Positions 1 to 64,000 of a stretch of DNA of 64,000 nt are shown one piece after another. Source of the stretch: an uncultured bacterium (lineage in GTDB: Bacteria; Fidelibacterota; Marinisomatia; SCGC-AAA003-L08; TS1B11); the NCBI GenBank assembly GCA_964621455.1, contig CAZULW010000005.1, positions 6,705 to 70,704 of the forward strand, read 5' to 3'. The notes beneath the pieces are model-generated. The model was not told the DNA's origin, made no database searches, and saw only the letters and a list, made by a program, of their open reading frames with translations. Both the position numbers and the translations under genes were made by a program. Position 1 is the stretch's first letter; the number at the start of each line of letters is the position of its first letter.

Positions 1-2
1 TT

Positions 3-602
3 AGCGAGTGCATCGGGTGCGGCAGTTGTGTGGTAGCCTGCAAAACGGAAAATAATGTTCCCAGAGAGCCGTTTTACTTTCGCACCTGGGTGGAGCGCTA
101 TCTGATAAAGAAAGACGATAGTGTTGTAATACATAGCATTAATGGCGGATCGGAAAATATCTCTGATGGTATCAAAGAAAAGGATATTTTAAGGAGTTTC
201 TTCGTCCCGAAGCTCTGCAACCATTGTGACAATCCTCCCTGTGCCCAGGTCTGTCCCGTGGGCGCTACCTTCCAGACTGAGGACGGGATTGTCCTCGTGG
301 ATGAGTATCGTTGCATCGGCTGCGGCTATTGTCTGCAGGCGTGCCCCTATGGAGCGCGGTACATTCACCCCTCCACGCGCACGGCCGATAAATGCACCCT
401 ATGCTATCATCGTATCAATAAGGGATTGGACCCGGTGTGTGTTGAAGTTTGCCCGACTCAGGCGAGAGTGTTTGGTGATCTTGAAAGCGGGGCCTCGCCA
501 CTAGTAAGACTAAAACGCATGAAGAACACACACGTATTGAAACCGGCCCTCAATACCGAGCCCAAAGTCTTCTATACCGATCTGGATGGAGTTGTAAGAT
601 GA
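3..602 (+). CDS. 4Fe-4S ferredoxin-type subunit (PsrB/NrfC/DmsB-like), 5' end cut by the window edge
   Basis: The frame is open from nt 3 (SECIGCGSCVVACK). Cys clusters include CNHCDNPPCAQVCP, CIGCGYCLQACP and CTLC...CVEVCP. An ATGA overlap joins it to the next gene at 599-602. Confidence 0.9.
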   Translation, partial: SECIGCGSCVVACKTENNVPREPFYFRTWVERYLIKKDDSVVIHSINGGSENISDGIKEKDILRSFFVPKLCNHCDNPPCAQVCPVGATFQTEDGIVLVDEYRCIGCGYCLQACPYGARYIHPSTRTADKCTLCYHRINKGLDPVCVEVCPTQARVFGDLESGASPLVRLKRMKNTHVLKPALNTEPKVFYTDLDGVVR

Positions 603-1822
603 GTGTCGAAGCATCTGCCAAACTGGCCGCGCTTCTGAAACAGGTAACCGGCTACATTTATCCCAACGAAATTGAAATTCACTGGTCAATACTGATCGTG
701 GTATATCCATATATCACCGGACTGGTTGCCGGAGCATTTATTCTAGCATCGCTCGTTAAGGTTTTTAATGTTAAGGAAGTCCTACCTACATACAGGCTTT
801 CACTGCTGACAGCGTTGTCATTTCTGATAGTTGCGCCGCTGCCGCTGCTGCTTCACCTCGGACATCCTTTGCGCTCCTTCGAGATCTTTCTCACACCGAA
901 TCTGAGCTCAGCCATGGCCATGTTCGCCTTTGTTTACGCATGGTATCTGATGGTCGTCCTGCTGCTTGAAATCTGGTTTGAGTATCGGACGGACCTTATT
1001 AGGTGGTCCGAAAAAGAGAAGTTCCCGACTAACTGGCTCTATAAAGTCATCTCTCTTTTTTCCACCGATACCAGCCAGAAAGCAGTTGCTTTCGACAAGA
1101 AGGCGATCCAAGCCATAACGATAATTGGAATCCCATCCGCATTTATTCTCCATGGATATGTCGGGTTTATCTTCGGTTCCATCAAGGCCAATCCCTGGTG
1201 GAGCAGTGTTTTGATGCCCATTGTGTTTCTATTCTCCGCCATCGTTTCCGGTATTGCTCTGGTACTGATACTGTATATGATCATTACTCCCAGCAGAGGG
1301 GAGCCGCTTGATATGAAGTGCCTGGACAAAATAGCTTCATTTCTGCTGTATGCCGTTATTATCGATTTTTCTCTTGAATTGCTTGACTTTATCCATCGTC
1401 TCTATGAGAGTGAAGAATCAATTAAAATATTGTCGGATATGGTTGTGAACAGGCTATTCGTAAGTCTCGTTGTAATGCAAATTCTCCTTGGCATGCTGTT
1501 ACCGCTAGGGATTCTGATTCTGATAAAACTTGCCAGGTTAAACGAAGAGCTGAGGAAATTGCTGTATTTTCTTTCGGCTATCCTGATCCAGATTGGTATA
1601 TTCAGCACTAGGTGGAATGTTGTTTTTGGTGGGCAGATGTTTTCAAAAAGTTTCCGGGGGCTGACGGCATACAAGCTTGAAATATTGGGGCTGGATGGAC
1701 TGCTTTCCGCCCTTATACTTTTAATTCTGCCATTCGTGATCCTCGCAATACTTTTAAAAATACTCCCCCCGTGGGGAAGGATGCTGGATAACCTTGATGA
1801 AAAGGAAGTACTGGCAGGGTAG
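599..1822 (+). CDS. NrfD/PsrC-family polytopic membrane quinol-interacting subunit
   Basis: 407 aa with many hydrophobic helices. It is translationally coupled to the upstream FeS subunit, the typical Psr/Nrf module order. Confidence 0.85.
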   Translation: MSVEASAKLAALLKQVTGYIYPNEIEIHWSILIVVYPYITGLVAGAFILASLVKVFNVKEVLPTYRLSLLTALSFLIVAPLPLLLHLGHPLRSFEIFLTPNLSSAMAMFAFVYAWYLMVVLLLEIWFEYRTDLIRWSEKEKFPTNWLYKVISLFSTDTSQKAVAFDKKAIQAITIIGIPSAFILHGYVGFIFGSIKANPWWSSVLMPIVFLFSAIVSGIALVLILYMIITPSRGEPLDMKCLDKIASFLLYAVIIDFSLELLDFIHRLYESEESIKILSDMVVNRLFVSLVVMQILLGMLLPLGILILIKLARLNEELRKLLYFLSAILIQIGIFSTRWNVVFGGQMFSKSFRGLTAYKLEILGLDGLLSALILLILPFVILAILLKILPPWGRMLDNLDEKEVLAG

Positions 1823-1993
1823 ATCGGTCCTTTAGCGGAACTTATAATTGGGTATGGAGGTACAATAACGGATTCAAACTGTTTCGTTAAGTCCCGGACG
1901 CAGTTTCGGCCCGTTTTGCACAACCTGGAGATGATCATCGACGACATGGAAGACACCTTACAGAACTTGTCCCGTCCCTGATTTCATAACGAA

Positions 1994-2560
1994 GTGAAAG
2001 AGAACGAAAGACCAGAACAGGGTACCGGGAGAGAAGGTTCAGGAATAATCGTGACCATTTCAAAACGGATCGCCCTGATTATTGTGCTCCCGGTCATGAT
2101 CGTCATCGCGATATTGGGATTGAGCGGGAAATCCGCTGGTATCGTTCAACCTGTCCCATTCAACCATAATTTGCATGTTGAAGAACTCGACCTGGACTGC
2201 GTCGATTGCCATACCCAGGTCAGAAAACGCCCCAGAGCTACCCTCCCGATCATCGACATCTGCCAGGACTGCCACATGGAAGCCATAACAGATACTGATG
2301 TGGAAGAACAATTGCTGGCCTATGCTACCGAATCCCGAGAAATACCATGGCAGAGAATATACTCCGTTCCTGATCATGTGTACTTCTCTCACCGGCGTCA
2401 CGTAACACTCGGGAATATTCCCTGTGAAACATGTCACGGTGACATCCGCCAGTTGACCGAACCGCAGAAATATCCTGTCATCGCTGTTACTATGGACAGT
2501 TGCATGAGTTGCCACGAAGAACAACAGATAACCAATGATTGTCTGGCCTGCCACCGATGA
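1994..2560 (+). CDS. Membrane-anchored pentaheme cytochrome c (ActA/QrcA-like)
   Basis: GTG start and one N-terminal TM helix. Five CxxCH motifs (CVDCH, CQDCH, CETCH, CMSCH, CLACH). It is the first gene of the MopB/FeS/NrfD operon. Confidence 0.9.
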   Translation: MKENERPEQGTGREGSGIIVTISKRIALIIVLPVMIVIAILGLSGKSAGIVQPVPFNHNLHVEELDLDCVDCHTQVRKRPRATLPIIDICQDCHMEAITDTDVEEQLLAYATESREIPWQRIYSVPDHVYFSHRRHVTLGNIPCETCHGDIRQLTEPQKYPVIAVTMDSCMSCHEEQQITNDCLACHR

Positions 2561-5055
2561 GCGATAACAAAATAAAAATCATCACTCGGAAGGAGTTCCT
2601 CAAGCTCACTGGATTGACAGTAGGCGGAATATCTGCAGGGTCTATACTTTTTTCCGAGCTTATGGCCGTACCCCAGAGACTTCTGGACACGGTATCCAAA
2701 GGACCGGGTAAGGAAACCTGGATAAACACGGTGTGTCGGCAATGTCCGGGAGGTTGTGGGATACGAGTTCGACGTATTGATGGTATTCCGGTTTACATTA
2801 AAGGGAATCCCATCTTCCCTGTGAACCGCGGTGGTGTCTGCCCGATGGCCCATGCATCCATGGAAGTACTCTTTAATCCGGATCGGGTGAAAAATCCCCT
2901 AAAGCGATCCGGATCAAAAGGCCACAATCAATGGGAAGAAACCGATTGGGACGCGGCTTTAACTTTTCTCACGAAAAGACTCCAATCATTGCGAGCCAAC
3001 GGGGGGGCACACAAAATCGCGATGATCAACGGGGACGATTCCCCACTCATGAGGAGGTTGTGTCGGTTCTGGATGGAAGCCATTGGATCACCTAATTATT
3101 TTGAAGACGAAAATCTAATCTCCAACTCCGTGGCTGTTCAGCTTTCCCACGGGGTGGATTTGACCCCTGCCTATGATTTGTCCAATAGTCGCTACATCCT
3201 GAACTTCGGCAGCAATTTCCTCGAAGAGGGTCAATCCCCTGTCTACCACCAGCAAATCTTCGGGAATTTGATGAAAGCGGATACCGGGTCCGACGCGATC
3301 CTCGTTCACATCGACTCGAGGATCAATCTCACTGCGTCGAATGCTGACAGATGGATTCCGATCCGGCCCGGAACGTATGGGGCTCTCGCCCTGGGGATTG
3401 CGTATGTACTTATCATCGATCGTCTGTATGACACGGATTTTATCAGAAACCAAACATTCGGATTTGGAGGCTACAAGGATGAGGTTGACCGGGAACATAT
3501 GGGATTCGAAGCATTCGTCCGGGCAAACTACTACCCGGAGAAGGTGTCTGAGATCACCGGGATTCCGGCCGAGACAATCTTAGAGCTGGGAGAAGAATTC
3601 GGCACCCACCAGTCCGCTATCGCCATCTCCGATGATGCATCCAAATACGCCACTAACGGCAGTTTTACCCAGTGGGCGGTATACTGTTTGAACGCATTGG
3701 TCGGGAATATTCAGAAGAAGGGCGGTATCTACTTTTCGCTGCCTGTTCCTGAATTCGAATTTCCCAAACTGCAATCGGGTTCCAGAACCAGGCAATCCTT
3801 ATCTGAACCGCGAGTGGGTTCAGACAGCGGTCCCCCCTCCCCTTTCGGGGATATCACTGTTGATCAATTCGCGGAGGCAATAGTATCGGGCGAAGCAGGC
3901 CTGATCGACACGCTATTCATAATCAACTCCAACCCTGCTTTCCACTTGAGACAAAAAGAAACTTTTGTCCAGGCACTTCATAAAATCGAGAATGTTGTCT
4001 ATCTGGGAATTTTCCAGGACGAAACTGCTAAACACTGTGACTTTATTCTCCCTGATCATTCGTACCTGGAGAAGACAGACATCAGTGGACCCCTACCTGG
4101 GTTGATGTTCAACCATGTAGGTTTGCAGCAGCCGGTCATACAGCCCCTGTTCAACACCAGGCAATCAGGCGATGTTCTCTTGGAACTTGGCAGACCTCTG
4201 CTTGGATCTGACGTTACACCGTGGAAATCTTACCAAGCACTCGTTCAAAAGAACTTCGAAATCATATATGACTCTGGAGAAGGCGCGATAATTTCCGAGT
4301 CAACTGGTGCCGAGTGGCTTATGTACATGAAAGAAAGGGGCTGGACATTACAGCAGTATGCAACATTCAAATCGTTCCAGAACCTGCTGGCAAAGAATGG
4401 CGGTTGGTGGAATCCTGCTCCACCAACGCTGACCGCAAAAGAAATGTACAAGACAACCTCCGGAATGTTCGAATTCGTCTCATCGACCTTGGAGCATAGA
4501 CTGAACGAGATCTCAAAATCTGTCGACGGAAAATCCCCTAGGGAGAAGCTGGATCGACTCCTCACCCGTCTGCAAATCGCCGCACGTGGAGATCATTTAC
4601 TGGTACCACATCATGAAGAGCCCATTACCCAGGGCAAGACCGAAGAGTTCCCGTTGATACTTACCACCTCACAACTCATGACAAACCGGGACGGAAAGGG
4701 CGCATCCCAACCTTCTCTGCTGGAAATGGTGGGCGTTCAGGTGGGGAGATATTGGGATTCCTGGGTAGAGATCAACCCGCTTACAGCCAGAACATATGGA
4801 CTGCATGACCGGGAACCGGCCTGGATTGAATCAACACGAGGAGGGGTTCGGGCCGTGGTGCGTTTATTCCCGGGAATCCGTCCGGGGGTGGTGCATCTGC
4901 ACCTGGGACTGGGACACACTTCCTATGGCCGTTTTGGTACCGATATCGGTGTGAACGTCACTGATGTTATCGAAAATAACATCGACATGTTATCAAACAT
5001 ACCAGCACTAAACGGAACCCGCGTCAAGGTGAGCAGGATCGTCAGGAACGTGTGA
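2557..5055 (+). CDS. TAT-exported molybdopterin-oxidoreductase-family (MopB) subunit, ActB1/QrcB/PsrA-like
   Basis: The ATG at 2557 overlaps the upstream TGA (ATGA). TAT-like TRKEFLK followed by a hydrophobic stretch. FS0-type motif CRQCPGGCGIRV...(27 aa)...C. About 830 aa, the usual MopB length. Confidence 0.9.
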   Translation: MSDNKIKIITRKEFLKLTGLTVGGISAGSILFSELMAVPQRLLDTVSKGPGKETWINTVCRQCPGGCGIRVRRIDGIPVYIKGNPIFPVNRGGVCPMAHASMEVLFNPDRVKNPLKRSGSKGHNQWEETDWDAALTFLTKRLQSLRANGGAHKIAMINGDDSPLMRRLCRFWMEAIGSPNYFEDENLISNSVAVQLSHGVDLTPAYDLSNSRYILNFGSNFLEEGQSPVYHQQIFGNLMKADTGSDAILVHIDSRINLTASNADRWIPIRPGTYGALALGIAYVLIIDRLYDTDFIRNQTFGFGGYKDEVDREHMGFEAFVRANYYPEKVSEITGIPAETILELGEEFGTHQSAIAISDDASKYATNGSFTQWAVYCLNALVGNIQKKGGIYFSLPVPEFEFPKLQSGSRTRQSLSEPRVGSDSGPPSPFGDITVDQFAEAIVSGEAGLIDTLFIINSNPAFHLRQKETFVQALHKIENVVYLGIFQDETAKHCDFILPDHSYLEKTDISGPLPGLMFNHVGLQQPVIQPLFNTRQSGDVLLELGRPLLGSDVTPWKSYQALVQKNFEIIYDSGEGAIISESTGAEWLMYMKERGWTLQQYATFKSFQNLLAKNGGWWNPAPPTLTAKEMYKTTSGMFEFVSSTLEHRLNEISKSVDGKSPREKLDRLLTRLQIAARGDHLLVPHHEEPITQGKTEEFPLILTTSQLMTNRDGKGASQPSLLEMVGVQVGRYWDSWVEINPLTARTYGLHDREPAWIESTRGGVRAVVRLFPGIRPGVVHLHLGLGHTSYGRFGTDIGVNVTDVIENNIDMLSNIPALNGTRVKVSRIVRNV

Positions 5056-5056
5056 T

Positions 5057-5740
5057 ATGTTTACCTGGGGTATGATCATCGATTTGAACAAATGTACCGG
5101 CTGTGCCGCCTGTGTATCCGCATGTCGATTGGAGAACAACGTCACGAATGTAGGACCTGAGCAGTCACAGCTGGGGAGGGCCACATTCTGGATGGACATT
5201 CTTGAGGTGGTGGAAGGAGAATATCCCAATGTCCATGTCCAGTACATACCGAGGCCCTGTTTCCACTGCGAAAATCCACCCTGCACAAAGGTTTGCCCCG
5301 TCAGAGCCACCTACAAGAACGATGAAGGACTGGTGGCCCAGATCTACTATCGCTGTATCGGCTGTCGATACTGTATGGTCGCCTGTCCATATGCCGTGAA
5401 GTCCTTCAACTGGTACGAGCCCAATCGACCCGAGGAGTTTCAGCAGATCTGCAATCCCGATGTGAGTAGGCGGATGAAAGGAGTAGTGGAAAAATGCTCT
5501 TTCTGTAACCATCGGCTTCAGATTGCCAGAGAAACTTCACGTTATGAGTCACGGGAATTGCGCGAGGAGGACTTCCAGCCTGCGTGTGTGGAAGCTTGCC
5601 CCACATCGGCGATTGTATTTGGCGATCTGGAAAATGAACAGCATGCGGTGTATCGCTTAAAGACGTCGCACCGTGCCTTCAAAATGTATGAAGAACTGGG
5701 CACTGAGCCGAAAGTGATCTACCTGTCTAAGGAAGACTGA
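5057..5740 (+). CDS. Four-cluster 4Fe-4S ferredoxin subunit (ActB2/QrcC/PsrB-like)
   Basis: Motifs CTGCAACVSAC, CFHCENPPCTKVCP, CIGCRYCMVACP and CSFC...CVEACP. It starts 1 nt after the MopB stop. Confidence 0.92.
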   Translation: MFTWGMIIDLNKCTGCAACVSACRLENNVTNVGPEQSQLGRATFWMDILEVVEGEYPNVHVQYIPRPCFHCENPPCTKVCPVRATYKNDEGLVAQIYYRCIGCRYCMVACPYAVKSFNWYEPNRPEEFQQICNPDVSRRMKGVVEKCSFCNHRLQIARETSRYESRELREEDFQPACVEACPTSAIVFGDLENEQHAVYRLKTSHRAFKMYEELGTEPKVIYLSKED

Positions 5741-5741
5741 T

Positions 5742-7085
5742 ATGACCCTGAGTAAATTCAGGAACGATCCCGATTACCTTCTTTATCAACCCGTCCTTGA
5801 AAGGGGTCGGGGGGCCTATCTGCTAGGCGGCGCACTCCTGGTGATCTTCATCTGGACCATGTATATGTACAGTATACAGATCCGCGAGGGGCTGGGGGTA
5901 ACAGGATTGAATCGGCCCATCTCATGGGGATTCTATATCGTCAACTTTGTATTCTTCATCGGGATCAGTCACGCCGGAACACTTATTTCCGCCATCTTGC
6001 GTCTTTCTAATGCTGAGTGGCGAAGACCCATCACCCGCATGGCCGAAGTCATAACGGCCATTGTTCTGGCTATCGGCGGGCTGCATCCCATCATTGATCT
6101 GGGAAGACCTGACCGGATGTTGGATCTTATTTACTACGGCAGGCTTCAGTCCCCGCTTCTATGGGACATAACAGCCATCACCTGTTATTTCACCGCCAGC
6201 ACTATCTATCTCTATCTGCCCATGATTCCCGATATTGCCCGTCTCCGAGATATGGGTGCACGACCTGAATGGCTGTACAAGTTCATGTCCTGGGGATGGA
6301 CGGGAACCGAGCCACAAAAGAAAATCCTTGAACGAGCCATCTCAATTCTCATGGTCATGATCATCCCCATCGCAATCTCCGTCCATACCGTCATATCCTT
6401 CATCTTTTCCATGACTTTGCAGCCCGGTTGGCACAGTACCATTTTTGGACCATACTTTGTAGTGGGGGCCATCTTTTCAGGGATTGCAGCCATCCTCCTG
6501 ATAATGATTGTATGTCGAAAGGTTTTCCACCTTGAGGGATATCTCAAACAAATCCACTTTCAGTATCTCAGCACCCTCCTGCTCGTTATGTCACTGTTGT
6601 GGCTCTACTTCACCTTCTCCGAATACCTTACCGGCGTTTATGGACACGAGCCACACGAGATGACAATAATCCTTTACAAATTCACCGGGGACTACTGGCC
6701 GATCTTCTGGGGTATGATTCTGTGCAATTTCGTGATTCCCGTCACTATTCTGAGCAACAAGAAACTCAAGACAATCACCGGAATCTTCGTTGCCAGCACT
6801 GCTGTGATCGTGGGCATGTGGCTTGAAAGGCTGAACATTGTGGTACCCTCGCTGGCTAACCCACGTCTGCCGATGCCACCTCAAATCTATCTTCCTACCC
6901 TTGTAGAATGGGCCTTGTTCCTTGCAGGATTAACGTTTTTTGCCCTTGTATTTCTTCTGTTTTCCAAGTTTTTCCCGGTTATTTCCGTCTGGGAAATTCA
7001 GGAAGGCCGAAAAGAAGGAATGAAGACCGTGAAAGAACGCATTGCCAGTTATCAACCTGATACAACTACCCAATTCGAGGATTAA
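5742..7085 (+). CDS. NrfD-like integral membrane subunit (ActC/QrcD-like, about 10 TM)
   Basis: 447 aa and highly hydrophobic. It starts 1 nt after the FeS subunit stop. Confidence 0.9.
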   Translation: MTLSKFRNDPDYLLYQPVLERGRGAYLLGGALLVIFIWTMYMYSIQIREGLGVTGLNRPISWGFYIVNFVFFIGISHAGTLISAILRLSNAEWRRPITRMAEVITAIVLAIGGLHPIIDLGRPDRMLDLIYYGRLQSPLLWDITAITCYFTASTIYLYLPMIPDIARLRDMGARPEWLYKFMSWGWTGTEPQKKILERAISILMVMIIPIAISVHTVISFIFSMTLQPGWHSTIFGPYFVVGAIFSGIAAILLIMIVCRKVFHLEGYLKQIHFQYLSTLLLVMSLLWLYFTFSEYLTGVYGHEPHEMTIILYKFTGDYWPIFWGMILCNFVIPVTILSNKKLKTITGIFVASTAVIVGMWLERLNIVVPSLANPRLPMPPQIYLPTLVEWALFLAGLTFFALVFLLFSKFFPVISVWEIQEGRKEGMKTVKERIASYQPDTTTQFED

Positions 7086-7087
7086 TA

Positions 7088-7366
7088 GTGCCCGACCAAA
7101 CGAAAACACCACGGTACATATTCATTATGCAGGTAACGAGCCTAGGCTTTATGTGGATTTTCGTGGGCGCAATCACATGGTGGATATTTAGACTCATCAC
7201 GGTTTCCCTGGAACTCCGCGATGCTCCCGATGCCTCCGTTGGAATTAGTATCGTCGTCATACCCGTCTTTCTGATCATAGCCAGTGTACTGACATATGTC
7301 TTTGTCGGCCTTCAGCGTAATCGAAGCACTGATGAGACGCAGTCTGAAACAAAGGATGAACAATGA
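7088..7366 (+). CDS. Small 2-TM membrane protein of the complex (ActD-position, function unknown)
   Basis: GTG start 2 nt after the upstream stop. Two hydrophobic helices. ATGA overlap with the next gene. Confidence 0.6.
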   Translation: MPDQTKTPRYIFIMQVTSLGFMWIFVGAITWWIFRLITVSLELRDAPDASVGISIVVIPVFLIIASVLTYVFVGLQRNRSTDETQSETKDEQ

Positions 7367-8592
7367 TAAATCGTGGCCCCAGATCATTTTTTCTTCGTTT
7401 AAAAACGGTTTCGCTCATTCTGAGCATGATTCTGCTGGCCATCGTTTCCATCTCTCTATACGCACAGGGAATTTCTGGAAGCAGTTCCGCCGATCAGGAC
7501 CAGCTTCCATTCAATCCCATATCCGGGCGCATAATATTCGAAGAGAAGGGGTGCCTCGAATGCCACGCCATCGATGGATACGGCGGCCGAGTCGGGCCAG
7601 ACCTTGGCCGGGAGAAATTTTTCGGGAGTTTCTACGACCTGGCTTCCAGATTATGGAATCACGCCCCTCAGATGGCTATCCAGTCGGATTTCCTGGATAA
7701 GGAATGGCCCAGTCTGACAACCAATGAGCTGGATCAATTGGTCAGCTACATATTTTATCTCCGCTACCTGGGTGAACCGGGCAATGTGTCCATGGGAAAA
7801 AGGCTGATTGAGACAAAAGGGTGTCTGAATTGTCACAGCATTGGGGATCAGGGTTCCTCCGACGGCATTGCCCTGGATCAGTTAAAGGAATACGCCTCGC
7901 CGCTGTATATCGCCCAGGTTATTTGGAATCATGGACCCGCAATGCAGGAACAGATGGTCACCATGGGGGTTGAGCGTCCCACTTTTGATGATAATGATAT
8001 CACGCATCTAAGCGCGTACCTTAGGGAATCCAGTCGAGGTCAACCCTCCGGCCGTCAGTACATGTCTCCGGGAAACCCGCAAGCAGGTGCGCTTCTATTC
8101 ACGTCAGTAGGATGTTCTTATTGCCATGCCATAGATGCTGGCAAACCCTCTCAGGGGGCAAGATTGAGTGAGATGAACCTCCATCGCAGTGTTACCGCTA
8201 TTGCCGGCACCATGTGGAATCACGGCAATATAATGGGGGAAGCAATGGAAGCGGAAGGTATCAAATGGCCCACATTTGAAGGATCTGAGATGGCGGACCT
8301 GATTGCCTACCTCTATTTCTCAGATTACCAGATATCTCCTGGAGATCCAGAATTGGGTCAGCAGGTTTTTAAAGGTAAATCGTGTGCCGCGTGTCACGGC
8401 AAGAGGGAAACTCATGAATTCACCTGGGCAACATTTCCAGGACAACCTACCGATCTGATTACAACCATGTGGAACCATGTGCCATATATGCGCGAATTGA
8501 CTGTTACAAAGAACATCCCGTGGCCTGAGTTAACCGCAGAGGACTTTCAGAACCTGTACGCTTACCTGATTCACTGGGTTTCGAAGAACTAG
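7363..8592 (+). CDS. Membrane-anchored cytochrome c with four monoheme class-I-like domains
   Basis: Four roughly 100-aa repeats. Each has one CxxCH (CLECH, CLNCH, CSYCH, CAACH) and a downstream WNHxPxM-type motif (WNHAPQM, WNHGPAM, WNHGNIM, WNHVPYM). N-terminal TM helix. Confidence 0.9.
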   Translation: MINRGPRSFFLRLKTVSLILSMILLAIVSISLYAQGISGSSSADQDQLPFNPISGRIIFEEKGCLECHAIDGYGGRVGPDLGREKFFGSFYDLASRLWNHAPQMAIQSDFLDKEWPSLTTNELDQLVSYIFYLRYLGEPGNVSMGKRLIETKGCLNCHSIGDQGSSDGIALDQLKEYASPLYIAQVIWNHGPAMQEQMVTMGVERPTFDDNDITHLSAYLRESSRGQPSGRQYMSPGNPQAGALLFTSVGCSYCHAIDAGKPSQGARLSEMNLHRSVTAIAGTMWNHGNIMGEAMEAEGIKWPTFEGSEMADLIAYLYFSDYQISPGDPELGQQVFKGKSCAACHGKRETHEFTWATFPGQPTDLITTMWNHVPYMRELTVTKNIPWPELTAEDFQNLYAYLIHWVSKN

Positions 8593-8837
8593 GTTACTAC
8601 AAGGAGGATCACATTTATTCTATTTTCCAGGCTATCCAAGGCTAGTGATGGAGGCCTTTCGCCAAGATACCGGTGAAATAGTGGGCATAGCGTGAAGGTA
8701 TGCGGCGAATTCTCAGTACATAAAAGAGATCGGGAACTGAATCAACGATTGACTACCGCAGAGATTCCCTACAGAAATCGCCCGTACTCCGTCATTGACT
8801 ACTTGGGAAATTTATTACAAACTTTGCTCCTCCCGTT

Positions 8838-9344
8838 ATGGGTGAAAGAGCAGGAGATAGAATGAAGGACAGTGAGACAATCGCGAACACCGCACCCGAT
8901 TCCGATACTACCCTCTCGCGGCGGCGCCTGCTAACATGGTTCCTCGGTTTTGGTGTCATTGGCTGGCTGGGTAGTACGCTGTATCCGGTGGTCAGATTTC
9001 TCATACCGCCCGAAGTCGGTGAGGCCAAGGTCTCTTCTATGAAAGTTGGAATGCTCACCGATCAGTGGGAGAAACCTTTTCGGATCATACAATTCGGTCG
9101 CACGCCGGTCATGCTCTTCAAAGACGGCCAGGGGACCTATCGGGCTCTGGCAGCCACCTGTACCCACCTAGCCTGCATTGTCCAGTATAGGCAGGAGGAC
9201 AACATCGTCTGGTGCGCCTGCCACAACGGCAAGTTCGATCTGTCCGGCAAGGTCATCTCCGGCCCGCCTCCCGATGCCCTGGAAGGCTACGATGTCAATA
9301 TCACCGACAACGGCGAGATCTGGATCTCGCGGAGGCAGACATAG
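8838..9344 (+). CDS. Rieske 2Fe-2S protein with TAT signal
   Basis: SRRRLLTWFLGFG TAT motif. Rieske boxes CTHLAC and CACHNG. Confidence 0.92.
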   Translation: MGERAGDRMKDSETIANTAPDSDTTLSRRRLLTWFLGFGVIGWLGSTLYPVVRFLIPPEVGEAKVSSMKVGMLTDQWEKPFRIIQFGRTPVMLFKDGQGTYRALAATCTHLACIVQYRQEDNIVWCACHNGKFDLSGKVISGPPPDALEGYDVNITDNGEIWISRRQT

Positions 9345-9346
9345 CT

Positions 9347-10417
9347 ATGGCAAGGCTCTCAAACTGGTTTGAAGACCGGTACAATCTACGACCGCTCATT
9401 GAGTTTCTGAAGAAAAAGCAGGTTCCCATGGGGCGGGGCTGGTATTGGTCATATATGGGAGGTGTGGCCCTATTCTTGTGTGCCATCCAGTTGGCTTCAG
9501 GAATCCTGCTGCTCATGTACTACAAGGCCAGCGCCAACGAAGCGTACGAATCGATCCGGTTTATCACTTCCAAGGTACAATTCGGCTGGCTGATTCGTAA
9601 TATCCATAGTTGGTCGGCTAACCTTCTGCTGCTGGTGGCCTTTCTCCACATGTTCTCGGTATTTTTCCAGCGTGCCTACCGCCAGCCCCGCGAGCTGACC
9701 TGGGTAACCGGGATGATACTTGGCCTGTTGTGCATGGCTTTTGGCTTCAGTGGTTACTTACTCCCCTGGAACGAGTTGGCTTTTTTCGCTACTAAGGTGG
9801 GTACCGAGATTGCGGGCGCCGTTCCCCTGGTGGGCAAGGCCATTATGATTGTTCTCCGGGGCGGTGAGGGGATCACCGGCGCTACCCTGCCGCGCTTTTT
9901 CGGTTTCCACGTGGCCATCCTACCAGCCGTGTTCGTGGTGTTTCTCACTATCCATCTGGTGTTCATCCAGCTGCAAGGTATGCACGAGCCCAAATCCTGG
10001 GCCGAGACACCCCCGAAAAAACGGCGTTCCATGCCCTTTTTTCCCCATTTCATGCTCCGCGATGTTCTTCTCTGGCTGATCGTTCTGAATATCGTGGCCG
10101 TTTTCGCTGTTTTTTTCCCGTGGGAACTGGGTTCCAAGGCCGATCTCTTCGCCCCGGCCCCAGCGAACATCAGGCCCGAGTGGTACTTCGTATTCATGTT
10201 TCAGACCCTCAAATTCATCCCCCCCCATGTCCTGGGTATCGAGGGCGAGGTGATCGGTATTCTGGGCTTCATGGCAGGTATCCTGGTCTGGCTGATTGTT
10301 CCCTTCATCGACCTCAAGGACGATGAGAAGCGCTATCGAATGTTGATACGTATCGGTATCGGAGTCATAGTGGTGGTCTATATAGCCGCCATGACCGTAT
10401 GGGGGTATATGGTATGA
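9347..10417 (+). CDS. Cytochrome b (fused b6 plus subunit IV type)
   Basis: The ATG at 9347 lies 2 nt after the Rieske TAG. The N-terminus MARLSNWFEDRYNL is typical of cytochrome b. Multiple TM helices with conserved His. The ORF-track start at 9212 is an upstream extension inside the Rieske gene. Confidence 0.9.
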   Translation: MARLSNWFEDRYNLRPLIEFLKKKQVPMGRGWYWSYMGGVALFLCAIQLASGILLLMYYKASANEAYESIRFITSKVQFGWLIRNIHSWSANLLLLVAFLHMFSVFFQRAYRQPRELTWVTGMILGLLCMAFGFSGYLLPWNELAFFATKVGTEIAGAVPLVGKAIMIVLRGGEGITGATLPRFFGFHVAILPAVFVVFLTIHLVFIQLQGMHEPKSWAETPPKKRRSMPFFPHFMLRDVLLWLIVLNIVAVFAVFFPWELGSKADLFAPAPANIRPEWYFVFMFQTLKFIPPHVLGIEGEVIGILGFMAGILVWLIVPFIDLKDDEKRYRMLIRIGIGVIVVVYIAAMTVWGYMV

Positions 10418-11658
10418 AGCGGCACCTGACTGTTCTCCTGGGGCTGGCCTGCCTGGTGGCAGTAGCCCGATCACAGGGAATTGAGCAAAGTGGATGTGTG
10501 GGGTGTCATCTTGAGCAGGACCCACCCTATTCCACCCCGGCGGAGACCTTCGAGTCCGATGTCCACGGTCAGGCGGGATTCACCTGCGAAGTCTGTCACG
10601 GCGGCGACCCGGAGGCCTGGGACTATGATGAAGCCAAGGACCCGGCGCGGGGCTTCATCGGCATTCCCGTCGGCCGACAGGTGGTGGAAGTCTGTGGCCG
10701 ATGCCATGCCGATCCAGATTTGATACGCCGGTACAATCCCAACCTCCCCACCGACCAGATAGCCAAGTACTGGACCAGCGGCCATGGCAAGAGTCTTATG
10801 CAGGGTAATACCGAGGTCGCCCAATGCGCCTCCTGCCACGGGACCCACGCCATCAAGCGCAGCGACGATCCCGGTTCACCGGTTTATCACAACAACGTCG
10901 CCAATACCTGCGGCGAATGCCACGCTAATCCTTTACTGATGAACAAGTTTGATATCAATTCTCAAGTTGTCGCACAATACCGTGGCAGCGTTCACGGTAC
11001 AGCGCTGTTGCTGCACGGAGATGTTGCGGCTCCCACCTGTAACGATTGCCACGGAAACCACGGTGCCGCACCCCCGGAAGTCGGCTCTATTCAGGAAGTC
11101 TGTGGTGCCTGCCACGTCAATAACCAGACCCTGTACAATCAGACCAAGATGGGAAAAATGTTTTCCACCAAGGGTATGCACGGCTGCGTGGTTTGCCATA
11201 CAGCCCACGATATACAACCACCCAATGACAGCATGATCAGCGCTGATCCGGGTGGTGTCTGTGGCCGTTGTCATCAGCCTAGCGATCCAGGAGCTATCCA
11301 GGCAGGGCAAATGCGTTCCCTCCTCGACAGTCTAAACAATGCCTTGGTGGAAGCCAATCGAGCACTTGATGAAGCAGAAAACCGTGGGCTTGAGGTAGAA
11401 GACTTACTGTTTGATCTCCAGACCGCCACCTCCTTCATGATTCACTCCCGGACGAAGGTTCACACTTATGAGGCCAATAAGATCAGGGAAGAAGTAGAGC
11501 CGGGCCTGGAACTTGTGTCGAATATTGTGCACGGAGTAAGCTTGCTCATGCACGATTTCAGGATGCGAAAGGTCGGCCTTGGCATCGCCACCATTTTCAT
11601 CAGCTTCCTGGCCCTGGTTCTTTACCTCTACATTCGCACCCTCGATAAAAGTCAGTAA
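10414..11658 (+). CDS. Nonaheme cytochrome c with C-terminal TM anchor (cytochrome c subunit of the Rieske/cyt b complex)
   Basis: The ATG at 10414 overlaps the cytochrome b TGA (ATGA). Signal peptide, 9 CxxCH motifs and a C-terminal hydrophobic helix. Confidence 0.9.
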   Translation: MKRHLTVLLGLACLVAVARSQGIEQSGCVGCHLEQDPPYSTPAETFESDVHGQAGFTCEVCHGGDPEAWDYDEAKDPARGFIGIPVGRQVVEVCGRCHADPDLIRRYNPNLPTDQIAKYWTSGHGKSLMQGNTEVAQCASCHGTHAIKRSDDPGSPVYHNNVANTCGECHANPLLMNKFDINSQVVAQYRGSVHGTALLLHGDVAAPTCNDCHGNHGAAPPEVGSIQEVCGACHVNNQTLYNQTKMGKMFSTKGMHGCVVCHTAHDIQPPNDSMISADPGGVCGRCHQPSDPGAIQAGQMRSLLDSLNNALVEANRALDEAENRGLEVEDLLFDLQTATSFMIHSRTKVHTYEANKIREEVEPGLELVSNIVHGVSLLMHDFRMRKVGLGIATIFISFLALVLYLYIRTLDKSQ

Positions 11659-11767
11659 CGCCCCGGCAAGATGCTTGTCTCATCGGCAACTCCATCTGTT
11701 CAGCCCTGCAGCTTATTATCTGCGGGTTCCGGGAACTCAAGCCGTATTTAAGAGGAGCAGACAACAC

Positions 11768-12703
11768 GTGCGGTCATGGAGATCAATAGCGCCGGTGCTC
11801 TGGCTGGTAGTATCGGTATGGAGCCCCTCTGGATCGGACGCCCTTCAGGCCCAGGAACCGAGCCCCTACGAAAAATTTGATGTACTGATCCTGGCCGAGT
11901 ACGAGCACCCGGGAGTGGAGGTTCGGGTGGAAGGTGTTGTAAAGCCTGGCCAGTACCCGCGCTACCTGGAGCTGGAAGTGTCCCCGGATACCAGAATCGC
12001 TCTGCTCACGAAGCCCGGCCCCCAGGGCAAGCCGGTCAGTGAACGGATAGAGGCCCGGGAAGAGGACGGCAGGACCTACCTGCCCGTCGATGTCAGTGAG
12101 GCCCGGTTCCTGCTACGCTATTATTTCAACCCGTTTGACAGAGAGAGCGTGAAGCGGACGTTTGCCTATGAGTTGAACACCAATGAAGTGCTCCCTGAGT
12201 TTCATATGATCATCCAGAAGCCTGTTGCGGCGCAAAATTTTAAGCACTCCCTGGCTGAGGCCGAAGAACAGGTGGGCGAATTCGATCTGACCTATTATCA
12301 GCAACATATTCATGGGTTGCAGCCCGGCGCCGGCTTCAGCGTGGCGGTCGAGTACGACAATCCCACTCAGGCTCTCACCCTGACAGAGCTCCAGGCCAGG
12401 ATGGAGCGGAAGCAGGCGGAGGACGGCACCGGTCAGCGAGCTGCGGGCGACAGGCGCCCGTTGAATCTGATGACGGTTCTTTTGGCAGGGGCGCTGCTGG
12501 CCATATGCATATTCATCGCCTTCCGGCTGTGGGACGGGAGGAAGGCCGCGGCCTTGGGCAGGGCGCCCTGGAAAGCCCGGAGCTCTGCCCCGCCGGAAGC
12601 AGGCTCCGCAAAATCTCCCAAAGAAAAGCGGGTCTGCAGCGACTGCGGCACTCCCCGCCGGCCGGGAGCCCGCTTCTGCGCCCACTGCGGCAAGAAATTC
12701 TAG
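11768..12703 (+). CDS. Membrane protein with a periplasmic domain, one TM helix and a cytoplasmic C-terminal zinc ribbon
   Basis: The in-frame GTG at 11768 gives a signal-like N-terminus (VRSWRSIAPVLWLVVSVWS). TM helix LNLMTVLLAGALLAICIFIAF. C-terminus CSDCG...RFCAHCG. The start codon is uncertain. Confidence 0.6.
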   Translation: MRSWRSIAPVLWLVVSVWSPSGSDALQAQEPSPYEKFDVLILAEYEHPGVEVRVEGVVKPGQYPRYLELEVSPDTRIALLTKPGPQGKPVSERIEAREEDGRTYLPVDVSEARFLLRYYFNPFDRESVKRTFAYELNTNEVLPEFHMIIQKPVAAQNFKHSLAEAEEQVGEFDLTYYQQHIHGLQPGAGFSVAVEYDNPTQALTLTELQARMERKQAEDGTGQRAAGDRRPLNLMTVLLAGALLAICIFIAFRLWDGRKAAALGRAPWKARSSAPPEAGSAKSPKEKRVCSDCGTPRRPGARFCAHCGKKF

Positions 12704-12913
12704 ATTGTCCGCGGGCCTGATCGGCGGAATGCTCGTATACGGCAAGGGCCGAGGCCACGTCGGGGTCCATCCTGGGCCACCCCACAAACGGGGAAGCGAG
12801 GATCGGGGAAATTAGACAAAACCCCGCCAAAATCCCGCATTTTAAGGGTACCCCCCCGACGAGAGGCGTAAATCTCCCTGTTGAAAAATATTTCCGCCCC
12901 AAAACCGCCCTCT

Positions 12914-12999
12914 GGGCCCACGACGTAGGAACCAGGGACCCATACGGGCAGCGCCCTCAGGGTCCATGACGTTGGAACTAGGACCCCTATGGGCAGCGC
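12914..12999. repeat. Two tandem 40-nt hairpin-forming direct repeats (REP-like)
   Basis: gggcccacgacgtaggaaccagggacccatacgggcagcgc versus gggtccatgacgttggaactaggacccctatgggcagcgc. The second copy has internal GGGTCC...GGACCC arms. Confidence 0.6.
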
Positions 13000-13216
13000 T
13001 CGCGGGATGATATGGCTGCGGTATCCTCATTGCGCCCTAATATAAGCCAGAGGGCGGGCCTTGTCGTTCGCCTGGTGCGCGTGAAGAAATGAATATTGAC
13101 GATTTAATATTGTCGATTGAAGAGAAAAATAGAAAGAATATGAGAAAAGAGAACCGCCAAGGCGCAAAGGACGCCAAGAGGAAAGATAGAAATAACCGCC
13201 AAGGCTCGCTTCTAGC

Positions 13217-13267
13217 CCCGCCTGGGGCGGGATACTAGACCCCGCTTCCTGCCCCGCCGATGGCGGG
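13217..13267. repeat. Two copies of the CCCGCC-N3-GGCGGG mini-hairpin
   Basis: Exact 6-bp arms at 13217-13231 and 13253-13267. The same hairpin recurs at 47975-47989 and 52534-52548. Confidence 0.7.
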
Positions 13268-13352
13268 ACTTTCGGCGGGGCGGGCGCGCGGGCGATGTAG
13301 ATGCCGGTAAGACTCTTCCGAAATTTGTTTCTGAAGTTATAAATTGTTAGAG

Positions 13353-13485
13353 GTCTAACGGATGAAATAACCCGCGTGAAACTTTTCACCACAGGACTTT
13401 CCCGATGCAAATTTACGTTTGTTAAACCATTAAACATCGAAATTACGCGTCCAGCTTTTCACGTCAGGTTGATTGTGGGTTAGAT
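13353..13485 (-). mobile_element. attC-like site 3 (after the TSP3-repeat cassette)
   Basis: On the minus strand it starts with ATCTAAC (RYYYAAC) 17 nt after the gene stop and ends with GTTAGAC (GTTRRRY). Internal CGTGAAA/TTTCACG pairing. 133 nt long. Confidence 0.45.
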
Positions 13486-13502
13486 GGCACAAGGTATTGT
13501 AT

Positions 13503-13967
13503 TTATGGTAGTAAAAGATATAGACCTTCACAATCCTTCATTCGTTCTTCACAGTTTGGAACATCTTTTTCTTTATTATATAAGCTGGCATCGGTATCCT
13601 GATCAGGATCATTTGGGTAATGGTCAAATAAATCATTACAGCCATCGCCATCTGAATCATCTATACAAGAAGGCATTTGTTTTGTACGATCTAGATCATT
13701 GACTAAACTTTGCCAGTAATTTTCGGATGAATCTGGAAAAAGTTCGGCAATTGCATAAATGTTATCAACATATCCATCGCCATCAATATCGAGATCGGTT
13801 TCATCTGGAATGCCATCAGCATCACTGTCTCTATAGTAGCTTTCGTCATTAGGAAAATCATCAAGGAGGTCAATGCAACCGTCACCATCGGTATCACAGT
13901 CAATGTCATTATCATTGCAACAAAATGAAAAAATGATTACTAAACATAAGAGAATTGTTTTAAGCAT
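13503..13967 (-). CDS. Secreted thrombospondin type-3-like calcium-binding repeat protein (integron cassette ORF)
   Basis: Signal peptide MLKTILLCLVIIFSFCC. Repeated DxDxDGxxDxxD motifs (DTDGDGCIDLLD, DSDADGIPDETD, DIDGDGYVD, DSDGDGCNDLFD). The segment is AT-rich by eye. Confidence 0.8.
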   Translation of the reverse strand: MLKTILLCLVIIFSFCCNDNDIDCDTDGDGCIDLLDDFPNDESYYRDSDADGIPDETDLDIDGDGYVDNIYAIAELFPDSSENYWQSLVNDLDRTKQMPSCIDDSDGDGCNDLFDHYPNDPDQDTDASLYNKEKDVPNCEERMKDCEGLYLLLP

Positions 13968-13998
13968 TTATTAAAAATGACCTATTTTGATTTTATGC

Positions 13999-14071
13999 TC
14001 TCTAACGGCTGAGCTCACCCGCCGCCATGGAGCACAGCGCAATAGCGGTCAGGTGCAGCGCCTTGTTAGAC
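13999..14071 (-). mobile_element. attC-like site 2 (after the 83-aa cassette ORF)
   Basis: The minus strand reads GTCTAAC-AAGGCGCTGCACC...GGGTGAGCTCAGCC-GTTAGAG. It forms an imperfect palindrome with bulges. 73 nt long. Confidence 0.55.
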
Positions 14072-14102
14072 GAAGTGCGAGCAATCTTTCTCTTACACCT
14101 TG

Positions 14103-14354
14103 TCACCGCACAATCGGCTCTTCGCTCACAGGTGTGACCGTACAGGTACAGCGCGTCCAGCCTGGATCGAGGAATTTGTGTATTGCATCCAGGCTATCCG
14201 CTTCCACGATATAGTAGATCGCGTGCTCGGAGAACGCACCATACATCGCCTTCAGCTTAGTCCCCTCTACGTTTGGATTATACAGTACCTTTGATCCCCC
14301 GGCGTCCTTAGGGCAATGTTCGGGAGTGTGGGTCTGTGTGATATGGAATAGCAT
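14103..14354 (-). CDS. Small (83 aa) soluble protein of unknown function (integron cassette ORF)
   Basis: Clean ORF with an AGGAGG RBS upstream (aaaaggaggtgtaagATG). No recognisable family by eye. Confidence 0.6.
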   Translation of the reverse strand: MLFHITQTHTPEHCPKDAGGSKVLYNPNVEGTKLKAMYGAFSEHAIYYIVEADSLDAIHKFLDPGWTRCTCTVTPVSEEPIVR

Positions 14355-14654
14355 CTTACACCTCCTTTTATTAGGTAGTTTAGTAAGTTAAGTTAATTAA
14401 AATTTTAGTTAGTTAGAAGTTCACGCAATGTTAAATAAATATGGTTGCCGACCAACAAAATATTTTAATTGCAACCAACCTTTTAACCAGGACAATCCGG
14501 TTCAGTTAGAAAATACATCGATAAAAATACGACGCACATCTTCGGGGGCGCGCAGCAATTTCGATTTCGGCATTAACCTCTCTCATAGAACCTCCCGAAA
14601 CAGACAAATACATACACGTCAATCTGATTTAGCAATTTTCTATACATCCCAAAA

Positions 14655-14762
14655 GCCTAACGAAGATGCGTTTCAGCCGCGAAGGCGCGGCTGCTGCTAC
14701 TTCTTCTCGGTCTTCGGCTTGGCTCGACGCCGCGCCCCGTCGTCTGCATGCCGTTGTTAGCC
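14655..14762 (-). mobile_element. attC-like site 1 (after the cyclase cassette)
   Basis: On the minus strand, GGCTAAC overlaps the cyclase TAA stop and the site ends in GTTAGGC. Internal complementary blocks ATGC/GCAT and GGCGCGGC/GCCGCGCC. 108 nt long. Confidence 0.55.
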
Positions 14763-15341
14763 CGCCGAGGCTCGCAGTACGCGCACACCAAGAGACTCAC
14801 TTTTTCCTTTCAATTCAAGCCGACGTTGCTCCAAATCCCCAAGCTTCAGGCTAGAAGCGACATAGGCCACATCGCTAATTAGAGCCTCACCCGCCCCGGC
14901 CTTAGACGCGAGACGGGCGGTAATGTTGACGTTATCACCCAGGGCTGTAACATCAGTGACACTTCCTTCCGCTCCGCTAACCGTGCCTACGTAGGCAATG
15001 CCTGTGTGAACGCCAACACCAACCGAGAGCCAAGGACCCTGCCTATCGGTGTGACCTGTGACTTGGAGCAATTCTTGGGCGGCCAGCACTGACGCGCGCG
15101 CATGATGGGCCCCTGTGAAGAGAGGGAAATATAGCCCAAGCACTTCATCCCCAACGAACTTGTCAATGAAAGCATCTGTCTTAATCAGCACCTTCGTGGC
15201 CGCCTTGTAAAATCGATTCATCAATCGGCTGAAGTCAGCCGCGCTCATCCTTTCAGCCAAACTTGTCGACCCGCGCACGTCTACAAAGAGCATGGAAATC
15301 TCGACTTCCGTACCACCCGGGTACTTGTGCATGAAATGCAT
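14757..15341 (-). CDS. Class III adenylate/guanylate cyclase catalytic domain (downstream part of a TGA-interrupted gene)
   Basis: Motifs MLFVDVRGSTSLAE...FVGDEVLG...GVHTGIAYVG...ALGDNVNITARL. The ATG immediately follows the in-frame TGA at 15342-15344. Confidence 0.85.
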   Translation of the reverse strand: MHFMHKYPGGTEVEISMLFVDVRGSTSLAERMSAADFSRLMNRFYKAATKVLIKTDAFIDKFVGDEVLGLYFPLFTGAHHARASVLAAQELLQVTGHTDRQGPWLSVGVGVHTGIAYVGTVSGAEGSVTDVTALGDNVNITARLASKAGAGEALISDVAYVASSLKLGDLEQRRLELKGKSESLGVRVLRASAG

Positions 15342-15344
15342 TCA

Positions 15345-15557
15345 AAAGTTACAGAAGCGGGGGTTTCTTCTGTATTGGCCTCTACCAACAAGGCGTGCCA
15401 AGAGTGCTCCTATACCATCGAAGGGGGCACTACAATTCTTACAACGGTCGTTTCCAGGAAGGAGCCTAAACCGTCGTCGGTCTTTGGCCCAGCTAAATTG
15501 GCCGCTCAAAAGTGCATGCCATACTTCATTTGCGGTTGGTTCTGTTGACATAGACAT
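15345..15557 (-). CDS. N-terminal zinc-ribbon segment of the same cyclase, ending at the in-frame TGA
   Basis: CKNC...(30 aa)...CNF followed by TGA, then MHFMHKYPGG in the same frame. AAGGAG RBS upstream of the ATG at 15557. Confidence 0.65.
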
Positions 15558-15743
15558 TCTCCTTGAGATAGTGTAGACGGGCTAACTATCATTTATGAAG
15601 ATAAACTACTCGCACTAAGAATATCATATTCTGCTTATCACCAGGTCGATATTAACTATCAAGGCTCGAGATGTCAAAATATAAATTACTGTAATTATAT
15701 CACTTGGTTGTAGGGCATTCATGGTACTATTATTCCCAATAAC
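15558..15743. promoter_or_regulatory. Divergent intI/cassette intergenic region (candidate attI plus promoters)
   Basis: AT-rich 186 nt between the first cassette (-) and the intI relic (+). A GTTAGCC core on the minus strand (about 15581-15587) lies 23 nt upstream of the cassette RBS. Confidence 0.35.
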
Positions 15744-16130
15744 ATGGACGGGAAAAATTCTGAATATCATACCAAGCCCAAATTGCTTACCCAGGTAAAA
15801 TGGGCCATGCGTACCCGTAATTACAGTCCCCGGACGATTACGACGTATGTTCAGTGGATCAAAAGGTTCATCCTGTTCCATAACAAGACCCACCCCACCG
15901 AGATGGGGAAGGGGGAAGTGAGGACCTTTCTCACATATCTTGCCGTGGAGCAGAACGTAGCACCTTCCACGCAGAATCAGGCTTTACAGGCGCTTCTGTT
16001 TCAATATCGGGATGTTCCGGAACGCCGGCTATCCGCAGGCCTGCATATCTACCGTCTAGTATTCCAGGAGTACACCAGGTCCATCGAGAGGCTTTTGTCC
16101 CCGACGCTTTGGGTCGGGGGGTGCTGGTGA
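15744..16130 (+). pseudogene. intI: Integron integrase (IntI) relic with the catalytic core deleted
   Basis: N-terminal 85 aa carry the integron-integrase signature (YVQWIKRFILFHNKTHPTEMGKGEVRTFLTYLAVEQNVAPSTQNQALQALLF). The ORF then jumps to a degenerate C-terminal tail (HIYRLV...LLSPTLW, compare IYTHV...SPLD). 128 aa against about 320 aa expected. Confidence 0.75.
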
Positions 16131-16279
16131 AGTAAGATGAGAAGGGCCTATTATTGGAAAAGGCCCGGGTTACCTATACAGGCAACGTTTCGGACATTAC
16201 GCACATACTGACTAATGGCCGTCCCGCGGAATCCTTCTTGCTCATCTGATGTAGACCTTAATCTCTTTCATGATAACCC

Positions 16280-16515
16280 TCATTTCTCGGACGGTACCTC
16301 CTTCATTATCTTCCGCTCCGCCAGGGTGGCGTAGAGCACAGGCACGACAAAGACCGTGACGATGGCCAAAACCATGCCCCCGAAAGACGGAATGACTATA
16401 GGCACCATGATGTCCGAGCCCCTCCCGGTGGAAGTCAGGACAACCAGGAGCGCCAGGATGGTGGTACTGGCGGTCATCATGGCCGGTCGGATACGCCGGG
16501 CACATAGTGATCGTG
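16280..16515 (-). pseudogene. C-terminal relic of an HME-RND (CusA/CzcA-like) pump
   Basis: ARRIRPAMMTASTTILALLVV...GSDIMVPIVIPSFGGMVLAIVTVFVVPVLY aligns with the last two TM helices of the intact CusA in this window (RVRPKMMTVTTTMAGLMPI...). No upstream pump body remains. Confidence 0.7.
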
Positions 16516-17091
16516 GTTGCGATCATGATTGTCGTGGCGGTCGGTTTTCACATTTTCATGGGCTTCGGACGGTGCCTCAGTAGAACCATGCTGGTGGGTG
16601 GAATGATCATGATTTAGTTCAGCTGGCGGAGCCTCCAGCTCCACGCCTATGCCGTATTGAAAGACTAATCTCCCACCCCGATCTGCGCCCAGAACCAGAA
16701 TAACTGCGGCCACGATGAGCAGCACCGGACGACCCAGTCTAGACCACCACAACGCCTCGGCGTTCAGGCTCTTCACATAGGTCAGAATTGCCTGCATCAG
16801 TGCCAGGACAACGGTTATTCCCGTGAACCAAACCATAAAGTCGCGGTGCGTGTGAACCATATCATGCCCTGGAGATTCGTGCCCTATGGTATCAGCTGCT
16901 ATGTAGCCGGTGATTACAGTGACCACTGCCGCCAGCACGTTCAAGTAAATAAGAGTGGTAGCAGTATTACGGAACTGGTCCTTTTTCAGGGACAGATAGA
17001 GCACTTCAAACAGCAGCGCCAACATGGTCATTGCGATGGGGAAGTGAACGAATAGTGGGTGAACGTTCAGAAGGTTTTCAAAGCCAGGCAT
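16477..17091 (-). CDS. DUF2231-like membrane protein with a His-rich C-terminal tail
   Basis: N-terminal HPLFVHFPIAMT motif and 4 TM helices. The tail is HDHSTHQHGS...HENVKTDRHDNHDRNHDH. Its 3' end overlaps the RND relic. Confidence 0.75.
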   Translation of the reverse strand: MPGFENLLNVHPLFVHFPIAMTMLALLFEVLYLSLKKDQFRNTATTLIYLNVLAAVVTVITGYIAADTIGHESPGHDMVHTHRDFMVWFTGITVVLALMQAILTYVKSLNAEALWWSRLGRPVLLIVAAVILVLGADRGGRLVFQYGIGVELEAPPAELNHDHSTHQHGSTEAPSEAHENVKTDRHDNHDRNHDHYVPGVSDRP

Positions 17092-17124
17092 GGGTTGTTC
17101 CTCTCTCTCATTTTGGCTAAGTGA

Positions 17125-17472
17125 CTAGGATTTTTTCTTACCGAACATGGTTCCCACCGTTGTAATGATGGATTCCCTCTCGTAGCCTTTTTGTATCAAG
17201 TCCTGGATAAAGTCCTTCTCCTGGACCGCGGTATCACAGGTGCAGGAAACCAGCTCCTTATCCCCGCAACTCCCGCATGAGCATAGGAAATGACTGGCAA
17301 TGTCAAGAACCTCGCTGCTGTAGATAATCGGCACTGACGTTCGGCTGGGGGATGTACGTGTACTCAAAATCGTGCCAATTAAGACTCCTATGGAAATGAG
17401 CAGAATGCCTCCAATGATTATCGGGAGGTAGTTGGGCTTTTTACTGGTTTGATAAACCTTTCTAACGGGCAT
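17125..17472 (-). CDS. N-terminally anchored Cys-rich protein (CxCxxC-x7-CxC motif)
   Basis: TM helix YLPIIIGGILLISIGVLIGTIL, then CSCGSCGDKELVSCTC followed by a helical domain. Paralogous motif to the ORF at 19063-19530. Confidence 0.7.
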   Translation of the reverse strand: MPVRKVYQTSKKPNYLPIIIGGILLISIGVLIGTILSTRTSPSRTSVPIIYSSEVLDIASHFLCSCGSCGDKELVSCTCDTAVQEKDFIQDLIQKGYERESIITTVGTMFGKKKS

Positions 17473-17541
17473 GGAATCCTCCTTTTACATTGTTCTATTT
17501 TCTCACCAATCAAATGATACCAGCACTCATTCTGATTCTGT

Positions 17542-17988
17542 TCAACTTTTAATTTTGCAGCACTCAAGCAGCTTCTCATATGCCACGGGATCGGCATGGG
17601 TCTCATTTGCCTTATAGCCCAGTTTGGCGATAGCCTGCTCTATTTCTTTCAGACTGAGCTTGGTGCCCTCATAATTAATATGGGCCATCTTCCCTACAAA
17701 GTCTACCTGTACAGATAAGATACCCACAGTCTTAACAAGACCATCCTTGATCGTGGCCTTGCAGATTTCACACTGAATAGTGGGTAGCTGCACCATAGCG
17801 TGGTCTTTGCTTGCATTCATTTCCATGTTGTGGTCACTTTGCTTGTTCATACTGTGTTGCATACCAGCCATCGAATCCTGATTCTGCGCCATGGCAGGCC
17901 GGCTACCCTGGCTCTCTGTATCAGTCCGACCACATGCACCTAAACCAAGTGTAGTGACTGCCATCATTACGGTTATGATTTGTCTCAT
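17542..17988 (-). CDS. Lipoprotein with a Met/His-rich region and an HMA (CxxC) domain; periplasmic copper-binding protein
   Basis: The ATG at 17988 has a GGAGGA RBS. Lipobox LGLGAC. Met/His-rich stretch MAGMQHSMNKQSDHNMEMN. HMA fold with CEIC. Confidence 0.8.
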   Translation of the reverse strand: MRQIITVMMAVTTLGLGACGRTDTESQGSRPAMAQNQDSMAGMQHSMNKQSDHNMEMNASKDHAMVQLPTIQCEICKATIKDGLVKTVGILSVQVDFVGKMAHINYEGTKLSLKEIEQAIAKLGYKANETHADPVAYEKLLECCKIKS

Positions 17989-18089
17989 GGTTTTACATTC
18001 CTCCGTTGTGGTTGTTATGATAGGTATTAACTCCAGGTTTCCCAGCAGCGCACGCTGTAATAGCCAGCACCGAGTAGTACAAGGAACGA

Positions 18090-18233
18090 TCAAACGATAA
18101 TGAAGTAGCCGAGGGTTGTGCCAAATCCCTTTAGGTTTCCGGCTTCCTGTCCCCTGGCCTTAACTAACACCCAGAAACCTATGCCCAAAGCGATCAGAAT
18201 CAGGGCGAAGGCTGCGTCTGCATGAAACACCAT
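18090..18233 (-). CDS. 47-aa two-helix membrane peptide (below the ORF-track cutoff)
   Basis: GGAGACCTAAA-ATG RBS spacing. MVFHADAAFALILIALGIGFWVLVKARGQEAGNLKGFGTTLGYFIIV. Sits in a co-directional gene string. Confidence 0.4.
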   Translation of the reverse strand: MVFHADAAFALILIALGIGFWVLVKARGQEAGNLKGFGTTLGYFIIV

Positions 18234-18297
18234 TTTAGGTCTCCTTTTCTGGTTTGGTTTTTAGTCCCAAGTTTTTCCTGAATATAAGCCGGTAGCT

Positions 18298-18870
18298 CTA
18301 CCGAACCGTCCACTCGGTGGACTTGGCCCAGGTGATGATTCCGTTGCTGGCATCAATCAGACTGAGACTCAAAACATAATGTTCCTTTCCGAGGAATATA
18401 TATCCATCGATGAAACCATCTACGCCAATCAGCGGCCCGATCTCCACTGCATTTTTTGCATCAATAGCCCCGATTTCGGCCAAGCCCTTCTCTTCCAACA
18501 ATTCCTGCAATCTATCACGGCTTACGACCTGGAAGGATTGTGAGGCGATCAACTCCGTGATCAGCTTTTGACGTATCGTTTGTCGGTACCGCTCTCCCGA
18601 CTCGGCAAATAGTCCCCACACGGCCACGGTCGATATATCTATATCCTGCCTTAATAGATCGGCTATGAGCTCCTCAATCATATGATCAACAATCTGGAAC
18701 ATTATGGATTCCGTATCATCAGCAGAACGTTTGGGCATCATCTCGTCATGATGGCCCATCCTACCGCTACCACCCATAGGCACAATATCGATGAGCATAC
18801 AGCCGGATAGAGTCAAAACTATAGCCAGCAACAGCGCGAGCGGGGTGGTGGTTACTTTTATTTTGTTCAT
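18298..18870 (-). CDS. Lipoprotein of unknown function (LpoB/CsgG/FlgO-like alpha/beta fold suspected)
   Basis: Lipobox LTLSGC. The 190-aa ORF has no metal motif. Confidence 0.65.
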   Translation of the reverse strand: MNKIKVTTTPLALLLAIVLTLSGCMLIDIVPMGGSGRMGHHDEMMPKRSADDTESIMFQIVDHMIEELIADLLRQDIDISTVAVWGLFAESGERYRQTIRQKLITELIASQSFQVVSRDRLQELLEEKGLAEIGAIDAKNAVEIGPLIGVDGFIDGYIFLGKEHYVLSLSLIDASNGIITWAKSTEWTVR

Positions 18871-18886
18871 TGTTCGCTTTCCCTGG

Positions 18887-18949
18887 TTACAGAGACAGCC
18901 CCCTTAGTCGGAGGGCATTGCCGATAACCGTTACTGAGCTGAAGCTCAT
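18887..18949 (-). pseudogene. Relic of the extreme C-terminus of a P1B-type (CopA-like) ATPase
   Basis: MSFSSVTVIGNALRLRG matches the conserved P1B ATPase ending (MA-x-SSVSVV-x-NALRL). Only 20 codons remain. Confidence 0.4.
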
Positions 18950-19062
18950 GACGCATCCCTGGCCGTGTCCACCGTTATCGGACAGACTTGATCTTTAAGC
19001 ATGGCTGACTCTCCTCTCATTTTGAGGTATTAAATACGGCCGCTCAATCGGGTTTAACGGGT

Positions 19063-19530
19063 TCAAATCCCCAGCTCCTCCATTTCTTGCTCAACTTTTG
19101 TTAAAGAGGTCTCATCGAATGGCTTCAGGGGCACCTGATCGGATTCTCTCACCGGACTGTCCGATGTCCACCGTTTCAGCAGCATGACCACCAACGCCGA
19201 CGCCACCCCCAATATCAAGAACGGGACTACCCAGGCAATCAGATCAAACCCTTCCTTGGGAGGGGCCGACAGGATTACCTGGCCGTAGCGGGCGACGTAG
19301 GCCTGGATGACATCCGTTGTGCCTAATCCGTTATCCAACATGCCTCGAATCGTGGCCACCATTTCGTCCGCCGTGCCGCAGTTGCAGTCATAAAGCACCA
19401 TGGTGCAGTCGTCGCAGGTACACATCAGGGCTTTGCGCACCTCTGAAAGATCCCCGGCATCGGCGGCGCCGAGACTAAACGGGAGTATCGACAGGTGAAT
19501 GAATAGCAGAAATGTTCGTATTTTTTTCAT
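19063..19530 (-). CDS. CcmH/NrfF-fold periplasmic protein with a CxCxxC-x6-CxC motif and a C-terminal TM anchor
   Basis: The ATG at 19530 gives the signal peptide MKKIRTFLLFIHLSILPFSLGA. Motif CTCDDCTMVLYDCNC. YVARYGQVILSAPPKEGFD followed by a TM helix resembles the CcmH architecture. Confidence 0.75.
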   Translation of the reverse strand: MKKIRTFLLFIHLSILPFSLGAADAGDLSEVRKALMCTCDDCTMVLYDCNCGTADEMVATIRGMLDNGLGTTDVIQAYVARYGQVILSAPPKEGFDLIAWVVPFLILGVASALVVMLLKRWTSDSPVRESDQVPLKPFDETSLTKVEQEMEELGI

Positions 19531-19645
19531 GGCTGATAATCTTTCCAGTTTCCACTTATCCTTGTAAGTGCCCGAGGCATCGCCGCGATCAATAATAAAG
19601 TGACCAACTGGTTCAATGCGCTTCATGGATATTGCCTAACGCGGA

Positions 19646-20020
19646 CTACCCCGCTCTGTTCGGTTGGAGAAATCCATCTCCCTGCTCTCCCGTACGGATT
19701 TTGATAGCCTGGCTGACATCGGAGATAAAGATGAGCCCCTCACCGCTCTAATCTGAATAGGCTTGGGAACGGAGAACCTTCATGATGTTCTCCATATCCT
19801 CGTCGGCACAGACGATCTCAATCTTGGCTATCTTGGAATATCGGTCACCGCACTTGATGGAGTATTCGTATAAATCCTTGTCAATTTGCTTAGGATCCAT
19901 CTTACCTCTGCCCACGGCCATGACATTGATGGTGGTCAGGACATCAATGCCGATATCATGTAAACCCTGCAGCACGGTTTCAACCTTCGATGTTCGGAGG
20001 TAGGCTTTGATCTCTCTCAC
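19646..20020 (-). pseudogene. P-II (GlnB-fold) family protein interrupted by an in-frame TAG at 19748-19750
   Basis: GTG start with an AAGGAAGGAG RBS. MREIKAYLR...TTINVMAVGRG resembles the P-II N-terminus. After the TAG the same frame reads SGEGLIFISDVSQAIKIRTGEQGD, which matches the P-II GDGKIFV...IRIRTGE C-terminus. Confidence 0.75.
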
Positions 20021-23000
20021 TTTTACTCTCTCCTTCCTTACGTACTGACCATGAACGCCAGATATAGTAAATGGTTGGAATAACCAGGAGGGTCAGCAGG
20101 GTGGAGGTGACCATACCGCCCACCATGGGCGCGGCAATGCGCTTCATGACCTGGGAGCCGGTGCCATGCCCCCATAATATCGGCATGAGACCAGCCATAG
20201 TGGTGGTCACGGTCATCATCTTCGGCCGGACCCGGTCTACCGCGCCTTCCATGACGGCGTCGTACAGGTCCTTCAAAGACTTCATCTTTCCCTCCTCCCG
20301 CCGCCGCTTGAATGCGTGATCCAGGTAAATCAACATAACGACTCCTGTCTCGGCGGCTATGCCCCCCAGCGCGATGAAACCGACCCCCACCGCTATGCTC
20401 ATATTGTAGCCCAGGATGTACATGAACCAGAGACCGCCCACCAGGGCGAAGGGCAGTGAGAGCATGACGATGACACTTTCAGTGACGTTTCTGAAGTTCA
20501 AATACAGCAGAAGGAAAATGATCATCAGGGTGATGGGCACCACCACCTTCAAGCGTTTGTTGGCCCGTTCCATATACTCATATTGTCCGCTCCATACGAT
20601 GGAGTATCCTTCCGGAACTTCGAATTCGTTTCGAAGCGCTTCCTGAGCCCTTTTGACATACGTTCCTACGTCAATACCGGTGATGTCTACATAGATCCAA
20701 CCCGTATTCCGGGCATTTTCACTTTTGATCACCGGGGCCCCTTTTCGCACCACAATATCGGCCACCTGGTTGATGGGAATCTGCGCCCCGGTGGGAGTGG
20801 GCACGATGACGCGTTTCAGCTTATTGATACTGTCCCGCAGTTCGCGACCATAGCGCACGTTGATGGGATACCGCTCCAGCCCTTCCACCGTGTAGCTGAC
20901 GTTCATCCCACCCACGGCGGATTGGATGATATCCTGCACGTCGCCCACCGTCAAGCCGTAGCGGGCGGCTTCCTCGCGGTTGATCTCGAAGTCCAGGAAA
21001 TTCCCGCCGGTGACCTTATCGGCGTAGGCACTTAATGTACCGGGCAGCTTCTGAACGATGGCCTGCACCTTGGCTGCCAGGGTATTCAATGTATCCAGGT
21101 TGTCACCCATGAGTTTGATGCCCACGGGAGTCTTTATGCCCGTACTCAGCATATCAATCCGGGTCTTGATGGGCATGGTCCAGGCATTGGTCAGCCCCGG
21201 AAACTGGATGGCGGCGTTCAATTCAGCGACCAACTCTTCCATGGTCACCGCCCGGTTTTCCGGCCAAATGAGCGAGAGGAAGGACCGGAGAAAACCCGGT
21301 AGCGGCAGGCCTGAATACCAGCGGTAACTATGCTTCCTTTTAGGCCATTCGTGCGGCTGTTTGAGCGTGATGGTGGTCTCGATCATGCTCAGCGGGGCCG
21401 GGTCGGTGGCCGTCTCCGCCCGTCCAATCTTCCCGAATACCAGTTCCACCTCCGGGAAAGCCTTGATCAGCTTATCTGTCTGCTGTAACAGCTCCCTGGC
21501 TTTCGTGATCGAGATACCCGGATCGGTAGTAGGCATATAGAGCAGATCGCCCTCGTTCAGCGGCGGCATGAACTCGGAGCCCAGGTTTTTCAGGGGGATG
21601 ATCGTCACCCCCAGCACGATAGCAGTGACCAGTAAGGTTGTTTTCCTGAAGCGCAGGACCAGCCTGATCACCGGCCGGTAGATATGGATCAGGAATCGAT
21701 TGATGGGGTTTCTCCGTTCGGGAAGGATCTTCCCTTTGATGAGGTAACCCATCAGGACCGGCACGATAGTGATGGCCAGCAGAGCGGATGCCGCCATGGC
21801 GTAGGTTTTTGTGAATGCGAGAGGTTTGAACAGACGCCCCTCCTGTGCCTGGAGGGTGAATACCGGCATGAATGAGAAAGTGATGATGAGCAGAGAATAA
21901 AACAGCGCCGGTCCGACCTCCTTCGACGCGTCGAGAATTAGCTGCCAGTGAGGGACCTGGCCACCACGCCGCTCGATATGCTTGTGAGCGTTCTCGATCA
22001 TCACGATGGCGGCGTCAACCATGACGCCGATGGCAATGGCGATACCGCCCAGGGACATGATATTGGCGTTGATCCCTTGATAGCGCATCACCATAAATGA
22101 AATAAGTATCCCCACCGGCAGAGTGAAAATGACAACGAAGGCGCTCCGGAAGTGGAGCAGGAAAATAATGCACACCAGGGCCACGACGATGCTCTCCTCG
22201 ATGAGCTTCTCTTTAAGATTGTCAACGGCCCGCTCGATCAGTAACGACCGGTCATAGGCCGGCCTGATGGTGACCCCTTCGGGTAGGCCGACTTTCAGTT
22301 CTTCGATCTTCTCCCGTACATTGCGAATCACTTCCAGGGCATTCTCGCCGTAGCGCATTACGATTATGCCGCCAACCACCTCGCCAATGCCATCCCGTTC
22401 CGCAAGCCCGCGCCGGAGCTCCGGCCCCAGGTGGATGTGCGCCACGTTTCGCAGCAGGATCGGGGTGCCGTTATCGTCTACGCCCAGAGGGACTTTTTTC
22501 AGGTCATCTATCGACTGGATATAGCCGAGTCCCCTGACCATGAACTCCGTCTCGGCCATCTCGATCAGCCGGCCACCGACATCATTGTTACTCCGCTTGA
22601 TGGCCAGCTTGATTTTGTTCAGGGGTATGTTATACGCGAGCAGCTTATTGGGGTCCACTTCCACCTGGTACTGCTTGACAAACCCACCGACACTTGCCAC
22701 TTCCGAGACTCCCGGGACACTCATCAACTGATACCTCAGGTACCAGTCCTGGATGGAACGCAGCTGCTGGAGGTCATGGCGGTCACTCTCCACGGTATAT
22801 TCATACACCCACCCGACGCCGGTTGCGTCGGGGCCGAGTTGCGGCGAAACCCCCTGGGGCAGTCGACCAGATACAAAGTTCAGATACTCGAGAACCCGGC
22901 TTCGGGCCCAGTACATATCCGTCCCGTCTTCAAAGATGATATAGACAAAAGAGATCCCGAAGAACGAATAGCCTCGAACCACCTTTGCGAATGGCACGGA

Positions 23001-23222
23001 AAGCATGGCGGTCGTGAGGGGATACGTCACCTGGTCTTCCACGACCTGGGGCGCCTGTCCGGGATACTCAGTCAGGATGATGACCTGGACGTCACTCAAA
23101 TCCGGGATCGCGTCCAGAGGGGTCGTGGACATGGCATAGAAGCCCCCCAGTATCACAAATACCGTCGCCAGCACAACCATGAAGCGGTTATTGATGGACC
23201 ATTCGATAATTTTCTCAATCAT
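19980..23222 (-). CDS. cusA: Heavy-metal efflux RND pump, CusA/CzcA family
   Basis: 1080 aa with 12 TM helices and conserved HME-RND blocks (AIGVMVDAAIVMIEN, RPKMMTV). It sits in a cusC-cusB-x-cusA context. Confidence 0.95.
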   Translation of the reverse strand: MIEKIIEWSINNRFMVVLATVFVILGGFYAMSTTPLDAIPDLSDVQVIILTEYPGQAPQVVEDQVTYPLTTAMLSVPFAKVVRGYSFFGISFVYIIFEDGTDMYWARSRVLEYLNFVSGRLPQGVSPQLGPDATGVGWVYEYTVESDRHDLQQLRSIQDWYLRYQLMSVPGVSEVASVGGFVKQYQVEVDPNKLLAYNIPLNKIKLAIKRSNNDVGGRLIEMAETEFMVRGLGYIQSIDDLKKVPLGVDDNGTPILLRNVAHIHLGPELRRGLAERDGIGEVVGGIIVMRYGENALEVIRNVREKIEELKVGLPEGVTIRPAYDRSLLIERAVDNLKEKLIEESIVVALVCIIFLLHFRSAFVVIFTLPVGILISFMVMRYQGINANIMSLGGIAIAIGVMVDAAIVMIENAHKHIERRGGQVPHWQLILDASKEVGPALFYSLLIITFSFMPVFTLQAQEGRLFKPLAFTKTYAMAASALLAITIVPVLMGYLIKGKILPERRNPINRFLIHIYRPVIRLVLRFRKTTLLVTAIVLGVTIIPLKNLGSEFMPPLNEGDLLYMPTTDPGISITKARELLQQTDKLIKAFPEVELVFGKIGRAETATDPAPLSMIETTITLKQPHEWPKRKHSYRWYSGLPLPGFLRSFLSLIWPENRAVTMEELVAELNAAIQFPGLTNAWTMPIKTRIDMLSTGIKTPVGIKLMGDNLDTLNTLAAKVQAIVQKLPGTLSAYADKVTGGNFLDFEINREEAARYGLTVGDVQDIIQSAVGGMNVSYTVEGLERYPINVRYGRELRDSINKLKRVIVPTPTGAQIPINQVADIVVRKGAPVIKSENARNTGWIYVDITGIDVGTYVKRAQEALRNEFEVPEGYSIVWSGQYEYMERANKRLKVVVPITLMIIFLLLYLNFRNVTESVIVMLSLPFALVGGLWFMYILGYNMSIAVGVGFIALGGIAAETGVVMLIYLDHAFKRRREEGKMKSLKDLYDAVMEGAVDRVRPKMMTVTTTMAGLMPILWGHGTGSQVMKRIAAPMVGGMVTSTLLTLLVIPTIYYIWRSWSVRKEGESKSERDQSLPPNIEG

Positions 23223-23302
23223 CTAATATCCTCCGGCAGGGACCTTTATGTGGCAGTACCTGTTTGATCACAGATTCCACTGATCGTCAGTTCGTTTCAT
23301 TG

Positions 23303-23692
23303 TTAGTTTTCAATTAGTACCAAGTCCATCTTGCAGACTGGGCATGTCCCCGGTTCTTCCGTAACCACGTGTGAATGCTCCGGCATGGGGCAGGTGTAAT
23401 ATTGCTGCGCGGCATCGAAGGGTTCCGTCTTCGCTACCATGGTCATCCCGCACTCCGGGCAATTTCCCGGGTCCTTCATTCTTACAAATGAATGCGATTC
23501 CATCGGGCAGGTATAGTATGTCAGGTTTCCATCCTGAACGGTCCCAAATGAGATCGATTCAACATGCATGGTTTCTTCCTTCATTGTATGGTCGTGTTGA
23601 TGGTCATGTGAAGGTTGCTGGGTGGAGTCCATCTTGACTTCCGCTTCTGACTGCTCGTGACCTTCGTGGAGATTTTCCATATCCGTTTTCAT
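23303..23692 (-). CDS. Protein with a His-rich N-terminus and two heavy-metal-binding (HMBD, YTCPM...CPxCxM) domains
   Basis: YYTCPMESH...CPECGMTM and YYTCPMPEH...CPVCKMDL. ATGA overlap with the cusB stop. No obvious signal peptide. Confidence 0.8.
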   Translation of the reverse strand: MKTDMENLHEGHEQSEAEVKMDSTQQPSHDHQHDHTMKEETMHVESISFGTVQDGNLTYYTCPMESHSFVRMKDPGNCPECGMTMVAKTEPFDAAQQYYTCPMPEHSHVVTEEPGTCPVCKMDLVLIEN

Positions 23693-25113
23693 TTGGGACT
23701 CCTGGGCCCGGCCCGAGCCTGAAGCATCTTTGCAATGCTCTCTTGAAGTTTGCTCTCTGAATCGATGAGAAACTGTCCGGAAGCGACGACTTCCTCACCC
23801 TCAGATAATCCCTCGATGACCTGGTAATACCCATCGGCACCCTCTACTCCAATCGTTACGTCCCGAGGAGCGAAACGGCCCTCACCAAGGGAGACAATGA
23901 CCAGGTTGCGTTCTCCTGAAAAGAGGACTGCTTCGGTGGGTACGGCAATGACATCCGTCAGTGGAGAGGTCTCAATCTCAACGTTGGCATACATCCCGGG
24001 CTTCAGATCCAGACTGGGATTTGTGAAGGACAACCGCACCTTGATCGTTCGTGTCTTCTCTTCAAGATAGGGGTAGATATACTGCACTTCTCCGGTATAC
24101 GTCTTACCCGGATCGTAGGAAAGCGTCACGGTTGCCTTTTGGCCCGTCTCCACCCAGGGGACCTCGTATTCATATATGTCCGCGTACACCCAGATTTCCG
24201 ATAGATCAACGATCGTATAGAGGTTCATCCCGGACTTGACCTCCATGCCATCGAGGGCGTGCTTGTTCGTCACGATGCCCTCAAAGGGTGATTTGACGGT
24301 CAGCGTTTTTCTGACTTCACCGGTCCTGGCAAGTCGATCGATCTGGTCCTGGGATATATCAAAGTACTCCAACCGGCGGCGTACGGAAGCCAAAATGCGT
24401 TCCAGATTCGCCCTCGCCGCACCGGAGGCTTCCGGGCTGAGATTTCTCAGGTTGTTATGTGCATCAAGGTACTCCTCCTGGGTGGTCACGAGTTGAGGGC
24501 TGTATATCTCTAGAAGGGATTCTCTCTTCTCCACCTTTTGGCCGGTTGTGTTGACATATGTTTCTTCGATCCAGCCTGAAAATTTCGTGTTTATATGCGC
24601 CACCCTCGCTTCGTCATAGTCGATCCGGCCGATGGTCCTGATCTTCTGGTAGATGTCCTTCCTTACTACGGGAGCCAGTCTGATACCCATATTCTGTTGC
24701 ACCACAGGATTAATTTTCACACTTGCGCCGAAGGCTTCTTCTCCTTCATAAACCGGGATGAGATCCATCCCCATGGGTGATTTCCCCGGTTTGGGAGAGA
24801 TGTAGGTAGGGTCCATCGGTGCCCGCCAGTAAAGGATTCTCCGATCACCCTTGGCATCCGCAGAGGCTGCGGCCGTTGTAGTCGGCTGGCTTATGGGGAC
24901 CAGATCCATCCCACAGATAGGGCAGTTCCCCGGCCCCTCCTGGATGACGTTCGGATGCATACCGCAGGTATACAGCCGGGCCGCCGCTTGCGCGACCTGT
25001 TCCGTGCTCTTCTCCGTTTCAGATCCCCGGCTACAACCGACTATCACAAGGGTCAAGGCTGTTAAAATAATCCCGAAGGTGATTTTGATGAGGGTAAAGC
25101 CATTAATTCTCAT
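23689..25113 (-). CDS. cusB: RND membrane-fusion protein CusB-like with an N-terminal HMBD
   Basis: N-terminal anchor/lipobox (VIVGCS). YTCGMHPNVIQEGPGNCPICGMDL. MFP beta-barrel and lipoyl-like regions. Confidence 0.92.
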   Translation of the reverse strand: MRINGFTLIKITFGIILTALTLVIVGCSRGSETEKSTEQVAQAAARLYTCGMHPNVIQEGPGNCPICGMDLVPISQPTTTAAASADAKGDRRILYWRAPMDPTYISPKPGKSPMGMDLIPVYEGEEAFGASVKINPVVQQNMGIRLAPVVRKDIYQKIRTIGRIDYDEARVAHINTKFSGWIEETYVNTTGQKVEKRESLLEIYSPQLVTTQEEYLDAHNNLRNLSPEASGAARANLERILASVRRRLEYFDISQDQIDRLARTGEVRKTLTVKSPFEGIVTNKHALDGMEVKSGMNLYTIVDLSEIWVYADIYEYEVPWVETGQKATVTLSYDPGKTYTGEVQYIYPYLEEKTRTIKVRLSFTNPSLDLKPGMYANVEIETSPLTDVIAVPTEAVLFSGERNLVIVSLGEGRFAPRDVTIGVEGADGYYQVIEGLSEGEEVVASGQFLIDSESKLQESIAKMLQARAGPRSPK

Positions 25114-26494
25114 TTTGTGACTCCTCTCCTAAATAGATTAAACCTGTGTCTCTTAATAGTCTTGCGCTGGCAATACGACGCCTGGCCTCGACGGTCTCGA
25201 ACTCCAAGCGTACTCGGACGACCATACGTTCGCTGTCCAGTAGGTCGAGAAAGCTGATCCTACCGGTTTCGTAGGCCGAGAATGCCGACGCCAGCATCTG
25301 TTCTGACTCCTGAACCAGCTGCTCCTTGTAGAGGACAGAAGTTTCATCGATTTCCTCCAGATCCTTCTTAGTTGAGCGAACTTTGTCCTCAATTTGGTTC
25401 CACGTTTCTTCCAGGCTTTCCTCTCTCGACATGATCATTAGTTTTGATGATCGGACCCTGGCCTTATTCCTGCCGAACCAGAGCGGAAGGTTCAGGCCTA
25501 GCTTGAATCCCCAAGCATCGTCCCCCACCGACTGCCCCATCGCGCCTTCTTCGCCGATTGCGGTATAGGTCAGCCCGGCAATGAGATCCGGGTAATTCCT
25601 GCGAACGGCTAGTTCCTTTTGCAAAACTGCAATCTGCAGATCACGCTGGGCTTTCAAATACAAGGGGTGTACTTCTCTGGCCAGATTCAACCAATGTTCC
25701 GCGGTATTCGAGGGCAGGATATTAGTCCGCTGACCCCTGAAGAGTTCCGACGTGAAAGCCCCATCGAATAAAGACTGGAGGCTGTTGACAACGGATTCTA
25801 GACTGCTTTGCAGGGTATTGATCTGACTTTCAATCAACGAGATTTCAATTTGCAATTTCAGGATAGGGTGCTGGGTGATACCGGTACCCGTAGAGTACTG
25901 CGTCAATGCTATGGTCCGGAAGGACTCCAATTCACTTCGATACCCATCAAGAATGTCCAGCGAGTTTTTCAGCTTCAGGTAATTTTCCCAGTCCATTCTC
26001 ATTTGGAAGACGGCCACGACCTTCTTCTGCTCGAGGTTCAACGCAGCAATTTCAGCCCTCTCTTGCGCCACTTTTCTTTCTCGTCTTAGTTTTCCCCAGA
26101 GAGGAAACTTCTGACCTAACATGAGTTGGGCCTCCATGGGTCCATTCCTGGTTTCTATGGGGTCTACAAAGGTGGAAGACTCCACCATGGGATCAGGCAG
26201 TACACCGAAAGTCTTCACTTTTTCTTTGGCAGCCTGATAGGCCTTTTCAGCCGCTCGGAGGTCACGGTTGTTATCAAACAACAACCTTATTGGATCTGGT
26301 ATTGTGTCTGACTCTATTGATTCATTTTGATCAGAACCGCCTTTTGTCTGAGGGTTCGGGGTCTGCAAAGTAGTATTGCCACGGGACACGAAGCCATCGA
26401 TCGAGATCCTTGATCCCTCATCCCATCTGGACTGGCTACTGGCTGGGCTCATAAAAAGGATTATGATTAGAAGGTTCCTCAAGCAGTGTCTCAC
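25103..26494 (-). CDS. cusC: TolC-family outer-membrane efflux protein (CusC-like)
   Basis: Two OEP-type repeats. The likely GTG start at 26494 gives the signal peptide VRHCLRNLLIIILFMSPASS. The ORF track extends to 26626. Confidence 0.85.
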   Translation of the reverse strand: MRHCLRNLLIIILFMSPASSQSRWDEGSRISIDGFVSRGNTTLQTPNPQTKGGSDQNESIESDTIPDPIRLLFDNNRDLRAAEKAYQAAKEKVKTFGVLPDPMVESSTFVDPIETRNGPMEAQLMLGQKFPLWGKLRRERKVAQERAEIAALNLEQKKVVAVFQMRMDWENYLKLKNSLDILDGYRSELESFRTIALTQYSTGTGITQHPILKLQIEISLIESQINTLQSSLESVVNSLQSLFDGAFTSELFRGQRTNILPSNTAEHWLNLAREVHPLYLKAQRDLQIAVLQKELAVRRNYPDLIAGLTYTAIGEEGAMGQSVGDDAWGFKLGLNLPLWFGRNKARVRSSKLMIMSREESLEETWNQIEDKVRSTKKDLEEIDETSVLYKEQLVQESEQMLASAFSAYETGRISFLDLLDSERMVVRVRLEFETVEARRRIASARLLRDTGLIYLGEESQNEN

Positions 26495-26519
26495 AACTGT
26501 ACTCTCTTTCCGTGCTAAA

Positions 26520-26789
26520 CTAGCCAAGATAAATCTCCTTCTTATTATCCATAGGTGATAGCGATGGATATGAATCTTGGGAATGTTTGTATAAAGGTTC
26601 CGCCACTTGATCCTTATCCGTATCAAAAATGAGATTGCTCATGCGGACAGAGTGATCCTGGGCGGCAGCCCTTACCAGGATATTCAGCAGGAGGGCTGGC
26701 CCAATTCCTGAAGCAATGAGCTGCCGGGCTGCGGCCCTCAAAGAGGTTGGGAGCCCGATTAAAAGTTGACAATTATTGTTTGTCTTCAT
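26520..26789 (-). CDS. Hypothetical 89-aa protein (weak call)
   Basis: Open frame only. It lies co-directionally between the Cys/Met-rich ORF and cusC. No recognisable motifs. Confidence 0.25.
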   Translation of the reverse strand: MKTNNNCQLLIGLPTSLRAAARQLIASGIGPALLLNILVRAAAQDHSVRMSNLIFDTDKDQVAEPLYKHSQDSYPSLSPMDNKKEIYLG

Positions 26790-26880
26790 TATACCTCGTC
26801 ACTATTGAATCCAAATAATAAGCGTCAGTGCCTGACCAGATAGGTCAGCGCACATATGGATGCCAGGTGGCGGGATTATA

Positions 26881-27225
26881 CTAAATCAGAAGGGGAGTAG
26901 CAAGGGATGGAAGACGAAGGGGGTAAGCCTGGATCTGGATGGTTGGATGAACAAGTTGAAGGTCCAGGTGAATCGTCCGGATGGCTGCGAGCTGTGGCAA
27001 TGTAGCCGTGTCATCAAAGGCTTTGACCGGCACCGCCGGAATGAGATGGAAGGGCGCAGCCTTCATCATGGCGGGGCATTCGTCCATCATGCAGTCCATT
27101 TCACCGGCGGAGGCCTGTTCCATGAGGCAGCAATCCCCCATGCAAGTGCCCACTTGGGCGGGCAGGAAGGGAGCACCCAGGGAGGTGACCCAGATCACGA
27201 GGATAATCGAACTACGCACTTTCAT
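26881..27225 (-). CDS. Secreted Cys/Met-rich small protein (candidate periplasmic metal binder)
   Basis: Signal peptide MKVRSSIILVIWVTSLGAPFLPA, then CMGDCCLMEQASAGEMDCMMDECPAMM. Confidence 0.6.
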   Translation of the reverse strand: MKVRSSIILVIWVTSLGAPFLPAQVGTCMGDCCLMEQASAGEMDCMMDECPAMMKAAPFHLIPAVPVKAFDDTATLPQLAAIRTIHLDLQLVHPTIQIQAYPLRLPSLATPLLI

Positions 27226-27384
27226 AATCCAACAGCCAATCTATTGATACCTTTAAATCCTTGTCAATGCCATAAGTTCCCTGGCCTTTAGTTCCCGTCG
27301 GTTTACAGAGTGAATGTCAGCGGCAGAATGGAGAGGTATGGCCCGGGTCCAGGCCCAACCGTTTTTTCGGGATCATCCGCCGCG

Positions 27385-27498
27385 TCACCGTCGGGCGAGA
27401 GCCCGGCGCTCCCGCAGCCAGTTACGCAGCATATAGGTCAGCACCATCACCCAGACACTGATGACGCAGGCCAGCAGATAGCCGTGATATTTATACAT
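27385..27498 (-). CDS. ccmD: Heme exporter protein CcmD (37 aa, below the ORF-track cutoff)
   Basis: MYKYHGYLLACVISVWVMVLTYMLRNWLRERRALARR has a single TM helix and a basic tail. It overlaps the ccmC stop by 8 nt. Confidence 0.65.
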   Translation of the reverse strand: MYKYHGYLLACVISVWVMVLTYMLRNWLRERRALARR

Positions 27499-28180
27499 CG
27501 CTCGCCTCCTCGGTTTGGGTGTTGCGCCTGAACTCCAGTTCCGCCACGTGGTGTCGATACAGGACCATATAGATCAGCATGAGTGTGAAGCTGAACAGGG
27601 AGAAGAAGAATATCCTCAGGATGCTGGAGGGCTGCCGGGCCATCTCCATCTGGGGGTGGCTCTGCACTTCGGCGGCCCACCAGGTAACGGCCGTGAGAAT
27701 CAGGGGGATATCGATCACCGCCAGGATAGCGATCACCGCCGCGTAGCGCGAGGCCCGCTCATAAGGCCCGCCGAACGCCCGGACCATAAAATACCCCACG
27801 AAGATGAGGAACAGGACCAGCGTGGTGGTGAGACGCGGCTCCCAGCTCCAGGGTTTCCCCCACATAGGTGTGGCCCAGATCGGCCCGGTGACCAGGATCA
27901 GCAGCGCGAAGAGAGTGCCCACCTCGGCGCCGGCCAGGGACCAGATATCCCATCGGGATCGGCGCGTGACCAGGTAGGCGGCGCCGGCCAGGGCCGTCAG
28001 CAGGTACGCCAGGAAGGCGTTCCAGGCCAGGGGCACGTGGTAGTAAAAGATTTTCTGGGCCATCTCCTGTTCCGGAACCACGGGGGCCACCTTGTAGATA
28101 AGCCACAGGTTAACGATGGCGGTCACCAGGGTAACCGCTAACAGGATTTGGTTACGCACTATACTGTGGAAAGACTGCAT
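27491..28180 (-). CDS. ccmC: Heme exporter protein CcmC
   Basis: WGKPWSWEPRLT (WGxxWxWD-type Trp-rich motif). 6 TM helices. Operon context. Confidence 0.92.
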   Translation of the reverse strand: MQSFHSIVRNQILLAVTLVTAIVNLWLIYKVAPVVPEQEMAQKIFYYHVPLAWNAFLAYLLTALAGAAYLVTRRSRWDIWSLAGAEVGTLFALLILVTGPIWATPMWGKPWSWEPRLTTTLVLFLIFVGYFMVRAFGGPYERASRYAAVIAILAVIDIPLILTAVTWWAAEVQSHPQMEMARQPSSILRIFFFSLFSFTLMLIYMVLYRHHVAELEFRRNTQTEEASDV

Positions 28181-28849
28181 TTATTGCTCCGAAATATAAT
28201 CAAATATGAAGGTGCCCGCTAAGACGAACAGGGCAAAAAAGGTCACCAGGAGCAGGAGCCAGAAGTCCCATTCCCCGAAGGGCCGCCCGGCAAGTGCGGC
28301 GCTGGTGGCCCGGGTGGCGGCGATCAGCAGGGGGGCTAGCAGGGGAAACAGCAGGATGGGCAGCAGCGTTTCACCTGCCGGAGAGCGCAGGCTCATGCCG
28401 GCGATGAGGGTGCCGACGGCGGCGATAGCCAGGTCGGTGATGACGAGAATGAGGGCCAGGGAAGCGGGCGCCCTCAGCAGGGGCATTTCCAGGAATAGTC
28501 CGAACAGTGGCAGGCTCACCAGCTGGGCCGCCAGCAGAAAGACGAAGAACGCCGCCGCTTTGCCCAGGTAGATCGCGCTGCGGTCCACCGGCGCGGTGAG
28601 CAGCAGGGAATAGGCCTCCAGCTCCTTCTCCTGACCGAAGGACCGCAGCAGACCCAGCACCGCGGTGAAGAAGTAAGTCAGCCACATCAGGCCCGGGGTG
28701 AAAGCCCGGAACTGGGCGGTACCGGCGTCGAAGGCGAAGGAGAACAGCAGAATGACCGCCGCGGCGAAGACCACCATAGTCGACAGGCTCTCGCGGGTGC
28801 GCAGCTCCAGACGGAGATCTTTGACGAAGACGGTCCAGAAAGCCATCAC
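28181..28849 (-). CDS. ccmB: Heme exporter protein CcmB
   Basis: 222-aa polytopic membrane protein between ccmA and ccmC. It abuts ccmC with no gap. Confidence 0.9.
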   Translation of the reverse strand: MMAFWTVFVKDLRLELRTRESLSTMVVFAAAVILLFSFAFDAGTAQFRAFTPGLMWLTYFFTAVLGLLRSFGQEKELEAYSLLLTAPVDRSAIYLGKAAAFFVFLLAAQLVSLPLFGLFLEMPLLRAPASLALILVITDLAIAAVGTLIAGMSLRSPAGETLLPILLFPLLAPLLIAATRATSAALAGRPFGEWDFWLLLLVTFFALFVLAGTFIFDYISEQ

Positions 28850-29544
28850 GGAACCTCGCGGCCCAGGTGTGGGAGCAAGTCTCTTTCTCCGGGTGCTGCC
28901 ACGTCCCTGGCAATGATACCCCGGCTGAGGAGGAGCGCCCGGTCCGCCCGGGCCACTCCCCAGCCTAGGTCGTGGCTGGTGAAAAACACCGTCCGGCCCT
29001 GAGACCGCCAGCGCGCCATTGTCTCGCTGAGCAGCTCCGCGCCGTCCACATCCAAGGCCGTCGCGGGCTCGTCCAGCAGGGCCAGTCGCCAGGTAGCCAG
29101 CTCCAGGCGTATCAGTCCCAGACGCTGCAGCATCCCTTCGGAGTAGACCCGCACCGGCTCGCCTTCGCGACCCGCCAGCCCGTAGCGGTCCATGAGGGTT
29201 TGAAACGCCTTTTTGTCCCAGGCCTGCCCGCGCAGCCGGGTGCTGAGCATCAGGTTTTCCCGGGCGGTGAAGGCGGGGTAGAGATTGGGGTGGTGCCCCA
29301 GGTAGACCATGTCCCGCCGCCAGGCGCTGCCAGCAGTGAACAGGGGCCGCCCGTTCAGGCTGGCGGTTCCGTTTTCGGGGTGCATGATGCCGGCCAGGAT
29401 GCGCAGCAGGGTGGTCTTACCGCTGCCATTGCGGCCCGCAAGCAGGACCGCCTCCCCGGCGGCCAGGGAAAATGATACGTCCCGCAGCACCGGGCGCAGG
29501 TGGAAAGATTTGGAAATGTGTTCTGCGGTGAAAAGTTCAGCCAA
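28846..29544 (-). CDS. ccmA: Cytochrome c biogenesis ABC ATPase CcmA
   Basis: Walker A GRNGSGKT, ABC signature-like YSEGMLQRL and Walker B LALLDEP. It overlaps ccmB by 4 nt. Confidence 0.92.
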   Translation of the reverse strand: MAELFTAEHISKSFHLRPVLRDVSFSLAAGEAVLLAGRNGSGKTTLLRILAGIMHPENGTASLNGRPLFTAGSAWRRDMVYLGHHPNLYPAFTARENLMLSTRLRGQAWDKKAFQTLMDRYGLAGREGEPVRVYSEGMLQRLGLIRLELATWRLALLDEPATALDVDGAELLSETMARWRSQGRTVFFTSHDLGWGVARADRALLLSRGIIARDVAAPGERDLLPHLGREVP

Positions 29545-29556
29545 GGGAACAGACGG

Positions 29557-30042
29557 CTAATTCAGCAGTCCCCGGCCGCAGCTGGCACAGAATCGGTCGC
29601 CGGACTGCACCACCGCGCCGCAGCCGGGACAAGTATCCCCCACCGCCGTGCCGCAGCTGCTACAGAACCTGGTGCCGGGTCCGATGAGCGTTCCACAGTC
29701 GGGACAGACGAGCTCCTCAGCGGGTGCCGGTGCGGGGCCTACCGGCGGGACCTGCTCTATCAGCGCACCCTCCAGCTGACGCATGACCTGTGTCACCTCG
29801 GCTAGAAGATCGGCCTGGGTGCGATTGAAGTCCTGTTCATCTATCAGCCCCATCTCCCGCTCGAACTCCACCTCCCGGATCTGCTTGTACAGATTGACCT
29901 TGCGCAGTTCCAGGGCGGTGGCCCGGGTAGCCGCGTCCTCGCCCACCGTCGCCACCTTCTCAGACGCAAACGGTACCAGCACATAATAGGCTGGGCCGAT
30001 AGCGACCAGGATAAGAACAACCAGAGGCAGAAGCGTATCCAT
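29557..30042 (-). CDS. CcmI-N-terminal-like TM module fused to a double zinc ribbon
   Basis: The ATG at 30042 lies next to the ccmH stop. TM helix MDTLLPLVVLILVAIGPAYYVLVPF, then KVNLYKQIREVEFEREMGLIDEQDF (CcmI-like), then CPDCG...RFCSSCG and CPGCG...RFCASCG. Confidence 0.7.
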   Translation of the reverse strand: MDTLLPLVVLILVAIGPAYYVLVPFASEKVATVGEDAATRATALELRKVNLYKQIREVEFEREMGLIDEQDFNRTQADLLAEVTQVMRQLEGALIEQVPPVGPAPAPAEELVCPDCGTLIGPGTRFCSSCGTAVGDTCPGCGAVVQSGDRFCASCGRGLLN

Positions 30043-30043
30043 C

Positions 30044-30520
30044 TCAGATGTCCAGCTCCTGCATTTCCTTGTTGATCTTCTCCAGAAATTCGTTGTCATA
30101 GGGTTTGCGCGCGGCTGGAGCGGCCTGCGGGGCCGGCTGCCCCTTGATCCGGCTGATGAAATAGATCAACAGCAGTCCACCCACCAGGAGGATCAACGGC
30201 GGCATGATGTAGGCCAGCAGGTTGAAACCCCGGGCGCGGGGCCGGGCCAGGATTCGCTCGCCGTAAATGGCCACATACATATCCAGGATTTCCTCCTTGG
30301 TCCTACTTTCCGCCAGTAGCCGGGCAATCTGGGCCTTCACCTGCCGGGCGGCTTCCGAATCGTGGTCTCCGACGGGGCTTCCATAGCAGCAGGGGGCCAT
30401 GATCTCGTATCCCAGCTCGCGCTGCAGAGCTTCCTGGCCCTCTAGGACGGTCGGCTCTTCCTGGCAGACAGCTGCCGCTGCCGGCAAGATAAGCGATAAT
30501 ACCAGAACGATACGGATCAT
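30044..30520 (-). CDS. ccmH: CcmH/NrfF-family protein lacking the canonical CxxC (has a vicinal CC)
   Basis: The ATG at 30520 overlaps the ccmF TGA (ATGA). MAPCCYGSPVGDHDS...YVAIYGERILARP followed by a TM helix. Confidence 0.8.
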   Translation of the reverse strand: MIRIVLVLSLILPAAAAVCQEEPTVLEGQEALQRELGYEIMAPCCYGSPVGDHDSEAARQVKAQIARLLAESRTKEEILDMYVAIYGERILARPRARGFNLLAYIMPPLILLVGGLLLIYFISRIKGQPAPQAAPAARKPYDNEFLEKINKEMQELDI

Positions 30521-32490
30521 GCCAGTTTCTCCTTCAGCCGCCGGTCGGTGCGGCTGGGCCAGATGGCCACCAGGGTGCCGAGGACCGCAATAATGCTCCC
30601 CAGCCATACCATCTGCACCAGGGGATTGATCATGATTTTCAAGGCAACGCTCTGGTTCTCCGTGCTGATTCCGCCCACGATGGCGTACAGGTCCCGCAGG
30701 GGCCGGGAATGAATCGCCACCTCCGAGTGAGGCTGTTGGTTCTGATCGGTGTATATCCGCCGCTCGGGCCTGAGCACGGTCACCGGCCGGTCCCTGCGGC
30801 TTACCGAGAGCTGCGCAATCCAGGCGCTGTGGTTGGACCGTTCCGCCACGTAGTAGCGGTCCAGCGTGAACACATACCCTTTCAGCAAGACAGTTTCTCC
30901 GGGCTTGAGGGCCAGCTCCCGCTCCGTGGTGAAGGCCTTGCCGACAAAGCCGATGAACATAAATAGAACCCCAAGGTGGACGATGGCCCCGCCGTACCGG
31001 CTGCGGTTCTTATCCACCATGTTCCGCAAGGCCGTAAGGGGCGACTCACCGCCGATTCTGCGCCGGGCCCGGATGCCACGCACCGCTTCTATAATGATGC
31101 CCGCCAGCACAAAGGCGACCAGTGCGAAGGTTACCAGTGGATATACCTGCCGCAGACCGAGTAGCATGCCCGCAGCCGCTGCTATGATGGCCGCCGCCAC
31201 CGGCGGTGTGAAGTTCCGTCTCAGGGTCCTCCAGGAGGTGCGCCGCCAGGCCAGCAGGGGACCCACCCCGAGTATCACCAGCAGCAGCAGCCCCATGGGA
31301 ACGGTGGTGCGGTTAAAGTAGGGCGATCCCATGGTGATCTTGGTGCCCCGCACCGCTTCGGACAGAATGGGGAACATGGTGCCCCACAGCACCGCCAGGG
31401 CCAGGGCCACGAAGATCATATTGTTGAAGAGAAATCCGCTCTCGCGGCTGGCGAACGACTCCATGCGGTTCTGCGAAGTCAGTTCACTTCTGCGCAGGAT
31501 CACCAGGGTGACGCAGGTTAGAATGATGACCAGGACAAAGCCGAAGAACCAGATACCCAGTTCGCTGGCGGCGAAGGCGTGAACCGACGAGAGGATGCCG
31601 CTGCGCGTAAGGTACGTACCGAAGATGGTCAGAATGAACGTGGACATGATGAGGATCACGTTCCACAGGCGGAGCATGTTCTTCTTTTCCTGGATACGCA
31701 CCGAGTGGAGGTACGCGGTAGCGGTGAGCCAGGGCAGGAGGGAGGCGTTTTCCACCGGGTCCCAGGCCCAGTAGCCTCCCCAGCCCAGTTCCATGTAAGC
31801 CCACAGGCCGCCCAGGATGATGCCTATCCCCAGGAACATCCAGGGCAGAAGGGTCCAGCGGCGGGTGAAACGGACCCAGGTGGCATCCATGCGCCGGTTG
31901 ACCAGCGCGGCCACGGCAAACGCAAACGGCACTACAAAGCCCACGTATCCCAGATAGAGCACAGGCGGATGTATCAGCATTACCGGATGCTGCAACAGGG
32001 GGTTGAGACCCATGCCGCGGACGGAGACCTCGGCCCCCGGAGGCAAGGGAGTGAAGGGATTCTCGAAAAAATAGGTGACGATCAGGAAAAAGAGCATCAC
32101 CACCGCCAGCACCAGGTTCACCACCGGCATGAGGGACAAGTTACGGCGACGGTTGAGGTAGCCTACCAGGAGGACGTACACGCCCAGCACAGCAAGCCAG
32201 AACAGCAGGGAGCCCTCCATGCCCGCCCACAGACCGGCGAACTTGTAGATGGTAGGGGTAGCGGCGCTGCTGTAGCGGGCCACGTATTCCAGGCCGAAGT
32301 TGCTCGTCAGCAGCTGGTGGGTCAGAGCCAATGTGGCCGCCAGCACCAGCAGTGCCGAGACCCGGAGTCCCCGCTGGGCCCCGACGAAATACCGCCGGTC
32401 GCGGTTAGCCAGGTAGAGAAGGCTTAGAACCAGCGTCAGAGTGCAGAAGATCAGCGCCAGTTGCAGGCAGGTCGAGCCTAGGAGCACCAT
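30517..32490 (-). CDS. ccmF: Cytochrome c-type biogenesis protein CcmF (heme lyase component)
   Basis: 657 aa. WGGYWAWDPVEN Trp-rich motif. Many TM helices. Confidence 0.95.
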   Translation of the reverse strand: MVLLGSTCLQLALIFCTLTLVLSLLYLANRDRRYFVGAQRGLRVSALLVLAATLALTHQLLTSNFGLEYVARYSSAATPTIYKFAGLWAGMEGSLLFWLAVLGVYVLLVGYLNRRRNLSLMPVVNLVLAVVMLFFLIVTYFFENPFTPLPPGAEVSVRGMGLNPLLQHPVMLIHPPVLYLGYVGFVVPFAFAVAALVNRRMDATWVRFTRRWTLLPWMFLGIGIILGGLWAYMELGWGGYWAWDPVENASLLPWLTATAYLHSVRIQEKKNMLRLWNVILIMSTFILTIFGTYLTRSGILSSVHAFAASELGIWFFGFVLVIILTCVTLVILRRSELTSQNRMESFASRESGFLFNNMIFVALALAVLWGTMFPILSEAVRGTKITMGSPYFNRTTVPMGLLLLVILGVGPLLAWRRTSWRTLRRNFTPPVAAAIIAAAAGMLLGLRQVYPLVTFALVAFVLAGIIIEAVRGIRARRRIGGESPLTALRNMVDKNRSRYGGAIVHLGVLFMFIGFVGKAFTTERELALKPGETVLLKGYVFTLDRYYVAERSNHSAWIAQLSVSRRDRPVTVLRPERRIYTDQNQQPHSEVAIHSRPLRDLYAIVGGISTENQSVALKIMINPLVQMVWLGSIIAVLGTLVAIWPSRTDRRLKEKLA

Positions 32491-32499
32491 GGCAGAACT

Positions 32500-32760
32500 T
32501 TATCGTAGAGACCGCTGAGAGCGCAGAGAATGTTTTTCGTCAAGACAATAGAATCTTTTTCTTATCTGGGTCTGTATAATTCTCCGGGTTTTTCTTTTGA
32601 TCCAATCCCATCTCCGCGTACTATGCGATCCTTCGACTACGCTCAGGCTTCGTCGTGAACGTTCGGCTGAGCTCACGTCGAAGCCTCAGCCGAACGGACA
32701 AGCCTCTGTGGTTAGATCTCTTACCGCCTGAATCTATCCCTTCTACACGGCATATACAAC
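32500..32760. repeat. Repeat-laden spacer between ccmE and ccmF, with an 11-bp perfect hairpin
   Basis: gttcggctgag (32661-32671) pairs with ctcagccgaac (32685-32695). The ggctgagctcac block also occurs in attC-like site 2 (14007-14018). Confidence 0.6.
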
Positions 32761-32763
32761 GGT

Positions 32764-33150
32764 TCACTCGACCTCGTAGCGGGAGGCGCACTTGGTCATA
32801 AGGTTGTCCGCCGTGAAAACACCATTGCGGTACTCGCCCTCAATAATTACCTCGGCGCTGTCTTTGAACAGGTCCGGCGTCAGGCCGGAGTAGTGGACCG
32901 GCAGTCCTTTATCACCCTGGATCATAACAAAATCGACACTCAGCCGGTCAGCTGAGTGGACGATGGAGCCCGCTTCCACCAGCCCCCCCAGGCGTAAGCG
33001 GTGCTGTTCCCAGGTATCCTGATTCTCGTGCAATTCCGCAATACTCACGTAGGGCACCTCCTCCTCTTCGGTCCCGATAGTAAGCCAACCGAAGACGATC
33101 AGGGTGGCGGCTACGATGAGAATCACGAACTTGGTCCGTTTACTTTTCAT
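32764..33150 (-). CDS. ccmE: Heme chaperone CcmE, CxxxY-type
   Basis: N-terminal TM anchor and OB-fold-like core (LRLGGLVEAGSI...VHYSGLTPDLFKD). The C-terminus KCASRYE replaces the HxxxY motif. An alternative upstream ATG is at 33192. Confidence 0.9.
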   Translation of the reverse strand: MKSKRTKFVILIVAATLIVFGWLTIGTEEEEVPYVSIAELHENQDTWEQHRLRLGGLVEAGSIVHSADRLSVDFVMIQGDKGLPVHYSGLTPDLFKDSAEVIIEGEYRNGVFTADNLMTKCASRYEVE

Positions 33151-33271
33151 GGGATTAATCCTTATATCGATTTCCTTCGAGATGCCAGTCAAGGTCTTCC
33201 CTTAACGGGCCGATCCTGACACAAGGTTGGTAATTTACGTAGATATCCTTGATCCAACAGGAAATATCAGG

Positions 33272-35251
33272 TCAATTTACCTGTCCGGCGGCCAGACGGG
33301 TCTGCTCCTGGGATGGCAGATCTTCCAACGCCTGCCGGGCGAAGGGGGAGAGGTCGTCGTATACGATTTCGCCCTTACGGTAGCCTGCCAGCTCGCTCTC
33401 CAGCTCCTCGTAGTATCCGGCGTGCTTGTGGCGCCACTCCTCGACGCTCATCTTCCCGGTGACCATCACGCTGCTTCCCGGGTATTCCTCGGGATGGAAG
33501 ATAGTGAAGAAGAGATGCCAGACGACGATGGCCAGCGTGGCCAGCCAAGCTTCCCAGTAGTGCACGGCTTCGGATACCTTGATTAGCCAGACCGGGGTGG
33601 CCTCCCCGAGGATGGTCGGGAACCACAGAATGAAGCCCGTGAGACCCATGACGACCGCCCCCCAGGCCAGGGCCCAGTATTCGATCTTCTGGCCATAGTC
33701 GAACAGGCCGTACTTAACGTCGGGAGGACGCCCCTTCGCAGATGCGCGCATGTTGCGGGAAAAGTCCCTGACATCCCGCCTCAGGGGCAGCATCCGCAGC
33801 AGGTGCTGCCGTCCCCAGGGACTGGCAAGCGCGTAGACCAGGTGCCACGCCGCCACCGCCGCCATGGTCCCGGCCGCGATGCGGTGTATCAGACCGCGGG
33901 CGGTTTCCGTCAGTCCGAGGGAGCCGAGGACCCGCACCCAGCCCGCCTCGGGAAACTTGAGGGCGAACCCGGTGATCGCCAGGATAGTGAAGGAAACCAG
34001 CAGCAGTGTATGCTGCCAGACTTCCTGCACGGAAAAGCGGCGGATGGCCGGTGCAGCCGCTCCACCACCTTCAATGACCCTGGCCATTCCACGTTTGCGC
34101 TGCTTCAGGTAGCCGGTGAAAATGATGCCGTTATGGACCAACATGAAGCCGATGGTCCCGATAATGAGCACCACGTAGATGGTCTGCACGATATCCTCGA
34201 TCGGCGTCTCCCGGATGAGGAGCGAGGAGTGAGTGTAGGCCTGGGCGAACTGGGCGGTGGCGTTGGGATGGCACGTGGCGCAGGTACGTTGCAGGTTGGA
34301 GGGGTGAATGGTGGAGTTCTCGTGCTCCTGGCCGAGAATGGCGTGCACGCCGTGGCAGTCGAAGCAGCTGGCCGCGTCCTCATCACCCCGCAGGACAGCC
34401 AGGCCGTGGTAGCTGTCTCGGTAGGTGGCGGCCACGCCCTCCTGCAGTCCGTATTTCAGGGCCAGTTCATCGTCGGAATGGCACTTCAGACAGGTGTGGT
34501 CGGCCAGATCGCGCTTTTTGATAATGTCGTAGCGGCCGGTGGGGTCGCTGATGGCGTGTTCACCGTGGCAGGAGATGCAGGCCGGCGCGTCCCGAACACC
34601 CCGCTGGAGGGCCAGCCAGTGGTCGCTGCCATGGAATTCCTCGTACTCCTGCACGTGACAATTACCGCAGGTCTCCGCCACGTTCCAGTAATTGATGGTA
34701 GACCGTGAGTGCCGCTGGTTCTGGATGTCGTGGGTCCCGTGGCAGTTGTTGCAGGTAGCGGAGGCATAGCCTGACTCCTCGAGGACGCTGAAATGTATGC
34801 TCTGCTTGTAGCGGGTCACCGGGTTCAGAATGTCGATTTTGTGGCGCTCCACAAGTTCCGGATTGGCATGGCAGCGACCGCAGGTGCTGATCATATTGGC
34901 GGGATGCACTAGCGAGTTGCTGTCATCGGCGGACAGGATCTGGTGGTCGCCGTGGCAGTCGACGCAGGTGGCCACATCCAGCTGCTCCCCTGTCAGCAAC
35001 AGTCCATGTACACTGGCGGAGTGCTCGGCCCATTCATCCTCGTGGCAGCCGCCGCAGGCCTTCTCCTGGGAGAAGGGAGGCAGGGTTTCCTCCTCCACGT
35101 GCAGATCGAGGTCAACTTGCGTGTGGCAGGTTTCGCAGTCGAAGTCCTCGTGCACCGACACTTCGACGGAAACCTCGTGGCAGTCAAGACAAGGACTTTC
35201 TTGCGCCCATAAGGGAATAACCAGAAATAGTATACAAACCAGTTTCGTCAT
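33272..35251 (-). CDS. Fusion of an 11-heme cytochrome c with an FdnI/HydC-type diheme cytochrome b membrane domain (CbcL-like)
   Basis: Signal peptide and 11 CxxCH motifs in the first 340 aa. The TM domain then has RRFSVQEVWQHTLLLVSFTILAITG, IHRIAAG, EYWALAWG and HYWEAWLATLAIVVWH (b-heme His pattern). Confidence 0.9.
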   Translation of the reverse strand: MTKLVCILFLVIPLWAQESPCLDCHEVSVEVSVHEDFDCETCHTQVDLDLHVEEETLPPFSQEKACGGCHEDEWAEHSASVHGLLLTGEQLDVATCVDCHGDHQILSADDSNSLVHPANMISTCGRCHANPELVERHKIDILNPVTRYKQSIHFSVLEESGYASATCNNCHGTHDIQNQRHSRSTINYWNVAETCGNCHVQEYEEFHGSDHWLALQRGVRDAPACISCHGEHAISDPTGRYDIIKKRDLADHTCLKCHSDDELALKYGLQEGVAATYRDSYHGLAVLRGDEDAASCFDCHGVHAILGQEHENSTIHPSNLQRTCATCHPNATAQFAQAYTHSSLLIRETPIEDIVQTIYVVLIIGTIGFMLVHNGIIFTGYLKQRKRGMARVIEGGGAAAPAIRRFSVQEVWQHTLLLVSFTILAITGFALKFPEAGWVRVLGSLGLTETARGLIHRIAAGTMAAVAAWHLVYALASPWGRQHLLRMLPLRRDVRDFSRNMRASAKGRPPDVKYGLFDYGQKIEYWALAWGAVVMGLTGFILWFPTILGEATPVWLIKVSEAVHYWEAWLATLAIVVWHLFFTIFHPEEYPGSSVMVTGKMSVEEWRHKHAGYYEELESELAGYRKGEIVYDDLSPFARQALEDLPSQEQTRLAAGQVN

Positions 35252-35254
35252 ATT

Positions 35255-37780
35255 TCAACCTTGGAAAAATGTACCTATAATTATGAAAATGAGCAGTAGA
35301 AAACCTATTGACAGAAACAGATAGGCACTGGCCAGGAGCAGATATTTGGTCCAGCGAGGCAAGGGGGAAACTTTCAGTTTATCGTATTCGTTGTCAGCAT
35401 CCAGTCGTTCCTTCTCCGTGGGACGTTCCTCGGCAAACCGTTCTTCCGTGAGATAGCCGGTGAAGATGACTTCATCCATGGGGAATGCCCCCGGGCGCAG
35501 GTGGGTATTGAAGAAGTGGACGGTAAAGATAAAAGCTGTAGCCAGCAGGGCTTCCTCGGAATGGATGATGTGAGCTACGTTAATGACCCATCCGGGAAAG
35601 AGCCTGGTGAACGTTTCCGGGAACCAGAGGGTCAGCCCGCTGGAACCGATGATGATCATACCCCAAAAAACGGCGTAGTAGTCAAATTTTTCCCAGTACG
35701 TCCAGCGATCGAACTTGGGTGGACGCTTTAGAGCCCCGATGAAATAGCCAAGATGTTGGTAGAAATCCTTGAAGTCCTTGGGACGGACCACCAGGGAATT
35801 AGGCCCATAGAAGAGGCCCTTCTCTTTCAGCACCAACCAGCGGTACAGTAATAAGAGGACATGAATAATGAATACGCTGACCAGGAGAGTGGCGGCAATG
35901 CGGTGGATGAGGGCAGCAGCCTGTAGGCTGAGGATGTTGTTCACGAACCAGGTGGCCAGGGGCGTATGGCTGTATTTCAAAGGCAGCCCGGTCGTAGCAA
36001 GGGTGAGGAAGGATAGGATCAATCCGAGATGTAGGAGTCGCTGAATCAGATGGAAGCGCTTGATTCGGTGCTTTGTCTTGACTTGGGGCGGTTTCTTTCC
36101 CTCGAATAAGCGCCGTATCAGCAGCCGGATGAGCCACAGGAGGGTATGGACACCGAAGATAATCATCACCGAGACCAGCAGCCACCGCATGAAGGTGTCC
36201 ACGCCTATAAGAATGGGATTTTCCTCGTGTTCCATGGGGTTGTAATGTTGCAGGTAGGATACGAAGTTTATGTTGGCGTCCTCATGGCACTGGGTACAGG
36301 TGTTCAGTATGTTCTGCTTACTGATGGTGGACTTGGGATCGTCGGCGGGCAGGACGCTATGGTTGTCATGGCACGAGGCGCAGGTGGCGAAATCGGTTCC
36401 CTGGTAGCCCAGCTGATAGACCTGCCCGTGATAAGTACTTTGATAGCCGGATACTACTTCCGGGCTGAGCTGGAACCGGAGGATGATTTCCCGGTTGCTG
36501 TGGCACGAGGCGCACAGGTCAACGATGGCCTTCCCTTTCAGGCTTTCCTCGGTTTTGGGGATGAACCGTTCGCCGTGACAGGTGGTGCAGGTGGGGGCTT
36601 CGGGATGGCCCTTGGCGGCGCTGGTCCCGTGAGAGGAACCTACCCAGGCGGCATGTTCTTCAGGATGGCACGCTTTGCATTCCCGTTTGATGCCGGTGAA
36701 AGCCGGATGCTCCGGCGCCCTGAAGTGGTACTGATGGCACTCGCCGCAGTTGACCGGCTCCCCGGCCCGGGCGGACTCGATCTTCTCGCCGTGGATCACC
36801 ATATGGGCTTCTTCCGGGCGGGCCAGCAACCCCTCCGCGTGACATAACAGGCATACGTTCGCCAGTCCGGTTTCGAAAATGGATGAGTGGGCGGTGGTCA
36901 TATTCGTGGAGTGCCCCACATGGCAAGCTACGCAGGTCTCCAGACGCGGGTCGTCGCCCTCGCGGGGACGGTGAATGGAAACCTCGTAGCCCGCATGACA
37001 GCGGGTACAGGTCAGATCCAGCCTGGCCACCGATAAAAGACTGTTGGGATCCCGGGGAGACAGAACCTGGTGCCTGGCATGGCAGTCGGAACAGACCGGG
37101 GCCTTCAAATTGCCCTGCTCGAGTTCCCGGAAGTGCTGTGAATCGGTGTAATTGGCCACCTCCCGCTCATGGCAGACGTTGCACGACTCCACCAGGTGCA
37201 TCTTCCACTGGTGGGGCGTGTACTGACCCTTCTCCATCTTGAAGTGCGGATTGTGGCACGAAACACAGGTGACCTCCTGTGTGACCTCATCGGCTTTCCA
37301 GTGCCGGGAGGCCAGGAAGTCTTCCAGCACATCCTGATGGCATACGCCGCACACCTGCCGCGGGTGCCCGACCCACGACACCTCGTGCCGACCGTGGCAG
37401 TCGGAGCAGTTGGGGATGGAAGTGTAGCCCTTCTGCATCAGGGGGCCGAAGAAGCCCTCCACAAAGACCGCCTGCTCTTCTTCGTGGCAAGACCCGCAGT
37501 CCGGCAGGACCAGGCGTTCCCGGTGCGGCCAGTCGTCCACACCGGCCAGTTCGGTGTGGCAGTCGACACAGGCGAAATCCGCATGCGGGCTGTCCGCCAG
37601 GTGCTCACTGGTGACATACAGCGAGAGCTCAATCCCGTACCGGACCACTTTATGGTCGGGATCGTCATGGCAGGTCTCGCAGGTCTCGTTGTCCTGGGCA
37701 TGCAAGGGGAACAGCATGAGGAGCACCAGGGAAAGGCCCAGGGTAAAGGGGCGTATGTGACCGGCTGAAAATCCAATCAT
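35255..37780 (-). CDS. Fusion of a 17-heme cytochrome c with an FdnI/HydC-type cytochrome b membrane domain (CbcL-like, expanded)
   Basis: Signal peptide and 17 CxxCH motifs in about 500 aa. The TM domain then has IKRFHLIQRLLHLGLILSFLTLATTG, IHRIAATL, YWEKFDYYAVFWG and HIIHSEEALLATAFIFTVH. Confidence 0.9.
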   Translation of the reverse strand: MIGFSAGHIRPFTLGLSLVLLMLFPLHAQDNETCETCHDDPDHKVVRYGIELSLYVTSEHLADSPHADFACVDCHTELAGVDDWPHRERLVLPDCGSCHEEEQAVFVEGFFGPLMQKGYTSIPNCSDCHGRHEVSWVGHPRQVCGVCHQDVLEDFLASRHWKADEVTQEVTCVSCHNPHFKMEKGQYTPHQWKMHLVESCNVCHEREVANYTDSQHFRELEQGNLKAPVCSDCHARHQVLSPRDPNSLLSVARLDLTCTRCHAGYEVSIHRPREGDDPRLETCVACHVGHSTNMTTAHSSIFETGLANVCLLCHAEGLLARPEEAHMVIHGEKIESARAGEPVNCGECHQYHFRAPEHPAFTGIKRECKACHPEEHAAWVGSSHGTSAAKGHPEAPTCTTCHGERFIPKTEESLKGKAIVDLCASCHSNREIILRFQLSPEVVSGYQSTYHGQVYQLGYQGTDFATCASCHDNHSVLPADDPKSTISKQNILNTCTQCHEDANINFVSYLQHYNPMEHEENPILIGVDTFMRWLLVSVMIIFGVHTLLWLIRLLIRRLFEGKKPPQVKTKHRIKRFHLIQRLLHLGLILSFLTLATTGLPLKYSHTPLATWFVNNILSLQAAALIHRIAATLLVSVFIIHVLLLLYRWLVLKEKGLFYGPNSLVVRPKDFKDFYQHLGYFIGALKRPPKFDRWTYWEKFDYYAVFWGMIIIGSSGLTLWFPETFTRLFPGWVINVAHIIHSEEALLATAFIFTVHFFNTHLRPGAFPMDEVIFTGYLTEERFAEERPTEKERLDADNEYDKLKVSPLPRWTKYLLLASAYLFLSIGFLLLIFIIIGTFFQG

Positions 37781-37871
37781 GGTTTGCAGAGATCTTTTTG
37801 GGAACTATTCATAGTTATAGTAATCAGCCCGGATGAAGGTGTTGTTGTTTTACCGGGATTACCGGATGGGG

Positions 37872-38672
37872 CTAGTTCCCAAATACATTCTTTACGCCGT
37901 TGATATGCTTTTGTGTATCGATGATCGTTCGGTGGTCCTGGCTGCTTACGACGCCGGAGTGGCATAGGCCACAGGCACTGGATGCGATGTGGCCTGCAGG
38001 AGGGAGTGCGTGGCAGGTGCCGCACAGATTGCCAGTGACCGGTGTGGTCCAGGTCCAGGTGGAGTCATTTCCCGTAACCCCATTGAGGTCAAAGGCGCCG
38101 TGACAATAAACGTCGCTGCAGGTCTTGGCAGAGCGCTCCCAGACCGGGGAGAGTGTGCCCTTGGCAGTGGCCAAGCTGTCAAAGGTCACCTCGGCGTAGT
38201 AGGGGGTGTCGTCGTCGATATGCCCCGCCGCCCAGACGGAATCGGGCACCACATGACAGGAAGCGCAGGAGACGTTAGAGGTCAAACTATGGGCGGCCGT
38301 GTAGTGGCTGGTGTGCATCCCGACGGTCACCCGATCGGAGCTCGTCCGGCCTTTCACATCAACGAACGGATCGCTGTCAAGGTATCCGTGGCAGTTATCG
38401 CAGGCGTAGATGGCATCCAGAGCGGACTGGCCTTGGGAAGCGGTGTGGCATTCATCGCTGCTGCATCCATCCACCTCATCCGTCCCATTCAGCTCGGCAC
38501 CGTGACATGCCTGGCATGAGGTAAGGTCGTAGTTAATGACCTGGAGCTTTTCAATATGTCCCGTTTCCCAAGCTTCAGGGTGCGGGCTGTCATCCTCTTC
38601 GAATTCGGTGCACCCCCAGGCCGCGAGCACCAGCAAAACTGCGATTCCGCCAAGCGGTCGTCTAGTAATCAT
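37872..38672 (-). CDS. Lipoprotein multiheme cytochrome (5 CxxCH plus 2 CxxxxCH; Geobacter CxxxxCH...CxxCH-type)
   Basis: Lipobox LAAWGC. Motifs CQACH, CDNCH, CASCH, CGTCH, CGLCH plus CSSDECH and CSDVYCH. Confidence 0.88.
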   Translation of the reverse strand: MITRRPLGGIAVLLVLAAWGCTEFEEDDSPHPEAWETGHIEKLQVINYDLTSCQACHGAELNGTDEVDGCSSDECHTASQGQSALDAIYACDNCHGYLDSDPFVDVKGRTSSDRVTVGMHTSHYTAAHSLTSNVSCASCHVVPDSVWAAGHIDDDTPYYAEVTFDSLATAKGTLSPVWERSAKTCSDVYCHGAFDLNGVTGNDSTWTWTTPVTGNLCGTCHALPPAGHIASSACGLCHSGVVSSQDHRTIIDTQKHINGVKNVFGN

Positions 38673-39609
38673 GACACCCCAGCCTCAGACAGGTGTTGTC
38701 TCTGGCCGGTTCGTGACAGACCACGCAGTAGTCAGGCCGGTCCAGCCCTTCCTGGGCGTGAAAGCCACAGGCCGTACACTCTACTTCGGGAGGGGCCGCC
38801 CCGGAGGGGTCGTCGTGGCTGCCACTGAGAGCCCAGAAGGGGTTATTGTGGCTCAGGGGCATGACCCCCTTGGCAAGGTGACAGCTCTGGCACTCCTGGG
38901 GGATAGCGTGACAGGTGCTGCACTCTTTCTCAAAACTCAGAAAGTCTCCGGCATGGACGAATTCATAGTTGGCCGGATGGACCTGCTTTTCCAGCTGGGC
39001 TTGGGCGTGGCAGCCCTCGCAGTCGGTCTGCTGGTGACACATGGCACAATCATCGCCGGTGGAGCCATGGACAAACAGCCCGTGGTTCTGGGTCCAGCCC
39101 AGGCCGTGGCTGGCCGGCAGCTTGCCCTCCAGGGAGGCATGGCAGGCATAGCAACCGGCATCGGTGAGGGGCACGGTGTGGCAGTCCATGCAAGGTTCCA
39201 TCTTTGGCGGTGTCCGGGGCACCAGGGCTTCGCTGCTAGCCGTGGTGGGATGGCACTGGCTGCATTCGGTCTGCGGCAGGTGGGTCTGATGCGGGAACAG
39301 CAGACCGGGAGTGGGCTGCCATGTGTAAGTCGTCGGATCATCGGGCCGGGTGTGGCAGGCGGAACACTCCTCCGAGGCCGTGTCACCGTCATGGCAGGCG
39401 CTGCATTGGTCCATGATCGGCAGCAGGTCGTGGGTTAAGCGGGTACTGGTCTCCACCCCTTCGTGACACTCACCGCATTCCAGGCCCATATCCTCGACGT
39501 GGGTAACGTGGGGGAAGATAATGCGATCGCGGGGTTCCTGCGCGGTGACCAGGACGGCCTGCAGCCCCGCGTATGCCAGCAGCCCGTAGAGCAGCAGACT
39601 AGAACGCAT
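38662..39609 (-). CDS. Periplasmic dodecaheme-type cytochrome c (11 CxxCH plus 1 CxxxxCH)
   Basis: Signal peptide MRSSLLLYGLLAYAGLQAVLVTAQ. Densely spaced heme motifs of c3/c7 type. 11-nt overlaps with both neighbouring genes. Confidence 0.9.
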   Translation of the reverse strand: MRSSLLLYGLLAYAGLQAVLVTAQEPRDRIIFPHVTHVEDMGLECGECHEGVETSTRLTHDLLPIMDQCSACHDGDTASEECSACHTRPDDPTTYTWQPTPGLLFPHQTHLPQTECSQCHPTTASSEALVPRTPPKMEPCMDCHTVPLTDAGCYACHASLEGKLPASHGLGWTQNHGLFVHGSTGDDCAMCHQQTDCEGCHAQAQLEKQVHPANYEFVHAGDFLSFEKECSTCHAIPQECQSCHLAKGVMPLSHNNPFWALSGSHDDPSGAAPPEVECTACGFHAQEGLDRPDYCVVCHEPARDNTCLRLGCHDY

Positions 39610-40867
39610 AGCTCACTTGCAAACCAACACGCCCATCCTGGTTGAAGAGACGGTTGCGGGTAAACTGGGTGAACAGCCGATAACTGAAACGGCCGGTGCT
39701 GGATCCTTGCAGCCAGAACGTTGCGGCCAGGGAAGACCGGGTAGCCCGGGCCTGAGCAGCATCCAAGATACCCGCGGAAGTCATGTGGGAGACAGCATCG
39801 GAATTTTCATCGAAAAGGGTGTAGCTGCCGGCGCCGATACTCCCTCCGGCCTGCAGGTGACCAGACAGGCGGCGCTGGCCGCTGAGCTGCACGTAGTGGC
39901 CCTCGTAGATCGATTGGTCGTTGGCCTGCCAGGTGAACATCAGGCCGCCCCAGGCCAGTTGCGCCTTGAGGTACCTATCGTCGCGATTACCCAAACGCTG
40001 ACTGAGGCTCACCCTCAGCTGCAATCCTTTAAATGGCGACCAATGCGCGCCCGCCGAGAGGTTTTGCCGGGGGGCGAAAGTTGGGTTGGAGACCCAGGGG
40101 TAAGGGTTGAGGGACAGCTGTCCCGCATAGCGGTACTGGACGTATACGATGCCCGTCTGCGTCAGACGCACCTGGGTCCTGAGCCGGATCTTCTCGGGAT
40201 TTTTAGCCGTGAGGTTAAAGGCCAGGTCGGCAACCTGGGTCAGTCGCGACCCAAGTCTACGGCGCAGAGAGCCGCCAAGGTAGAAGTTGAGCGTGCCGGT
40301 CATATGGGTGGCCCAGGCCTGCAGGCCGTAGCGGCTGGAGCCGTTGGTGAGCTGGAACATGCCGCCAGCCATCGGCTTGCCGGCCTCACCGTAGTCGGTG
40401 CGCAGTTCGGTATCCGGCGTCTGGCCGGCGTAGAGGGTCAGCTGCCGGCTGTTGCGGAAGGTGCCGGTATGCCTGCCCAGGGCAATGCCGTCGAAGCGGG
40501 CGGTCTGGAGGTTGTTCCAGAGGAATTGCCGGCCCAGGGTCACCTTCCAGTCGGGTGTGATCCCGGCTTGAATCTGTCCGGAGTAGAGGCGCAGCCCGGC
40601 CGGGCGGGTGAGAGTTGCCGGGGTGATCTCACCCAGGAAATGCCAACTCACCCGTTGGGTGAGCTGGTGCCGCACGGTGAGCTGTCCCCGCCAGACTAGG
40701 GATTCCGTCGCCGTGATGTCGCTGCGGGGGTAGACGAACGTGCCTCGCAGGACGGCTTCCGGCTTGGCGGCCTGAACCGTAGAACCTGCAAGGAGCATCC
40801 CAACCAGGAATGCCGGGATGGAGCGTAGGGCGAATGAACGGCTTTTATGTGGTGAAAACGATTCCAT
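39599..40867 (-). CDS. Outer-membrane beta-barrel (porin-like) protein, first gene of the cytochrome cluster
   Basis: Signal peptide ...STVQAAKP. Alternating hydrophobic/polar strands rich in Y/G/R/Q/T. Terminal ...GLQVSYAF aromatic OMP signature. Confidence 0.8.
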   Translation of the reverse strand: MESFSPHKSRSFALRSIPAFLVGMLLAGSTVQAAKPEAVLRGTFVYPRSDITATESLVWRGQLTVRHQLTQRVSWHFLGEITPATLTRPAGLRLYSGQIQAGITPDWKVTLGRQFLWNNLQTARFDGIALGRHTGTFRNSRQLTLYAGQTPDTELRTDYGEAGKPMAGGMFQLTNGSSRYGLQAWATHMTGTLNFYLGGSLRRRLGSRLTQVADLAFNLTAKNPEKIRLRTQVRLTQTGIVYVQYRYAGQLSLNPYPWVSNPTFAPRQNLSAGAHWSPFKGLQLRVSLSQRLGNRDDRYLKAQLAWGGLMFTWQANDQSIYEGHYVQLSGQRRLSGHLQAGGSIGAGSYTLFDENSDAVSHMTSAGILDAAQARATRSSLAATFWLQGSSTGRFSYRLFTQFTRNRLFNQDGRVGLQVSYAF

Positions 40868-41296
40868 GGAGGCTGAAAAGTTATCTATATCAGGACAACG
40901 AACTCAAATTTAATTTATGCCCGTTTATGAGGCCGGCTATGCCGACCGCGGGCTGGCGGCTGGCTCCTCGTCCGGCACACCCTGGACCTGGTGCCTCAGG
41001 CGCCCGACGTTCCGGTTGCTCGCCCGGTATTATAATGTCGCATCTCCGGACGGGATGCCGAGCGGGACGGCATTATGCCGGCTTGAACTATTTCCTGTAT
41101 AACAAAACCAATTCAAGACTCAGTCCGTAAAATGACTAATTACACAATTTTAACAGTATATCTTAGCCGATTTCGGTAGAGTTGATTATAAAAATATATG
41201 CTTGTCTCTTTTATGTCTTGATAATAAACTCGTAGGTGTTAATGAAGTTTGTATGATCTTTTTCGTAAGTTTTTATAAAGTGCAGGAGGTGGAAAA

Positions 41297-42382
41297 GTGA
41301 TTAATTTCACCAGGAATCCCAAACTATATTTCATTCCAGCCCTCATTGTCGGGATGACAGTCATGTTTTTCGGCTGTGAAGGCCCTGAAGGTCCCGCGGG
41401 CTCTGAGGGTCTGCAAGGCCTGCCGGGGGCTGACGCCAATGAAACCTGCAAAGTCTGTCATAGTGATGGGGACGAGCCGATTAAGGTACGACAGTTACAA
41501 TGGGCGGCCTCTACTCATGCTACAGGCGGTAATTTTGAACGGAATGATACCGATTGTGCCCCTTGCCATACCAGCCAGGGCTTTCTGGAAGTCGTGGCAA
41601 CGGGAGCAGACACAACCGTAGCAGACATTTCAAATCCAGCCCCGCAGAATTGCCGCACGTGTCACCAAATTCATAGTACGTACACGTGGGCCGATTTTGC
41701 CTTGACAGATACGACTGCATTTACCCCCAGGATTGATCTTACAGCATCCATTGACATTGGAAAAGGAAACCTTTGTGCCAGGTGTCATCAACCGAGGTTG
41801 CCTGATCCCATGCCGACAGTTGGTGGCAGTGATGTTGTCATAGGTTCCAAATATTGGGGACCCCACTACGGTGCCCAAGGCGCCATTCTCGCGGGAGTTG
41901 GCGGTTATGAAGTTACGGGCTCCCCTTATACAAATAGCTCCCATACCGCCGCGATAACTGACGGGTGTGTTACCTGCCACATGGCGGATGCATATGGTAT
42001 TAAAGCTGGCGGGCATACGATGAATGTATCGTATGATTACTATGGCACTGTAGTCAATCAAGCAGGATGTCTAGCAGCGTGCCATCCAGAAGGCGAAGAT
42101 GCGCTTGAAACAAAAATCGCAGATAGAAAAGCGGCAATTGACGCTTTGCTTGCTGATGTAAAGGCGCTCTTAATAACCGCCGATGCCCTGGATGATACCG
42201 ACCACGTTGTCCCGGGTACGCTAACCGCGCTCAACGCTGGTGCCGTGGTCAACTACCTTCTGGTTTTGAAAGATAGAAGCGGAGGTGCGCATAACTTCGC
42301 TTATGCCAGCGCACTATTAACAAACACAAAAGTGGCCCTAGAAGCTGCACCTGCTGCTCCAAAAAGGGTTGCTTTTAGGTAA
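41297..42382 (+). CDS. Lipoprotein multiheme cytochrome with a short collagen-like (GXY)6 segment after the lipobox
   Basis: AGGAGG RBS and GTG start. Lipobox MFFGC followed by E-GPEGPAGSEGLQGLPGAD. Motifs CKVCH, CAPCH, CRTCH, CARCH, CVTCH plus CLAACH. Confidence 0.88.
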   Translation: MINFTRNPKLYFIPALIVGMTVMFFGCEGPEGPAGSEGLQGLPGADANETCKVCHSDGDEPIKVRQLQWAASTHATGGNFERNDTDCAPCHTSQGFLEVVATGADTTVADISNPAPQNCRTCHQIHSTYTWADFALTDTTAFTPRIDLTASIDIGKGNLCARCHQPRLPDPMPTVGGSDVVIGSKYWGPHYGAQGAILAGVGGYEVTGSPYTNSSHTAAITDGCVTCHMADAYGIKAGGHTMNVSYDYYGTVVNQAGCLAACHPEGEDALETKIADRKAAIDALLADVKALLITADALDDTDHVVPGTLTALNAGAVVNYLLVLKDRSGGAHNFAYASALLTNTKVALEAAPAAPKRVAFR

Positions 42383-42404
42383 TAGCGTTTCTTCAAAGAA
42401 AAAA

Positions 42405-42437
42405 GAAAGCCCCTCCAGGCCCTCTGGAGGGGCTTTC
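42405..42437 (+). terminator. Intrinsic-terminator-like hairpin after the lipoprotein cytochrome
   Basis: gaaagcccctccag / ctggaggggctttc form a perfect 14-bp stem with a 5-nt loop, followed by ttcttc. It lies 23 nt after the stop. Confidence 0.75.
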
Positions 42438-42615
42438 TTCATGTCATCAATTTGAGTGGACCCGGACTGGAAGCTGTACATTAATTATCAGGTGGAAGTG
42501 ACCGAAAACTGCTAGTGTTCTGTCCTATTAATTCCTTAAACATTTAGCCGTGGCCAGCCAAGGACGACTGGGCCGGTAAACAGCCGGGCTGGAGTAAGCT
42601 GCCTGTCGCTCTGAT

Positions 42616-42801
42616 TCAACCAGTTTTCGTAAACAAATTGCTGGGACAGGACTCCAGCCACTGGCTACATTTTCCTAAGTAGCTGCTTTTGTACGTGAGG
42701 TCTCCATAACAGGGAGGATGCCAGAAGCCGATCAGCCCATCTTCATCGGGGATATTGGCCAGCTCCTGCCCCATGACATGGCCGTTGAGCCGGAAGTCCA
42801 T
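42616..42801 (-). pseudogene. Possible C-terminal fragment of a DUF1080/LamG-like glycoside-hydrolase-fold gene
   Basis: YGVTGDRIQMDFRLNGHVMG...GLIGFWHPP resembles the DUF1080 C-terminus. Upstream frames are broken by stops. Weak. Confidence 0.25.
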
Positions 42802-43187
42802 CTGAATGCGGTCGCCGGTGACGCCGTAGGTGCGCCGGCTGCGGGGCCTCCGTAGTAGGCTGCGGGCGCGCTATGGATACGGCCCAAGCTGACGAACAGA
42901 TTATGCCTGAGGGCGTAACCCTTTCCTCCAGTTGAATTGCCCCAGCTTAGAAACCGGTCAACCGAAGTCCAACATTCCAGAACCTGTTCAGCCTTCTATT
43001 GAGATTTGTCGCCTGGTACGTTAAATTTTTGATCAGGATGATTAAGCTGGTGTGACACGATAATATTGTAAGTAAAACGGCACCCAGTGCGCTACCTTAG
43101 CGGAATAGAATGCTCCCTCATACGGTTCAGCGGGCTTTGTGCTGGGAATCATATTGCACTTGAGTACGCCATTGGAAAGGGCGAAAG

Positions 43188-44228
43188 ATGCTGTTCAAGA
43201 CTCTGAGCAAAAAGGAATTCAGGAATTTGGTCGAGCTGCTCCTCGCAGACACCGAGGTCATAGCACCCAAGCAGATCGGAGTGAACGAGAAGGGCAAACC
43301 CATTCACCATTATCTGCCGGTCCAGAAGTTCGAGGAGATTGATCTTGATTACGAGATAACCGAATACTCAGCCAAGTCTTACTTCCTCCCCTTTCGTGAA
43401 AATCTATCTTCCTGTCACTTCGAGGAGGACGACTGGACCCAGGAAATCCACTACCGGCTCCAGCCCAGGGTACTCATGGGTCTGCATTCCTGCGACATCA
43501 ACGCCTTGCTCAAGCTGGACAAGGTCCTTGCCGGTGACCGCTTCCCCAGCCCTTATTTCATCTCGCGGCGCAGGAATACATTCATCATAGGGATTGATCA
43601 TAACCCCTGCGAGGAGGGCTTCTGCCGATCGGTGGGAGCGGACGTGGTAACCCACGGTTTCGATCTCTATCTCACAGATCTCGGCGACCGATACTTCATA
43701 GCCATCAATTCCGATCACGGCTATAATATCCTTATGCAGGTCGATGCTAAGGATACTACCGGGCAGGATAACAAGGACTACCTGGAAGCGCGCCAACGGA
43801 TCGCCAGCAAATTCGAGCCCCTGAATATGCACAACCTGCCCAATCTGATGGACATTGAGTTTGAGTCGGAGGTCTGGAAGAAATGGGGCTGGCAGTGCCT
43901 GAGCTGCGGGAGCTGCGCCATGGTCTGCCCAACCTGCTACTGCTACGGAGTGGACGAGCAGGTTTCCATGGACGGGAAGGAGGGCGTAAAAGTCAAACAA
44001 CTCTATTCCTGTAATCTGCTCGATTTTGCCACGGTGGCCGGGGGACACAACTTCCGGGCTGACCGGGAAACCCGATTGAAATACCGCTATTATCACCAGC
44101 ACCGGGGATTCGTGGAGACCTACGAGGAACCCTTATGCGTGGGGTGCAACCGCTGCGGCCGCGTATGCCTGGCCGGGATCAACCCGCCCGGCATAATCCG
44201 GGACCTGCAAACCGAGGATCAAGTATGA
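43188..44228 (+). CDS. Group 3b NiFe hydrogenase (sulfhydrogenase) beta subunit, 4Fe-4S protein (HydB/AsrA-like)
   Basis: [17 protein letters not shown] and [11 protein letters not shown] motifs. First gene of a four-gene B-G-D-A order. Confidence 0.85.
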
Positions 44229-45133
44229 CCGAACTTCTCCATCCGTATGAGGTCACGCAGGAGGCTGATATCATGCAGCCCCTGGATTTCAACCGCAGGA
44301 GCCGCCTCAAGCACGTTGATCAGACCTTCAAGAGCGAGATCATCAACATTATCCGCCTGACCGAAATGGAAAAGCTCTTTCAGGTAAGGATTCTCGATGA
44401 TGCCGCCAGGGAGCGTTTCACCTTCCGCCCCGGCCAGTTCGTTATGGTGGAAGTCCCCGGCTATGGCGAGATACCCATATCCATATCCAGTTCACCTTCC
44501 CACAAGGGTTTCATCGAGCTGTGTATCCGCAAGGTGGGACTGGTCACCACCATTCTACACAAGTCCCGGCGGGGTGTCCCCATCGGAATCCGCGGCCCTT
44601 TCGGCACCCATTTCCCGATAGAAAAAATGCGCGGATGCAACATCCTCCTGATTGCGGGGGGACTGGGTCTGGCCCCGCTCCGGGCACCGATCTTCCAGGT
44701 AATCGAAAACCGGTCGAACTTCAAGAATGTGCATATCCTCTATGGAACCAAACAACCAAGTATGCTGCTTTTCAATTACCAGTATGAGGAATGGGACCGG
44801 ATCGCTGATATCGACCTGAAAGTCATAGTGGAGCAGGGTGACGAATCCTGGAGGGGTCCGGTAGGGATGATTACCGATCTGCTCGACGAAGTTGACATTG
44901 CCCCCCGGGAGACCTATGCCATCATCTGCGGCCCGCCGGTGATGTTCAAGTTTGTCTGCAACCACCTCACGCAGGAGGGGATACCGATGAACCGGATGTT
45001 CGTATCATTGGAACGCCGGATGCACTGCGGGATGGGCAAGTGTTGCCGGTGCAACATCGGATCAACTTATACCTGCCTTTCCGGGCCGGTCTTTGACTAC
45101 TGGAGCGTCATAAACCTCAAAGAAGCTATCTGA
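44225..45133 (+). CDS. Hydrogenase gamma subunit, FAD/NAD(P)-binding with C-terminal 2Fe-2S (HydG/AsrB-like)
   Basis: ATGA overlap at 44225. [11 protein letters not shown]-binding-like motif, [15 protein letters not shown]-binding motif, and C-terminal [10 protein letters not shown]. Confidence 0.88.
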
Positions 45134-45144
45134 GGGATGATGAT

Positions 45145-45897
45145 ATGAAATACCTGGGTATCGAGCCTGTAAGATTAAAAATCGCCGTTTTTGATTTCAC
45201 CGGCTGTGAAGGATGCGAACTGCAATTGGCAAACAAGGAGGAAACCGCTGCGGATTTCCTGAAGGCCCTTGACGTTGTCAATTTCCGGGAGATTTCATCG
45301 GCGGGCGGCAACGACTACGATATTGCATTTATTGATGGGGCTGTTACCCGGGGGGATGAGATTACGCGCCTGATACAGATTCGCAAACAGGCAAAGTTAC
45401 TCGTGGCATTAGGAAGCTGCGCCTGCTTTGGGGGCGTAAACAGACTCAAGAACGTCCTTGACCTGAATAGGGTAAATCGAGAGGTCTATGGGAAAGATCC
45501 CAAGGAAACGCTTCCAGCGCGGTCGATTAAGGAAATCGTGCCGGTTGATCTGGAAATACCGGGGTGTCCCGTCAATAAAGACGAGGTAGAGCGAATCGTC
45601 CAGCACCTGATATGGGACATTCCGTTCCAGTTTCCCGTCTATCCGGTTTGCTTCGAGTGCAAACAGCGTTATACAACCTGCATATTCGAGCTGGGGCAGC
45701 TCTGTCTGGGTCCTATAACGCGGGGCGGCTGTAACGCTCCCTGCCCGGCGGGAGGCCTTGGCTGCTATGGTTGCCGCGGGCTGGCTGCGGATCCCAATTA
45801 CGACGAGTTCTTTACAATTGCCAGGGAAAGAGGTTATAAAAAGAAGGAACTTGATGAACACCTCAATTTCTTCGGCGGCTTCGAGGGGGTACGATGA
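45145..45897 (+). CDS. NiFe hydrogenase small subunit (group 3, HydD-like)
   Basis: FDFTGCEGCELQL, GSCACFGG and GCPV motifs of NuoB-like small subunits. Confidence 0.9.
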   Translation: MKYLGIEPVRLKIAVFDFTGCEGCELQLANKEETAADFLKALDVVNFREISSAGGNDYDIAFIDGAVTRGDEITRLIQIRKQAKLLVALGSCACFGGVNRLKNVLDLNRVNREVYGKDPKETLPARSIKEIVPVDLEIPGCPVNKDEVERIVQHLIWDIPFQFPVYPVCFECKQRYTTCIFELGQLCLGPITRGGCNAPCPAGGLGCYGCRGLAADPNYDEFFTIARERGYKKKELDEHLNFFGGFEGVR

Positions 45898-47162
45898 AAC
45901 TCAATCTCAATGTGGATGTCCATCATCTGACCCGGGTTGAGGGGCATGGAAATATCGTTGTACGGGTCAAGGACGGGAAGCTTCAGGAAGCCCGCTGGGA
46001 CGTGGTCGAGACCCCGCGCTACTTCGAGGCTATGCTCAAGGGCAAGCATTATACCAGTGCTGGTCTCCTAACTGCCCGGATTTGCGGTATATGCTCCTTC
46101 GGGCACTGCCTGGCCAGCCTGCGGGCCACCGAAAATGCCTTTGGTATATCAATCCCTGAGAAAGCAGCCTGGCTTCGCCTGTTAGCCAAACATGGTGAAA
46201 CGCTGCAGAGCCACTGTCTGCACCTCTTCTTCCTGGCCGCGCCGGACTTTCTCAGCGTTACCAGTGTCATCCCGCTGCTTGAGAGCCATCCGGAGGTTGT
46301 GGCCCTTGCTCTTCGACTAAAGGGTCTGGCTAACCACCTCAGCGAGGCCGTCGGCGGGCGGGCCACCCACCCCGTCTCGCTTCAGGTCGGCGGCGTTACC
46401 GCGATGCCGGAGGGACTCGGCGGCCTGCGGGATGAACTCGAACGCTCGCTCGATGACCTGGCTGTTGCGGCGGAGCTGTTTCACACCTTTGAGATCCCCG
46501 ACTTCGTCCGCGAGACCGAATTCGTGTCCCTTAAAGGAGAGGACGAATATCCATTTATTGGCGGACGACTGATCTCATCCGATGGAGTCGAGCATGCCGA
46601 GCATGAGTACCTGCCGATGACCAACGAATACGTGGATAAGAACAACACCTCCAAATGGTGCAAGCTTTCCCGGGAGTCCTTCGCCGTCGGAGCCCTGGCC
46701 CGCTTCAACAATAACCACAGCCTGCTCCATCCCCGGGCCCTTGAAATAGCCTCTTCGCTGGGCCTTACCCCGGTGTGCCACAACCCATTCATGAACAACA
46801 TCGCTCAGCTGGTCGAATGCGTCCATGTCGTCCACGACTCCGTCCGGCTGATCGACAAATTGCTGGAGTCCGACCCCGGGCCAACTATGGTGCCGGTTAC
46901 ACCGCAGGCAGGCGAAGGGGTGGGAGCGGTCGAAGCCCCGCGCGGTATCCTTTACCATCACTACAAGTACGACGAAAAGGGTCGCATCACAAAGGCTAAC
47001 TGCGTGATTCCCACTACACAAAACAACGCCAACATCCACCACGATATGCACGACCTGGTCGAGCAGTTTGCCGTCCAGGGAATGAATAATGAGAAGCTTG
47101 AACTCCTGTGTTCAATGCTGGTGCGGGCCTATGATCCCTGCATCTCGTGTTCCGTACACTGA
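45894..47162 (+). CDS. NiFe hydrogenase large subunit (group 3b, HydA-like)
   Basis: RVEGHG, RICGICSFGH (L1) and C-terminal DPCISCSVH (L2) NiFe ligand motifs. Confidence 0.93.
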   Translation: MKLNLNVDVHHLTRVEGHGNIVVRVKDGKLQEARWDVVETPRYFEAMLKGKHYTSAGLLTARICGICSFGHCLASLRATENAFGISIPEKAAWLRLLAKHGETLQSHCLHLFFLAAPDFLSVTSVIPLLESHPEVVALALRLKGLANHLSEAVGGRATHPVSLQVGGVTAMPEGLGGLRDELERSLDDLAVAAELFHTFEIPDFVRETEFVSLKGEDEYPFIGGRLISSDGVEHAEHEYLPMTNEYVDKNNTSKWCKLSRESFAVGALARFNNNHSLLHPRALEIASSLGLTPVCHNPFMNNIAQLVECVHVVHDSVRLIDKLLESDPGPTMVPVTPQAGEGVGAVEAPRGILYHHYKYDEKGRITKANCVIPTTQNNANIHHDMHDLVEQFAVQGMNNEKLELLCSMLVRAYDPCISCSVH

Positions 47163-47188
47163 TCCTGGGGCGACCTGATGCTGCTGAA

Positions 47189-47230
47189 GTGATTGGTGAT
47201 TGGTGACTGGTGACTGGTGACTGGTGACTG
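47189..47230 (+). repeat. Heptanucleotide tandem array (GTGAYTG)x6
   Basis: gtgattg x2 then gtgactg x4, 27 nt after the hydrogenase stop. A related array lies at 52574-52608. Confidence 0.9.
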
Positions 47231-47454
47231 GCCTTGGCTGATAGCAGCAACGGGGTGATTTGCAGCTGAAAAGCGACGCCCGGGGCCAAGCACGACCCCG
47301 CCAACGCCCCGGAGGAACCCCTTCACTACCCACCAGCAACCCCGGCAAAGCCCACCGGATACCCACGCAATGGCCAGCAAATGGCCAGCTCCTGCCGAGG
47401 GGAGCGATGAACCAATACCGCGGGCACGAAAAAAAAGTGCGTTGCGGTCAGAAA

Positions 47455-47892
47455 TCATTCCGCGGCCTCCTGAGACGCTTCCTGTTCCGCCTCCTCCTCA
47501 GCCTGCCTTTCGACGCTGGCGATCCGGCTGCCCTTGCGGATAGCATGTATCATGATATTCGCCAGTTGCTCCTTGTCTGACAGCGCGTTGCGGGCCGATT
47601 TGATGGCGCCTTCCACGATCTGATTGCTGGTGACGGCCTCGGCAATCTGTTTGCCGCGCAGCTCATCGGACCGGCGGGCCACCAGCTCCTCGATACGCCG
47701 GCGGCGGGCCGTCCAGCGGCCCCGCTCCATCCAGCGCTTGACGGTGGCCGGGGAGGGCGCCCGGTCGCCATATTGCCGGCGCAGACGATAGACCACCTCC
47801 GCCCGGGTATGCCCGGCGCAGTAGTAGGCGAAGGCCCCGCCGATGGCGGGGTGCTGGGGGAAGCGAGCTGTTCTGGTCCGCGCTTTCTTCAT
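47455..47892 (-). CDS. Orphan HTH protein resembling phage terminase small-subunit/gpP-like N-terminal domains
   Basis: YYCAGHTRAEVVYRLRRQYGDRAPSPATVKRWMERGRW (HTH-like) followed by a coiled, acidic C-terminus. No phage genes are adjacent. Confidence 0.55.
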   Translation of the reverse strand: MKKARTRTARFPQHPAIGGAFAYYCAGHTRAEVVYRLRRQYGDRAPSPATVKRWMERGRWTARRRRIEELVARRSDELRGKQIAEAVTSNQIVEGAIKSARNALSDKEQLANIMIHAIRKGSRIASVERQAEEEAEQEASQEAAE

Positions 47893-47974
47893 GCCGGGAA
47901 GCTAAGGAAAAGGGAAGGCCGACGCTTTCGCCCGGTGCGCGTGGTGCGCGGGGTGCACCCACCCCATTCACTTC

Positions 47975-48263
47975 CCCGCCGTTGGCGGGACAGGCGTGAA
48001 GTCCCCTCCCTCGCTGAGGGAGGGGAAAAGAGGGGAAGATCATTCGATCCGGCGGTTGTCGTACAAGTCCGCCTGTGGCGGGGGTGGGTGAGGTCATTCC
48101 CCCTGCCTTCGCAGAGCCGTCTGCTCATTCGCAGATGGATTCGCATCCCTCCTGCGAGGCGGTAAACCACCTCGCTGAATCGAACCCCGCTCCTGGCGGG
48201 GGATAACCCACCCCCTTCCCGACACTCGTGTCGGGATGCCCCCTCCCTCACTGAGGGAGGGGG
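47975..48263. repeat. Two copies of a composite GC-rich hairpin element
   Basis: CCCGCC-gtt-GGCGGG (47975-89) plus a 10-bp CCCCTCCCTC/GAGGGAGGGG hairpin (48003-25). The second copy has a CCCCGC/GCGGGG hairpin (48185-201), an 8-bp CCCGACAC/GTGTCGGG hairpin (48218-35) and an 11-bp CCCCCTCCCTC/GAGGGAGGGGG hairpin (48239-63). Confidence 0.8.
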
Positions 48264-48285
48264 GAAAGGGGGGTGGGTGCCTCAC

Positions 48286-48322
48286 GTCAAGCGTTGACAT
48301 TCTATAGCCACACGCTTAATTT
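48286..48322 (+). promoter_or_regulatory. Candidate sigma70-like promoter with a palindrome over the -35 box
   Basis: TTGACA at 48294-48299, a 17-nt spacer and TAATTT at 48317-48322. The GTCAA-gcg-TTGAC palindrome at 48286-48298 overlaps the -35 box. Host promoter rules are unknown. Confidence 0.3.
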
Positions 48323-48424
48323 TTCAGTACATTCGCCTGAACATCATTCAGGAGCGCCTGATGTCCTTCACAGCTGTAGAACATGTATTCAAACAGGCTA
48401 AACCGGGACTTTACCTAAAAAAAT

Positions 48425-51400
48425 ATGGAAACCGCCATGCGCTATTCCTTGAAATATACCCTCCTCATCTGGGTTTTACCCCTCACTATAGCCTCGGGCG
48501 CCACCATCCACGTACCCGCAGACTCTACGACCATCCAGGCTGCCCTCACCGCTGCCCAATCAGGCGACACCGTCCTCGTCCAACCCGGCACTTACTATGA
48601 GAACATCACTTGGCCCAGTGTGAACGGGATCAAGCTGATCAGTGCCGGGGATTCAAGTAACACGGTTATCGATGGGGGCGGGATTGGCAGGGTGATTGAA
48701 ATGAGTTGGTCCCCCACACCGATAGATAGTACCACAGAGATTCGGGGGTTCAAGCTTACGAACGGGGGCAATATTGCCAATGGTGGTGGAATGTTTGTCA
48801 GCAATGCCAGCCCGGTGCTTACCCGGCTATGTGTTACCGGTAACACCGCCACTAATAAAGGCGGCGGGCTTTACATCTCGGGTAGCAGTAGCAGTCCCAC
48901 GCTGACGTACGTGACCGTGACCGGCAACACGGCCGGTTACGGCGGCGGGCTTTACATCTCGGGTAGCAGTAGCAGTCCCACGCTGACGGATGTGACCGTG
49001 AGTGGCAACACGGCCGGTTCTGGCGGCGGGCTTTACATCGGAAGTAATAGCAGTCCCGCGCTGACGGATGTGATCGTGAGCGGCAACACGGCCAGTTCTT
49101 ACGGCGGCGGGCTTTACATTTGGGGCGGCAGTCCCACGCTGACGGGCGTGACCGTGACCGGCAACACGGCCAGTTCTTACGGCGGCGGGCTTTACATTTG
49201 GGCCGGCAGTCCCATGCTGACGGACGTGACCGTGGCCGGCAACACGGCCAGTCACGGCGGCGGGCTTTACATTATCCGCAATAGCAGTCCCACGCTGACG
49301 GACGTGACTGTGAGCGGCAACACCGCCAGTTCTGGCGGCGGCGGGCTTTACATTATCGACAATAGCAGTCCCACGCTGACGCGTGTCACAGTGAGCAGTA
49401 ACCTGGGTGCCGGGCTTTACTTTGGAGGTAGCAGTGGCGTGCTGGTGAATGTTACCATAACCGGGAATACCAGTGGCATCTACGTTGAAAGTGGCACCCC
49501 CACCATCGCCGGCTCCAATATCGCCTACCACGGCACCGGGCTTCACAACGCCGATAACAGCAATTTCATTGATGCCGATAACACTTGGTGGGGTAATTCT
49601 GCTGGTCCCTACCACCCGCAACAAAATCCCGAAGGTCTGGGGGACAGTGTAAATACATTCGTGGACATCACGCCCTTCCTCACCGAACCGGATACTGCTG
49701 CCCCACCAATTCCGATTCAAAATCTTGCTGCAACCGAAACAGGTAATGATTTCATCAGCCTGACTTGGGATGCAAGCCCGCTCGGTGATCTTGCGGGCTA
49801 TAAGGTTTACTATGACACCGACTCTACCGGATTCCCTTATGCCGATACCGTTGATGTTGGAGCCGATACATCATACAGCCTCTCAGGCTTGCCATTAAGC
49901 ACAACCTTTTACCTTGCGGTTACCTGCTATGATACCGATGGCAACGAGAGCTGGTATTCCGAAGAGGTTTCCGCGGTAACTCGAATTCTGGAAGTTCAAA
50001 ATCTGGACATCGGCGGAGATGAAAATCTGCAACATCTTGTAACGCATACTCCCGCAGTATCTTTCGACTACTACGATAGCATAGGAGAGCCTCAAACCAC
50101 CTACCATGTTCAGATCTCAACTCAGTCTGACTTCTCATCCATAGACGTATGGGATACCGGAGAGATTGCGAGTAATGCCACAACCGTCACTTATGCCGGT
50201 AGTTCACTGGAAGATGGCCAGACCTATTACCTTCGGGTGAAAGTGGCCAGCGGTGGTTTCTGGAGTGTTTGGGCAACACTGGAATTTCGGATGAACTCCG
50301 AACCATCTGCGCCCGTTGCCGTTGCGCCAATCAACGATGCCGTAGTTTCACCACTCGTGATTCTAAAGGTTTTGAACAGCACCGACGCGGAAGAAGATAC
50401 TCTGACCTATTCATTCAAAATCTACGGTGATGTCAGCCTGAGCACATTATTGGACTCGGCGATAGCAGTGCTTGAAGGCCAGGACACCACCAGTTGGCAG
50501 GTCGCAGCCGAATTGCCTGACAATGGGCAATATTGGTGGACTGCTTCTGTCAATGATGGGTATGAGGAGGGCGCAGTATCCGATACGGTTTCCTTCCTTC
50601 TCAATGCCGTCAACGACGCTCCTGAGGTATTTGCCTTGCTTTCTCCTCAAGACAGTGCCGAAGTAACGACATTAACTCCACTGCTGGATTGGGAGGCTGC
50701 GTTTGATCCTGATCCTGTTGATACCGTTCGCTATTCACTGTACCTCGATATGCCCGATCCGGGCGTAGTAGTCATTTCTACCGATACAGCAACATCCTAC
50801 CAGGTCGTATCACCCTTATCTGACAACACTACCTATTACTGGAGGGTGGTGGCCCGGGATCTGGCCGGGGCCACGACGGAGAACACCGGGGGGTACCACA
50901 GCTTCCGGGTGAATACGACCAATGACCCGCCCTCGGAGTTTGCCCTGGTGAGTCCTGCCGACGGAGCGATGGTCACCGATCTAACTCCGATCTTCTTATG
51001 GCAGAAGTCATTAGATCCTGATAATGACCAGTCAGGGATATTATACCGATTCTATCTTGGCTCTGATTCACTGCTGACGGGTGTTACACCTGTGGATATG
51101 GACACTAACAGTTATGCTCTTTCAGTGGATTTACAGGAAGATGAGGTCTATTACTGGAAGGTGGTGGCGGTTGACAGTTACGGAGGTGAGACCGCCTCGG
51201 AGGCGTGGTGGTTCTGGACCAACAGTGTGAACAGTCCGCCGGTGGAGTTTGCCCTTGCCGATCCTCCTAACGGTAGTGAGGTTGCCCTGCTCACGCCTAC
51301 CTTTGCCTGGCATCCCTCAGGAGATGCTGACATTGGGGATGTAGTCTCATACCGGCTGGAGCTGGGGCCTGAAGTGGATAGCCTACAGGTAGTCTATAGC

Positions 51401-52465
51401 GGCAGTGATACCACCTACACTCCAGCAGACTCGCTAACTGACAATACTACCTATTACTGGAAGGTGTTGGCGGTAGACCTATCCGGGGCCACCACGGAGA
51501 ACACCGGCGGGTATTATAGATTTATCTCAAACGTTGAGAATGAACCACCGTCGATGGTTTTTCTGGTAACTCCGTCAGATAGTAGTATAGAGATCACTCT
51601 CAAGCCAAACTTCTACTGGACAGAAGCCGTCGATCCTGATCCGGGTGATATGGTGGCATACGGTCTCTATTACTGGCTAAATGGTGTCAATCCTCCAGAC
51701 TCGCTGATGCTCGATACAAACAGTGTTGATATTGCATCACCACTGGAGGATAACAGCCAGTATCGGTGGGCGGTAAAGAGCTATGATAATAATGGTGCCC
51801 GATCAATCTCTGATACCGTCCTGTTCTGGACGGATGTATATCCTGAACCACCGCTTCAGTTCGCTACAGTTCAGCCAGCGAATGACACCACCGGACTGCC
51901 GACATCGGTGGAATTTATCTGGCACAGCGCGGTCGATCCCGATCCGCTGGATCAAATAGTATATATCCTGACATACGCTACCGATTGGTCGGATAGCTTG
52001 ACTCATTCCAGAATAGAAGGGATCAGCGATACAACATTGTCCCTCACTCTTGAGGATAATACAGAATACTTCTGGTTGGTAGAGGCGATGGACAAGGACA
52101 GCCTGATCACCAGCAGCAACGACAACACACCAATTCGCTTTGTGGTTGGGAATCTTTTAGGGGTAGATGCAATTGCGGGTATCCCTGAGAAGTATGCTCT
52201 CCACCAGAACTATCCCAATCCCTTTAACCCGACTTCAACAATCCAGTATGACTTACCGGAGGCCATCTATCTGCGGATTCTCGTCTATGATATTATGGGC
52301 CGTGAGATAGTCCGGCTCGTGGATGACCATATGGAACCCGGCTACCATCAGGTTATGTGGAACGGCCGAGACAGCGTAGGTCGGGAGGTCCCAACCGGGG
52401 TCTACATCGCCCGGCTAGTAACGCCCCAGTATGCCAAGTCTATCAAGATGCTATTATTAAAGTAA
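48425..52465 (+). CDS. Giant secreted beta-helix / repeated Ig-FN3-like domain protein with a T9SS C-terminal sorting domain
   Basis: Signal peptide. 8-9 PbH1-type coils (GGGLYI...SPTLTDVTVSGNTA). About 9 repeats of a roughly 100-aa module (..DPDPxD..Y.L......YYW.V.A.D). The C-terminus YPNPFNPTSTIQYDLPE...GVYIARL is a Por/T9SS CTD. Confidence 0.92.
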   Translation: METAMRYSLKYTLLIWVLPLTIASGATIHVPADSTTIQAALTAAQSGDTVLVQPGTYYENITWPSVNGIKLISAGDSSNTVIDGGGIGRVIEMSWSPTPIDSTTEIRGFKLTNGGNIANGGGMFVSNASPVLTRLCVTGNTATNKGGGLYISGSSSSPTLTYVTVTGNTAGYGGGLYISGSSSSPTLTDVTVSGNTAGSGGGLYIGSNSSPALTDVIVSGNTASSYGGGLYIWGGSPTLTGVTVTGNTASSYGGGLYIWAGSPMLTDVTVAGNTASHGGGLYIIRNSSPTLTDVTVSGNTASSGGGGLYIIDNSSPTLTRVTVSSNLGAGLYFGGSSGVLVNVTITGNTSGIYVESGTPTIAGSNIAYHGTGLHNADNSNFIDADNTWWGNSAGPYHPQQNPEGLGDSVNTFVDITPFLTEPDTAAPPIPIQNLAATETGNDFISLTWDASPLGDLAGYKVYYDTDSTGFPYADTVDVGADTSYSLSGLPLSTTFYLAVTCYDTDGNESWYSEEVSAVTRILEVQNLDIGGDENLQHLVTHTPAVSFDYYDSIGEPQTTYHVQISTQSDFSSIDVWDTGEIASNATTVTYAGSSLEDGQTYYLRVKVASGGFWSVWATLEFRMNSEPSAPVAVAPINDAVVSPLVILKVLNSTDAEEDTLTYSFKIYGDVSLSTLLDSAIAVLEGQDTTSWQVAAELPDNGQYWWTASVNDGYEEGAVSDTVSFLLNAVNDAPEVFALLSPQDSAEVTTLTPLLDWEAAFDPDPVDTVRYSLYLDMPDPGVVVISTDTATSYQVVSPLSDNTTYYWRVVARDLAGATTENTGGYHSFRVNTTNDPPSEFALVSPADGAMVTDLTPIFLWQKSLDPDNDQSGILYRFYLGSDSLLTGVTPVDMDTNSYALSVDLQEDEVYYWKVVAVDSYGGETASEAWWFWTNSVNSPPVEFALADPPNGSEVALLTPTFAWHPSGDADIGDVVSYRLELGPEVDSLQVVYSGSDTTYTPADSLTDNTTYYWKVLAVDLSGATTENTGGYYRFISNVENEPPSMVFLVTPSDSSIEITLKPNFYWTEAVDPDPGDMVAYGLYYWLNGVNPPDSLMLDTNSVDIASPLEDNSQYRWAVKSYDNNGARSISDTVLFWTDVYPEPPLQFATVQPANDTTGLPTSVEFIWHSAVDPDPLDQIVYILTYATDWSDSLTHSRIEGISDTTLSLTLEDNTEYFWLVEAMDKDSLITSSNDNTPIRFVVGNLLGVDAIAGIPEKYALHQNYPNPFNPTSTIQYDLPEAIYLRILVYDIMGREIVRLVDDHMEPGYHQVMWNGRDSVGREVPTGVYIARLVTPQYAKSIKMLLLK
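48860..49400 (+). repeat. In-frame near-identical 66-72-nt tandem repeats encoding beta-helix coils
   Basis: ggcggcgggctttacat...agtcccacgctgacgg.tgtgaccgtga..ggcaacacggcc is repeated about 8 times. The first two units differ at only a handful of positions. Confidence 0.9.
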
Positions 52466-52573
52466 GCGTCCGTGTAGTCCCGCAGGATGCGGGGCTATTA
52501 TTGAAATAGCGTACGGAAAGTCCCGTCCTTGATCCCGCCACCGGCGGGGCCGTAGGCGGGGGTCCTGTTGAAG

Positions 52574-52608
52574 TGAGCTGGTGATTGGTAACTGGTGACT
52601 GGTGATCG
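52574..52608 (+). repeat. Second, degenerate heptanucleotide array (GTGAGCT/GTGATTG/GTAACTG/GTGACTG/GTGATCG)
   Basis: Same orientation and same tgaagtga lead-in as the array at 47189. Confidence 0.8.
52575..52597 (+). terminator. Hairpin downstream of the T9SS gene (possible terminator)
   Basis: tagtcccgca-gga-tgcggggcta forms a 10-bp stem with one G-U pair. The following U-tract (ttatt) is weak. Confidence 0.4.
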
Positions 52609-52846
52609 GGGCTGGATAGGAGCCACACCGCCGAGCACGCTGAGGCCGCTGAGGTCTATTACTTCCTCTTTTTCTATCCTGTCAATCCTGTTATCCTGTC
52701 CAATTCTTCCTTGGCGTCCCTTCGGCCCGCCTGGTGGCGGTCTCAGGGCGGGCTTGGCGGTTATATCTCTCCTCTGTGTCCTCTGCGCCCTCTGCGGTTC
52801 CTCTCTTCTTCGCTGCCCGCTGACCGCTGATCGCCTCCTGCGCAGC

Positions 52847-53911
52847 CTACGATCCCAGGCCCAGCACCTGGTAAAGCCGGCTAAAGTCGAAGTTTGACTC
52901 GAAGATCTGCAGGAACAGTTCGAGCTTCTGGGTTTCATGGAAGCGCGTGCGCCCGAAAAACTGGTTAATCGTCTCCACCGTCTCCAGCGTTGATTGATGC
53001 GATAAGATAATAGGCACGCCTTGTCCTTCAGCCTGCGCGATGATTTGTGGACTGGGATGCAGGTCTCCGGTCAGGATCAGGCAGCGGGTTGATGTCTCCA
53101 GAGCCGCCAGGTGGATGTCCGACCGGTCACCTCCGGTAATGACGGCCTTGTTTGGCTTTCGCCGGAAGTGAGTCAGGGCGTGGTCTACACCCATGGCCCC
53201 GACGGCCAGGTTCTCCACCAATGCATCGGTGTACTCCTCGCCGGCCAGGATCTTGCCGTTGATACCGTCGGCCAGTTCACGAACAGTTGCCGCGGTCAGC
53301 AGGCGTTGTCGGGGAAGCAACCCCAGGATCGGGATACCCTGTCCCTCGAGAATCGGCACTACCGCATCCGAGAACAGGTCGCGTTCCCGTTTTGGTACTG
53401 CATTAATTACCGCTCCGATCAAACGATCACCCAGGAGATGACGCGCCAGCAGAATGTCATCCCCGGTCAATCGGGCTGAATAGCGACTCACAACCAGGGT
53501 TGGCAGGTCCAGCAACTCGGCAATTTCGGGCGCTGACAGACCGAATAGGCCCCCTTCAGCCAAATCGCCGCCCCCTTCCACGATCAGGATATCGGCCTCC
53601 GCACTTAACTGGGCAAAGGCGGCCTTAACTCGGGCCGGCAGGTCCGTTTTATCCTGCAAGGCTTTCTCCACGACCGAAGCTGTGAGCTCCACTGGAACAA
53701 TCATACTTAAAGGGGCGGCCAGGTCGAAGGTCTGCTTAATAAACTGAGCATCTTCATCGGCAAGCCGTCTCCCGGTAACGTGGGGTGTGGCGCTTACCGG
53801 TTTCAGATAGCCAGTTCTATAACCATCCTGGCGCAGGTGCTGCATCAGGCCGGCTATTAGGGCCGTCTTACCTGTGAAAGTCTCGGTTGAAACAACGAAA
53901 AGTGAGGTCAT
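52847..53911 (-). CDS. Pta-N-terminal-like protein (BioD-like P-loop plus DRTGG domain) lacking a PTA catalytic domain
   Basis: STETFTGKTAL P-loop-like motif, a central AAA/CobQ-like region and VITGGDRSDI (DRTGG-like). 354 aa. Confidence 0.75.
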   Translation of the reverse strand: MTSLFVVSTETFTGKTALIAGLMQHLRQDGYRTGYLKPVSATPHVTGRRLADEDAQFIKQTFDLAAPLSMIVPVELTASVVEKALQDKTDLPARVKAAFAQLSAEADILIVEGGGDLAEGGLFGLSAPEIAELLDLPTLVVSRYSARLTGDDILLARHLLGDRLIGAVINAVPKRERDLFSDAVVPILEGQGIPILGLLPRQRLLTAATVRELADGINGKILAGEEYTDALVENLAVGAMGVDHALTHFRRKPNKAVITGGDRSDIHLAALETSTRCLILTGDLHPSPQIIAQAEGQGVPIILSHQSTLETVETINQFFGRTRFHETQKLELFLQIFESNFDFSRLYQVLGLGS

Positions 53912-53997
53912 TCTTAGCTCCTTCTACTGGATCACCTTAAAAGTCTAGCTGTCAGAGTCTGCTGCGTTGATGGATGAATCACCCATTACGGATCACG

Positions 53998-56112
53998 TTA
54001 TTCGATAGACAACCGGGCATCCAGAGCGATAGCCCCCTTGTCATGAACTACCACCGGGTTGATATCCAGTTCTACGATCTCCGGAAACTCCATCACCAGT
54101 TGGGATACACGCTGAATGACATCGGTGATGGCCTTCAGGTCGGATCGTTTCTCGCCCCGCACGCCGCGCAACAGGGGAGCAGACCGAATCTCATTGATCA
54201 TCTCGCCGGCTTCGCGTTCCGTTACAGGCGCTAAGCGGAACGCTACGTCCTTCAGGACTTCGACGTAGATGCCGCCCAGTCCAAACAGGATCAACGGGCC
54301 GAACTGCGGGTCACTGCTCATCCCGACGATCACTTCTTTGCCCGGGTCGATCATCTCCTGGACCAGTGCCCCCCAGATTTCTGCATTCGGCATGTGCTTT
54401 TGGCTGCGATACATGATAAGATCAAACGCGTCGCGCACATCCTCTGCATTGTGGAGGTCCAACCTGATGCCGCCTATATCCGATTTGTGAAGGATATCTG
54501 GTGAGGCAACCTTCAGCGCAACCGGAAACCCGATGTCTTCAGCGATCTCGATTGCCTCTTCGCTGGTGCGCGCCAGCCTGGATTCAGGTAGTGTAATTCC
54601 ATATGCCGCGATAACGCCTCGTGCTTCTACTTCGCCCAGAGTCACGCGACCATCAGCCCGAACTTCGTTCAGAATTCGCTGTACTTCTTCACGGTCAACG
54701 TCAAACTGGTCGGGTTCGGTTTTGGGCTGCTCCAGGAACTGCCGATAGCGCCACATGGCCTGGAGCACACTGACTGCTCGATCCGGAGAGCGATAGTTAG
54801 GAACGTTATTGCGATTGAGAATCTCAGCCCCAACGCGGATTTTTGCTTCACCCATAAAGCAGCCAATAATGGGTTTTTCATACTGGCCAGCCAGATCTGA
54901 AACCAGTTCTGCCGTCTCCGAGATCTCAGTCATCACCTGGGGGGTCAGAATTACTATGACACCATTAACTTTTGGGTCCTCGAGAGCCGCCTTCAACGCC
55001 ACCGCATATCGGTCAGCACCGGCGTCTCCCAGCACGTCGATGGGATTGTAAACATTAGCCGCTCCCGGCAACGCCTCGCGTAATGTCTGTACCGTCACGG
55101 TCTCGAGCTGCGTGAGGTGAAGTCCGGCGCGCTCCAGATCGTCCGTTGCCAGGATACCCGGGCCGCCGGCGTTGGTTACTATGGCAATGTAAGGACCTTC
55201 CAGGAGCGGCTGGTAGGCTAACGCCAGGCCCCAATCAAAGATATCCTGTAAGGATTTGGCCCGCAGTACACCGGCTTTTTGGAAAGCTGCTTCATATGCA
55301 TGTTCCGAGCCGGCCAAGCTTCCGGTGTGGCTGGACACCGCTTTCGAGCCCGCTTCCGTCGTGCCCGATTTGAGCGCCACCACCGGTTTTCTGGCTGACA
55401 CCTCTCGGGCAACATCGATGAATTCGCGTCCATCGGGCAACCCCTCGATATAGGCCAGCACGACCCTGGTTTGCTCATCATCCTTCCATTTCCGCAGCAG
55501 CGCCGCTTCGTCAACGTCGGCCTTGTTGCCCAGGCTCACGAATCGTGAGAAGCCGATCCCCTCAGCGACAGCGAGGTCCAGTACCGCTGTACACAGCGCA
55601 CCGGATTGGGACATGAAGGCGATGTTGCCCTGATCTGGCATGCTGGCGGCAAAAGAGGCGTTGATGGGGCAAAAGGTATCAATGACCCCGAGGCAGTTTG
55701 GCCCGATAACGCGCAAGCCGTAATCGCGCGCGATTGCAGTGATTTCCTGTTCCCGACGAACGCCCTCCACGCCGGTTTCCCCAAATCCAGCAGTGATAAC
55801 AATAACCCCATTGAGCCCCTTTTCACCGCATTCCCGCATCACGTCCAGGACGAATCGTTCCGGGACCACAATGATCGCCAGGTCGAGCTTGCCGGGGATG
55901 TCTTTGACGCTGGCATAGGCCGGCAGACCAAGAACCTCGTCAGCTTTGGGATTGACCGGATAGACATCACCCTGGTAGCCGGAGGCTAAAATGTTGCTTA
56001 GAATCCCATGTCCTAACTTCTCGGGATCGCGAGAAGCGCCGACGACTGCCACACTATCAGGGCAGAGAAAAGCGTCCAGTTTGTCAGTCTTTTCGTTGGC
56101 TGAGGAATCCAT
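53998..56112 (-). CDS. ADP-forming acetyl-CoA synthetase (fused alpha/beta; CoA-binding plus ATP-grasp)
   Basis: N-terminal VAVVGASRDPEKLGH CoA-binding motif, succinyl-CoA-synthetase-like flavodoxin domains (GPNCLG, SQSGAL) and a C-terminal ATP-grasp domain. Confidence 0.9.
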   Translation of the reverse strand: MDSSANEKTDKLDAFLCPDSVAVVGASRDPEKLGHGILSNILASGYQGDVYPVNPKADEVLGLPAYASVKDIPGKLDLAIIVVPERFVLDVMRECGEKGLNGVIVITAGFGETGVEGVRREQEITAIARDYGLRVIGPNCLGVIDTFCPINASFAASMPDQGNIAFMSQSGALCTAVLDLAVAEGIGFSRFVSLGNKADVDEAALLRKWKDDEQTRVVLAYIEGLPDGREFIDVAREVSARKPVVALKSGTTEAGSKAVSSHTGSLAGSEHAYEAAFQKAGVLRAKSLQDIFDWGLALAYQPLLEGPYIAIVTNAGGPGILATDDLERAGLHLTQLETVTVQTLREALPGAANVYNPIDVLGDAGADRYAVALKAALEDPKVNGVIVILTPQVMTEISETAELVSDLAGQYEKPIIGCFMGEAKIRVGAEILNRNNVPNYRSPDRAVSVLQAMWRYRQFLEQPKTEPDQFDVDREEVQRILNEVRADGRVTLGEVEARGVIAAYGITLPESRLARTSEEAIEIAEDIGFPVALKVASPDILHKSDIGGIRLDLHNAEDVRDAFDLIMYRSQKHMPNAEIWGALVQEMIDPGKEVIVGMSSDPQFGPLILFGLGGIYVEVLKDVAFRLAPVTEREAGEMINEIRSAPLLRGVRGEKRSDLKAITDVIQRVSQLVMEFPEIVELDINPVVVHDKGAIALDARLSIE

Positions 56113-56413
56113 TGGTCATGAAATTAGAATCAATTGCCTGGTGGGGGGGATATTATATATTGCGTATTATACGTCATATTATCCCACACATCCCGCTCTT
56201 CCCTTCGAGATCCTGTAGCACTGTCAGCTCACTTCCTGCGGGGGCTCCCTCACCAGCGGCAGGGTTCAGCCCTGCAAAAGGAGGGGTCGGTCCGCTAGAT
56301 AGGAGAGGACTCCAGGCGTGATCCCGAGGCCATCTATATTCCGGGCGTATCGCAACCTGTCCCCGACAAACCGTCGGGGCCAGACGGGCGGCGGCAGCCA
56401 GACGGGTACGCCC

Positions 56414-57805
56414 CTACCGCGACCTGGCCACCTGAAGCGCGGTAGTGGTAGTATAATATTTGGCCAGCATATTAGGCACCTCCCAATCCGGCAGTTTCCC
56501 ATCAACCAGATACTGTAAGTACCTCTCCATTACCTGGCTAAAGTGGGCTTCATGCCCCACACGATATTGGTCCGGAATAACGACCAGCCAGCTATCTCCC
56601 TTCTGCTCCAACGCAAGCCCGGGATAGGTCGCCGCCAGTTCGTCAATCGCTTCTTTCAGTGCTTTTTCAAAATCCGGTCCTCCCGCACCGCTGACCGGTT
56701 CAACGGACAGTTGGGGAGTATAATTCTCCGCTGCGCCCTGCCGGATCACCAGGTTGGCCTTGCTGCCGCGCATGATGGAGAAATGGGTATCACCACCACC
56801 GGGTGGGGCCTGAAAATTCCAGACTACTGATACCTTTGCATGGACATCCTTGATCTTGTATATGATCTCGCCGTTTGCGTACACCCGCAGTGCCCCGTCC
56901 TCACCCATATCTTTGGTGAGATACTCGGGGAACTCTGACAGTCTCGTTACCTTTCCAAACTGCTCGAGAGTGATGATAGTCGGCCAGCGCTTAGCCACCA
57001 GGATGTCAACATCGTGCTGGTAATCGAGGCTTTGTTCGGGGAAGCACTCCCACTGAACCAGGTCAACCAGGTGCGTGGTTACATCTACCAGTCCCTCGCC
57101 TTGTTGGGTAACGTCAAAATACCATGCCGGCCGCTTGATTGGATTCCCTGAAACATACTTGAAAAAGTGGTGCACGCTCTCCTTGGTGACCGCCGGGTTC
57201 TCCACACTTCCCCTTTCCAGCTTGCCGAAGATAGATGGCATGAGCGACAGTTCCTTCTGAAGGATAGTATTGATCTCGGACCGTTCGGTCATGATATCAT
57301 AGAGCAGAACGCCATGTTCCTCCGCGGAGGCGAAGGTTTCCTTGAGCAGGGCAAAGCCGTCCGGATCGATACACATGGGCTTGTCGGACAGGACGTTGAT
57401 GCCGGCGTCCACTACCGCCTTGATGTACGCCGTCTTCTTGCCGTTATTCCCGGCGGTGACCATCACGTTGCCCAGTTTGTCCTTGAGCATTTTCTCCAGG
57501 TAGTCCGGACCAAGATACACCTTTTCTTCCCAGCGGGTAGGGTTGTCGGTCCGCGTATTATATCCCTCAACCTGCTGCAGATGGTTTTGCACGTCGGGCC
57601 CTTCCGGCGCATAGACATGCACGACAGGGTCCACCTGGCTGTACATGATTTTCTGCACCAGGCCGGCATGAAAGTGGCCCGGATCCAGTGTAATGAGTTT
57701 CACTTCATTATCCGCGCCAGTAAAACCACCCTCCCGGGGTGCACATGATCCGATGATAAAAAGCATCAGAACGCCTTTCGTTATTTCTTGCAGTGTTCGA
57801 AGCAT
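56414..57805 (-). CDS. Lipoprotein Gfo/Idh/MocA-like oxidoreductase with the putative-oxidoreductase C-terminal domain
   Basis: Lipobox IIGSC. LITLDPGHFHAGLVQK motif characteristic of this family. Confidence 0.75.
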   Translation of the reverse strand: MLRTLQEITKGVLMLFIIGSCAPREGGFTGADNEVKLITLDPGHFHAGLVQKIMYSQVDPVVHVYAPEGPDVQNHLQQVEGYNTRTDNPTRWEEKVYLGPDYLEKMLKDKLGNVMVTAGNNGKKTAYIKAVVDAGINVLSDKPMCIDPDGFALLKETFASAEEHGVLLYDIMTERSEINTILQKELSLMPSIFGKLERGSVENPAVTKESVHHFFKYVSGNPIKRPAWYFDVTQQGEGLVDVTTHLVDLVQWECFPEQSLDYQHDVDILVAKRWPTIITLEQFGKVTRLSEFPEYLTKDMGEDGALRVYANGEIIYKIKDVHAKVSVVWNFQAPPGGGDTHFSIMRGSKANLVIRQGAAENYTPQLSVEPVSGAGGPDFEKALKEAIDELAATYPGLALEQKGDSWLVVIPDQYRVGHEAHFSQVMERYLQYLVDGKLPDWEVPNMLAKYYTTTTALQVARSR

Positions 57806-58064
57806 TTATGACCTCCCTTTTTTCTGCTGGTAAAATTCAATACTGAGATAGCACACGGATTCTACGAGACTGTTGAGTACATTTTCCGCATACTTCTCAT
57901 ATTTTGTATGGCCTCAAAGCACTGTGGATAGCTACGGTTATAAACTAAGGTGTATATACAACCATATCCAAGGTTCTATTTGCGCCTCTGTCGAAGCATC
58001 CGCTGCCTCTCTATATCCTGTTGATCAACTATATCCCCGACCCGGCCCGCGTGTACGAACGCGT

Positions 58065-58973
58065 TCAGGCTTTCAACGTCTTGTCGATCCGCGCGATGCT
58101 GTCGTCGATTTCCTCCTTACTGAGCATTCCAATGTTTATTACGTCGACAAGGTCGTTACCCAGCACGAATTTTAATGAAGCGTCTTTTTCCTCGGGCTTG
58201 ACGAGTGTGCCTTCGCCAAAAATCTTTATTCCGACGACGGCTTTGCCGTTTTCCCGCGCTTTCAGGAGGGTCCTGGAGATCGCTTCCGGGCTGTCATCCA
58301 TCTTGGCTCCGGTATGGTTGATGCGGGCTAAAATGACATCCACCCAGGGATGTTCGGCAGCGATCTTAAGGGCATCATGATTGTGAAATGAACAACCAAC
58401 CGCGCGAATCACCTTTTTCTGTTTCAGTTCGGAGAGCTCGTCCCGTATTCCTTTGAACTCCTCGGGCCATCTCGAATTCTGGACGCAATGGATGAGACAG
58501 ATGTCGAGCAGGTCCACGCCAAGTTCCTTGCGGAAGCGATTAACTTCCTGGATCGCCCCACCAGACGGCTGGAGCCAATCATTCTTGCGGGGCCAGATTT
58601 TGCTGGACAGGACATAACTGTCTCGCGGGACTTCCGCCAGCGTTTTTCTCACAAATGGATGGGAGCCGTAGAGGTCGGCCATATCAATATAATTTAGGCC
58701 CTGATCGATGCCGTGGAGGAGGAGCTCAGAAAATGCCTTTTGACCGAGCTTGGTATGATCCGACGACCGTTTCCAGCCCCGCATCCCGGTTCCCATCGCG
58801 AGGCGGGACGCGACGATTCCGGTTGTTCCCAATTCCACCCGGTCGCTGGCCTGGCCGGAAGCTGGTGCTTTCTTCTCTGCATCGAGGCCCTGCATCCAGG
58901 CCGGAGTCGCAGCAAGCGCGCCCGCTCCGAGCAGTGACTTTTCCAAAAATTGCCGCCTGGTTATTTCACTCAT
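58065..58973 (-). CDS. TAT-exported aldo/keto reductase
   Basis: TRRQFLEKSLLGAGALAA TAT signal. AKR-like core (GTGMRGW, DMADLYG, HCVQN). Confidence 0.85.
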   Translation of the reverse strand: MSEITRRQFLEKSLLGAGALAATPAWMQGLDAEKKAPASGQASDRVELGTTGIVASRLAMGTGMRGWKRSSDHTKLGQKAFSELLLHGIDQGLNYIDMADLYGSHPFVRKTLAEVPRDSYVLSSKIWPRKNDWLQPSGGAIQEVNRFRKELGVDLLDICLIHCVQNSRWPEEFKGIRDELSELKQKKVIRAVGCSFHNHDALKIAAEHPWVDVILARINHTGAKMDDSPEAISRTLLKARENGKAVVGIKIFGEGTLVKPEEKDASLKFVLGNDLVDVINIGMLSKEEIDDSIARIDKTLKA

Positions 58974-59129
58974 AGCCGGTTTATCTCATGTATGTCTTTA
59001 AAACCTGCTGGATATTCTATGCCTAAAACTAAACGATACTTTCCATTATTCCAAGGTTCTGTTTGCCAGGACATCCCCCGAAATAATCAGGTGGAAATCA
59101 TCGATGTTTGCCGCCTCTCTTCCATACGG

Positions 59130-59294
59130 GTCATTGCGAGAGAGTCCCAGGTAGGCCCGTGGTCGTCATTGCGAAGGAGTCCCGACGCTTCGGTCGGGAC
59201 GACCCTGGCCGTACCCGGCCACGGGGAGGCCTGTGGCAATCCAGTAAGAATGGGTAAACGGGATCGCCACACCCCCCGACGCTTCGGTAGGGGG
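59130..59294. repeat. Intergenic repeats: gtcattgcgaRRgagtccc x2 and two CGAC-gcttcg-GTCG hairpins
   Basis: Repeat copies at 59130-59148 and 59165-59183. Hairpins at 59179-59200 (perfect 8 bp) and 59273-59294 (7/8 bp). Confidence 0.75.
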
Positions 59295-59541
59295 ATTCGC
59301 GATAACTGTATGGGGATATGTCGGGGGAATTCCTGTCTGTTTACGCCTTTTCTGAAGCGTAATTTACGTTAGCAGCGACCGCTGATACAGGATCTGATTG
59401 CCTCGGCACACGTCTCACACCTTGCATGATGGGAGTGCTGCATAAGTAATTACTCCAACGGCTAAAGAATCAGATCCCCGGGCCGATAGCGGATAGAAAG
59501 GATGGACCGGCGCCAGGGAACAAGGAAGCGAAAAAATGTAC

Positions 59542-59571
59542 TTGCAATTACCGGAGGGACTGCCGTAGAAT
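59542..59571 (+). promoter_or_regulatory. Candidate sigma70-like promoter for the ilv leader
   Basis: TTGCAA, an 18-nt spacer, then TAGAAT. It lies about 100 nt upstream of the candidate leader ORF. Confidence 0.3.
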
Positions 59572-59674
59572 CGGCTCTAACAAAAGGTGAGATTACCTGG
59601 CGTTAAGTATCGTGAGTAAGCAGCCTGCATATCACCCTTCCCGCTGGAGCCCCCTGGGTTCACAAGGAACTAGC

Positions 59675-59767
59675 GTGCAGGTGCTGCTGCCGATCGGCGA
59701 TCTTCATATCGTCGCTGTAATTATTGGGATTATCGTACAACCCGTAAACCTGGCTCTGGCAGGCTAG
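59675..59767 (+). CDS. Candidate 30-aa Ile/Val/Leu-rich leader peptide upstream of ilvD
   Basis: AAGGA RBS 7 nt before the GTG start. VQVLLPIGDLHIVAVIIGIIVQPVNLALAG. Its TAG stop lies inside arm A of the downstream inverted repeats. Confidence 0.4.
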   Translation: MQVLLPIGDLHIVAVIIGIIVQPVNLALAG

Positions 59768-59848
59768 TTAGGCGGGCAGTTAATCCCAATCGCACCATCA
59801 CTTAAAATTCCCTAACTAGCCTAAAAAAAAGATCGGGATTAACTGCCC
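59761..59848 (+). promoter_or_regulatory. Interleaved perfect inverted repeats (12 bp A/A' and 14 bp B/B') in the ilvD leader
   Basis: A 59761-72 aggctagttagg pairs with A' 59811-22. B 59774-87 gggcagttaatccc pairs with B' 59835-48. The order is A-B-A'-B', with an A8 run between A' and B'. Confidence 0.6.
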
Positions 59849-59913
59849 CGGAGAGCTGTGCCTTTGGTTTAGGTGTAGTGCGGACAGGATTTTTAAAATA
59901 TAGGAAACCATGT

Positions 59914-61590
59914 ATGCGTTCGGATACCATCAAACTCGGTTTTGAGCGGGCACCCCACCGCAGCCTCTTAAAGGCCACGGGCGCGATCCACAGCCGGGAA
60001 GACTTCCAGAAACCGTTCATCGGTATCGCCAACTCGTATACCGACCTGATCCCGGGCCACGTGCACCTGCAGGATTTCGGCAAGGTAGTGAAAGATTCGG
60101 TACGCGAGTCCGGCGGCGTCCCCTTCGAGTTCAATACCATCGGCGTGGATGACGGCATCGCCATGGGGCATCCGGGGATGCGCTACTCCCTCCCCAGCCG
60201 GGAACTCATCGCCGACAGCGTGGAGACGGTAGCAGCGGCCCACTGCCTGGACGGCCTGGTCTGTATTCCTAACTGCGATAAAATCGTCCCTGGCATGCTC
60301 ATGGCTGCCGTCCGGCTCAACATCCCCGCCATCTTTATTTCCGGCGGGCCCATGAAGGCCGGGCGCACTCCTTCGGGAGACACGGTCGACCTCATCACCG
60401 TCTTCGAGGGGGTGGGCCAATACCAGGCCGGCACGATCGACGACGCCCGCTTGCAGGAGCTGGAGGACTATGCCTGTCCATCCTGCGGCTCGTGTGCGGG
60501 CCTGTTCACCGCCAATTCCATGAACTGTCTGATGGAAGCCCTGGGCATAGCCCTGCCGGGCAACGGCACCGTGTTGGCGATAGATGAGCGGCGCCGGGAT
60601 CTGGCCCGGCAAACCGGCCCCCGCATCATGGACCTGGTGAAGCAGGACCTCAAACCAAGGGACATCATCACCCGAGAGGCCCTTTGCAACGCCTTTGCGT
60701 TGGACATGGCCATGGGCGGCAGCACCAACACCGTGCTGCATACCTTGGCCATTGCCAATGAGGCTGGCATGGATTTTGACCTGAAGGAGCTGAACCGGCT
60801 CTCCAAACGGGTTCCCAACATCTGCAGGGTGAGTCCGGCAAACAGAGAGGTGCACATGGAAGATGTGGACCGCGCTGGTGGCGTCTCCGCCATTCTGAAT
60901 GAACTGTCCAGGGTTGACGGTGCATTAGACCTGTCATGCATAACCGTCACAGGGAGGACTCTGGGGGAGAACATCGCCGACGCCCGGATCAAAGATCCAG
61001 AGGTGATTCGCTCCGTGGCGGACCCCTATTCCAAAGACGGCGGTCTGGCGCTGCTGTTCGGGAACCTGGCCCCCCAGGGTGCCGTGGTGAAGACGGCGGC
61101 GGTTGAGGCAGCCATGATGGTTCATTCAGGTCCGGCCCGGATTTACGAGTCCCAGGAGGAGGCGGTGAGGGGCATCCTGAACGGCGAGGTCCAGCCCGGC
61201 GAAGTGGTGGTCATTCGCTATGAGGGTCCCAGAGGCGGTCCCGGGATGCCCGAGATGCTGGCCCCTACCAGCAGCATCGTGGGTATGGGGCTGGGTGATA
61301 AGGTAGCCCTCATTACTGACGGCCGCTTTTCCGGCGGGACCCGCGGGGCCTGCATCGGCCACGTTTCCCCGGAAGCGGCTGAAAGGGGACCACTGGCGGC
61401 ACTTAACAGCGGAGATATCATCCATATTGATATTCCGGGCCACCGTTTATCGGTGGAACTGAGTGATGAAGAAATCGAAGCCCGCTTGAGTGAGCTGCCC
61501 CCCTTTGAATTGAAGATCAAGAGCGGCTATCTGGGCCGGTACGCCCGTATGGTGACATCGGCAAATACCGGTGCCGTAATGGCGGTTTAA
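59914..61590 (+). CDS. ilvD: Dihydroxy-acid dehydratase
   Basis: [24 protein letters not shown]-terminus. CDKIVPGM and PSCGSCAG Fe-S ligand motifs. The ORF-track start at 59878 is an upstream extension. Confidence 0.95.
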
Positions 61591-61617
61591 GCAGGATATC
61601 AATAGTGAGGCGAAACA

Positions 61618-63342
61618 ATGGGCAACAAAAGACGAACCTTAACCGGCGCTGAGATCCTCTGGGAATGTTTAGTGCGGGAAGGGGTGGAGGTGGTTTTTGG
61701 CTACCCCGGCGGGACCACCCTGCCCATATACGACGCGATGGACCGGTACCAGGATAAAGTACGCCACGTTCTGGTGCGGCACGAGCAGGGCGCTGCCCAT
61801 ATGGCCGACGGCTACGCCCGGGTCAGCGGCAAGGTAGGGGTTGCCATGGCCACCTCGGGTCCCGGTGCCACCAACCTTGTCACCGGTATCGCCACGGCTA
61901 TGATGGACTCGTCCCCCATCGTGTGCATCACGGGGCAGGTCCCTACCACGGCCCTGGGCGGCGACGCCTTCCAGGAGACCGATATCACCGGCGCCACCTT
62001 ACCCCTGACCAAGCACAGCTACCTGGTAATGCAGGTGGAAGAGCTGGCTCATTCCATTCGGGAGGCTTTTTACATCGCCCGCACCGGACGGCCCGGACCG
62101 GTGCTGATCGATATCCCCAAGGACGTACAGGCAGCCTCGACCGAATTCGTCTATCCCGACGACCCTATTGATCTACCCGGATACCATCCGCCGGAAAAAG
62201 CCACCGATCAGCAGTTAAGCGACGCCCTGGAACTGATTAACAGTGCCGAAAAGCCGGTGATTCTCGCCGGACACGGGGTTCTCATGTCCGGGGCTATGGC
62301 CGAACTGACCCAACTCGTCGAAAAAGCCGCCATCCCGGTGGCAACTACCCTGCTAGGCCTTGGTGGCTTACCGGGAAGCCACCCCTACAATCTGGGGATG
62401 ATGGGCATGCACGGCACCGCCATGGCCAACCACGCTATTCAGGAGGCTGATCTGCTCATCGCCTGCGGCATGCGCTTCGACGACCGCGTGACGGGGAACC
62501 TGAAAACCTATTCACCCGACTCGAAAAAGATCCATATCGAAATCGACGCGGCGGAGATCAATAAAAATGTCCGGGTGGATGTAGGTATCCACGCCGACCT
62601 GGGCACCGTCCTGCGACAGCTCATCCCCAAAGTGAAGGAGAGAAAACACCCTGATTGGATGGAAGTCATCAGCAGTTGGCGGGAAGAGGCCGACCAACGG
62701 GACGTGCTGAAAAAGGAAACCGAAAACCTCATGGGAGCCCAGGTAATCCGTGCCATCTGGGAAGGGACTAATGGCGATGCCATTGTCGTGACCGATGTGG
62801 GCCAGCACCAGATGCTGGCGGCCCAGTATTACCCCCACGAGTTACCCAACACTCACATCACCTCGGGAGGTTTGGGTACTATGGGCTTCGGAGTGCCTGC
62901 GGCCCTGGGGGCCAGTTTTCATGTGAAGGACAAAGAGATCTGGGTTATTGTCGGAGACGGCGGTTTTCAGATGACGCTGCAGGAATTGGGAACCGCCGTT
63001 CAGGAGAAATCTAATATAAAGATCGCCATCATCAACAACGGCTACCTTGGTATGGTACGCCAGTGGCAGCAGATGTTCTACAATGCCCGGTATGTCGAAA
63101 CGCCCATCTCGAGCCCCAATTATCAACTGCTGGCCGAGGCTTACGGATTGCCGGGATACCGGGTAGAAAAGCAGGAGGATATTCTGCCTGCCATGGAAAA
63201 GGCCCGGAAACACAAGGGACCTGTGCTCATCGAGTTCGTGGTAGAGCAACACGATATGGTCTATCCAATGGTTCCGGCCGGCGCGGACCTGCACCAGATG
63301 ATCCGCCGCCCGCACCCGGAATTTGAAAACACCGACGCCTGA
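61618..63342 (+). CDS. ilvB: Acetolactate synthase large (catalytic) subunit
   Basis: ThDP enzyme motifs (GYPGG, GPGATN, GGLGTMGFGVPAALGA, GDGGFQM). 574 aa. Confidence 0.95.
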   Translation: MGNKRRTLTGAEILWECLVREGVEVVFGYPGGTTLPIYDAMDRYQDKVRHVLVRHEQGAAHMADGYARVSGKVGVAMATSGPGATNLVTGIATAMMDSSPIVCITGQVPTTALGGDAFQETDITGATLPLTKHSYLVMQVEELAHSIREAFYIARTGRPGPVLIDIPKDVQAASTEFVYPDDPIDLPGYHPPEKATDQQLSDALELINSAEKPVILAGHGVLMSGAMAELTQLVEKAAIPVATTLLGLGGLPGSHPYNLGMMGMHGTAMANHAIQEADLLIACGMRFDDRVTGNLKTYSPDSKKIHIEIDAAEINKNVRVDVGIHADLGTVLRQLIPKVKERKHPDWMEVISSWREEADQRDVLKKETENLMGAQVIRAIWEGTNGDAIVVTDVGQHQMLAAQYYPHELPNTHITSGGLGTMGFGVPAALGASFHVKDKEIWVIVGDGGFQMTLQELGTAVQEKSNIKIAIINNGYLGMVRQWQQMFYNARYVETPISSPNYQLLAEAYGLPGYRVEKQEDILPAMEKARKHKGPVLIEFVVEQHDMVYPMVPAGADLHQMIRRPHPEFENTDA

Positions 63343-63360
63343 AAGACTGGAGCTGACACC

Positions 63361-64000
<640 letters not shown>

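Follow-up and report, generated by a model that had tools for sequence, protein, structure and literature searches.

Two adjacent genes in the analysed window (a 64-kb stretch of DNA, taken as a whole) very probably encode a pair of paralogous quinol:multiheme-cytochrome c oxidoreductases that reside in the inner membrane and belong to the CbcL/MtrH/MtoC family. The gene for A841 (35255..37780, minus strand) encodes 841 residues with 17 CxxCH motifs and a CbcL-type b domain, and that for B659 (33272..35251, minus strand) encodes 659 residues with 11 CxxCH motifs and a sister ('B-type') b domain. The stop codon TGA of A841 lies at 35255-35257 and the start codon ATG of B659 at 35249-35251, therefore the intergenic gap is 3 nt. 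A motif scan of both proteins returned no CxxxCH, CxxxxCH or CxxCK variants. The two reading frames, their spacing and both motif counts agree with the sequence-only reading, an earlier interpretation of this DNA. A promoter and terminator scan across the cluster gave signals not above the shuffle background.

The domain layout of both proteins was delineated. A841 begins with a Sec signal peptide, followed by a 17-heme c domain (aa ~30-500), a linker helix TM0 (aa ~521-559), an FdnI-like cytochrome b of four helices (TM1-4) and, at the C-terminus, one additional helix, TM5. B659 also carries a Sec signal peptide, followed by an 11-heme c domain (aa ~20-345), TM0, an FdnI-like four-helix cytochrome b and a cytoplasmic helical tail. 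The signal peptides place the heme-c domains in the periplasm. The proposed combination of signal peptide, heme-rich periplasmic domain and C-terminal FdnI/HydC-type cytochrome b was thereby confirmed for both proteins, while the accompanying estimate of 4-5 C-terminal helices holds for B659 (five) and fails for A841 (six), as judged by hydropathy and the AF2 helices. Outside the motifs, the heme-c domain has 11 histidines with at least 90% conservation in the B-type, which has 11 hemes, and 15 in the A-type, which has 17; the c hemes are apparently mostly bis-His.

The cytochrome b domains were analysed by profile, alignment and fold. The Pfam family Ni_hydr_CYTB (PF01292) scored 33.7 and 50.4 bits in the two proteins, above the gathering cut-off of 30.1, as the sequence-only reading anticipated. 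The TIGR01583 FdnI model matched them at E=7e-10 and 2e-16, with scores of 39-61 bits lying under its cut-off of 115.85. The alignment of B659 with FdnI (1kqf_C, E=1e-5) brought all four heme-ligand histidines into register; these positions we take to be H18/H57/H155/H169 (Jormakka 2002). Histidine occupies these positions in all 147 B-type sequences and in 191-194 of the 194 A-type ones, where the only exceptions are gaps in the alignment. Loss of the b-heme ligands, which might have overturned the assignment, is thus not observed, and the predicted pattern (RF..H, IHRIAA, EYW..WG, H..E..L) was found in full and is conserved among the homologs. The AF2 models of the two proteins had pLDDT values of 87.7 and 81.1. 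The Foldseek search of both models against the PDB revealed FdnI 1kqf_C as the sole significant match (probability 1.00, target TM-scores 0.82 and 0.77); their heme-c domains gave no significant match in Foldseek, and a PDB search restricted to the membrane domain of A841 returned no match even at E<=10.

The FdnI quinone-site loop NAGQK aligns with DYGQK in B659 and TYWEK in A841, the A-type loop having Glu in place of the FdnI Gln. Two further membrane histidines, one on TM0 and one in the lower part of TM2, are near-invariant in A- and B-type sequences. A plain diheme FdnI model leaves both of these residues unaccounted for.

The CbcL/MtrH/MtoC family, into which A841 and B659 fall, was known before, and the heme count of the two proteins is not novel. 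Homologs with 3-23 CxxCH motifs, 416-1034 aa and a spread over 15 phyla were reported in 2018 (PMC6295460), so the suggestion that the pair extends CbcL by far more hemes than usual did not stand; a 19-heme clade is among those reported. Both proteins fit this range with their 17 and 11 motifs and also share the single-polypeptide arrangement with a C-terminal b domain. According to the same study most members have six transmembrane helices and a few 4-5, so that the six of A841 are typical while the five of B659 correspond to the count given for four members. The CbcL-type membrane domain comprises 2089 clusters at 50% identity, and the heme number ranges from 0 to 22 in the 130 Met-starting sequences among the 150 best-scoring relatives.

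The proposed analogy with CbcL (GSU0274) of Geobacter sulfurreducens was upheld. The common features are the signal peptide, the periplasmic bis-His multiheme c domain, the linker helix, the FdnI/HydC-type diheme b domain and, for A841, the sixth C-terminal helix. The comparison was made with partial metagenomic Geobacteraceae/Desulfuromonadales fragments of the CbcL clade, which cover the b domain only and are not GSU0274 itself, and which were retrieved with machine-read (OCR) text of a published supplementary CbcL alignment as bait. Against one such b fragment, P0243, the A841 b domain showed 47% identity (E=2e-61) and that of B659 31% (E=3e-26). The WTYWEKFD, HS(D/E)EALLAT and FIFTVHFFNTH blocks are shared between the clade and A841, as is the TM0 histidine, while the lower TM2 histidine, invariant in A- and B-types, is absent from the clade. 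CbcL differs in having 9 hemes and, with respect to B659, another b-domain type and more than five helices; judged by sequence, the B659 b domain is a sister type nearer to FdnI than the CbcL-type domain of A841. CbcL is encoded in Geobacter by a stand-alone gene, whereas A841 and B659 come from a Fidelibacterota-like host and lie inside a porin-cytochrome/ccm operon.

The nearest relatives of A841 outside Fidelibacterota are the 19-heme proteins of Caldithrix and Ignavibacteria (Caldithrix abyssi Cabys_319, WP_006928296.1; Ignavibacteria OGU58019.1; Zhong & Shi 2018); Table S2 of PMC6295460 counts Cabys_319 among the CbcL/MtrH/MtoC homologs. Their b domains are A-type (204-286 bits to A841 vs 85-124 bits to B659), and over the full length they are 29-34% identical to A841 (E from 1e-154 to about 1e-121). 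They have six helices like A841 and are often paired with a B-type gene, but are longer (~920-950 aa) with a regular repeat spacing, which in the 17-heme A841 is altered in mid-chain. The CxxCH spacing of the 19-heme-clade relatives lies within one residue of that of Cabys_319, with L054 and L018 differing at 1 of 18 intervals.

Other known systems were compared as well. FdnI, the gamma subunit of E. coli formate dehydrogenase-N (1KQF chain C), shares the four-helix diheme b fold at a target TM-score of 0.77-0.82, all four ligands and the cytoplasmic quinone-site loop motif; however, it is a separate 217-aa subunit that docks onto an FeS/molybdopterin enzyme, whereas A841 and B659 carry a covalently fused heme-c chain and an extra TM0 before the bundle. 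An FdnI/HydC-type anchor of a formate dehydrogenase or NiFe hydrogenase, which would be a separate subunit of ~200-240 aa, was rejected on account of the fused heme-c domain, the TIGR01583 scores and the neighbourhood, as no fdnGH, hyaAB or uptake-hydrogenase catalytic genes were found beside the pair. A quinol dehydrogenase of the NapC/NirT/CymA or ImcH kind, in which a tetraheme core of NapC type follows an N-terminal anchor and b heme is lacking, was rejected in view of the C-terminal b-type anchor and the lack of a Pfam Cytochrom_NNT match at E<=0.01. Membership of A841 in the MtrA/DmsE family of soluble decaheme proteins of about 300 aa was also discarded, since TIGR03508 matched a partial region only, with 85.9 bits against a cut-off of 192.2. 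CbcBA is similar in layout: its split subunits resemble the relatives L063, L065, L074 and L083, in which heme-c and b are adjacent genes, while A841 and B659 are each one polypeptide.

The gene neighbourhood supports a link to the outer membrane. As had been noticed in the sequence-only reading, the pair follows a porin-cytochrome trio. E422 (39599..40867, minus), a putative outer-membrane beta-barrel (porin), carries a signal peptide, lacks Cys and ends in ...VSYAF; its Pfam search gave no family match, homologs occupy syntenic positions in other loci, and its gene overlaps the next by 11 nt. D315 (38662..39609, minus) is a periplasmic 11-heme cytochrome with one CxxxxxCH in addition, presumed to be the MtrA/OmaB-like insert of the barrel. 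Its homolog adjoins a barrel gene in L001 and L008-L010 and occurs without a barrel match in L002 and L007. C266 (37872..38672, minus) is a lipoprotein-like cytochrome (…LAAWGC) with 5 CxxCH, one CX4CH and one CX5CH, holds a Geobacter-type CX4CH...CXXCH domain and is presumed to be the surface component. The same three parts, namely barrel, periplasmic multiheme cytochrome and lipoprotein cytochrome, form the Geobacter Pcc OmbB-OmaB-OmcB and Shewanella MtrCAB conduits. The present set differs from these in that E422 has no significant family match and that the heme-c domain of A841, not D315, matches the DmsE/MtrA model, below its cut-off.

System I cytochrome c maturation genes (27491..33192, minus) lie immediately downstream of B659. 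They comprise ccmE (32764-33192), ccmF (30517-32490), ccmH (30044-30607), a Zn-ribbon gene (29557-30099), ccmA (28846-29544), ccmB (28181-28849) and a putative ccmC (27491-28180), the last assigned from a reading of the sequence and operon order, all on the minus strand. The ccm gene order is identical in Fidelibacterota CP070638.1, and the order of barrel, 11-heme cytochrome, lipoprotein cytochrome, A, B and ccm is conserved among homologous loci. The divergent gene F361 (41297..42382, plus) encodes a lipoprotein-like cytochrome with 5-6 hemes and a region similar to MtrC/MtrF domain II/IV, and its homologs sit near A-type genes in Bacteroidota/Chlorobiota loci. The NiFe hydrogenase encoded at 43188-47162 includes FAD/NAD and FeS subunits and resembles the cytoplasmic group-3 enzymes. 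The window also has an ADP-forming acyl-CoA synthetase-like gene, and its other quinone modules are an ACIII-like one, a Rieske/cytochrome b with a 9-heme protein, and an FeS-NrfD module.

Gene context is in line with menaquinol oxidation towards low-potential extracellular acceptors. In the proposed mechanism, TM0 would return the chain to the cytoplasmic face, where the FdnI-like four-helix bundle would carry two b hemes. Menaquinol would give up its electrons at a cytoplasmic-side site of the FdnI type, releasing its protons inside, and the electrons would cross the membrane through hemes bC and bP to the c-heme chain. From there they may pass to the barrel-held 11-heme cytochrome D315 and on to the surface lipoprotein cytochrome, giving a full path for extracellular electron transfer that comes with Ccm maturation genes of its own. 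Each heme in such a chain would add ~8-9 Å, by analogy with MtrA and OmcS. The same hardware could also run in reverse, from electron uptake to quinone reduction. The mechanism and low-potential role of CbcL have been described previously (10.1101/2022.08.31.506072, PMC13591261).

The relation between A841 and B659 was analysed across 80 loci. The two proteins are 28% identical and have distinct b-domain types, so that the earlier description of the genes as being in duplicate is misleading: they are ancient paralogs and not a local duplication. The two may instead be subunits of one heteromeric inner-membrane complex, a rather unlikely alternative, in which two b domains packed together with two heme-c arms would make the pair act as a single unit. 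This is in accordance with the 3-nt gap here and the gaps of 3-20 nt in the tightly spaced Fidelibacterota-type loci L001, L004, L005 and L010, and with the co-occurrence of A- and B-types in 32 of the 80 loci, 24 of these within 400 nt. The paired loci span Fidelibacterota, Calditrichota, Bacteroidota, Acidobacteriota, Ignavibacteria, Latescibacterota, Woeseiaceae and others, and the two b-domain types stay separate in all of these phyla. However, the gene order flips among loci (A>B or B>A), eight pairs are divergent or convergent, and a B-type neighbour is missing from 60% of the loci. The B-type gene is replaced by one for a NapC/NirT-like 17-heme protein in the marine Marinimicrobia locus L002, and Geobacter CbcL functions without such a partner according to the literature.

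The direction of electron flow may also be opposite to that preferred here, though this is unlikely. An extracellular or periplasmic donor such as Fe(II), a cathode-like mineral or a syntrophic partner would feed the conduit, and menaquinone would be reduced at the cytoplasmic-side site, generating pmf as in Fdn-N and as proposed for MtoC. [quoted passage not shown] Against this, no sign of Cyc2 or lithotrophic iron oxidation was found in the 64-kb window, and the group-3-like hydrogenase and the acyl-CoA synthetase-like gene fit an anaerobic organotroph. Sequence cannot give the direction of electron flow, as PMC6295460 likewise concluded.

A wider reading joins several of these elements and is quite improbable as a whole. 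The A/B pair would be an ancient two-component inner-membrane module instead of redundant oxidases, with more than two b hemes and a 17-heme arm docking directly on the periplasmic end of the conduit without soluble carriers, in a phylum (Fidelibacterota/Marinimicrobia) that none of the papers found connects with extracellular electron transfer. With six invariant membrane histidines, one of them on the fusion-specific TM0, a third b heme or a novel type of quinol site could be accommodated. The idea of a third b heme is weakened because the lower TM2 histidine is not conserved in the CbcL clade.

It is very doubtful that, in place of outer-membrane export, the long heme chains act within the periplasm, either storing charge or reducing soluble periplasmic substrates (metals, sulfur or nitrogen species, for example). 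The range of heme numbers among the relatives would fit a tunable reservoir or adaptor, and the other quinone modules of the window may share periplasmic partners; however, the tight conserved linkage with the barrel, the periplasmic 11-heme cytochrome and the lipoprotein cytochrome argues for export, and no catalytic-type heme motif (CxxCK or high-spin site) was found. That the fusions are assembly chimeras joined within CxxCH-rich repeats, a risk raised at the outset, is practically inconceivable, because length, architecture and heme count are kept in over 100 full-length homologs taken from many separate assemblies, among them the chromosome-level MAGs CP070638.1 and CP070787.1 (17 hemes in 102 of 109 full-length A homologs, 11 in 35 of 36 B-size homologs), and because long repeats are absent, those in the region being only 19-37 nt long and 62-89% identical.

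The literature search found no paper joining Marinimicrobia, multiheme cytochromes and extracellular electron transfer; the terms Marinimicrobia and multiheme occur jointly in four papers, of which the one on Caldithrix abyssi describes no such cluster, and the Melioribacter and Caldithrix genome papers do not discuss these proteins. The A/B pairing in many phyla and the two extra near-invariant membrane histidines go beyond the family literature found. The reading of A841 and B659 as two quinol oxidoreductases would give a relative of Fidelibacterota (previously called Marinimicrobia/SAR406), a phylum abundant in oceans and the subsurface, a complete and self-contained set of genes for electron export. 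This set comprises two heme wires linked to quinol, a conduit through the outer membrane and the heme-attachment machinery. For the family, the CbcL-type membrane domain emerges as a widely used adaptor whose A- and B-type forms accompany each other across many phyla, and neither this breadth nor the pairing changes the established picture of how CbcL-type proteins work.

Two adjacent minus-strand genes encode multiheme cytochrome c/cytochrome b fusion proteins. A841 (35255-37780) has 841 aa and 17 CxxCH motifs and its paralog B659 (33272-35251) has 659 aa and 11 CxxCH motifs, with 3 nt separating the A841 stop from the B659 start. The variants CxxxCH, CxxxxCH and CxxCK were searched in both sequences and none was found. 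Each N-terminus (residues numbered 1-based, start Met as 1) showed a short stretch of basic and hydrophobic residues that closes with AQ|D or AQ|E, a predicted Sec signal peptide as read from sequence, and the AQ(D/E) junction was kept in the consensus sequences of the homologs of both. The Pfam search placed Ni_hydr_CYTB (PF01292) above gathering score in both proteins, while formate dehydrogenase gamma subunit models of NCBIfam matched both below threshold. The ORFs, motif counts and Pfam matches confirm the tandem 17- and 11-heme fusions with a cytochrome b domain proposed in the sequence-only reading. Hydropathy and AF2 helices revealed a linker helix (TM0) after the last heme motif, followed by a basic loop and four helices aligned with FdnI, the E. 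coli formate dehydrogenase-N gamma subunit. The 4-5 transmembrane helices expected earlier held for B659, which has five, but not for A841, which has an extra C-terminal helix and thus six.

The DNA repeats within both genes (19-37 nt, 62-89% identical) stem from the CxxCH codons. Database relatives numbered 1263 for A841 and more than 3700 for B659, the closest named ones being Fidelibacterota/Neomarinimicrobiota (82% to CP070787.1 for A841 and 83% to CP070638.1 for B659), which makes this phylum the very probable source of the window. Exactly 17 CxxCH motifs were counted in 102 of the 109 A841 relatives of at least 780 aa among the matches listed. Of B659 relatives of 600-700 aa, 35 of 36 carried 11, and a group of about 800 aa, mostly Ignavibacteriota/Melioribacter, carried 16. 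Chimeric assembly, a caveat raised with the initial reading, was ruled out because these constant heme counts and lengths come from many independent assemblies, chromosome-level Fidelibacterota MAGs among them.

The membrane domain of the proteins was compared with FdnI. B659 aligned to FdnI (1kqf_C) along the whole chain (E=1e-5), with His at the four heme-ligand positions, which we take to be H18/H57/H155/H169 in the Jormakka 2002 numbering. The equivalent residues of A841 and B659 are H584 and H414 in TM1, H626 and H456 on the periplasmic side of TM2, H740 and H564 on the periplasmic side of TM4, and H755 and H579 on the cytoplasmic side of TM4. The alignment of 341 membrane domains from many phyla, comprising 194 A-type and 147 B-type domains (classes named after A841 and B659), had His as every aligned residue at these positions, with a gap in one to three A-type rows; the b-heme ligands suggested beforehand are thus conserved. 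The AF2 models had mean pLDDT values of 87.7 (B659) and 81.1 (A841), and the sole significant PDB match of each was FdnI (probability 1.00, target TM-score 0.82 and 0.77); the A841 model also matched the cytochrome b of E. coli Hyd-1 with a probability of 0.95. Ahead of TM3 lies the loop that holds menaquinone-site residues in FdnI; it aligned as NAGQK in FdnI, DYGQK in B659 and TYWEK in A841, and by analogy a FdnI-like quinone site would work in the same way in both proteins.

Relatives of CbcL, the Geobacter sulfurreducens multiheme-c/diheme-b fusion, were obtained with machine-read text of the CbcL alignment (PMC9129911 supplement) as bait. The proteins retrieved in this way are partial and carry the labels Geobacteraceae, Desulfuromonadales or Desulfuromonas, and the CbcL comparison is with these fragments. 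The b-domain fragment P0243 of this clade was 47% identical to A841 over 230 aa (E=2e-61), in support of the CbcL-like architecture proposed earlier, and 31% identical to B659 (E=3e-26). Multiple alignment gave blocks common to A841 and the CbcL clade (WTYWEKFD, HS(D/E)EALLAT and FIFTVHFFNTH), which together with the shared sixth helix identify the b domain of A841 as of CbcL type. The b domain of B659 is a sister type, nearer to FdnI. TIGR01583 scored 61 bits for B659 against 39 for A841, and the PDB sequence search with B659 retrieved FdnI; the A841 membrane domain alone gave no match in this search.

The genome search of Zhong & Shi 2018 reported CbcL/MtrH/MtoC homologs from 15 phyla. These are 416-1034 aa long and carry 3-23 CxxCH motifs, conserved b-heme His and, for the most part, six transmembrane helices; among the entries of Table S2 are the 920-aa Cabys_319 of Caldithrix abyssi, with 19 motifs, and Ignavibacteria proteins with the same number (PMC6295460). 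The nearest A841 relatives outside Fidelibacterota in the genome scan were 19-heme proteins (29-34% identity, E 1e-154 to about 1e-121), whose CxxCH spacing equals that of Cabys_319 within one residue, the closest differing at 1 of 18 intervals. An exhaustive search by HMMER, with the A841 membrane domain as query, yielded 2089 clusters at 50% identity, 382 of them at E<=1e-30, and the 130 Met-starting proteins of the best-scoring 150 had 0-22 CxxCH motifs with modes at 9 and 11. Since the published range is 3-23 and the present one 0-22, 17 and 11 hemes are within known variation. A841 and B659 are new members of this described family and the architecture is not new; the CbcL-like reading was right in kind, but its novelty was overstated, and a heme number above that of CbcL is nothing unusual in view of the published range (PMC6295460). 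The PDB sequence and structure searches found no solved structure of any family member. To our knowledge, experimental work in the family is confined to Geobacter CbcL. The nine hemes of this protein have bis-His ligation, and its apparent midpoint potential is -194 mV; it passes electrons to PpcA and is needed when the acceptor potential lies between about -100 and -210 mV (PMC13591261, PMC9129911).

The plain CbcL/FdnI model leaves two more membrane histidines of each protein unexplained. The TM0 His (A841 H545, codon at about 36146-36148; B659 H373, about 34133-34135; minus strand) was His in 341/341 membrane domains, and the lower TM2 His (A841 H640, about 35861-35863; B659 H470, about 33842-33844; minus strand), 14 residues below the periplasmic-side ligand, in 337/341. 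Judged by helix position, both lie roughly level with the cytoplasmic-side heme. In the multiple alignment a CbcL-clade fragment also had the TM0 His, and the lower TM2 His was not conserved in that clade. Six membrane His could suffice for three bis-His hemes, that is, a third heme; alternatively, the TM0 and lower TM2 His could form part of the quinol site.

The pairing of the two genes was analysed in 80 species-level genome loci fetched with A841, the membrane domains being typed by their scores to the A841 and B659 domains. The domains split cleanly into an A-type with 17, 19 or 21 hemes and a B-type with 9-19 hemes. In 32 of the 80 loci the fetched flank included a B-type gene, which in 24 was no more than 400 nt away. 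Paired loci included Fidelibacterota, Calditrichota, Bacteroidota, Acidobacteriota, Ignavibacteria/Chlorobiota, Latescibacterota, a KSB1-like MAG and Woeseiaceae; A came first in Fidelibacterota and B in most of the others, and eight pairs were divergent or convergent. The distinct types and their linkage across many phyla show this to be an old, frequently linked pair. The two genes, collinear paralogs with 28% identity (E=2e-62), are adjacent as the sequence-only reading had it, but not a local duplication. A841 and B659 may form one complex or act as two parallel entry points. The heme-c and b parts were separate adjacent genes in four loci (L063 8683-10693, L074 8722-10666, L065 9851-12844 and L083 9959-12085), a 10-19-heme gene being directly followed by one for a b domain (A or B type) of 230-280 aa, which suggests fusion or fission events inside the family. 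The B position of a marine Marinimicrobia contig (L002 12564-17309) was held by a NapC/NirT-like 662-aa protein with one N-terminal transmembrane helix and 17 CxxCH motifs; next in line are genes for a multiheme cytochrome of 247 aa, an FeS protein with four clusters and an NrfD protein. CP070787.1 has a further A-type copy (L006, 1033683-1055701; 16 CxxCH, and 795 aa according to the ORF call) far from the A-B pair of that chromosome (L004), and no B-type neighbour of it was detected.

The minus-strand gene order was E422, D315, C266, A841, B659, ccmE, ccmF, ccmH, a Zn-ribbon gene, ccmA, ccmB and ccmC, the last (27491-28180) assigned by position and sequence reading alone. E422 is a presumed barrel with a signal peptide, no Cys and a C-terminal ...SYAF; D315 is periplasmic with 11 CxxCH motifs; C266 is lipoprotein-like with a Geobacter-type CX4CH...CXXCH domain. 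E422/D315 and D315/C266 overlap by 11 nt each. Fidelibacterota CP070638.1 keeps the same order, ccm genes included, and the marine Marinimicrobia contig, with an A homolog 57% identical, has barrel, 11-heme cytochrome, lipoprotein cytochrome and A in succession. The layout reads as a porin-cytochrome conduit supplied by putative inner-membrane quinol oxidases.

Further genes were observed around this cluster. The double zinc-ribbon gene (29557-30099, minus strand) between ccmH and ccmA has the same insertion in CP070638.1 (L001 14962-15435). A CusCBA-type heavy-metal RND efflux system (19980-26626, minus strand), whose membrane fusion protein carries HMBD, adjoins the ccm genes, and those of L001 are likewise flanked by an RND pump and HMBD protein. 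F361 (41297-42382, plus strand) is a divergent lipoprotein-like 5-6-heme cytochrome with a region like MtrC/MtrF domain II/IV; in Bacteroidota, Chlorobiota and Ignavibacteria loci (L018, L021, L022, L026, L033, L037, L053 and L081), 6-heme homologs of about 340-390 aa precede A-type genes by about 3-4 kb. Four plus-strand genes (43188-47162) encode a cytoplasmic, group-3-like NiFe hydrogenase with FeS, FAD/NAD, small and large subunits. Other quinone-linked modules on the plus strand were FeS (30-602) with NrfD (599-1822), and an ACIII-like set of pentaheme (1994-2560), molybdopterin-like (2539-5055), FeS (5057-5740), NrfD (5742-7085) and class-I-type 4-CxxCH cytochrome (7363-8592) genes. Plus-strand genes for a Rieske protein (8838-9344), bc-type cytochrome b (9212-10417) and 9-heme cytochrome c (10399-11658) resemble those of a Rieske/cytochrome b complex in which c1 is replaced by a multiheme cytochrome.

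The elements established here for an electron route are the export signal, the heme motifs, the FdnI fold with four ligands, the CbcL-clade homology and the conduit/ccm linkage. From what is known of FdnI and CbcL, menaquinol would be oxidised at a cytoplasmic-side site with protons released inside, electrons would traverse the membrane via bC and bP to the c-heme chain, and D315 in the barrel and then the surface cytochrome would be the next acceptors. Spacing in MtrA or OmcS is roughly 8-9 Å per heme, and by this analogy a linear 17-heme chain would reach up to about 140 Å; it is conceivable that the arm of A841 spans the periplasm. No PpcA-like small multiheme gene was found in the 64-kb window. 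The CbcL geometry has been argued to conserve little or no energy at the quinol step (10.1101/2022.08.31.506072). The same would apply to A841 and B659 and would fit low-potential acceptors; their reverse operation would amount to a FdnI-like proton-motive loop. The value added to the family is modest and consists of the Fidelibacterota host, the completeness of the operon, and the conserved pairing of A and B together with the extra His.

Follow-up and report, generated by a model that had tools for sequence, protein, structure and literature searches.

A Probable Envelope-Spanning Porin–Cytochrome Electron Conduit in a Fidelibacterota (Marinimicrobia/SAR406) Bacterium

Results

Organization of the Locus

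The window analyzed here (a 64,000-nucleotide stretch of contig CAZULW010000005.1 from an uncultured Fidelibacterota bacterium) contains three minus-strand open reading frames at 39599-40867, 38662-39609 and 37872-38672, which encode proteins of 422, 315 and 266 aa, respectively, and overlap each other by 11 nt, first at 39599-39609 (a predicted outer-membrane barrel and a 315-aa cytochrome) and again at 38662-38672 (the 315-aa and 266-aa cytochromes), just as a first-pass annotation of this DNA had indicated. That account stopped at the trio, which is real; the operon, however, extends past 37872 with two further multiheme genes on the same strand (35255-37780 and 33272-35251), and the functional unit is the five genes, an inner-membrane quinol-side module included. 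Going along these five co-directional genes, the first two junctions are 11-nt overlaps and the next two are gaps of 91 and 3 nt; no terminator-like sites separate the genes, which together encode 12 + 7 + 17 + 11 = 47 c-heme motifs.

Directly downstream, and still on the minus strand, lie the ccm genes for System I cytochrome c maturation (27491-33192), identified as open reading frames with Pfam and NCBIfam matches: a ccmE-like gene of the CxxxY variant (32764-33192), ccmF (30517-32490), ccmH (30044-30607), ccmA (28846-29544), ccmB (28181-28849) and ccmC (27491-28180), with a zinc-ribbon protein gene (29557-30099) within the group. The same arrangement downstream of the conduit genes is seen in the related genome L003, and blastn likewise showed synteny.

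The Outer-Membrane Barrel

The 422-aa open reading frame (39599-40867, minus strand, ATG to TAG) encodes a protein devoid of Cys, with a signal peptide ending in ...STVQA, followed by AKPE, and a conserved C-terminus, ...DGRVGLQVSYAF, the terminal VSYAF reported earlier being present. Its previous designation as an outer-membrane barrel agrees with the AF2 model, which was built on 19 sequences only and predicts 22 beta strands with no plug domain (pLDDT 76.8, pTM 0.66); the periplasmic turns are all of 2-4 residues, and every long loop is external, including two low-confidence ones (249-266 and 349-377), either of which could fold into the lumen. Foldseek searches with this model matched generic large outer-membrane barrels only (FimD/PapC, BtuB), MtrB being absent from the top 50 structural matches, and sequence searches of Pfam, NCBIfam and PDB gave no match to another outer-membrane protein family, none to the model for MtrB/PioB and none to a PDB chain of any kind. 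Neither a non-barrel fold nor kinship with an unrelated outer-membrane protein family of occluded lumen, which the first-pass annotation had set against its own reading, has emerged from the searches and the predicted structure.

The mature barrel has a net charge of +22 and a pI of 10.7, with 36 Arg. At the strand positions predicted to face the lumen, 18 R and 3 K stand against 3 D and 2 E, and invariant columns number 28 there versus 15 on the lipid face, figures to be read with the reservation that the lumen face was assigned using hydrophobicity, which makes the assignment itself partly circular, but not the sign of the charge or the conservation bias.

The Periplasmic Dodecaheme Cytochrome

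The start codon of the 315-aa cytochrome gene (38662-39609, minus strand) falls within the last codons of the barrel gene (TATGCGTTCTAG), the two being translationally coupled through their overlap. The product carries a Sec signal peptide and, in agreement with the earlier count, 11 CxxCH motifs plus one Cx4CH (CLRLGCH, residue 307); its N-terminal half consists of two c7-type triheme domains (Pfam Cytochrome_C7, 1e-11; NCBIfam nanowire_3heme, 40.2 bits vs. a cut-off of 40), and the mature protein has a net charge of -29 and ~24 residues per heme. As all 12 heme motifs are invariant or near-invariant in alignments of 24 homologues, they are not chance occurrences, and 10 extra His are conserved beside them; the Cx4CH, in whose place most orthologues have a canonical CxxCH, is therefore a 2-residue insertion variant of a real heme site. 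The AF2 single-chain model reached a pLDDT of only 55. The closest PDB sequence match is 3OV0 (a cytochrome c family protein; E 2.6e-15), which we take to be GSU1996, the Geobacter dodecaheme c7-type “nanowire” cytochrome. 3OV0 is nearly the same length (318 vs. 315 aa), and its 12 hemes are built from c7-type triheme units, but the alignment of the window protein with it is confined to the first two triheme domains (residues 30-145), the C-terminal six hemes being arranged differently, and GSU1996 is not known to belong to an outer-membrane conduit.

The Lipoprotein Cytochromes

The 266-aa protein (37872-38672, minus strand) is a predicted outer-membrane lipoprotein cytochrome, with a ...LVLAAWG-C lipobox and, as was also counted previously, 5 CxxCH and two Cx4CH motifs (CSSDECH at 70, CSDVYCH at 185), and it matches PF09698 as well as the CxxxxCH/CxxCH domain TIGR01904 (3e-10), which was first defined in Geobacter. 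The Trp at lipobox position -2 is atypical. After the lipid cysteine comes an acidic, LES-like stretch (C-TEFEEDD) and then a conserved HPxxW; homologues keep the lipobox cysteine followed by T-E-x-x-[DE]-[DE], within an N-terminus of the form W-G-C-T-E-L-x-[DE]-[DE]...HPxxW. The resemblance of this acidic stretch to the surface-export signal of Bacteroidetes lipoproteins (PMC5080379) argues for surface exposure, and the protein is predicted to be the surface-exposed terminal cytochrome. While the label “compact” given earlier to the proteins of the trio is apt for the allele in the window, it does not hold as a general trait, the orthologous lipoprotein cytochromes having up to 25-27 heme motifs.

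A divergent gene on the plus strand (41297-42382) encodes another lipoprotein cytochrome, cyt361 (361 aa, ...FFG-C lipobox; open reading frame, motif and Pfam evidence), with six collagen-like G-X-Y triplets, 5 CxxCH and 1 Cx3CH, and has a strong hairpin terminator 3' of it at 42402-42440. Cyt361 shares 27.5% identity with the heme part of an L003 cytochrome that has 9 hemes and bears a type IX secretion C-terminal domain, and is possibly an additional cell-surface partner of the conduit.

The Inner-Membrane Heme-b-Fused Cytochromes

Both remaining operon genes encode proteins of the CbcL/MtrH/MtoC architecture, in which a periplasmic multiheme domain at the N-terminus is joined to a HydC/FdnI-like di-heme b membrane domain at the C-terminus. 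The 841-aa cytochrome (35255-37780, minus strand) has a signal peptide, a periplasmic domain with 17 CxxCH and a C-terminal multi-helix cytochrome b domain with predicted transmembrane segments and four conserved His (Pfam Ni_hydr_CYTB, 4e-8), and the 659-aa cytochrome (33272-35251, minus strand) has a signal peptide, 11 CxxCH and 5 predicted transmembrane helices (Ni_hydr_CYTB, 2.9e-13; TIGR01583, 1.6e-16). The C-terminal domains of these paralogues share 31% identity, with all four His aligned. The b domain of the 659-aa protein is FdnI-like (PDB 1KQF_C, E 1.3e-5), and its H414, H456, H564 and H579 align with His18, His57, His155 and His169 of E. coli FdnI, the alignment showing these four as the predicted b-heme ligands.

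Motif counts and lengths of both proteins are inside the ranges of the family (3-23 heme motifs, 416-1034 aa), whose members are sometimes clustered with conduit genes (PMC6295460); the likeness is one of architecture, and the window differs in having two tandem paralogues that immediately follow the outer-membrane module. A survey of this family lists 15 phyla, of which Marinimicrobia is not one (PMC6295460).

Distribution and Conserved Context of the Barrel Family

When 1.84 billion proteins were searched exhaustively with a profile, only 38 barrel relatives were recovered, and all but one of those with a named source were labelled Marinimicrobia/Fidelibacterota. In all 12 distinct contexts inspected, the weakest barrel matches (E = 3e-4) among them, the barrel gene is directly followed by that of a c7-type cytochrome (270-315 aa, 11-12 heme motifs), and the cytochrome-free contexts that, according to the first-pass annotation, would speak against a conduit were not encountered. 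The barrel/cytochrome overlap is usually 11 nt and recurs where the barrels are only 43-52% identical or detectable by profile only. Charge complementarity extends to 11 further loci, with barrels at +1 to +22 and cytochromes at -18 to -44. Heme-b-fused cytochromes, or close variants, are found downstream in most loci long enough to show them; L002 is an exception, having the barrel and the cytochrome with neither an adjoining heme lipoprotein nor b-fused cytochromes. The barrel/12-heme cytochrome pair is the conserved core, around which the outer lipoprotein cytochrome varies and can be exchanged.

No similarity of the barrel to MtrB could be detected, nor any sign of homology with other known conduit porins; as the named members of its family also carry, with one exception, Marinimicrobia/Fidelibacterota labels, the system is best described as a porin–cytochrome conduit by architecture, and yet as a separate, phylum-restricted lineage.

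Discussion

It is likely that the region encodes a complete envelope-spanning porin–cytochrome electron conduit, as had been proposed for its outer-membrane part from the first three genes: the barrel model, the conserved cytochrome linkage and the charge complementarity all support this, and the three components by which Geobacter conduits are recognized (a periplasmic multiheme cytochrome, a beta-barrel and a redox lipoprotein; PMC6148476) are present together in the window. In such a conduit, the two inner-membrane cytochromes (17 and 11 c-hemes, FdnI-like di-heme b fusions) would pass electrons along periplasmic heme chains, the acidic, rod-like 12-heme c7-type cytochrome would carry them over the periplasm and inside the positively lined barrel lumen, and the 7-heme lipoprotein cytochrome on the outer face would deliver them to an insoluble or extracellular acceptor; electron flow through the conduit could equally well be reversed. 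The insertion of the cytochrome in the barrel, the direction of electron flow and the natural substrate are what we infer here. This design is known from Geobacter and Shewanella, whereas the barrel protein here is unrelated and so far found in Marinimicrobia only, a phylum hitherto without a link to this kind of respiration.

The alternative that survives best, if still an unlikely one, is the same machine working in reverse, with electrons of external origin (Fe(II) in solution or in minerals, a cathode-like surface or a syntrophic partner cell) entering the quinone pool via the two heme-b-fused cytochromes, parallel to MtoAB/MtoC or PioAB. Metal reducers and metal oxidisers alike have members of the CbcL/MtrH/MtoC family, with no sequence feature telling the direction (PMC6295460), and the window also holds, besides further respiratory modules, a Rieske/cytochrome b complex to which a 9-heme cytochrome is attached (8838-11658), so the cell has destinations for incoming electrons; the two-component oxidiser conduits MtoAB and PioAB, however, are without the outer lipoprotein cytochrome (PMC4245776) that is present here, as in reducers. 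No carbon-fixation or terminal-oxidase genes were seen adjoining the cluster, which tells against an inward flow but is weak evidence either way.

Somewhat less probable again is extracellular sulfur chemistry instead of metal respiration, be it the reduction of S0/polysulfide particles or the oxidation of sulfide minerals. In a distant sub-family (L019, L020, L024), the genes directly upstream of the barrel encode a rhodanese lipoprotein and an additional multiheme cytochrome. In L017, L019 and L020, a psrABC-like molybdopterin oxidoreductase is encoded a few kb off, together with sulfur-transport proteins and another rhodanese, and in Geobacter ExtHIJKL, too, a conduit barrel is accompanied by a rhodanese lipoprotein (PMC6148476). 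There is, however, no rhodanese in or adjoining the cluster of the window, L001, L003, L004, L006 or L016, and the molybdopterin oxidoreductase/FeS/NrfD set that the window does contain (2539-7085) is >30 kb from the cluster. Finally, an ordinary porin or transporter that happens to share an operon with cytochromes forming a periplasmic store or serving a periplasmic reductase, the lipoprotein facing inward, would fit the atypical lipobox, and complex formation and lipoprotein surface exposure are things that we infer, but it seems quite improbable, given that a 22-strand barrel with short loops and no plug would, if left unfilled, amount to a very large open hole, that the barrel was never seen without its c7 cytochrome and the translational coupling is conserved, that an unusually basic barrel meets an unusually acidic partner with most conserved residues on the lumen face, and that the acidic residues after the lipid cysteine match a surface-export signal.

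Considered as a porin–cytochrome conduit, the system shares its three-part logic and its order (porin, periplasmic, lipoprotein) with OmbB-OmaB-OmcB, to which it was likened at first, but its closest Geobacter analogues are ExtEFG/ExtABCD, because these, too, combine a barrel with a periplasmic dodecaheme cytochrome and small lipoprotein cytochrome(s) (PMC6148476); OmaB has 8 hemes vs. the 12 of c7 type here. In ExtEFG/ExtABCD, as in the window family, no component is replaced between relatives as often as the outer lipoprotein, and ExtF and ExtC have 5 hemes each vs. 7 in the window lipoprotein. ExtEFG is in one transcription unit with a NiFe hydrogenase, and the window likewise encodes a NiFe hydrogenase, group-3b-like, at a distance of 2.3 kb, beyond cyt361. 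The differences are the gene order, the barrel sequence (unrelated as far as detectable, the exhaustive profile search having matched the Marinimicrobia-type family only), the strand number (22 in the model vs. 18-21 predicted for ExtB/E/I) and the quinol-side cytochromes, which are in the same operon here, while Geobacter cbcL and imcH are elsewhere. With MtrCAB/MtoAB/PioAB, the window system shares the proposed multiheme rod in a barrel sheath, capped by a surface lipoprotein cytochrome, and the 19 hemes of its outer module are similar in number to the 20 of MtrCAB; MtrB, however, has 26 strands, and the window cytochromes are c7-type, not MtrA/DmsE-type.

That conduits of the FCB group are poorly characterised, as was remarked previously, needs qualification, as a Pcc cluster with a 14-heme periplasmic cytochrome has already been reported in Ignavibacterium album (IALB_1837-1839; PMC4245776). 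Pcc membership was defined by BLAST E < 0.01 to OmbB/OmaB/OmcB (Shi et al. 2014; PMC4245776), whereas the window barrel reaches no non-Marinimicrobia protein even by profile. Atypical Cx3-4CH motifs in the outer cytochrome are common to Pcc clusters and the window, but none were seen by Shi et al. in Pcc periplasmic cytochromes (PMC4245776), while one periplasmic site is Cx4CH in some lineages here. A precedent for non-homologous porin–cytochrome types being named from conserved clusters with an inner-membrane b-type protein is provided by the candidate conduits PCC3/PCC4 of iron oxidisers, even though the cytochromes of PCC3, whose hosts are mostly Proteobacteria, far exceed those of the window in size (median 21 and 34 hemes), and the PCC3 inner-membrane protein is a separate ~300-aa protein with no c-heme fusion (PMC5566968).

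Operon anatomy

The three genes that the first-pass annotation had put forward as a Geobacter-like porin-cytochrome conduit stand up to a re-reading of the sequence: the barrel gene (39599-40867, minus strand; 422 aa, without cysteine, ending in VSYAF), the gene of the periplasmic cytochrome (38662-39609, minus strand; 315 aa, with 11 CxxCH motifs and a CLRLGCH) and that of the lipoprotein cytochrome (37872-38672, minus strand; 266 aa, signal peptide ending in LAAWGC, with 5 CxxCH motifs, a CSSDECH and a CSDVYCH) have the heme motifs in the numbers claimed, and both junctions are 11-nt overlaps. The unit is larger than this trio, since two genes for b-fused cytochromes, of 841 aa (35255-37780; 17 CxxCH) and then 659 aa (33272-35251; 11 CxxCH), follow it on the minus strand, with spacers of 91 and 3 nt respectively in front of them, and about 7.6 kb carries an outer module of 19 hemes and a quinol-side module together. 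Directly downstream come the genes for System I heme attachment (ccmE, F, H, A, B and C). An Rrf2 regulator upstream of the operon is absent in the window, though present in relatives, and scans for promoters and terminators returned no more sites than shuffled sequence did.

The CcmE-like ORF (32764-33192, minus strand) terminates in ...KCASRYEVE, with CxxxY replacing the classical HxxxY, and co-occurs with CcmH; variant heme chaperones of this CxxxY type are known to occur in Desulfovibrio and archaea.

The barrel and its charge

The 422-aa protein, previously taken for an outer-membrane barrel on account of its strand periodicity and terminus, is also predicted to be one by AF2 (alignment of 19 homologues; pLDDT 76.8, pTM 0.66), the model consisting of a signal helix followed by 22 beta strands, with no plug or cork domain. 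All turns after even-numbered strands span 2-4 residues and all long loops follow odd-numbered strands; together with the C-terminal ...YAF, this asymmetry of the model is classic outer-membrane topology. By simple barrel geometry (our own calculation), 22 strands give a backbone diameter of ~40 Å, a width that would accommodate a heme rod and is too great for an unfilled pore. Foldseek retrieved large outer-membrane barrels exclusively (the 24-strand ushers FimD/PapC at TM ~0.5, the 22-strand BtuB at 0.46).

The mature barrel is strongly basic (36 Arg, net +22, pI 10.7), the mature 12-heme cytochrome strongly acidic (net -29, its 24 propionates not yet counted), and opposite charges recur in eleven other loci, where the barrels range from +1 to +22 and the cytochromes from -18 to -44. 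Predicted lumen-facing strand positions hold 18 Arg and 3 Lys versus 3 Asp and 2 Glu, and 28 invariant columns fall on the lumen face versus 15 on the lipid face; strand faces were split by alternation and assigned via hydrophobicity, and neither the sign of the charge nor the conservation bias depends on this assignment. A basic, conserved lumen would be expected of a barrel that ensheathes an acidic partner.

No known outer-membrane protein family could be found for the barrel: it has no match in Pfam, NCBIfam or the PDB by sequence or profile (E <= 10), and the structural search added generic barrel similarity only. As for the MtrB/PioB family, the NCBIfam model (TIGR03509) was not matched and MtrB was outside the top 50 Foldseek matches. 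Judged from profile matches rather than from the OmbB sequence itself, the barrel also seems not to belong by homology to the Geobacter Pcc family (OmbB/OmbC), for which the criterion is a BLAST E < 0.01 to OmbB/OmaB/OmcB (Shi et al. 2014).

What relatives the barrel does have come, as far as they are named, almost entirely from one phylum. A word-indexed search gave 20 barrel clusters, the named ones all from Marinimicrobia/Neomarinimicrobiota/Fidelibacterota MAGs and annotated as “hypothetical protein”, and a search of one genome per species (185,579 species) gave nine barrel loci, six in Fidelibacterota/Neomarinimicrobiota and three in MAGs classified no further than “uncultured bacterium”. 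A HMMER search with a profile of 19 barrels against 1.84 billion representative proteins returned 38 relatives at E <= 0.001; 26 of these were looked up, and all with a named source were Marinimicrobia/Fidelibacterota, bar one “Simkaniaceae” MAG. By BLASTP, nearly all of the rest are connected (E <= 1e-15) to members with a label or a checked gene context, the exception being P0027, a 1659-aa protein that the barrel profile matches in 21 short repeats and that was taken as a repeat artefact.

The periplasmic 12-heme cytochrome

The reading of the 315-aa protein as a periplasmic multiheme cytochrome is borne out by its Sec-type signal peptide without a lipobox and by its 12 conserved heme motifs. 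The motifs are under selection: an alignment with 23 homologues shows little or no variation at any of the twelve heme sites, and conservation extends to ten further His, which are candidate distal ligands. Most orthologues have a plain CxxCH where this protein has its Cx4CH, which is thus a real twelfth site with a two-residue insertion. Triheme repeats of the c7 type are recognised (TIGR04257 at 40.2 bits, cut-off 40; Cytochrome_C7 at 1e-11; PDB entry 3OV0 at E 2.6e-15, residues 30-145 aligning to three of the 3OV0 domains in turn), and this pattern fits only the N-terminal half of the protein. A DmsE/MtrA-family decaheme it does not appear to be, as in Pfam and NCBIfam it matched c7/c3-type models only; the DmsE model (TIGR03508) was matched solely by the 841-aa protein, at 85.9 bits and far under the 192.2 cut-off. 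The AF2 model of the 12-heme cytochrome (24 sequences; pLDDT 55, pTM 0.38) was too poor for a fold search.

Within this gene, the stretch ALSGSHDDPSGAAPPEVECTACGFH (window 38700-38790, residues ~260-285) is allele-specific and adds two cysteines (CTAC, with no His after it), orthologues having a shorter ...GDGGFH... at this position. One distant homologue, P0148, was discarded as a conduit component because it is found in an FeS/NrfD inner-membrane complex, which means that the c7 cytochrome family alone is not diagnostic of a conduit.

Lipoprotein cytochromes and their probable surface exposure

That the 266-aa protein is a lipoprotein cytochrome is likewise supported, by a conserved ...WG-C lipobox (a motif-based call, in which the Trp at -2 is unusual yet conserved) and seven heme motifs. 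It carries the Geobacter-defined CxxxxCH/CxxCH domain (TIGR01904 at 3e-10, PF09698), and no named Geobacter protein is present among 56 homologues; the homologues retrieved for the two cytochromes included no named Geobacter or Ignavibacterium protein. Orthologues keep the N-terminus C-[TS]-[ED]-x(3-6)-H-P-x-x-W and have from 7 to 27 heme motifs.

The lipidated Cys is followed by T-E-F-E-E-D-D (family consensus T-E-L-[SG]-[DE]-[DE]). In Bacteroidetes, a polar residue and then acidic ones at +2 to +6 suffice for the delivery of a lipoprotein to the surface, examples being SDDDD, SDDFE and K-(D/E)2 (PMC5080379); as Fidelibacterota are placed in the superphylum of Bacteroidetes, surface exposure is, by this analogy, the more likely reading for the 266-aa lipoprotein.

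Another lipoprotein gene with six heme motifs lies upstream of the operon and is divergent from it (41297-42382, plus strand; 361 aa). Its product has an FFG-C lipobox directly followed by six collagen-like G-X-Y triplets (GPEGPAGSEGLQGLPGAD), and its heme part shares 27.5% identity with that of a cytochrome of 683 aa and nine hemes from a related locus, L003 (793-2844). The latter terminates in a type IX secretion C-terminal domain and would be a T9SS-exported multiheme cytochrome. The window has a T9SS candidate of its own in a 1346-aa beta-helix/NosD/fn3 protein (48425-52465, plus strand), and its earlier designation as a T9SS-CTD protein is probably right: the last 120 residues match Por_Secre_tail (21.2 bits, cut-off 27) and FlgD_ig, both below threshold, and are 36% identical (E 8e-19) to the C-terminal domain of the L003 cytochrome, which itself matches Por_Secre_tail.

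Inner-membrane b-fused cytochromes

The 841-aa and 659-aa proteins each have a signal peptide, a periplasmic heme domain and, with the transmembrane helices after the last heme motif, a C-terminal multi-helix domain that matches the Ni_hydr_CYTB (prokaryotic cytochrome b561) and formate dehydrogenase gamma models, as well as E. coli FdnI (1KQF_C, E 1.3e-5). His18, His57, His155 and His169 of FdnI, the four heme-b ligands of the 1KQF structure, are matched in the alignment by H414, H456, H564 and H579 of the 659-aa protein, and the 841-aa paralogue has His at all four aligned positions. Judging by sequence, both proteins accordingly share, conserved b-heme His included, the CbcL/MtrH/MtoC architecture, in which 3-23 c-hemes are joined to a HydC/FdnI-like b cytochrome in proteins of 416-1034 aa (PMC6295460).

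Gene context in relatives

Close barrel homologues lying in contexts unrelated to cytochromes would have spoken against the conduit proposed by the first-pass annotation, and none was seen among 12 distinct contexts (the window and the related loci L001-L004, L006, L016-L018, L020, L023 and L024), whose barrels range from 93% identity down to E = 3e-4. In all 12, a c7-type cytochrome of 270-315 aa with 11-12 heme motifs comes next after the barrel, usually with the 11-nt overlap recurring, and a genome scan found the same pairing in L008, L011, L012 and L015. In most loci the lipoprotein cytochrome is next, then a 17-heme b-fused cytochrome of ~830-870 aa, and finally a cytochrome of ~650-665 aa, which in the close group has the b fusion and in the distant group resembles NapC/NirT.

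In a complete Fidelibacterota genome (L002, 12196-15898), the barrel and the 12-heme cytochrome are followed by heme-free proteins of 862 aa (with a weak FlgD_ig-like C-terminus) and 355 aa; the lipoprotein and b-fused cytochromes are absent from this site, and the 3.11-Mb contig that carries the cluster also encodes P0209, a CxxxxCH/CxxCH protein. Compared with L015 (CAZQOY010000213.1), the window at 37788-40900 shows a DNA identity of 50-84% over the barrel, 12-heme and lipoprotein genes, rising to 96-100% below ~37925 (the tip of the lipoprotein gene, the spacer and the first 600 nt of the 841-aa gene), and the break represents either a recombination cassette between very close relatives or a chimeric co-assembled contig. 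Immediately ahead of the barrel, the distant sub-family (L019/L020, 5414-7769; L024, 3238-5938) encodes a rhodanese lipoprotein, recalling ExtH of Geobacter ExtHIJKL, and one more cytochrome, with 8-10 hemes. One version of this sub-family, that of L019/L020, has been recovered very widely, its barrel (P0049) having entries in 253 indexed blocks of the public collection. In L022, a conduit-like cluster has a 489-aa putative porin of its own ahead of a similar cytochrome and two heme-b-fused ones; this porin was rejected as a barrel relative (hhalign probability 0.1%).

Proposed electron path and its alternatives

All three architectural features by which Geobacter conduits are recognised (PMC6148476), namely a periplasmic multiheme cytochrome, a beta-barrel and a redox lipoprotein, are encoded here as far as sequence and model allow them to be assigned, and a complex passing electrons across the outer membrane, with its lipoprotein at the surface, is predicted from the charge complementarity, the coupling of barrel and cytochrome, and the acidic stretch resembling a lipoprotein export signal (LES). 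What the analysis shows is the parts themselves, their conservation and linkage, the b-heme ligands and the charge complementarity, whereas the insertion of the cytochrome in the barrel, the orientation of the lipoprotein, the direction of the electrons and the substrate are inferred. The di-heme b domains would oxidise quinol (or reduce quinone), and electrons would pass through the periplasmic domains with 17 and 11 hemes to the 12-heme c7-type rod inside the barrel. From there the 7-heme lipoprotein at the surface, and possibly the divergent one with 6 hemes as well, would hand them on to an external acceptor.

Electrons might also flow inward, since relatives of CbcL/MtoC operate in reducers and oxidisers alike. 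In the distant sub-family, rhodanese lipoproteins and psr-like genes next to the cluster (L017, 216-5744, and L019/L020 have psrABC-like genes, sulfur-transport proteins and another rhodanese nearby) suggest a role linked to sulfur; such a role is not suggested for the window. A purely periplasmic role fits poorly with a plug-less barrel so strictly coupled to its cytochrome.

Taken as a trans-outer-membrane conduit, the operon would tentatively, and stopping just short of what could be called probable, mean that Fidelibacterota own an independently evolved one, made of an Arg-lined 22-strand barrel that ensheathes an acidic c7 heme wire, two quinol-side cytochromes in the same operon and an outer cytochrome cassette exchanged among close relatives. 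The reading is prediction-based throughout, yet specific and testable, and bears on a phylum in which extracellular respiration is not known.

Comparison with known conduits and significance

The likeness to Geobacter that had been claimed for the trio survives as regards conduit architecture. ExtEFG and ExtABCD, with dodecaheme periplasmic cytochromes and 5-heme lipoproteins, and with an outer lipoprotein that is often replaced, are the closest analogues, OmbB-OmaB-OmcB being less close. Pcc clusters beyond Geobacter have been on record since 2014 (PMC4245776), among them that of Ignavibacterium album, a member of the FCB group, so that a non-Geobacter background alone is not new, and two non-homologous conduit types, PCC3 and PCC4, have already been named (PMC5566968), beside which the conduit of the window would be a further one. 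Since the barrel has no detectable kinship to MtrB or other conduit porins, the sheath-around-wire design would have arisen at least once more. In the literature searched on Marinimicrobia/Fidelibacterota/SAR406, no link to porin-cytochromes, multiheme cytochromes, EET or iron reduction was found; while the class of mechanism is familiar, the barrel lineage, the host phylum, the linkage to two CbcL-type cytochromes in a single operon and the charge-complementary sheath are undescribed there.

Should the prediction hold, respiration of minerals, humics, particles or partner cells would be open to members of a phylum that has so far counted as one of fermenters or of sulfur/nitrogen respirers. 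Porin-cytochrome conduits are, to our knowledge, the only established Gram-negative route for respiratory electrons through the outer membrane, and those studied experimentally are from Proteobacteria and Desulfuromonadia; the present lineage, seen so far only in Marinimicrobia/Fidelibacterota-labelled genomes (the “Simkaniaceae” MAG excepted), would add a new host phylum. The sole cultured member of the phylum has been described as heterotrophic and obligately dependent (PMC11652737). Charge complementarity offers a clear, testable rule, the compactness of the ~7.6-kb operon makes it attractive for transfer into other hosts, and the barrel profile could serve as an annotation marker for loci whose barrels are now hypothetical proteins and whose cytochromes bear generic names such as “cytochrome c3 family protein”.

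Other redox and metal-related genes of the window

The window as a whole encodes eight c-type cytochrome genes with 67 CxxCH motifs, and further a Rieske/cytochrome b complex, two FeS/NrfD modules, a molybdopterin oxidoreductase and a group-3b-like NiFe hydrogenase. A bc-type complex to which a multiheme subunit is attached is encoded at 7363-11658 (plus strand), where the genes of a cytochrome c (4 CxxCH), a Rieske protein, a cytochrome b and a 9-heme cytochrome of 419 aa stand in a row. The cytoplasmic NiFe hydrogenase is a four-gene set (43188-47162, plus strand) resembling group 3b sulfhydrogenases, with ShyB/C/A-like subunits and a small subunit, and is located beyond the gene of the 361-aa lipoprotein, 2.3 kb from the conduit operon. 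In Geobacter, too, a NiFe hydrogenase is found with a conduit, in one transcription unit with extEFG (PMC6148476). Lastly, a heavy-metal efflux system of the CusA/CusB/outer-membrane-factor type, whose membrane-fusion protein has heavy-metal-binding domains, is found at 19980-26626 (minus strand).
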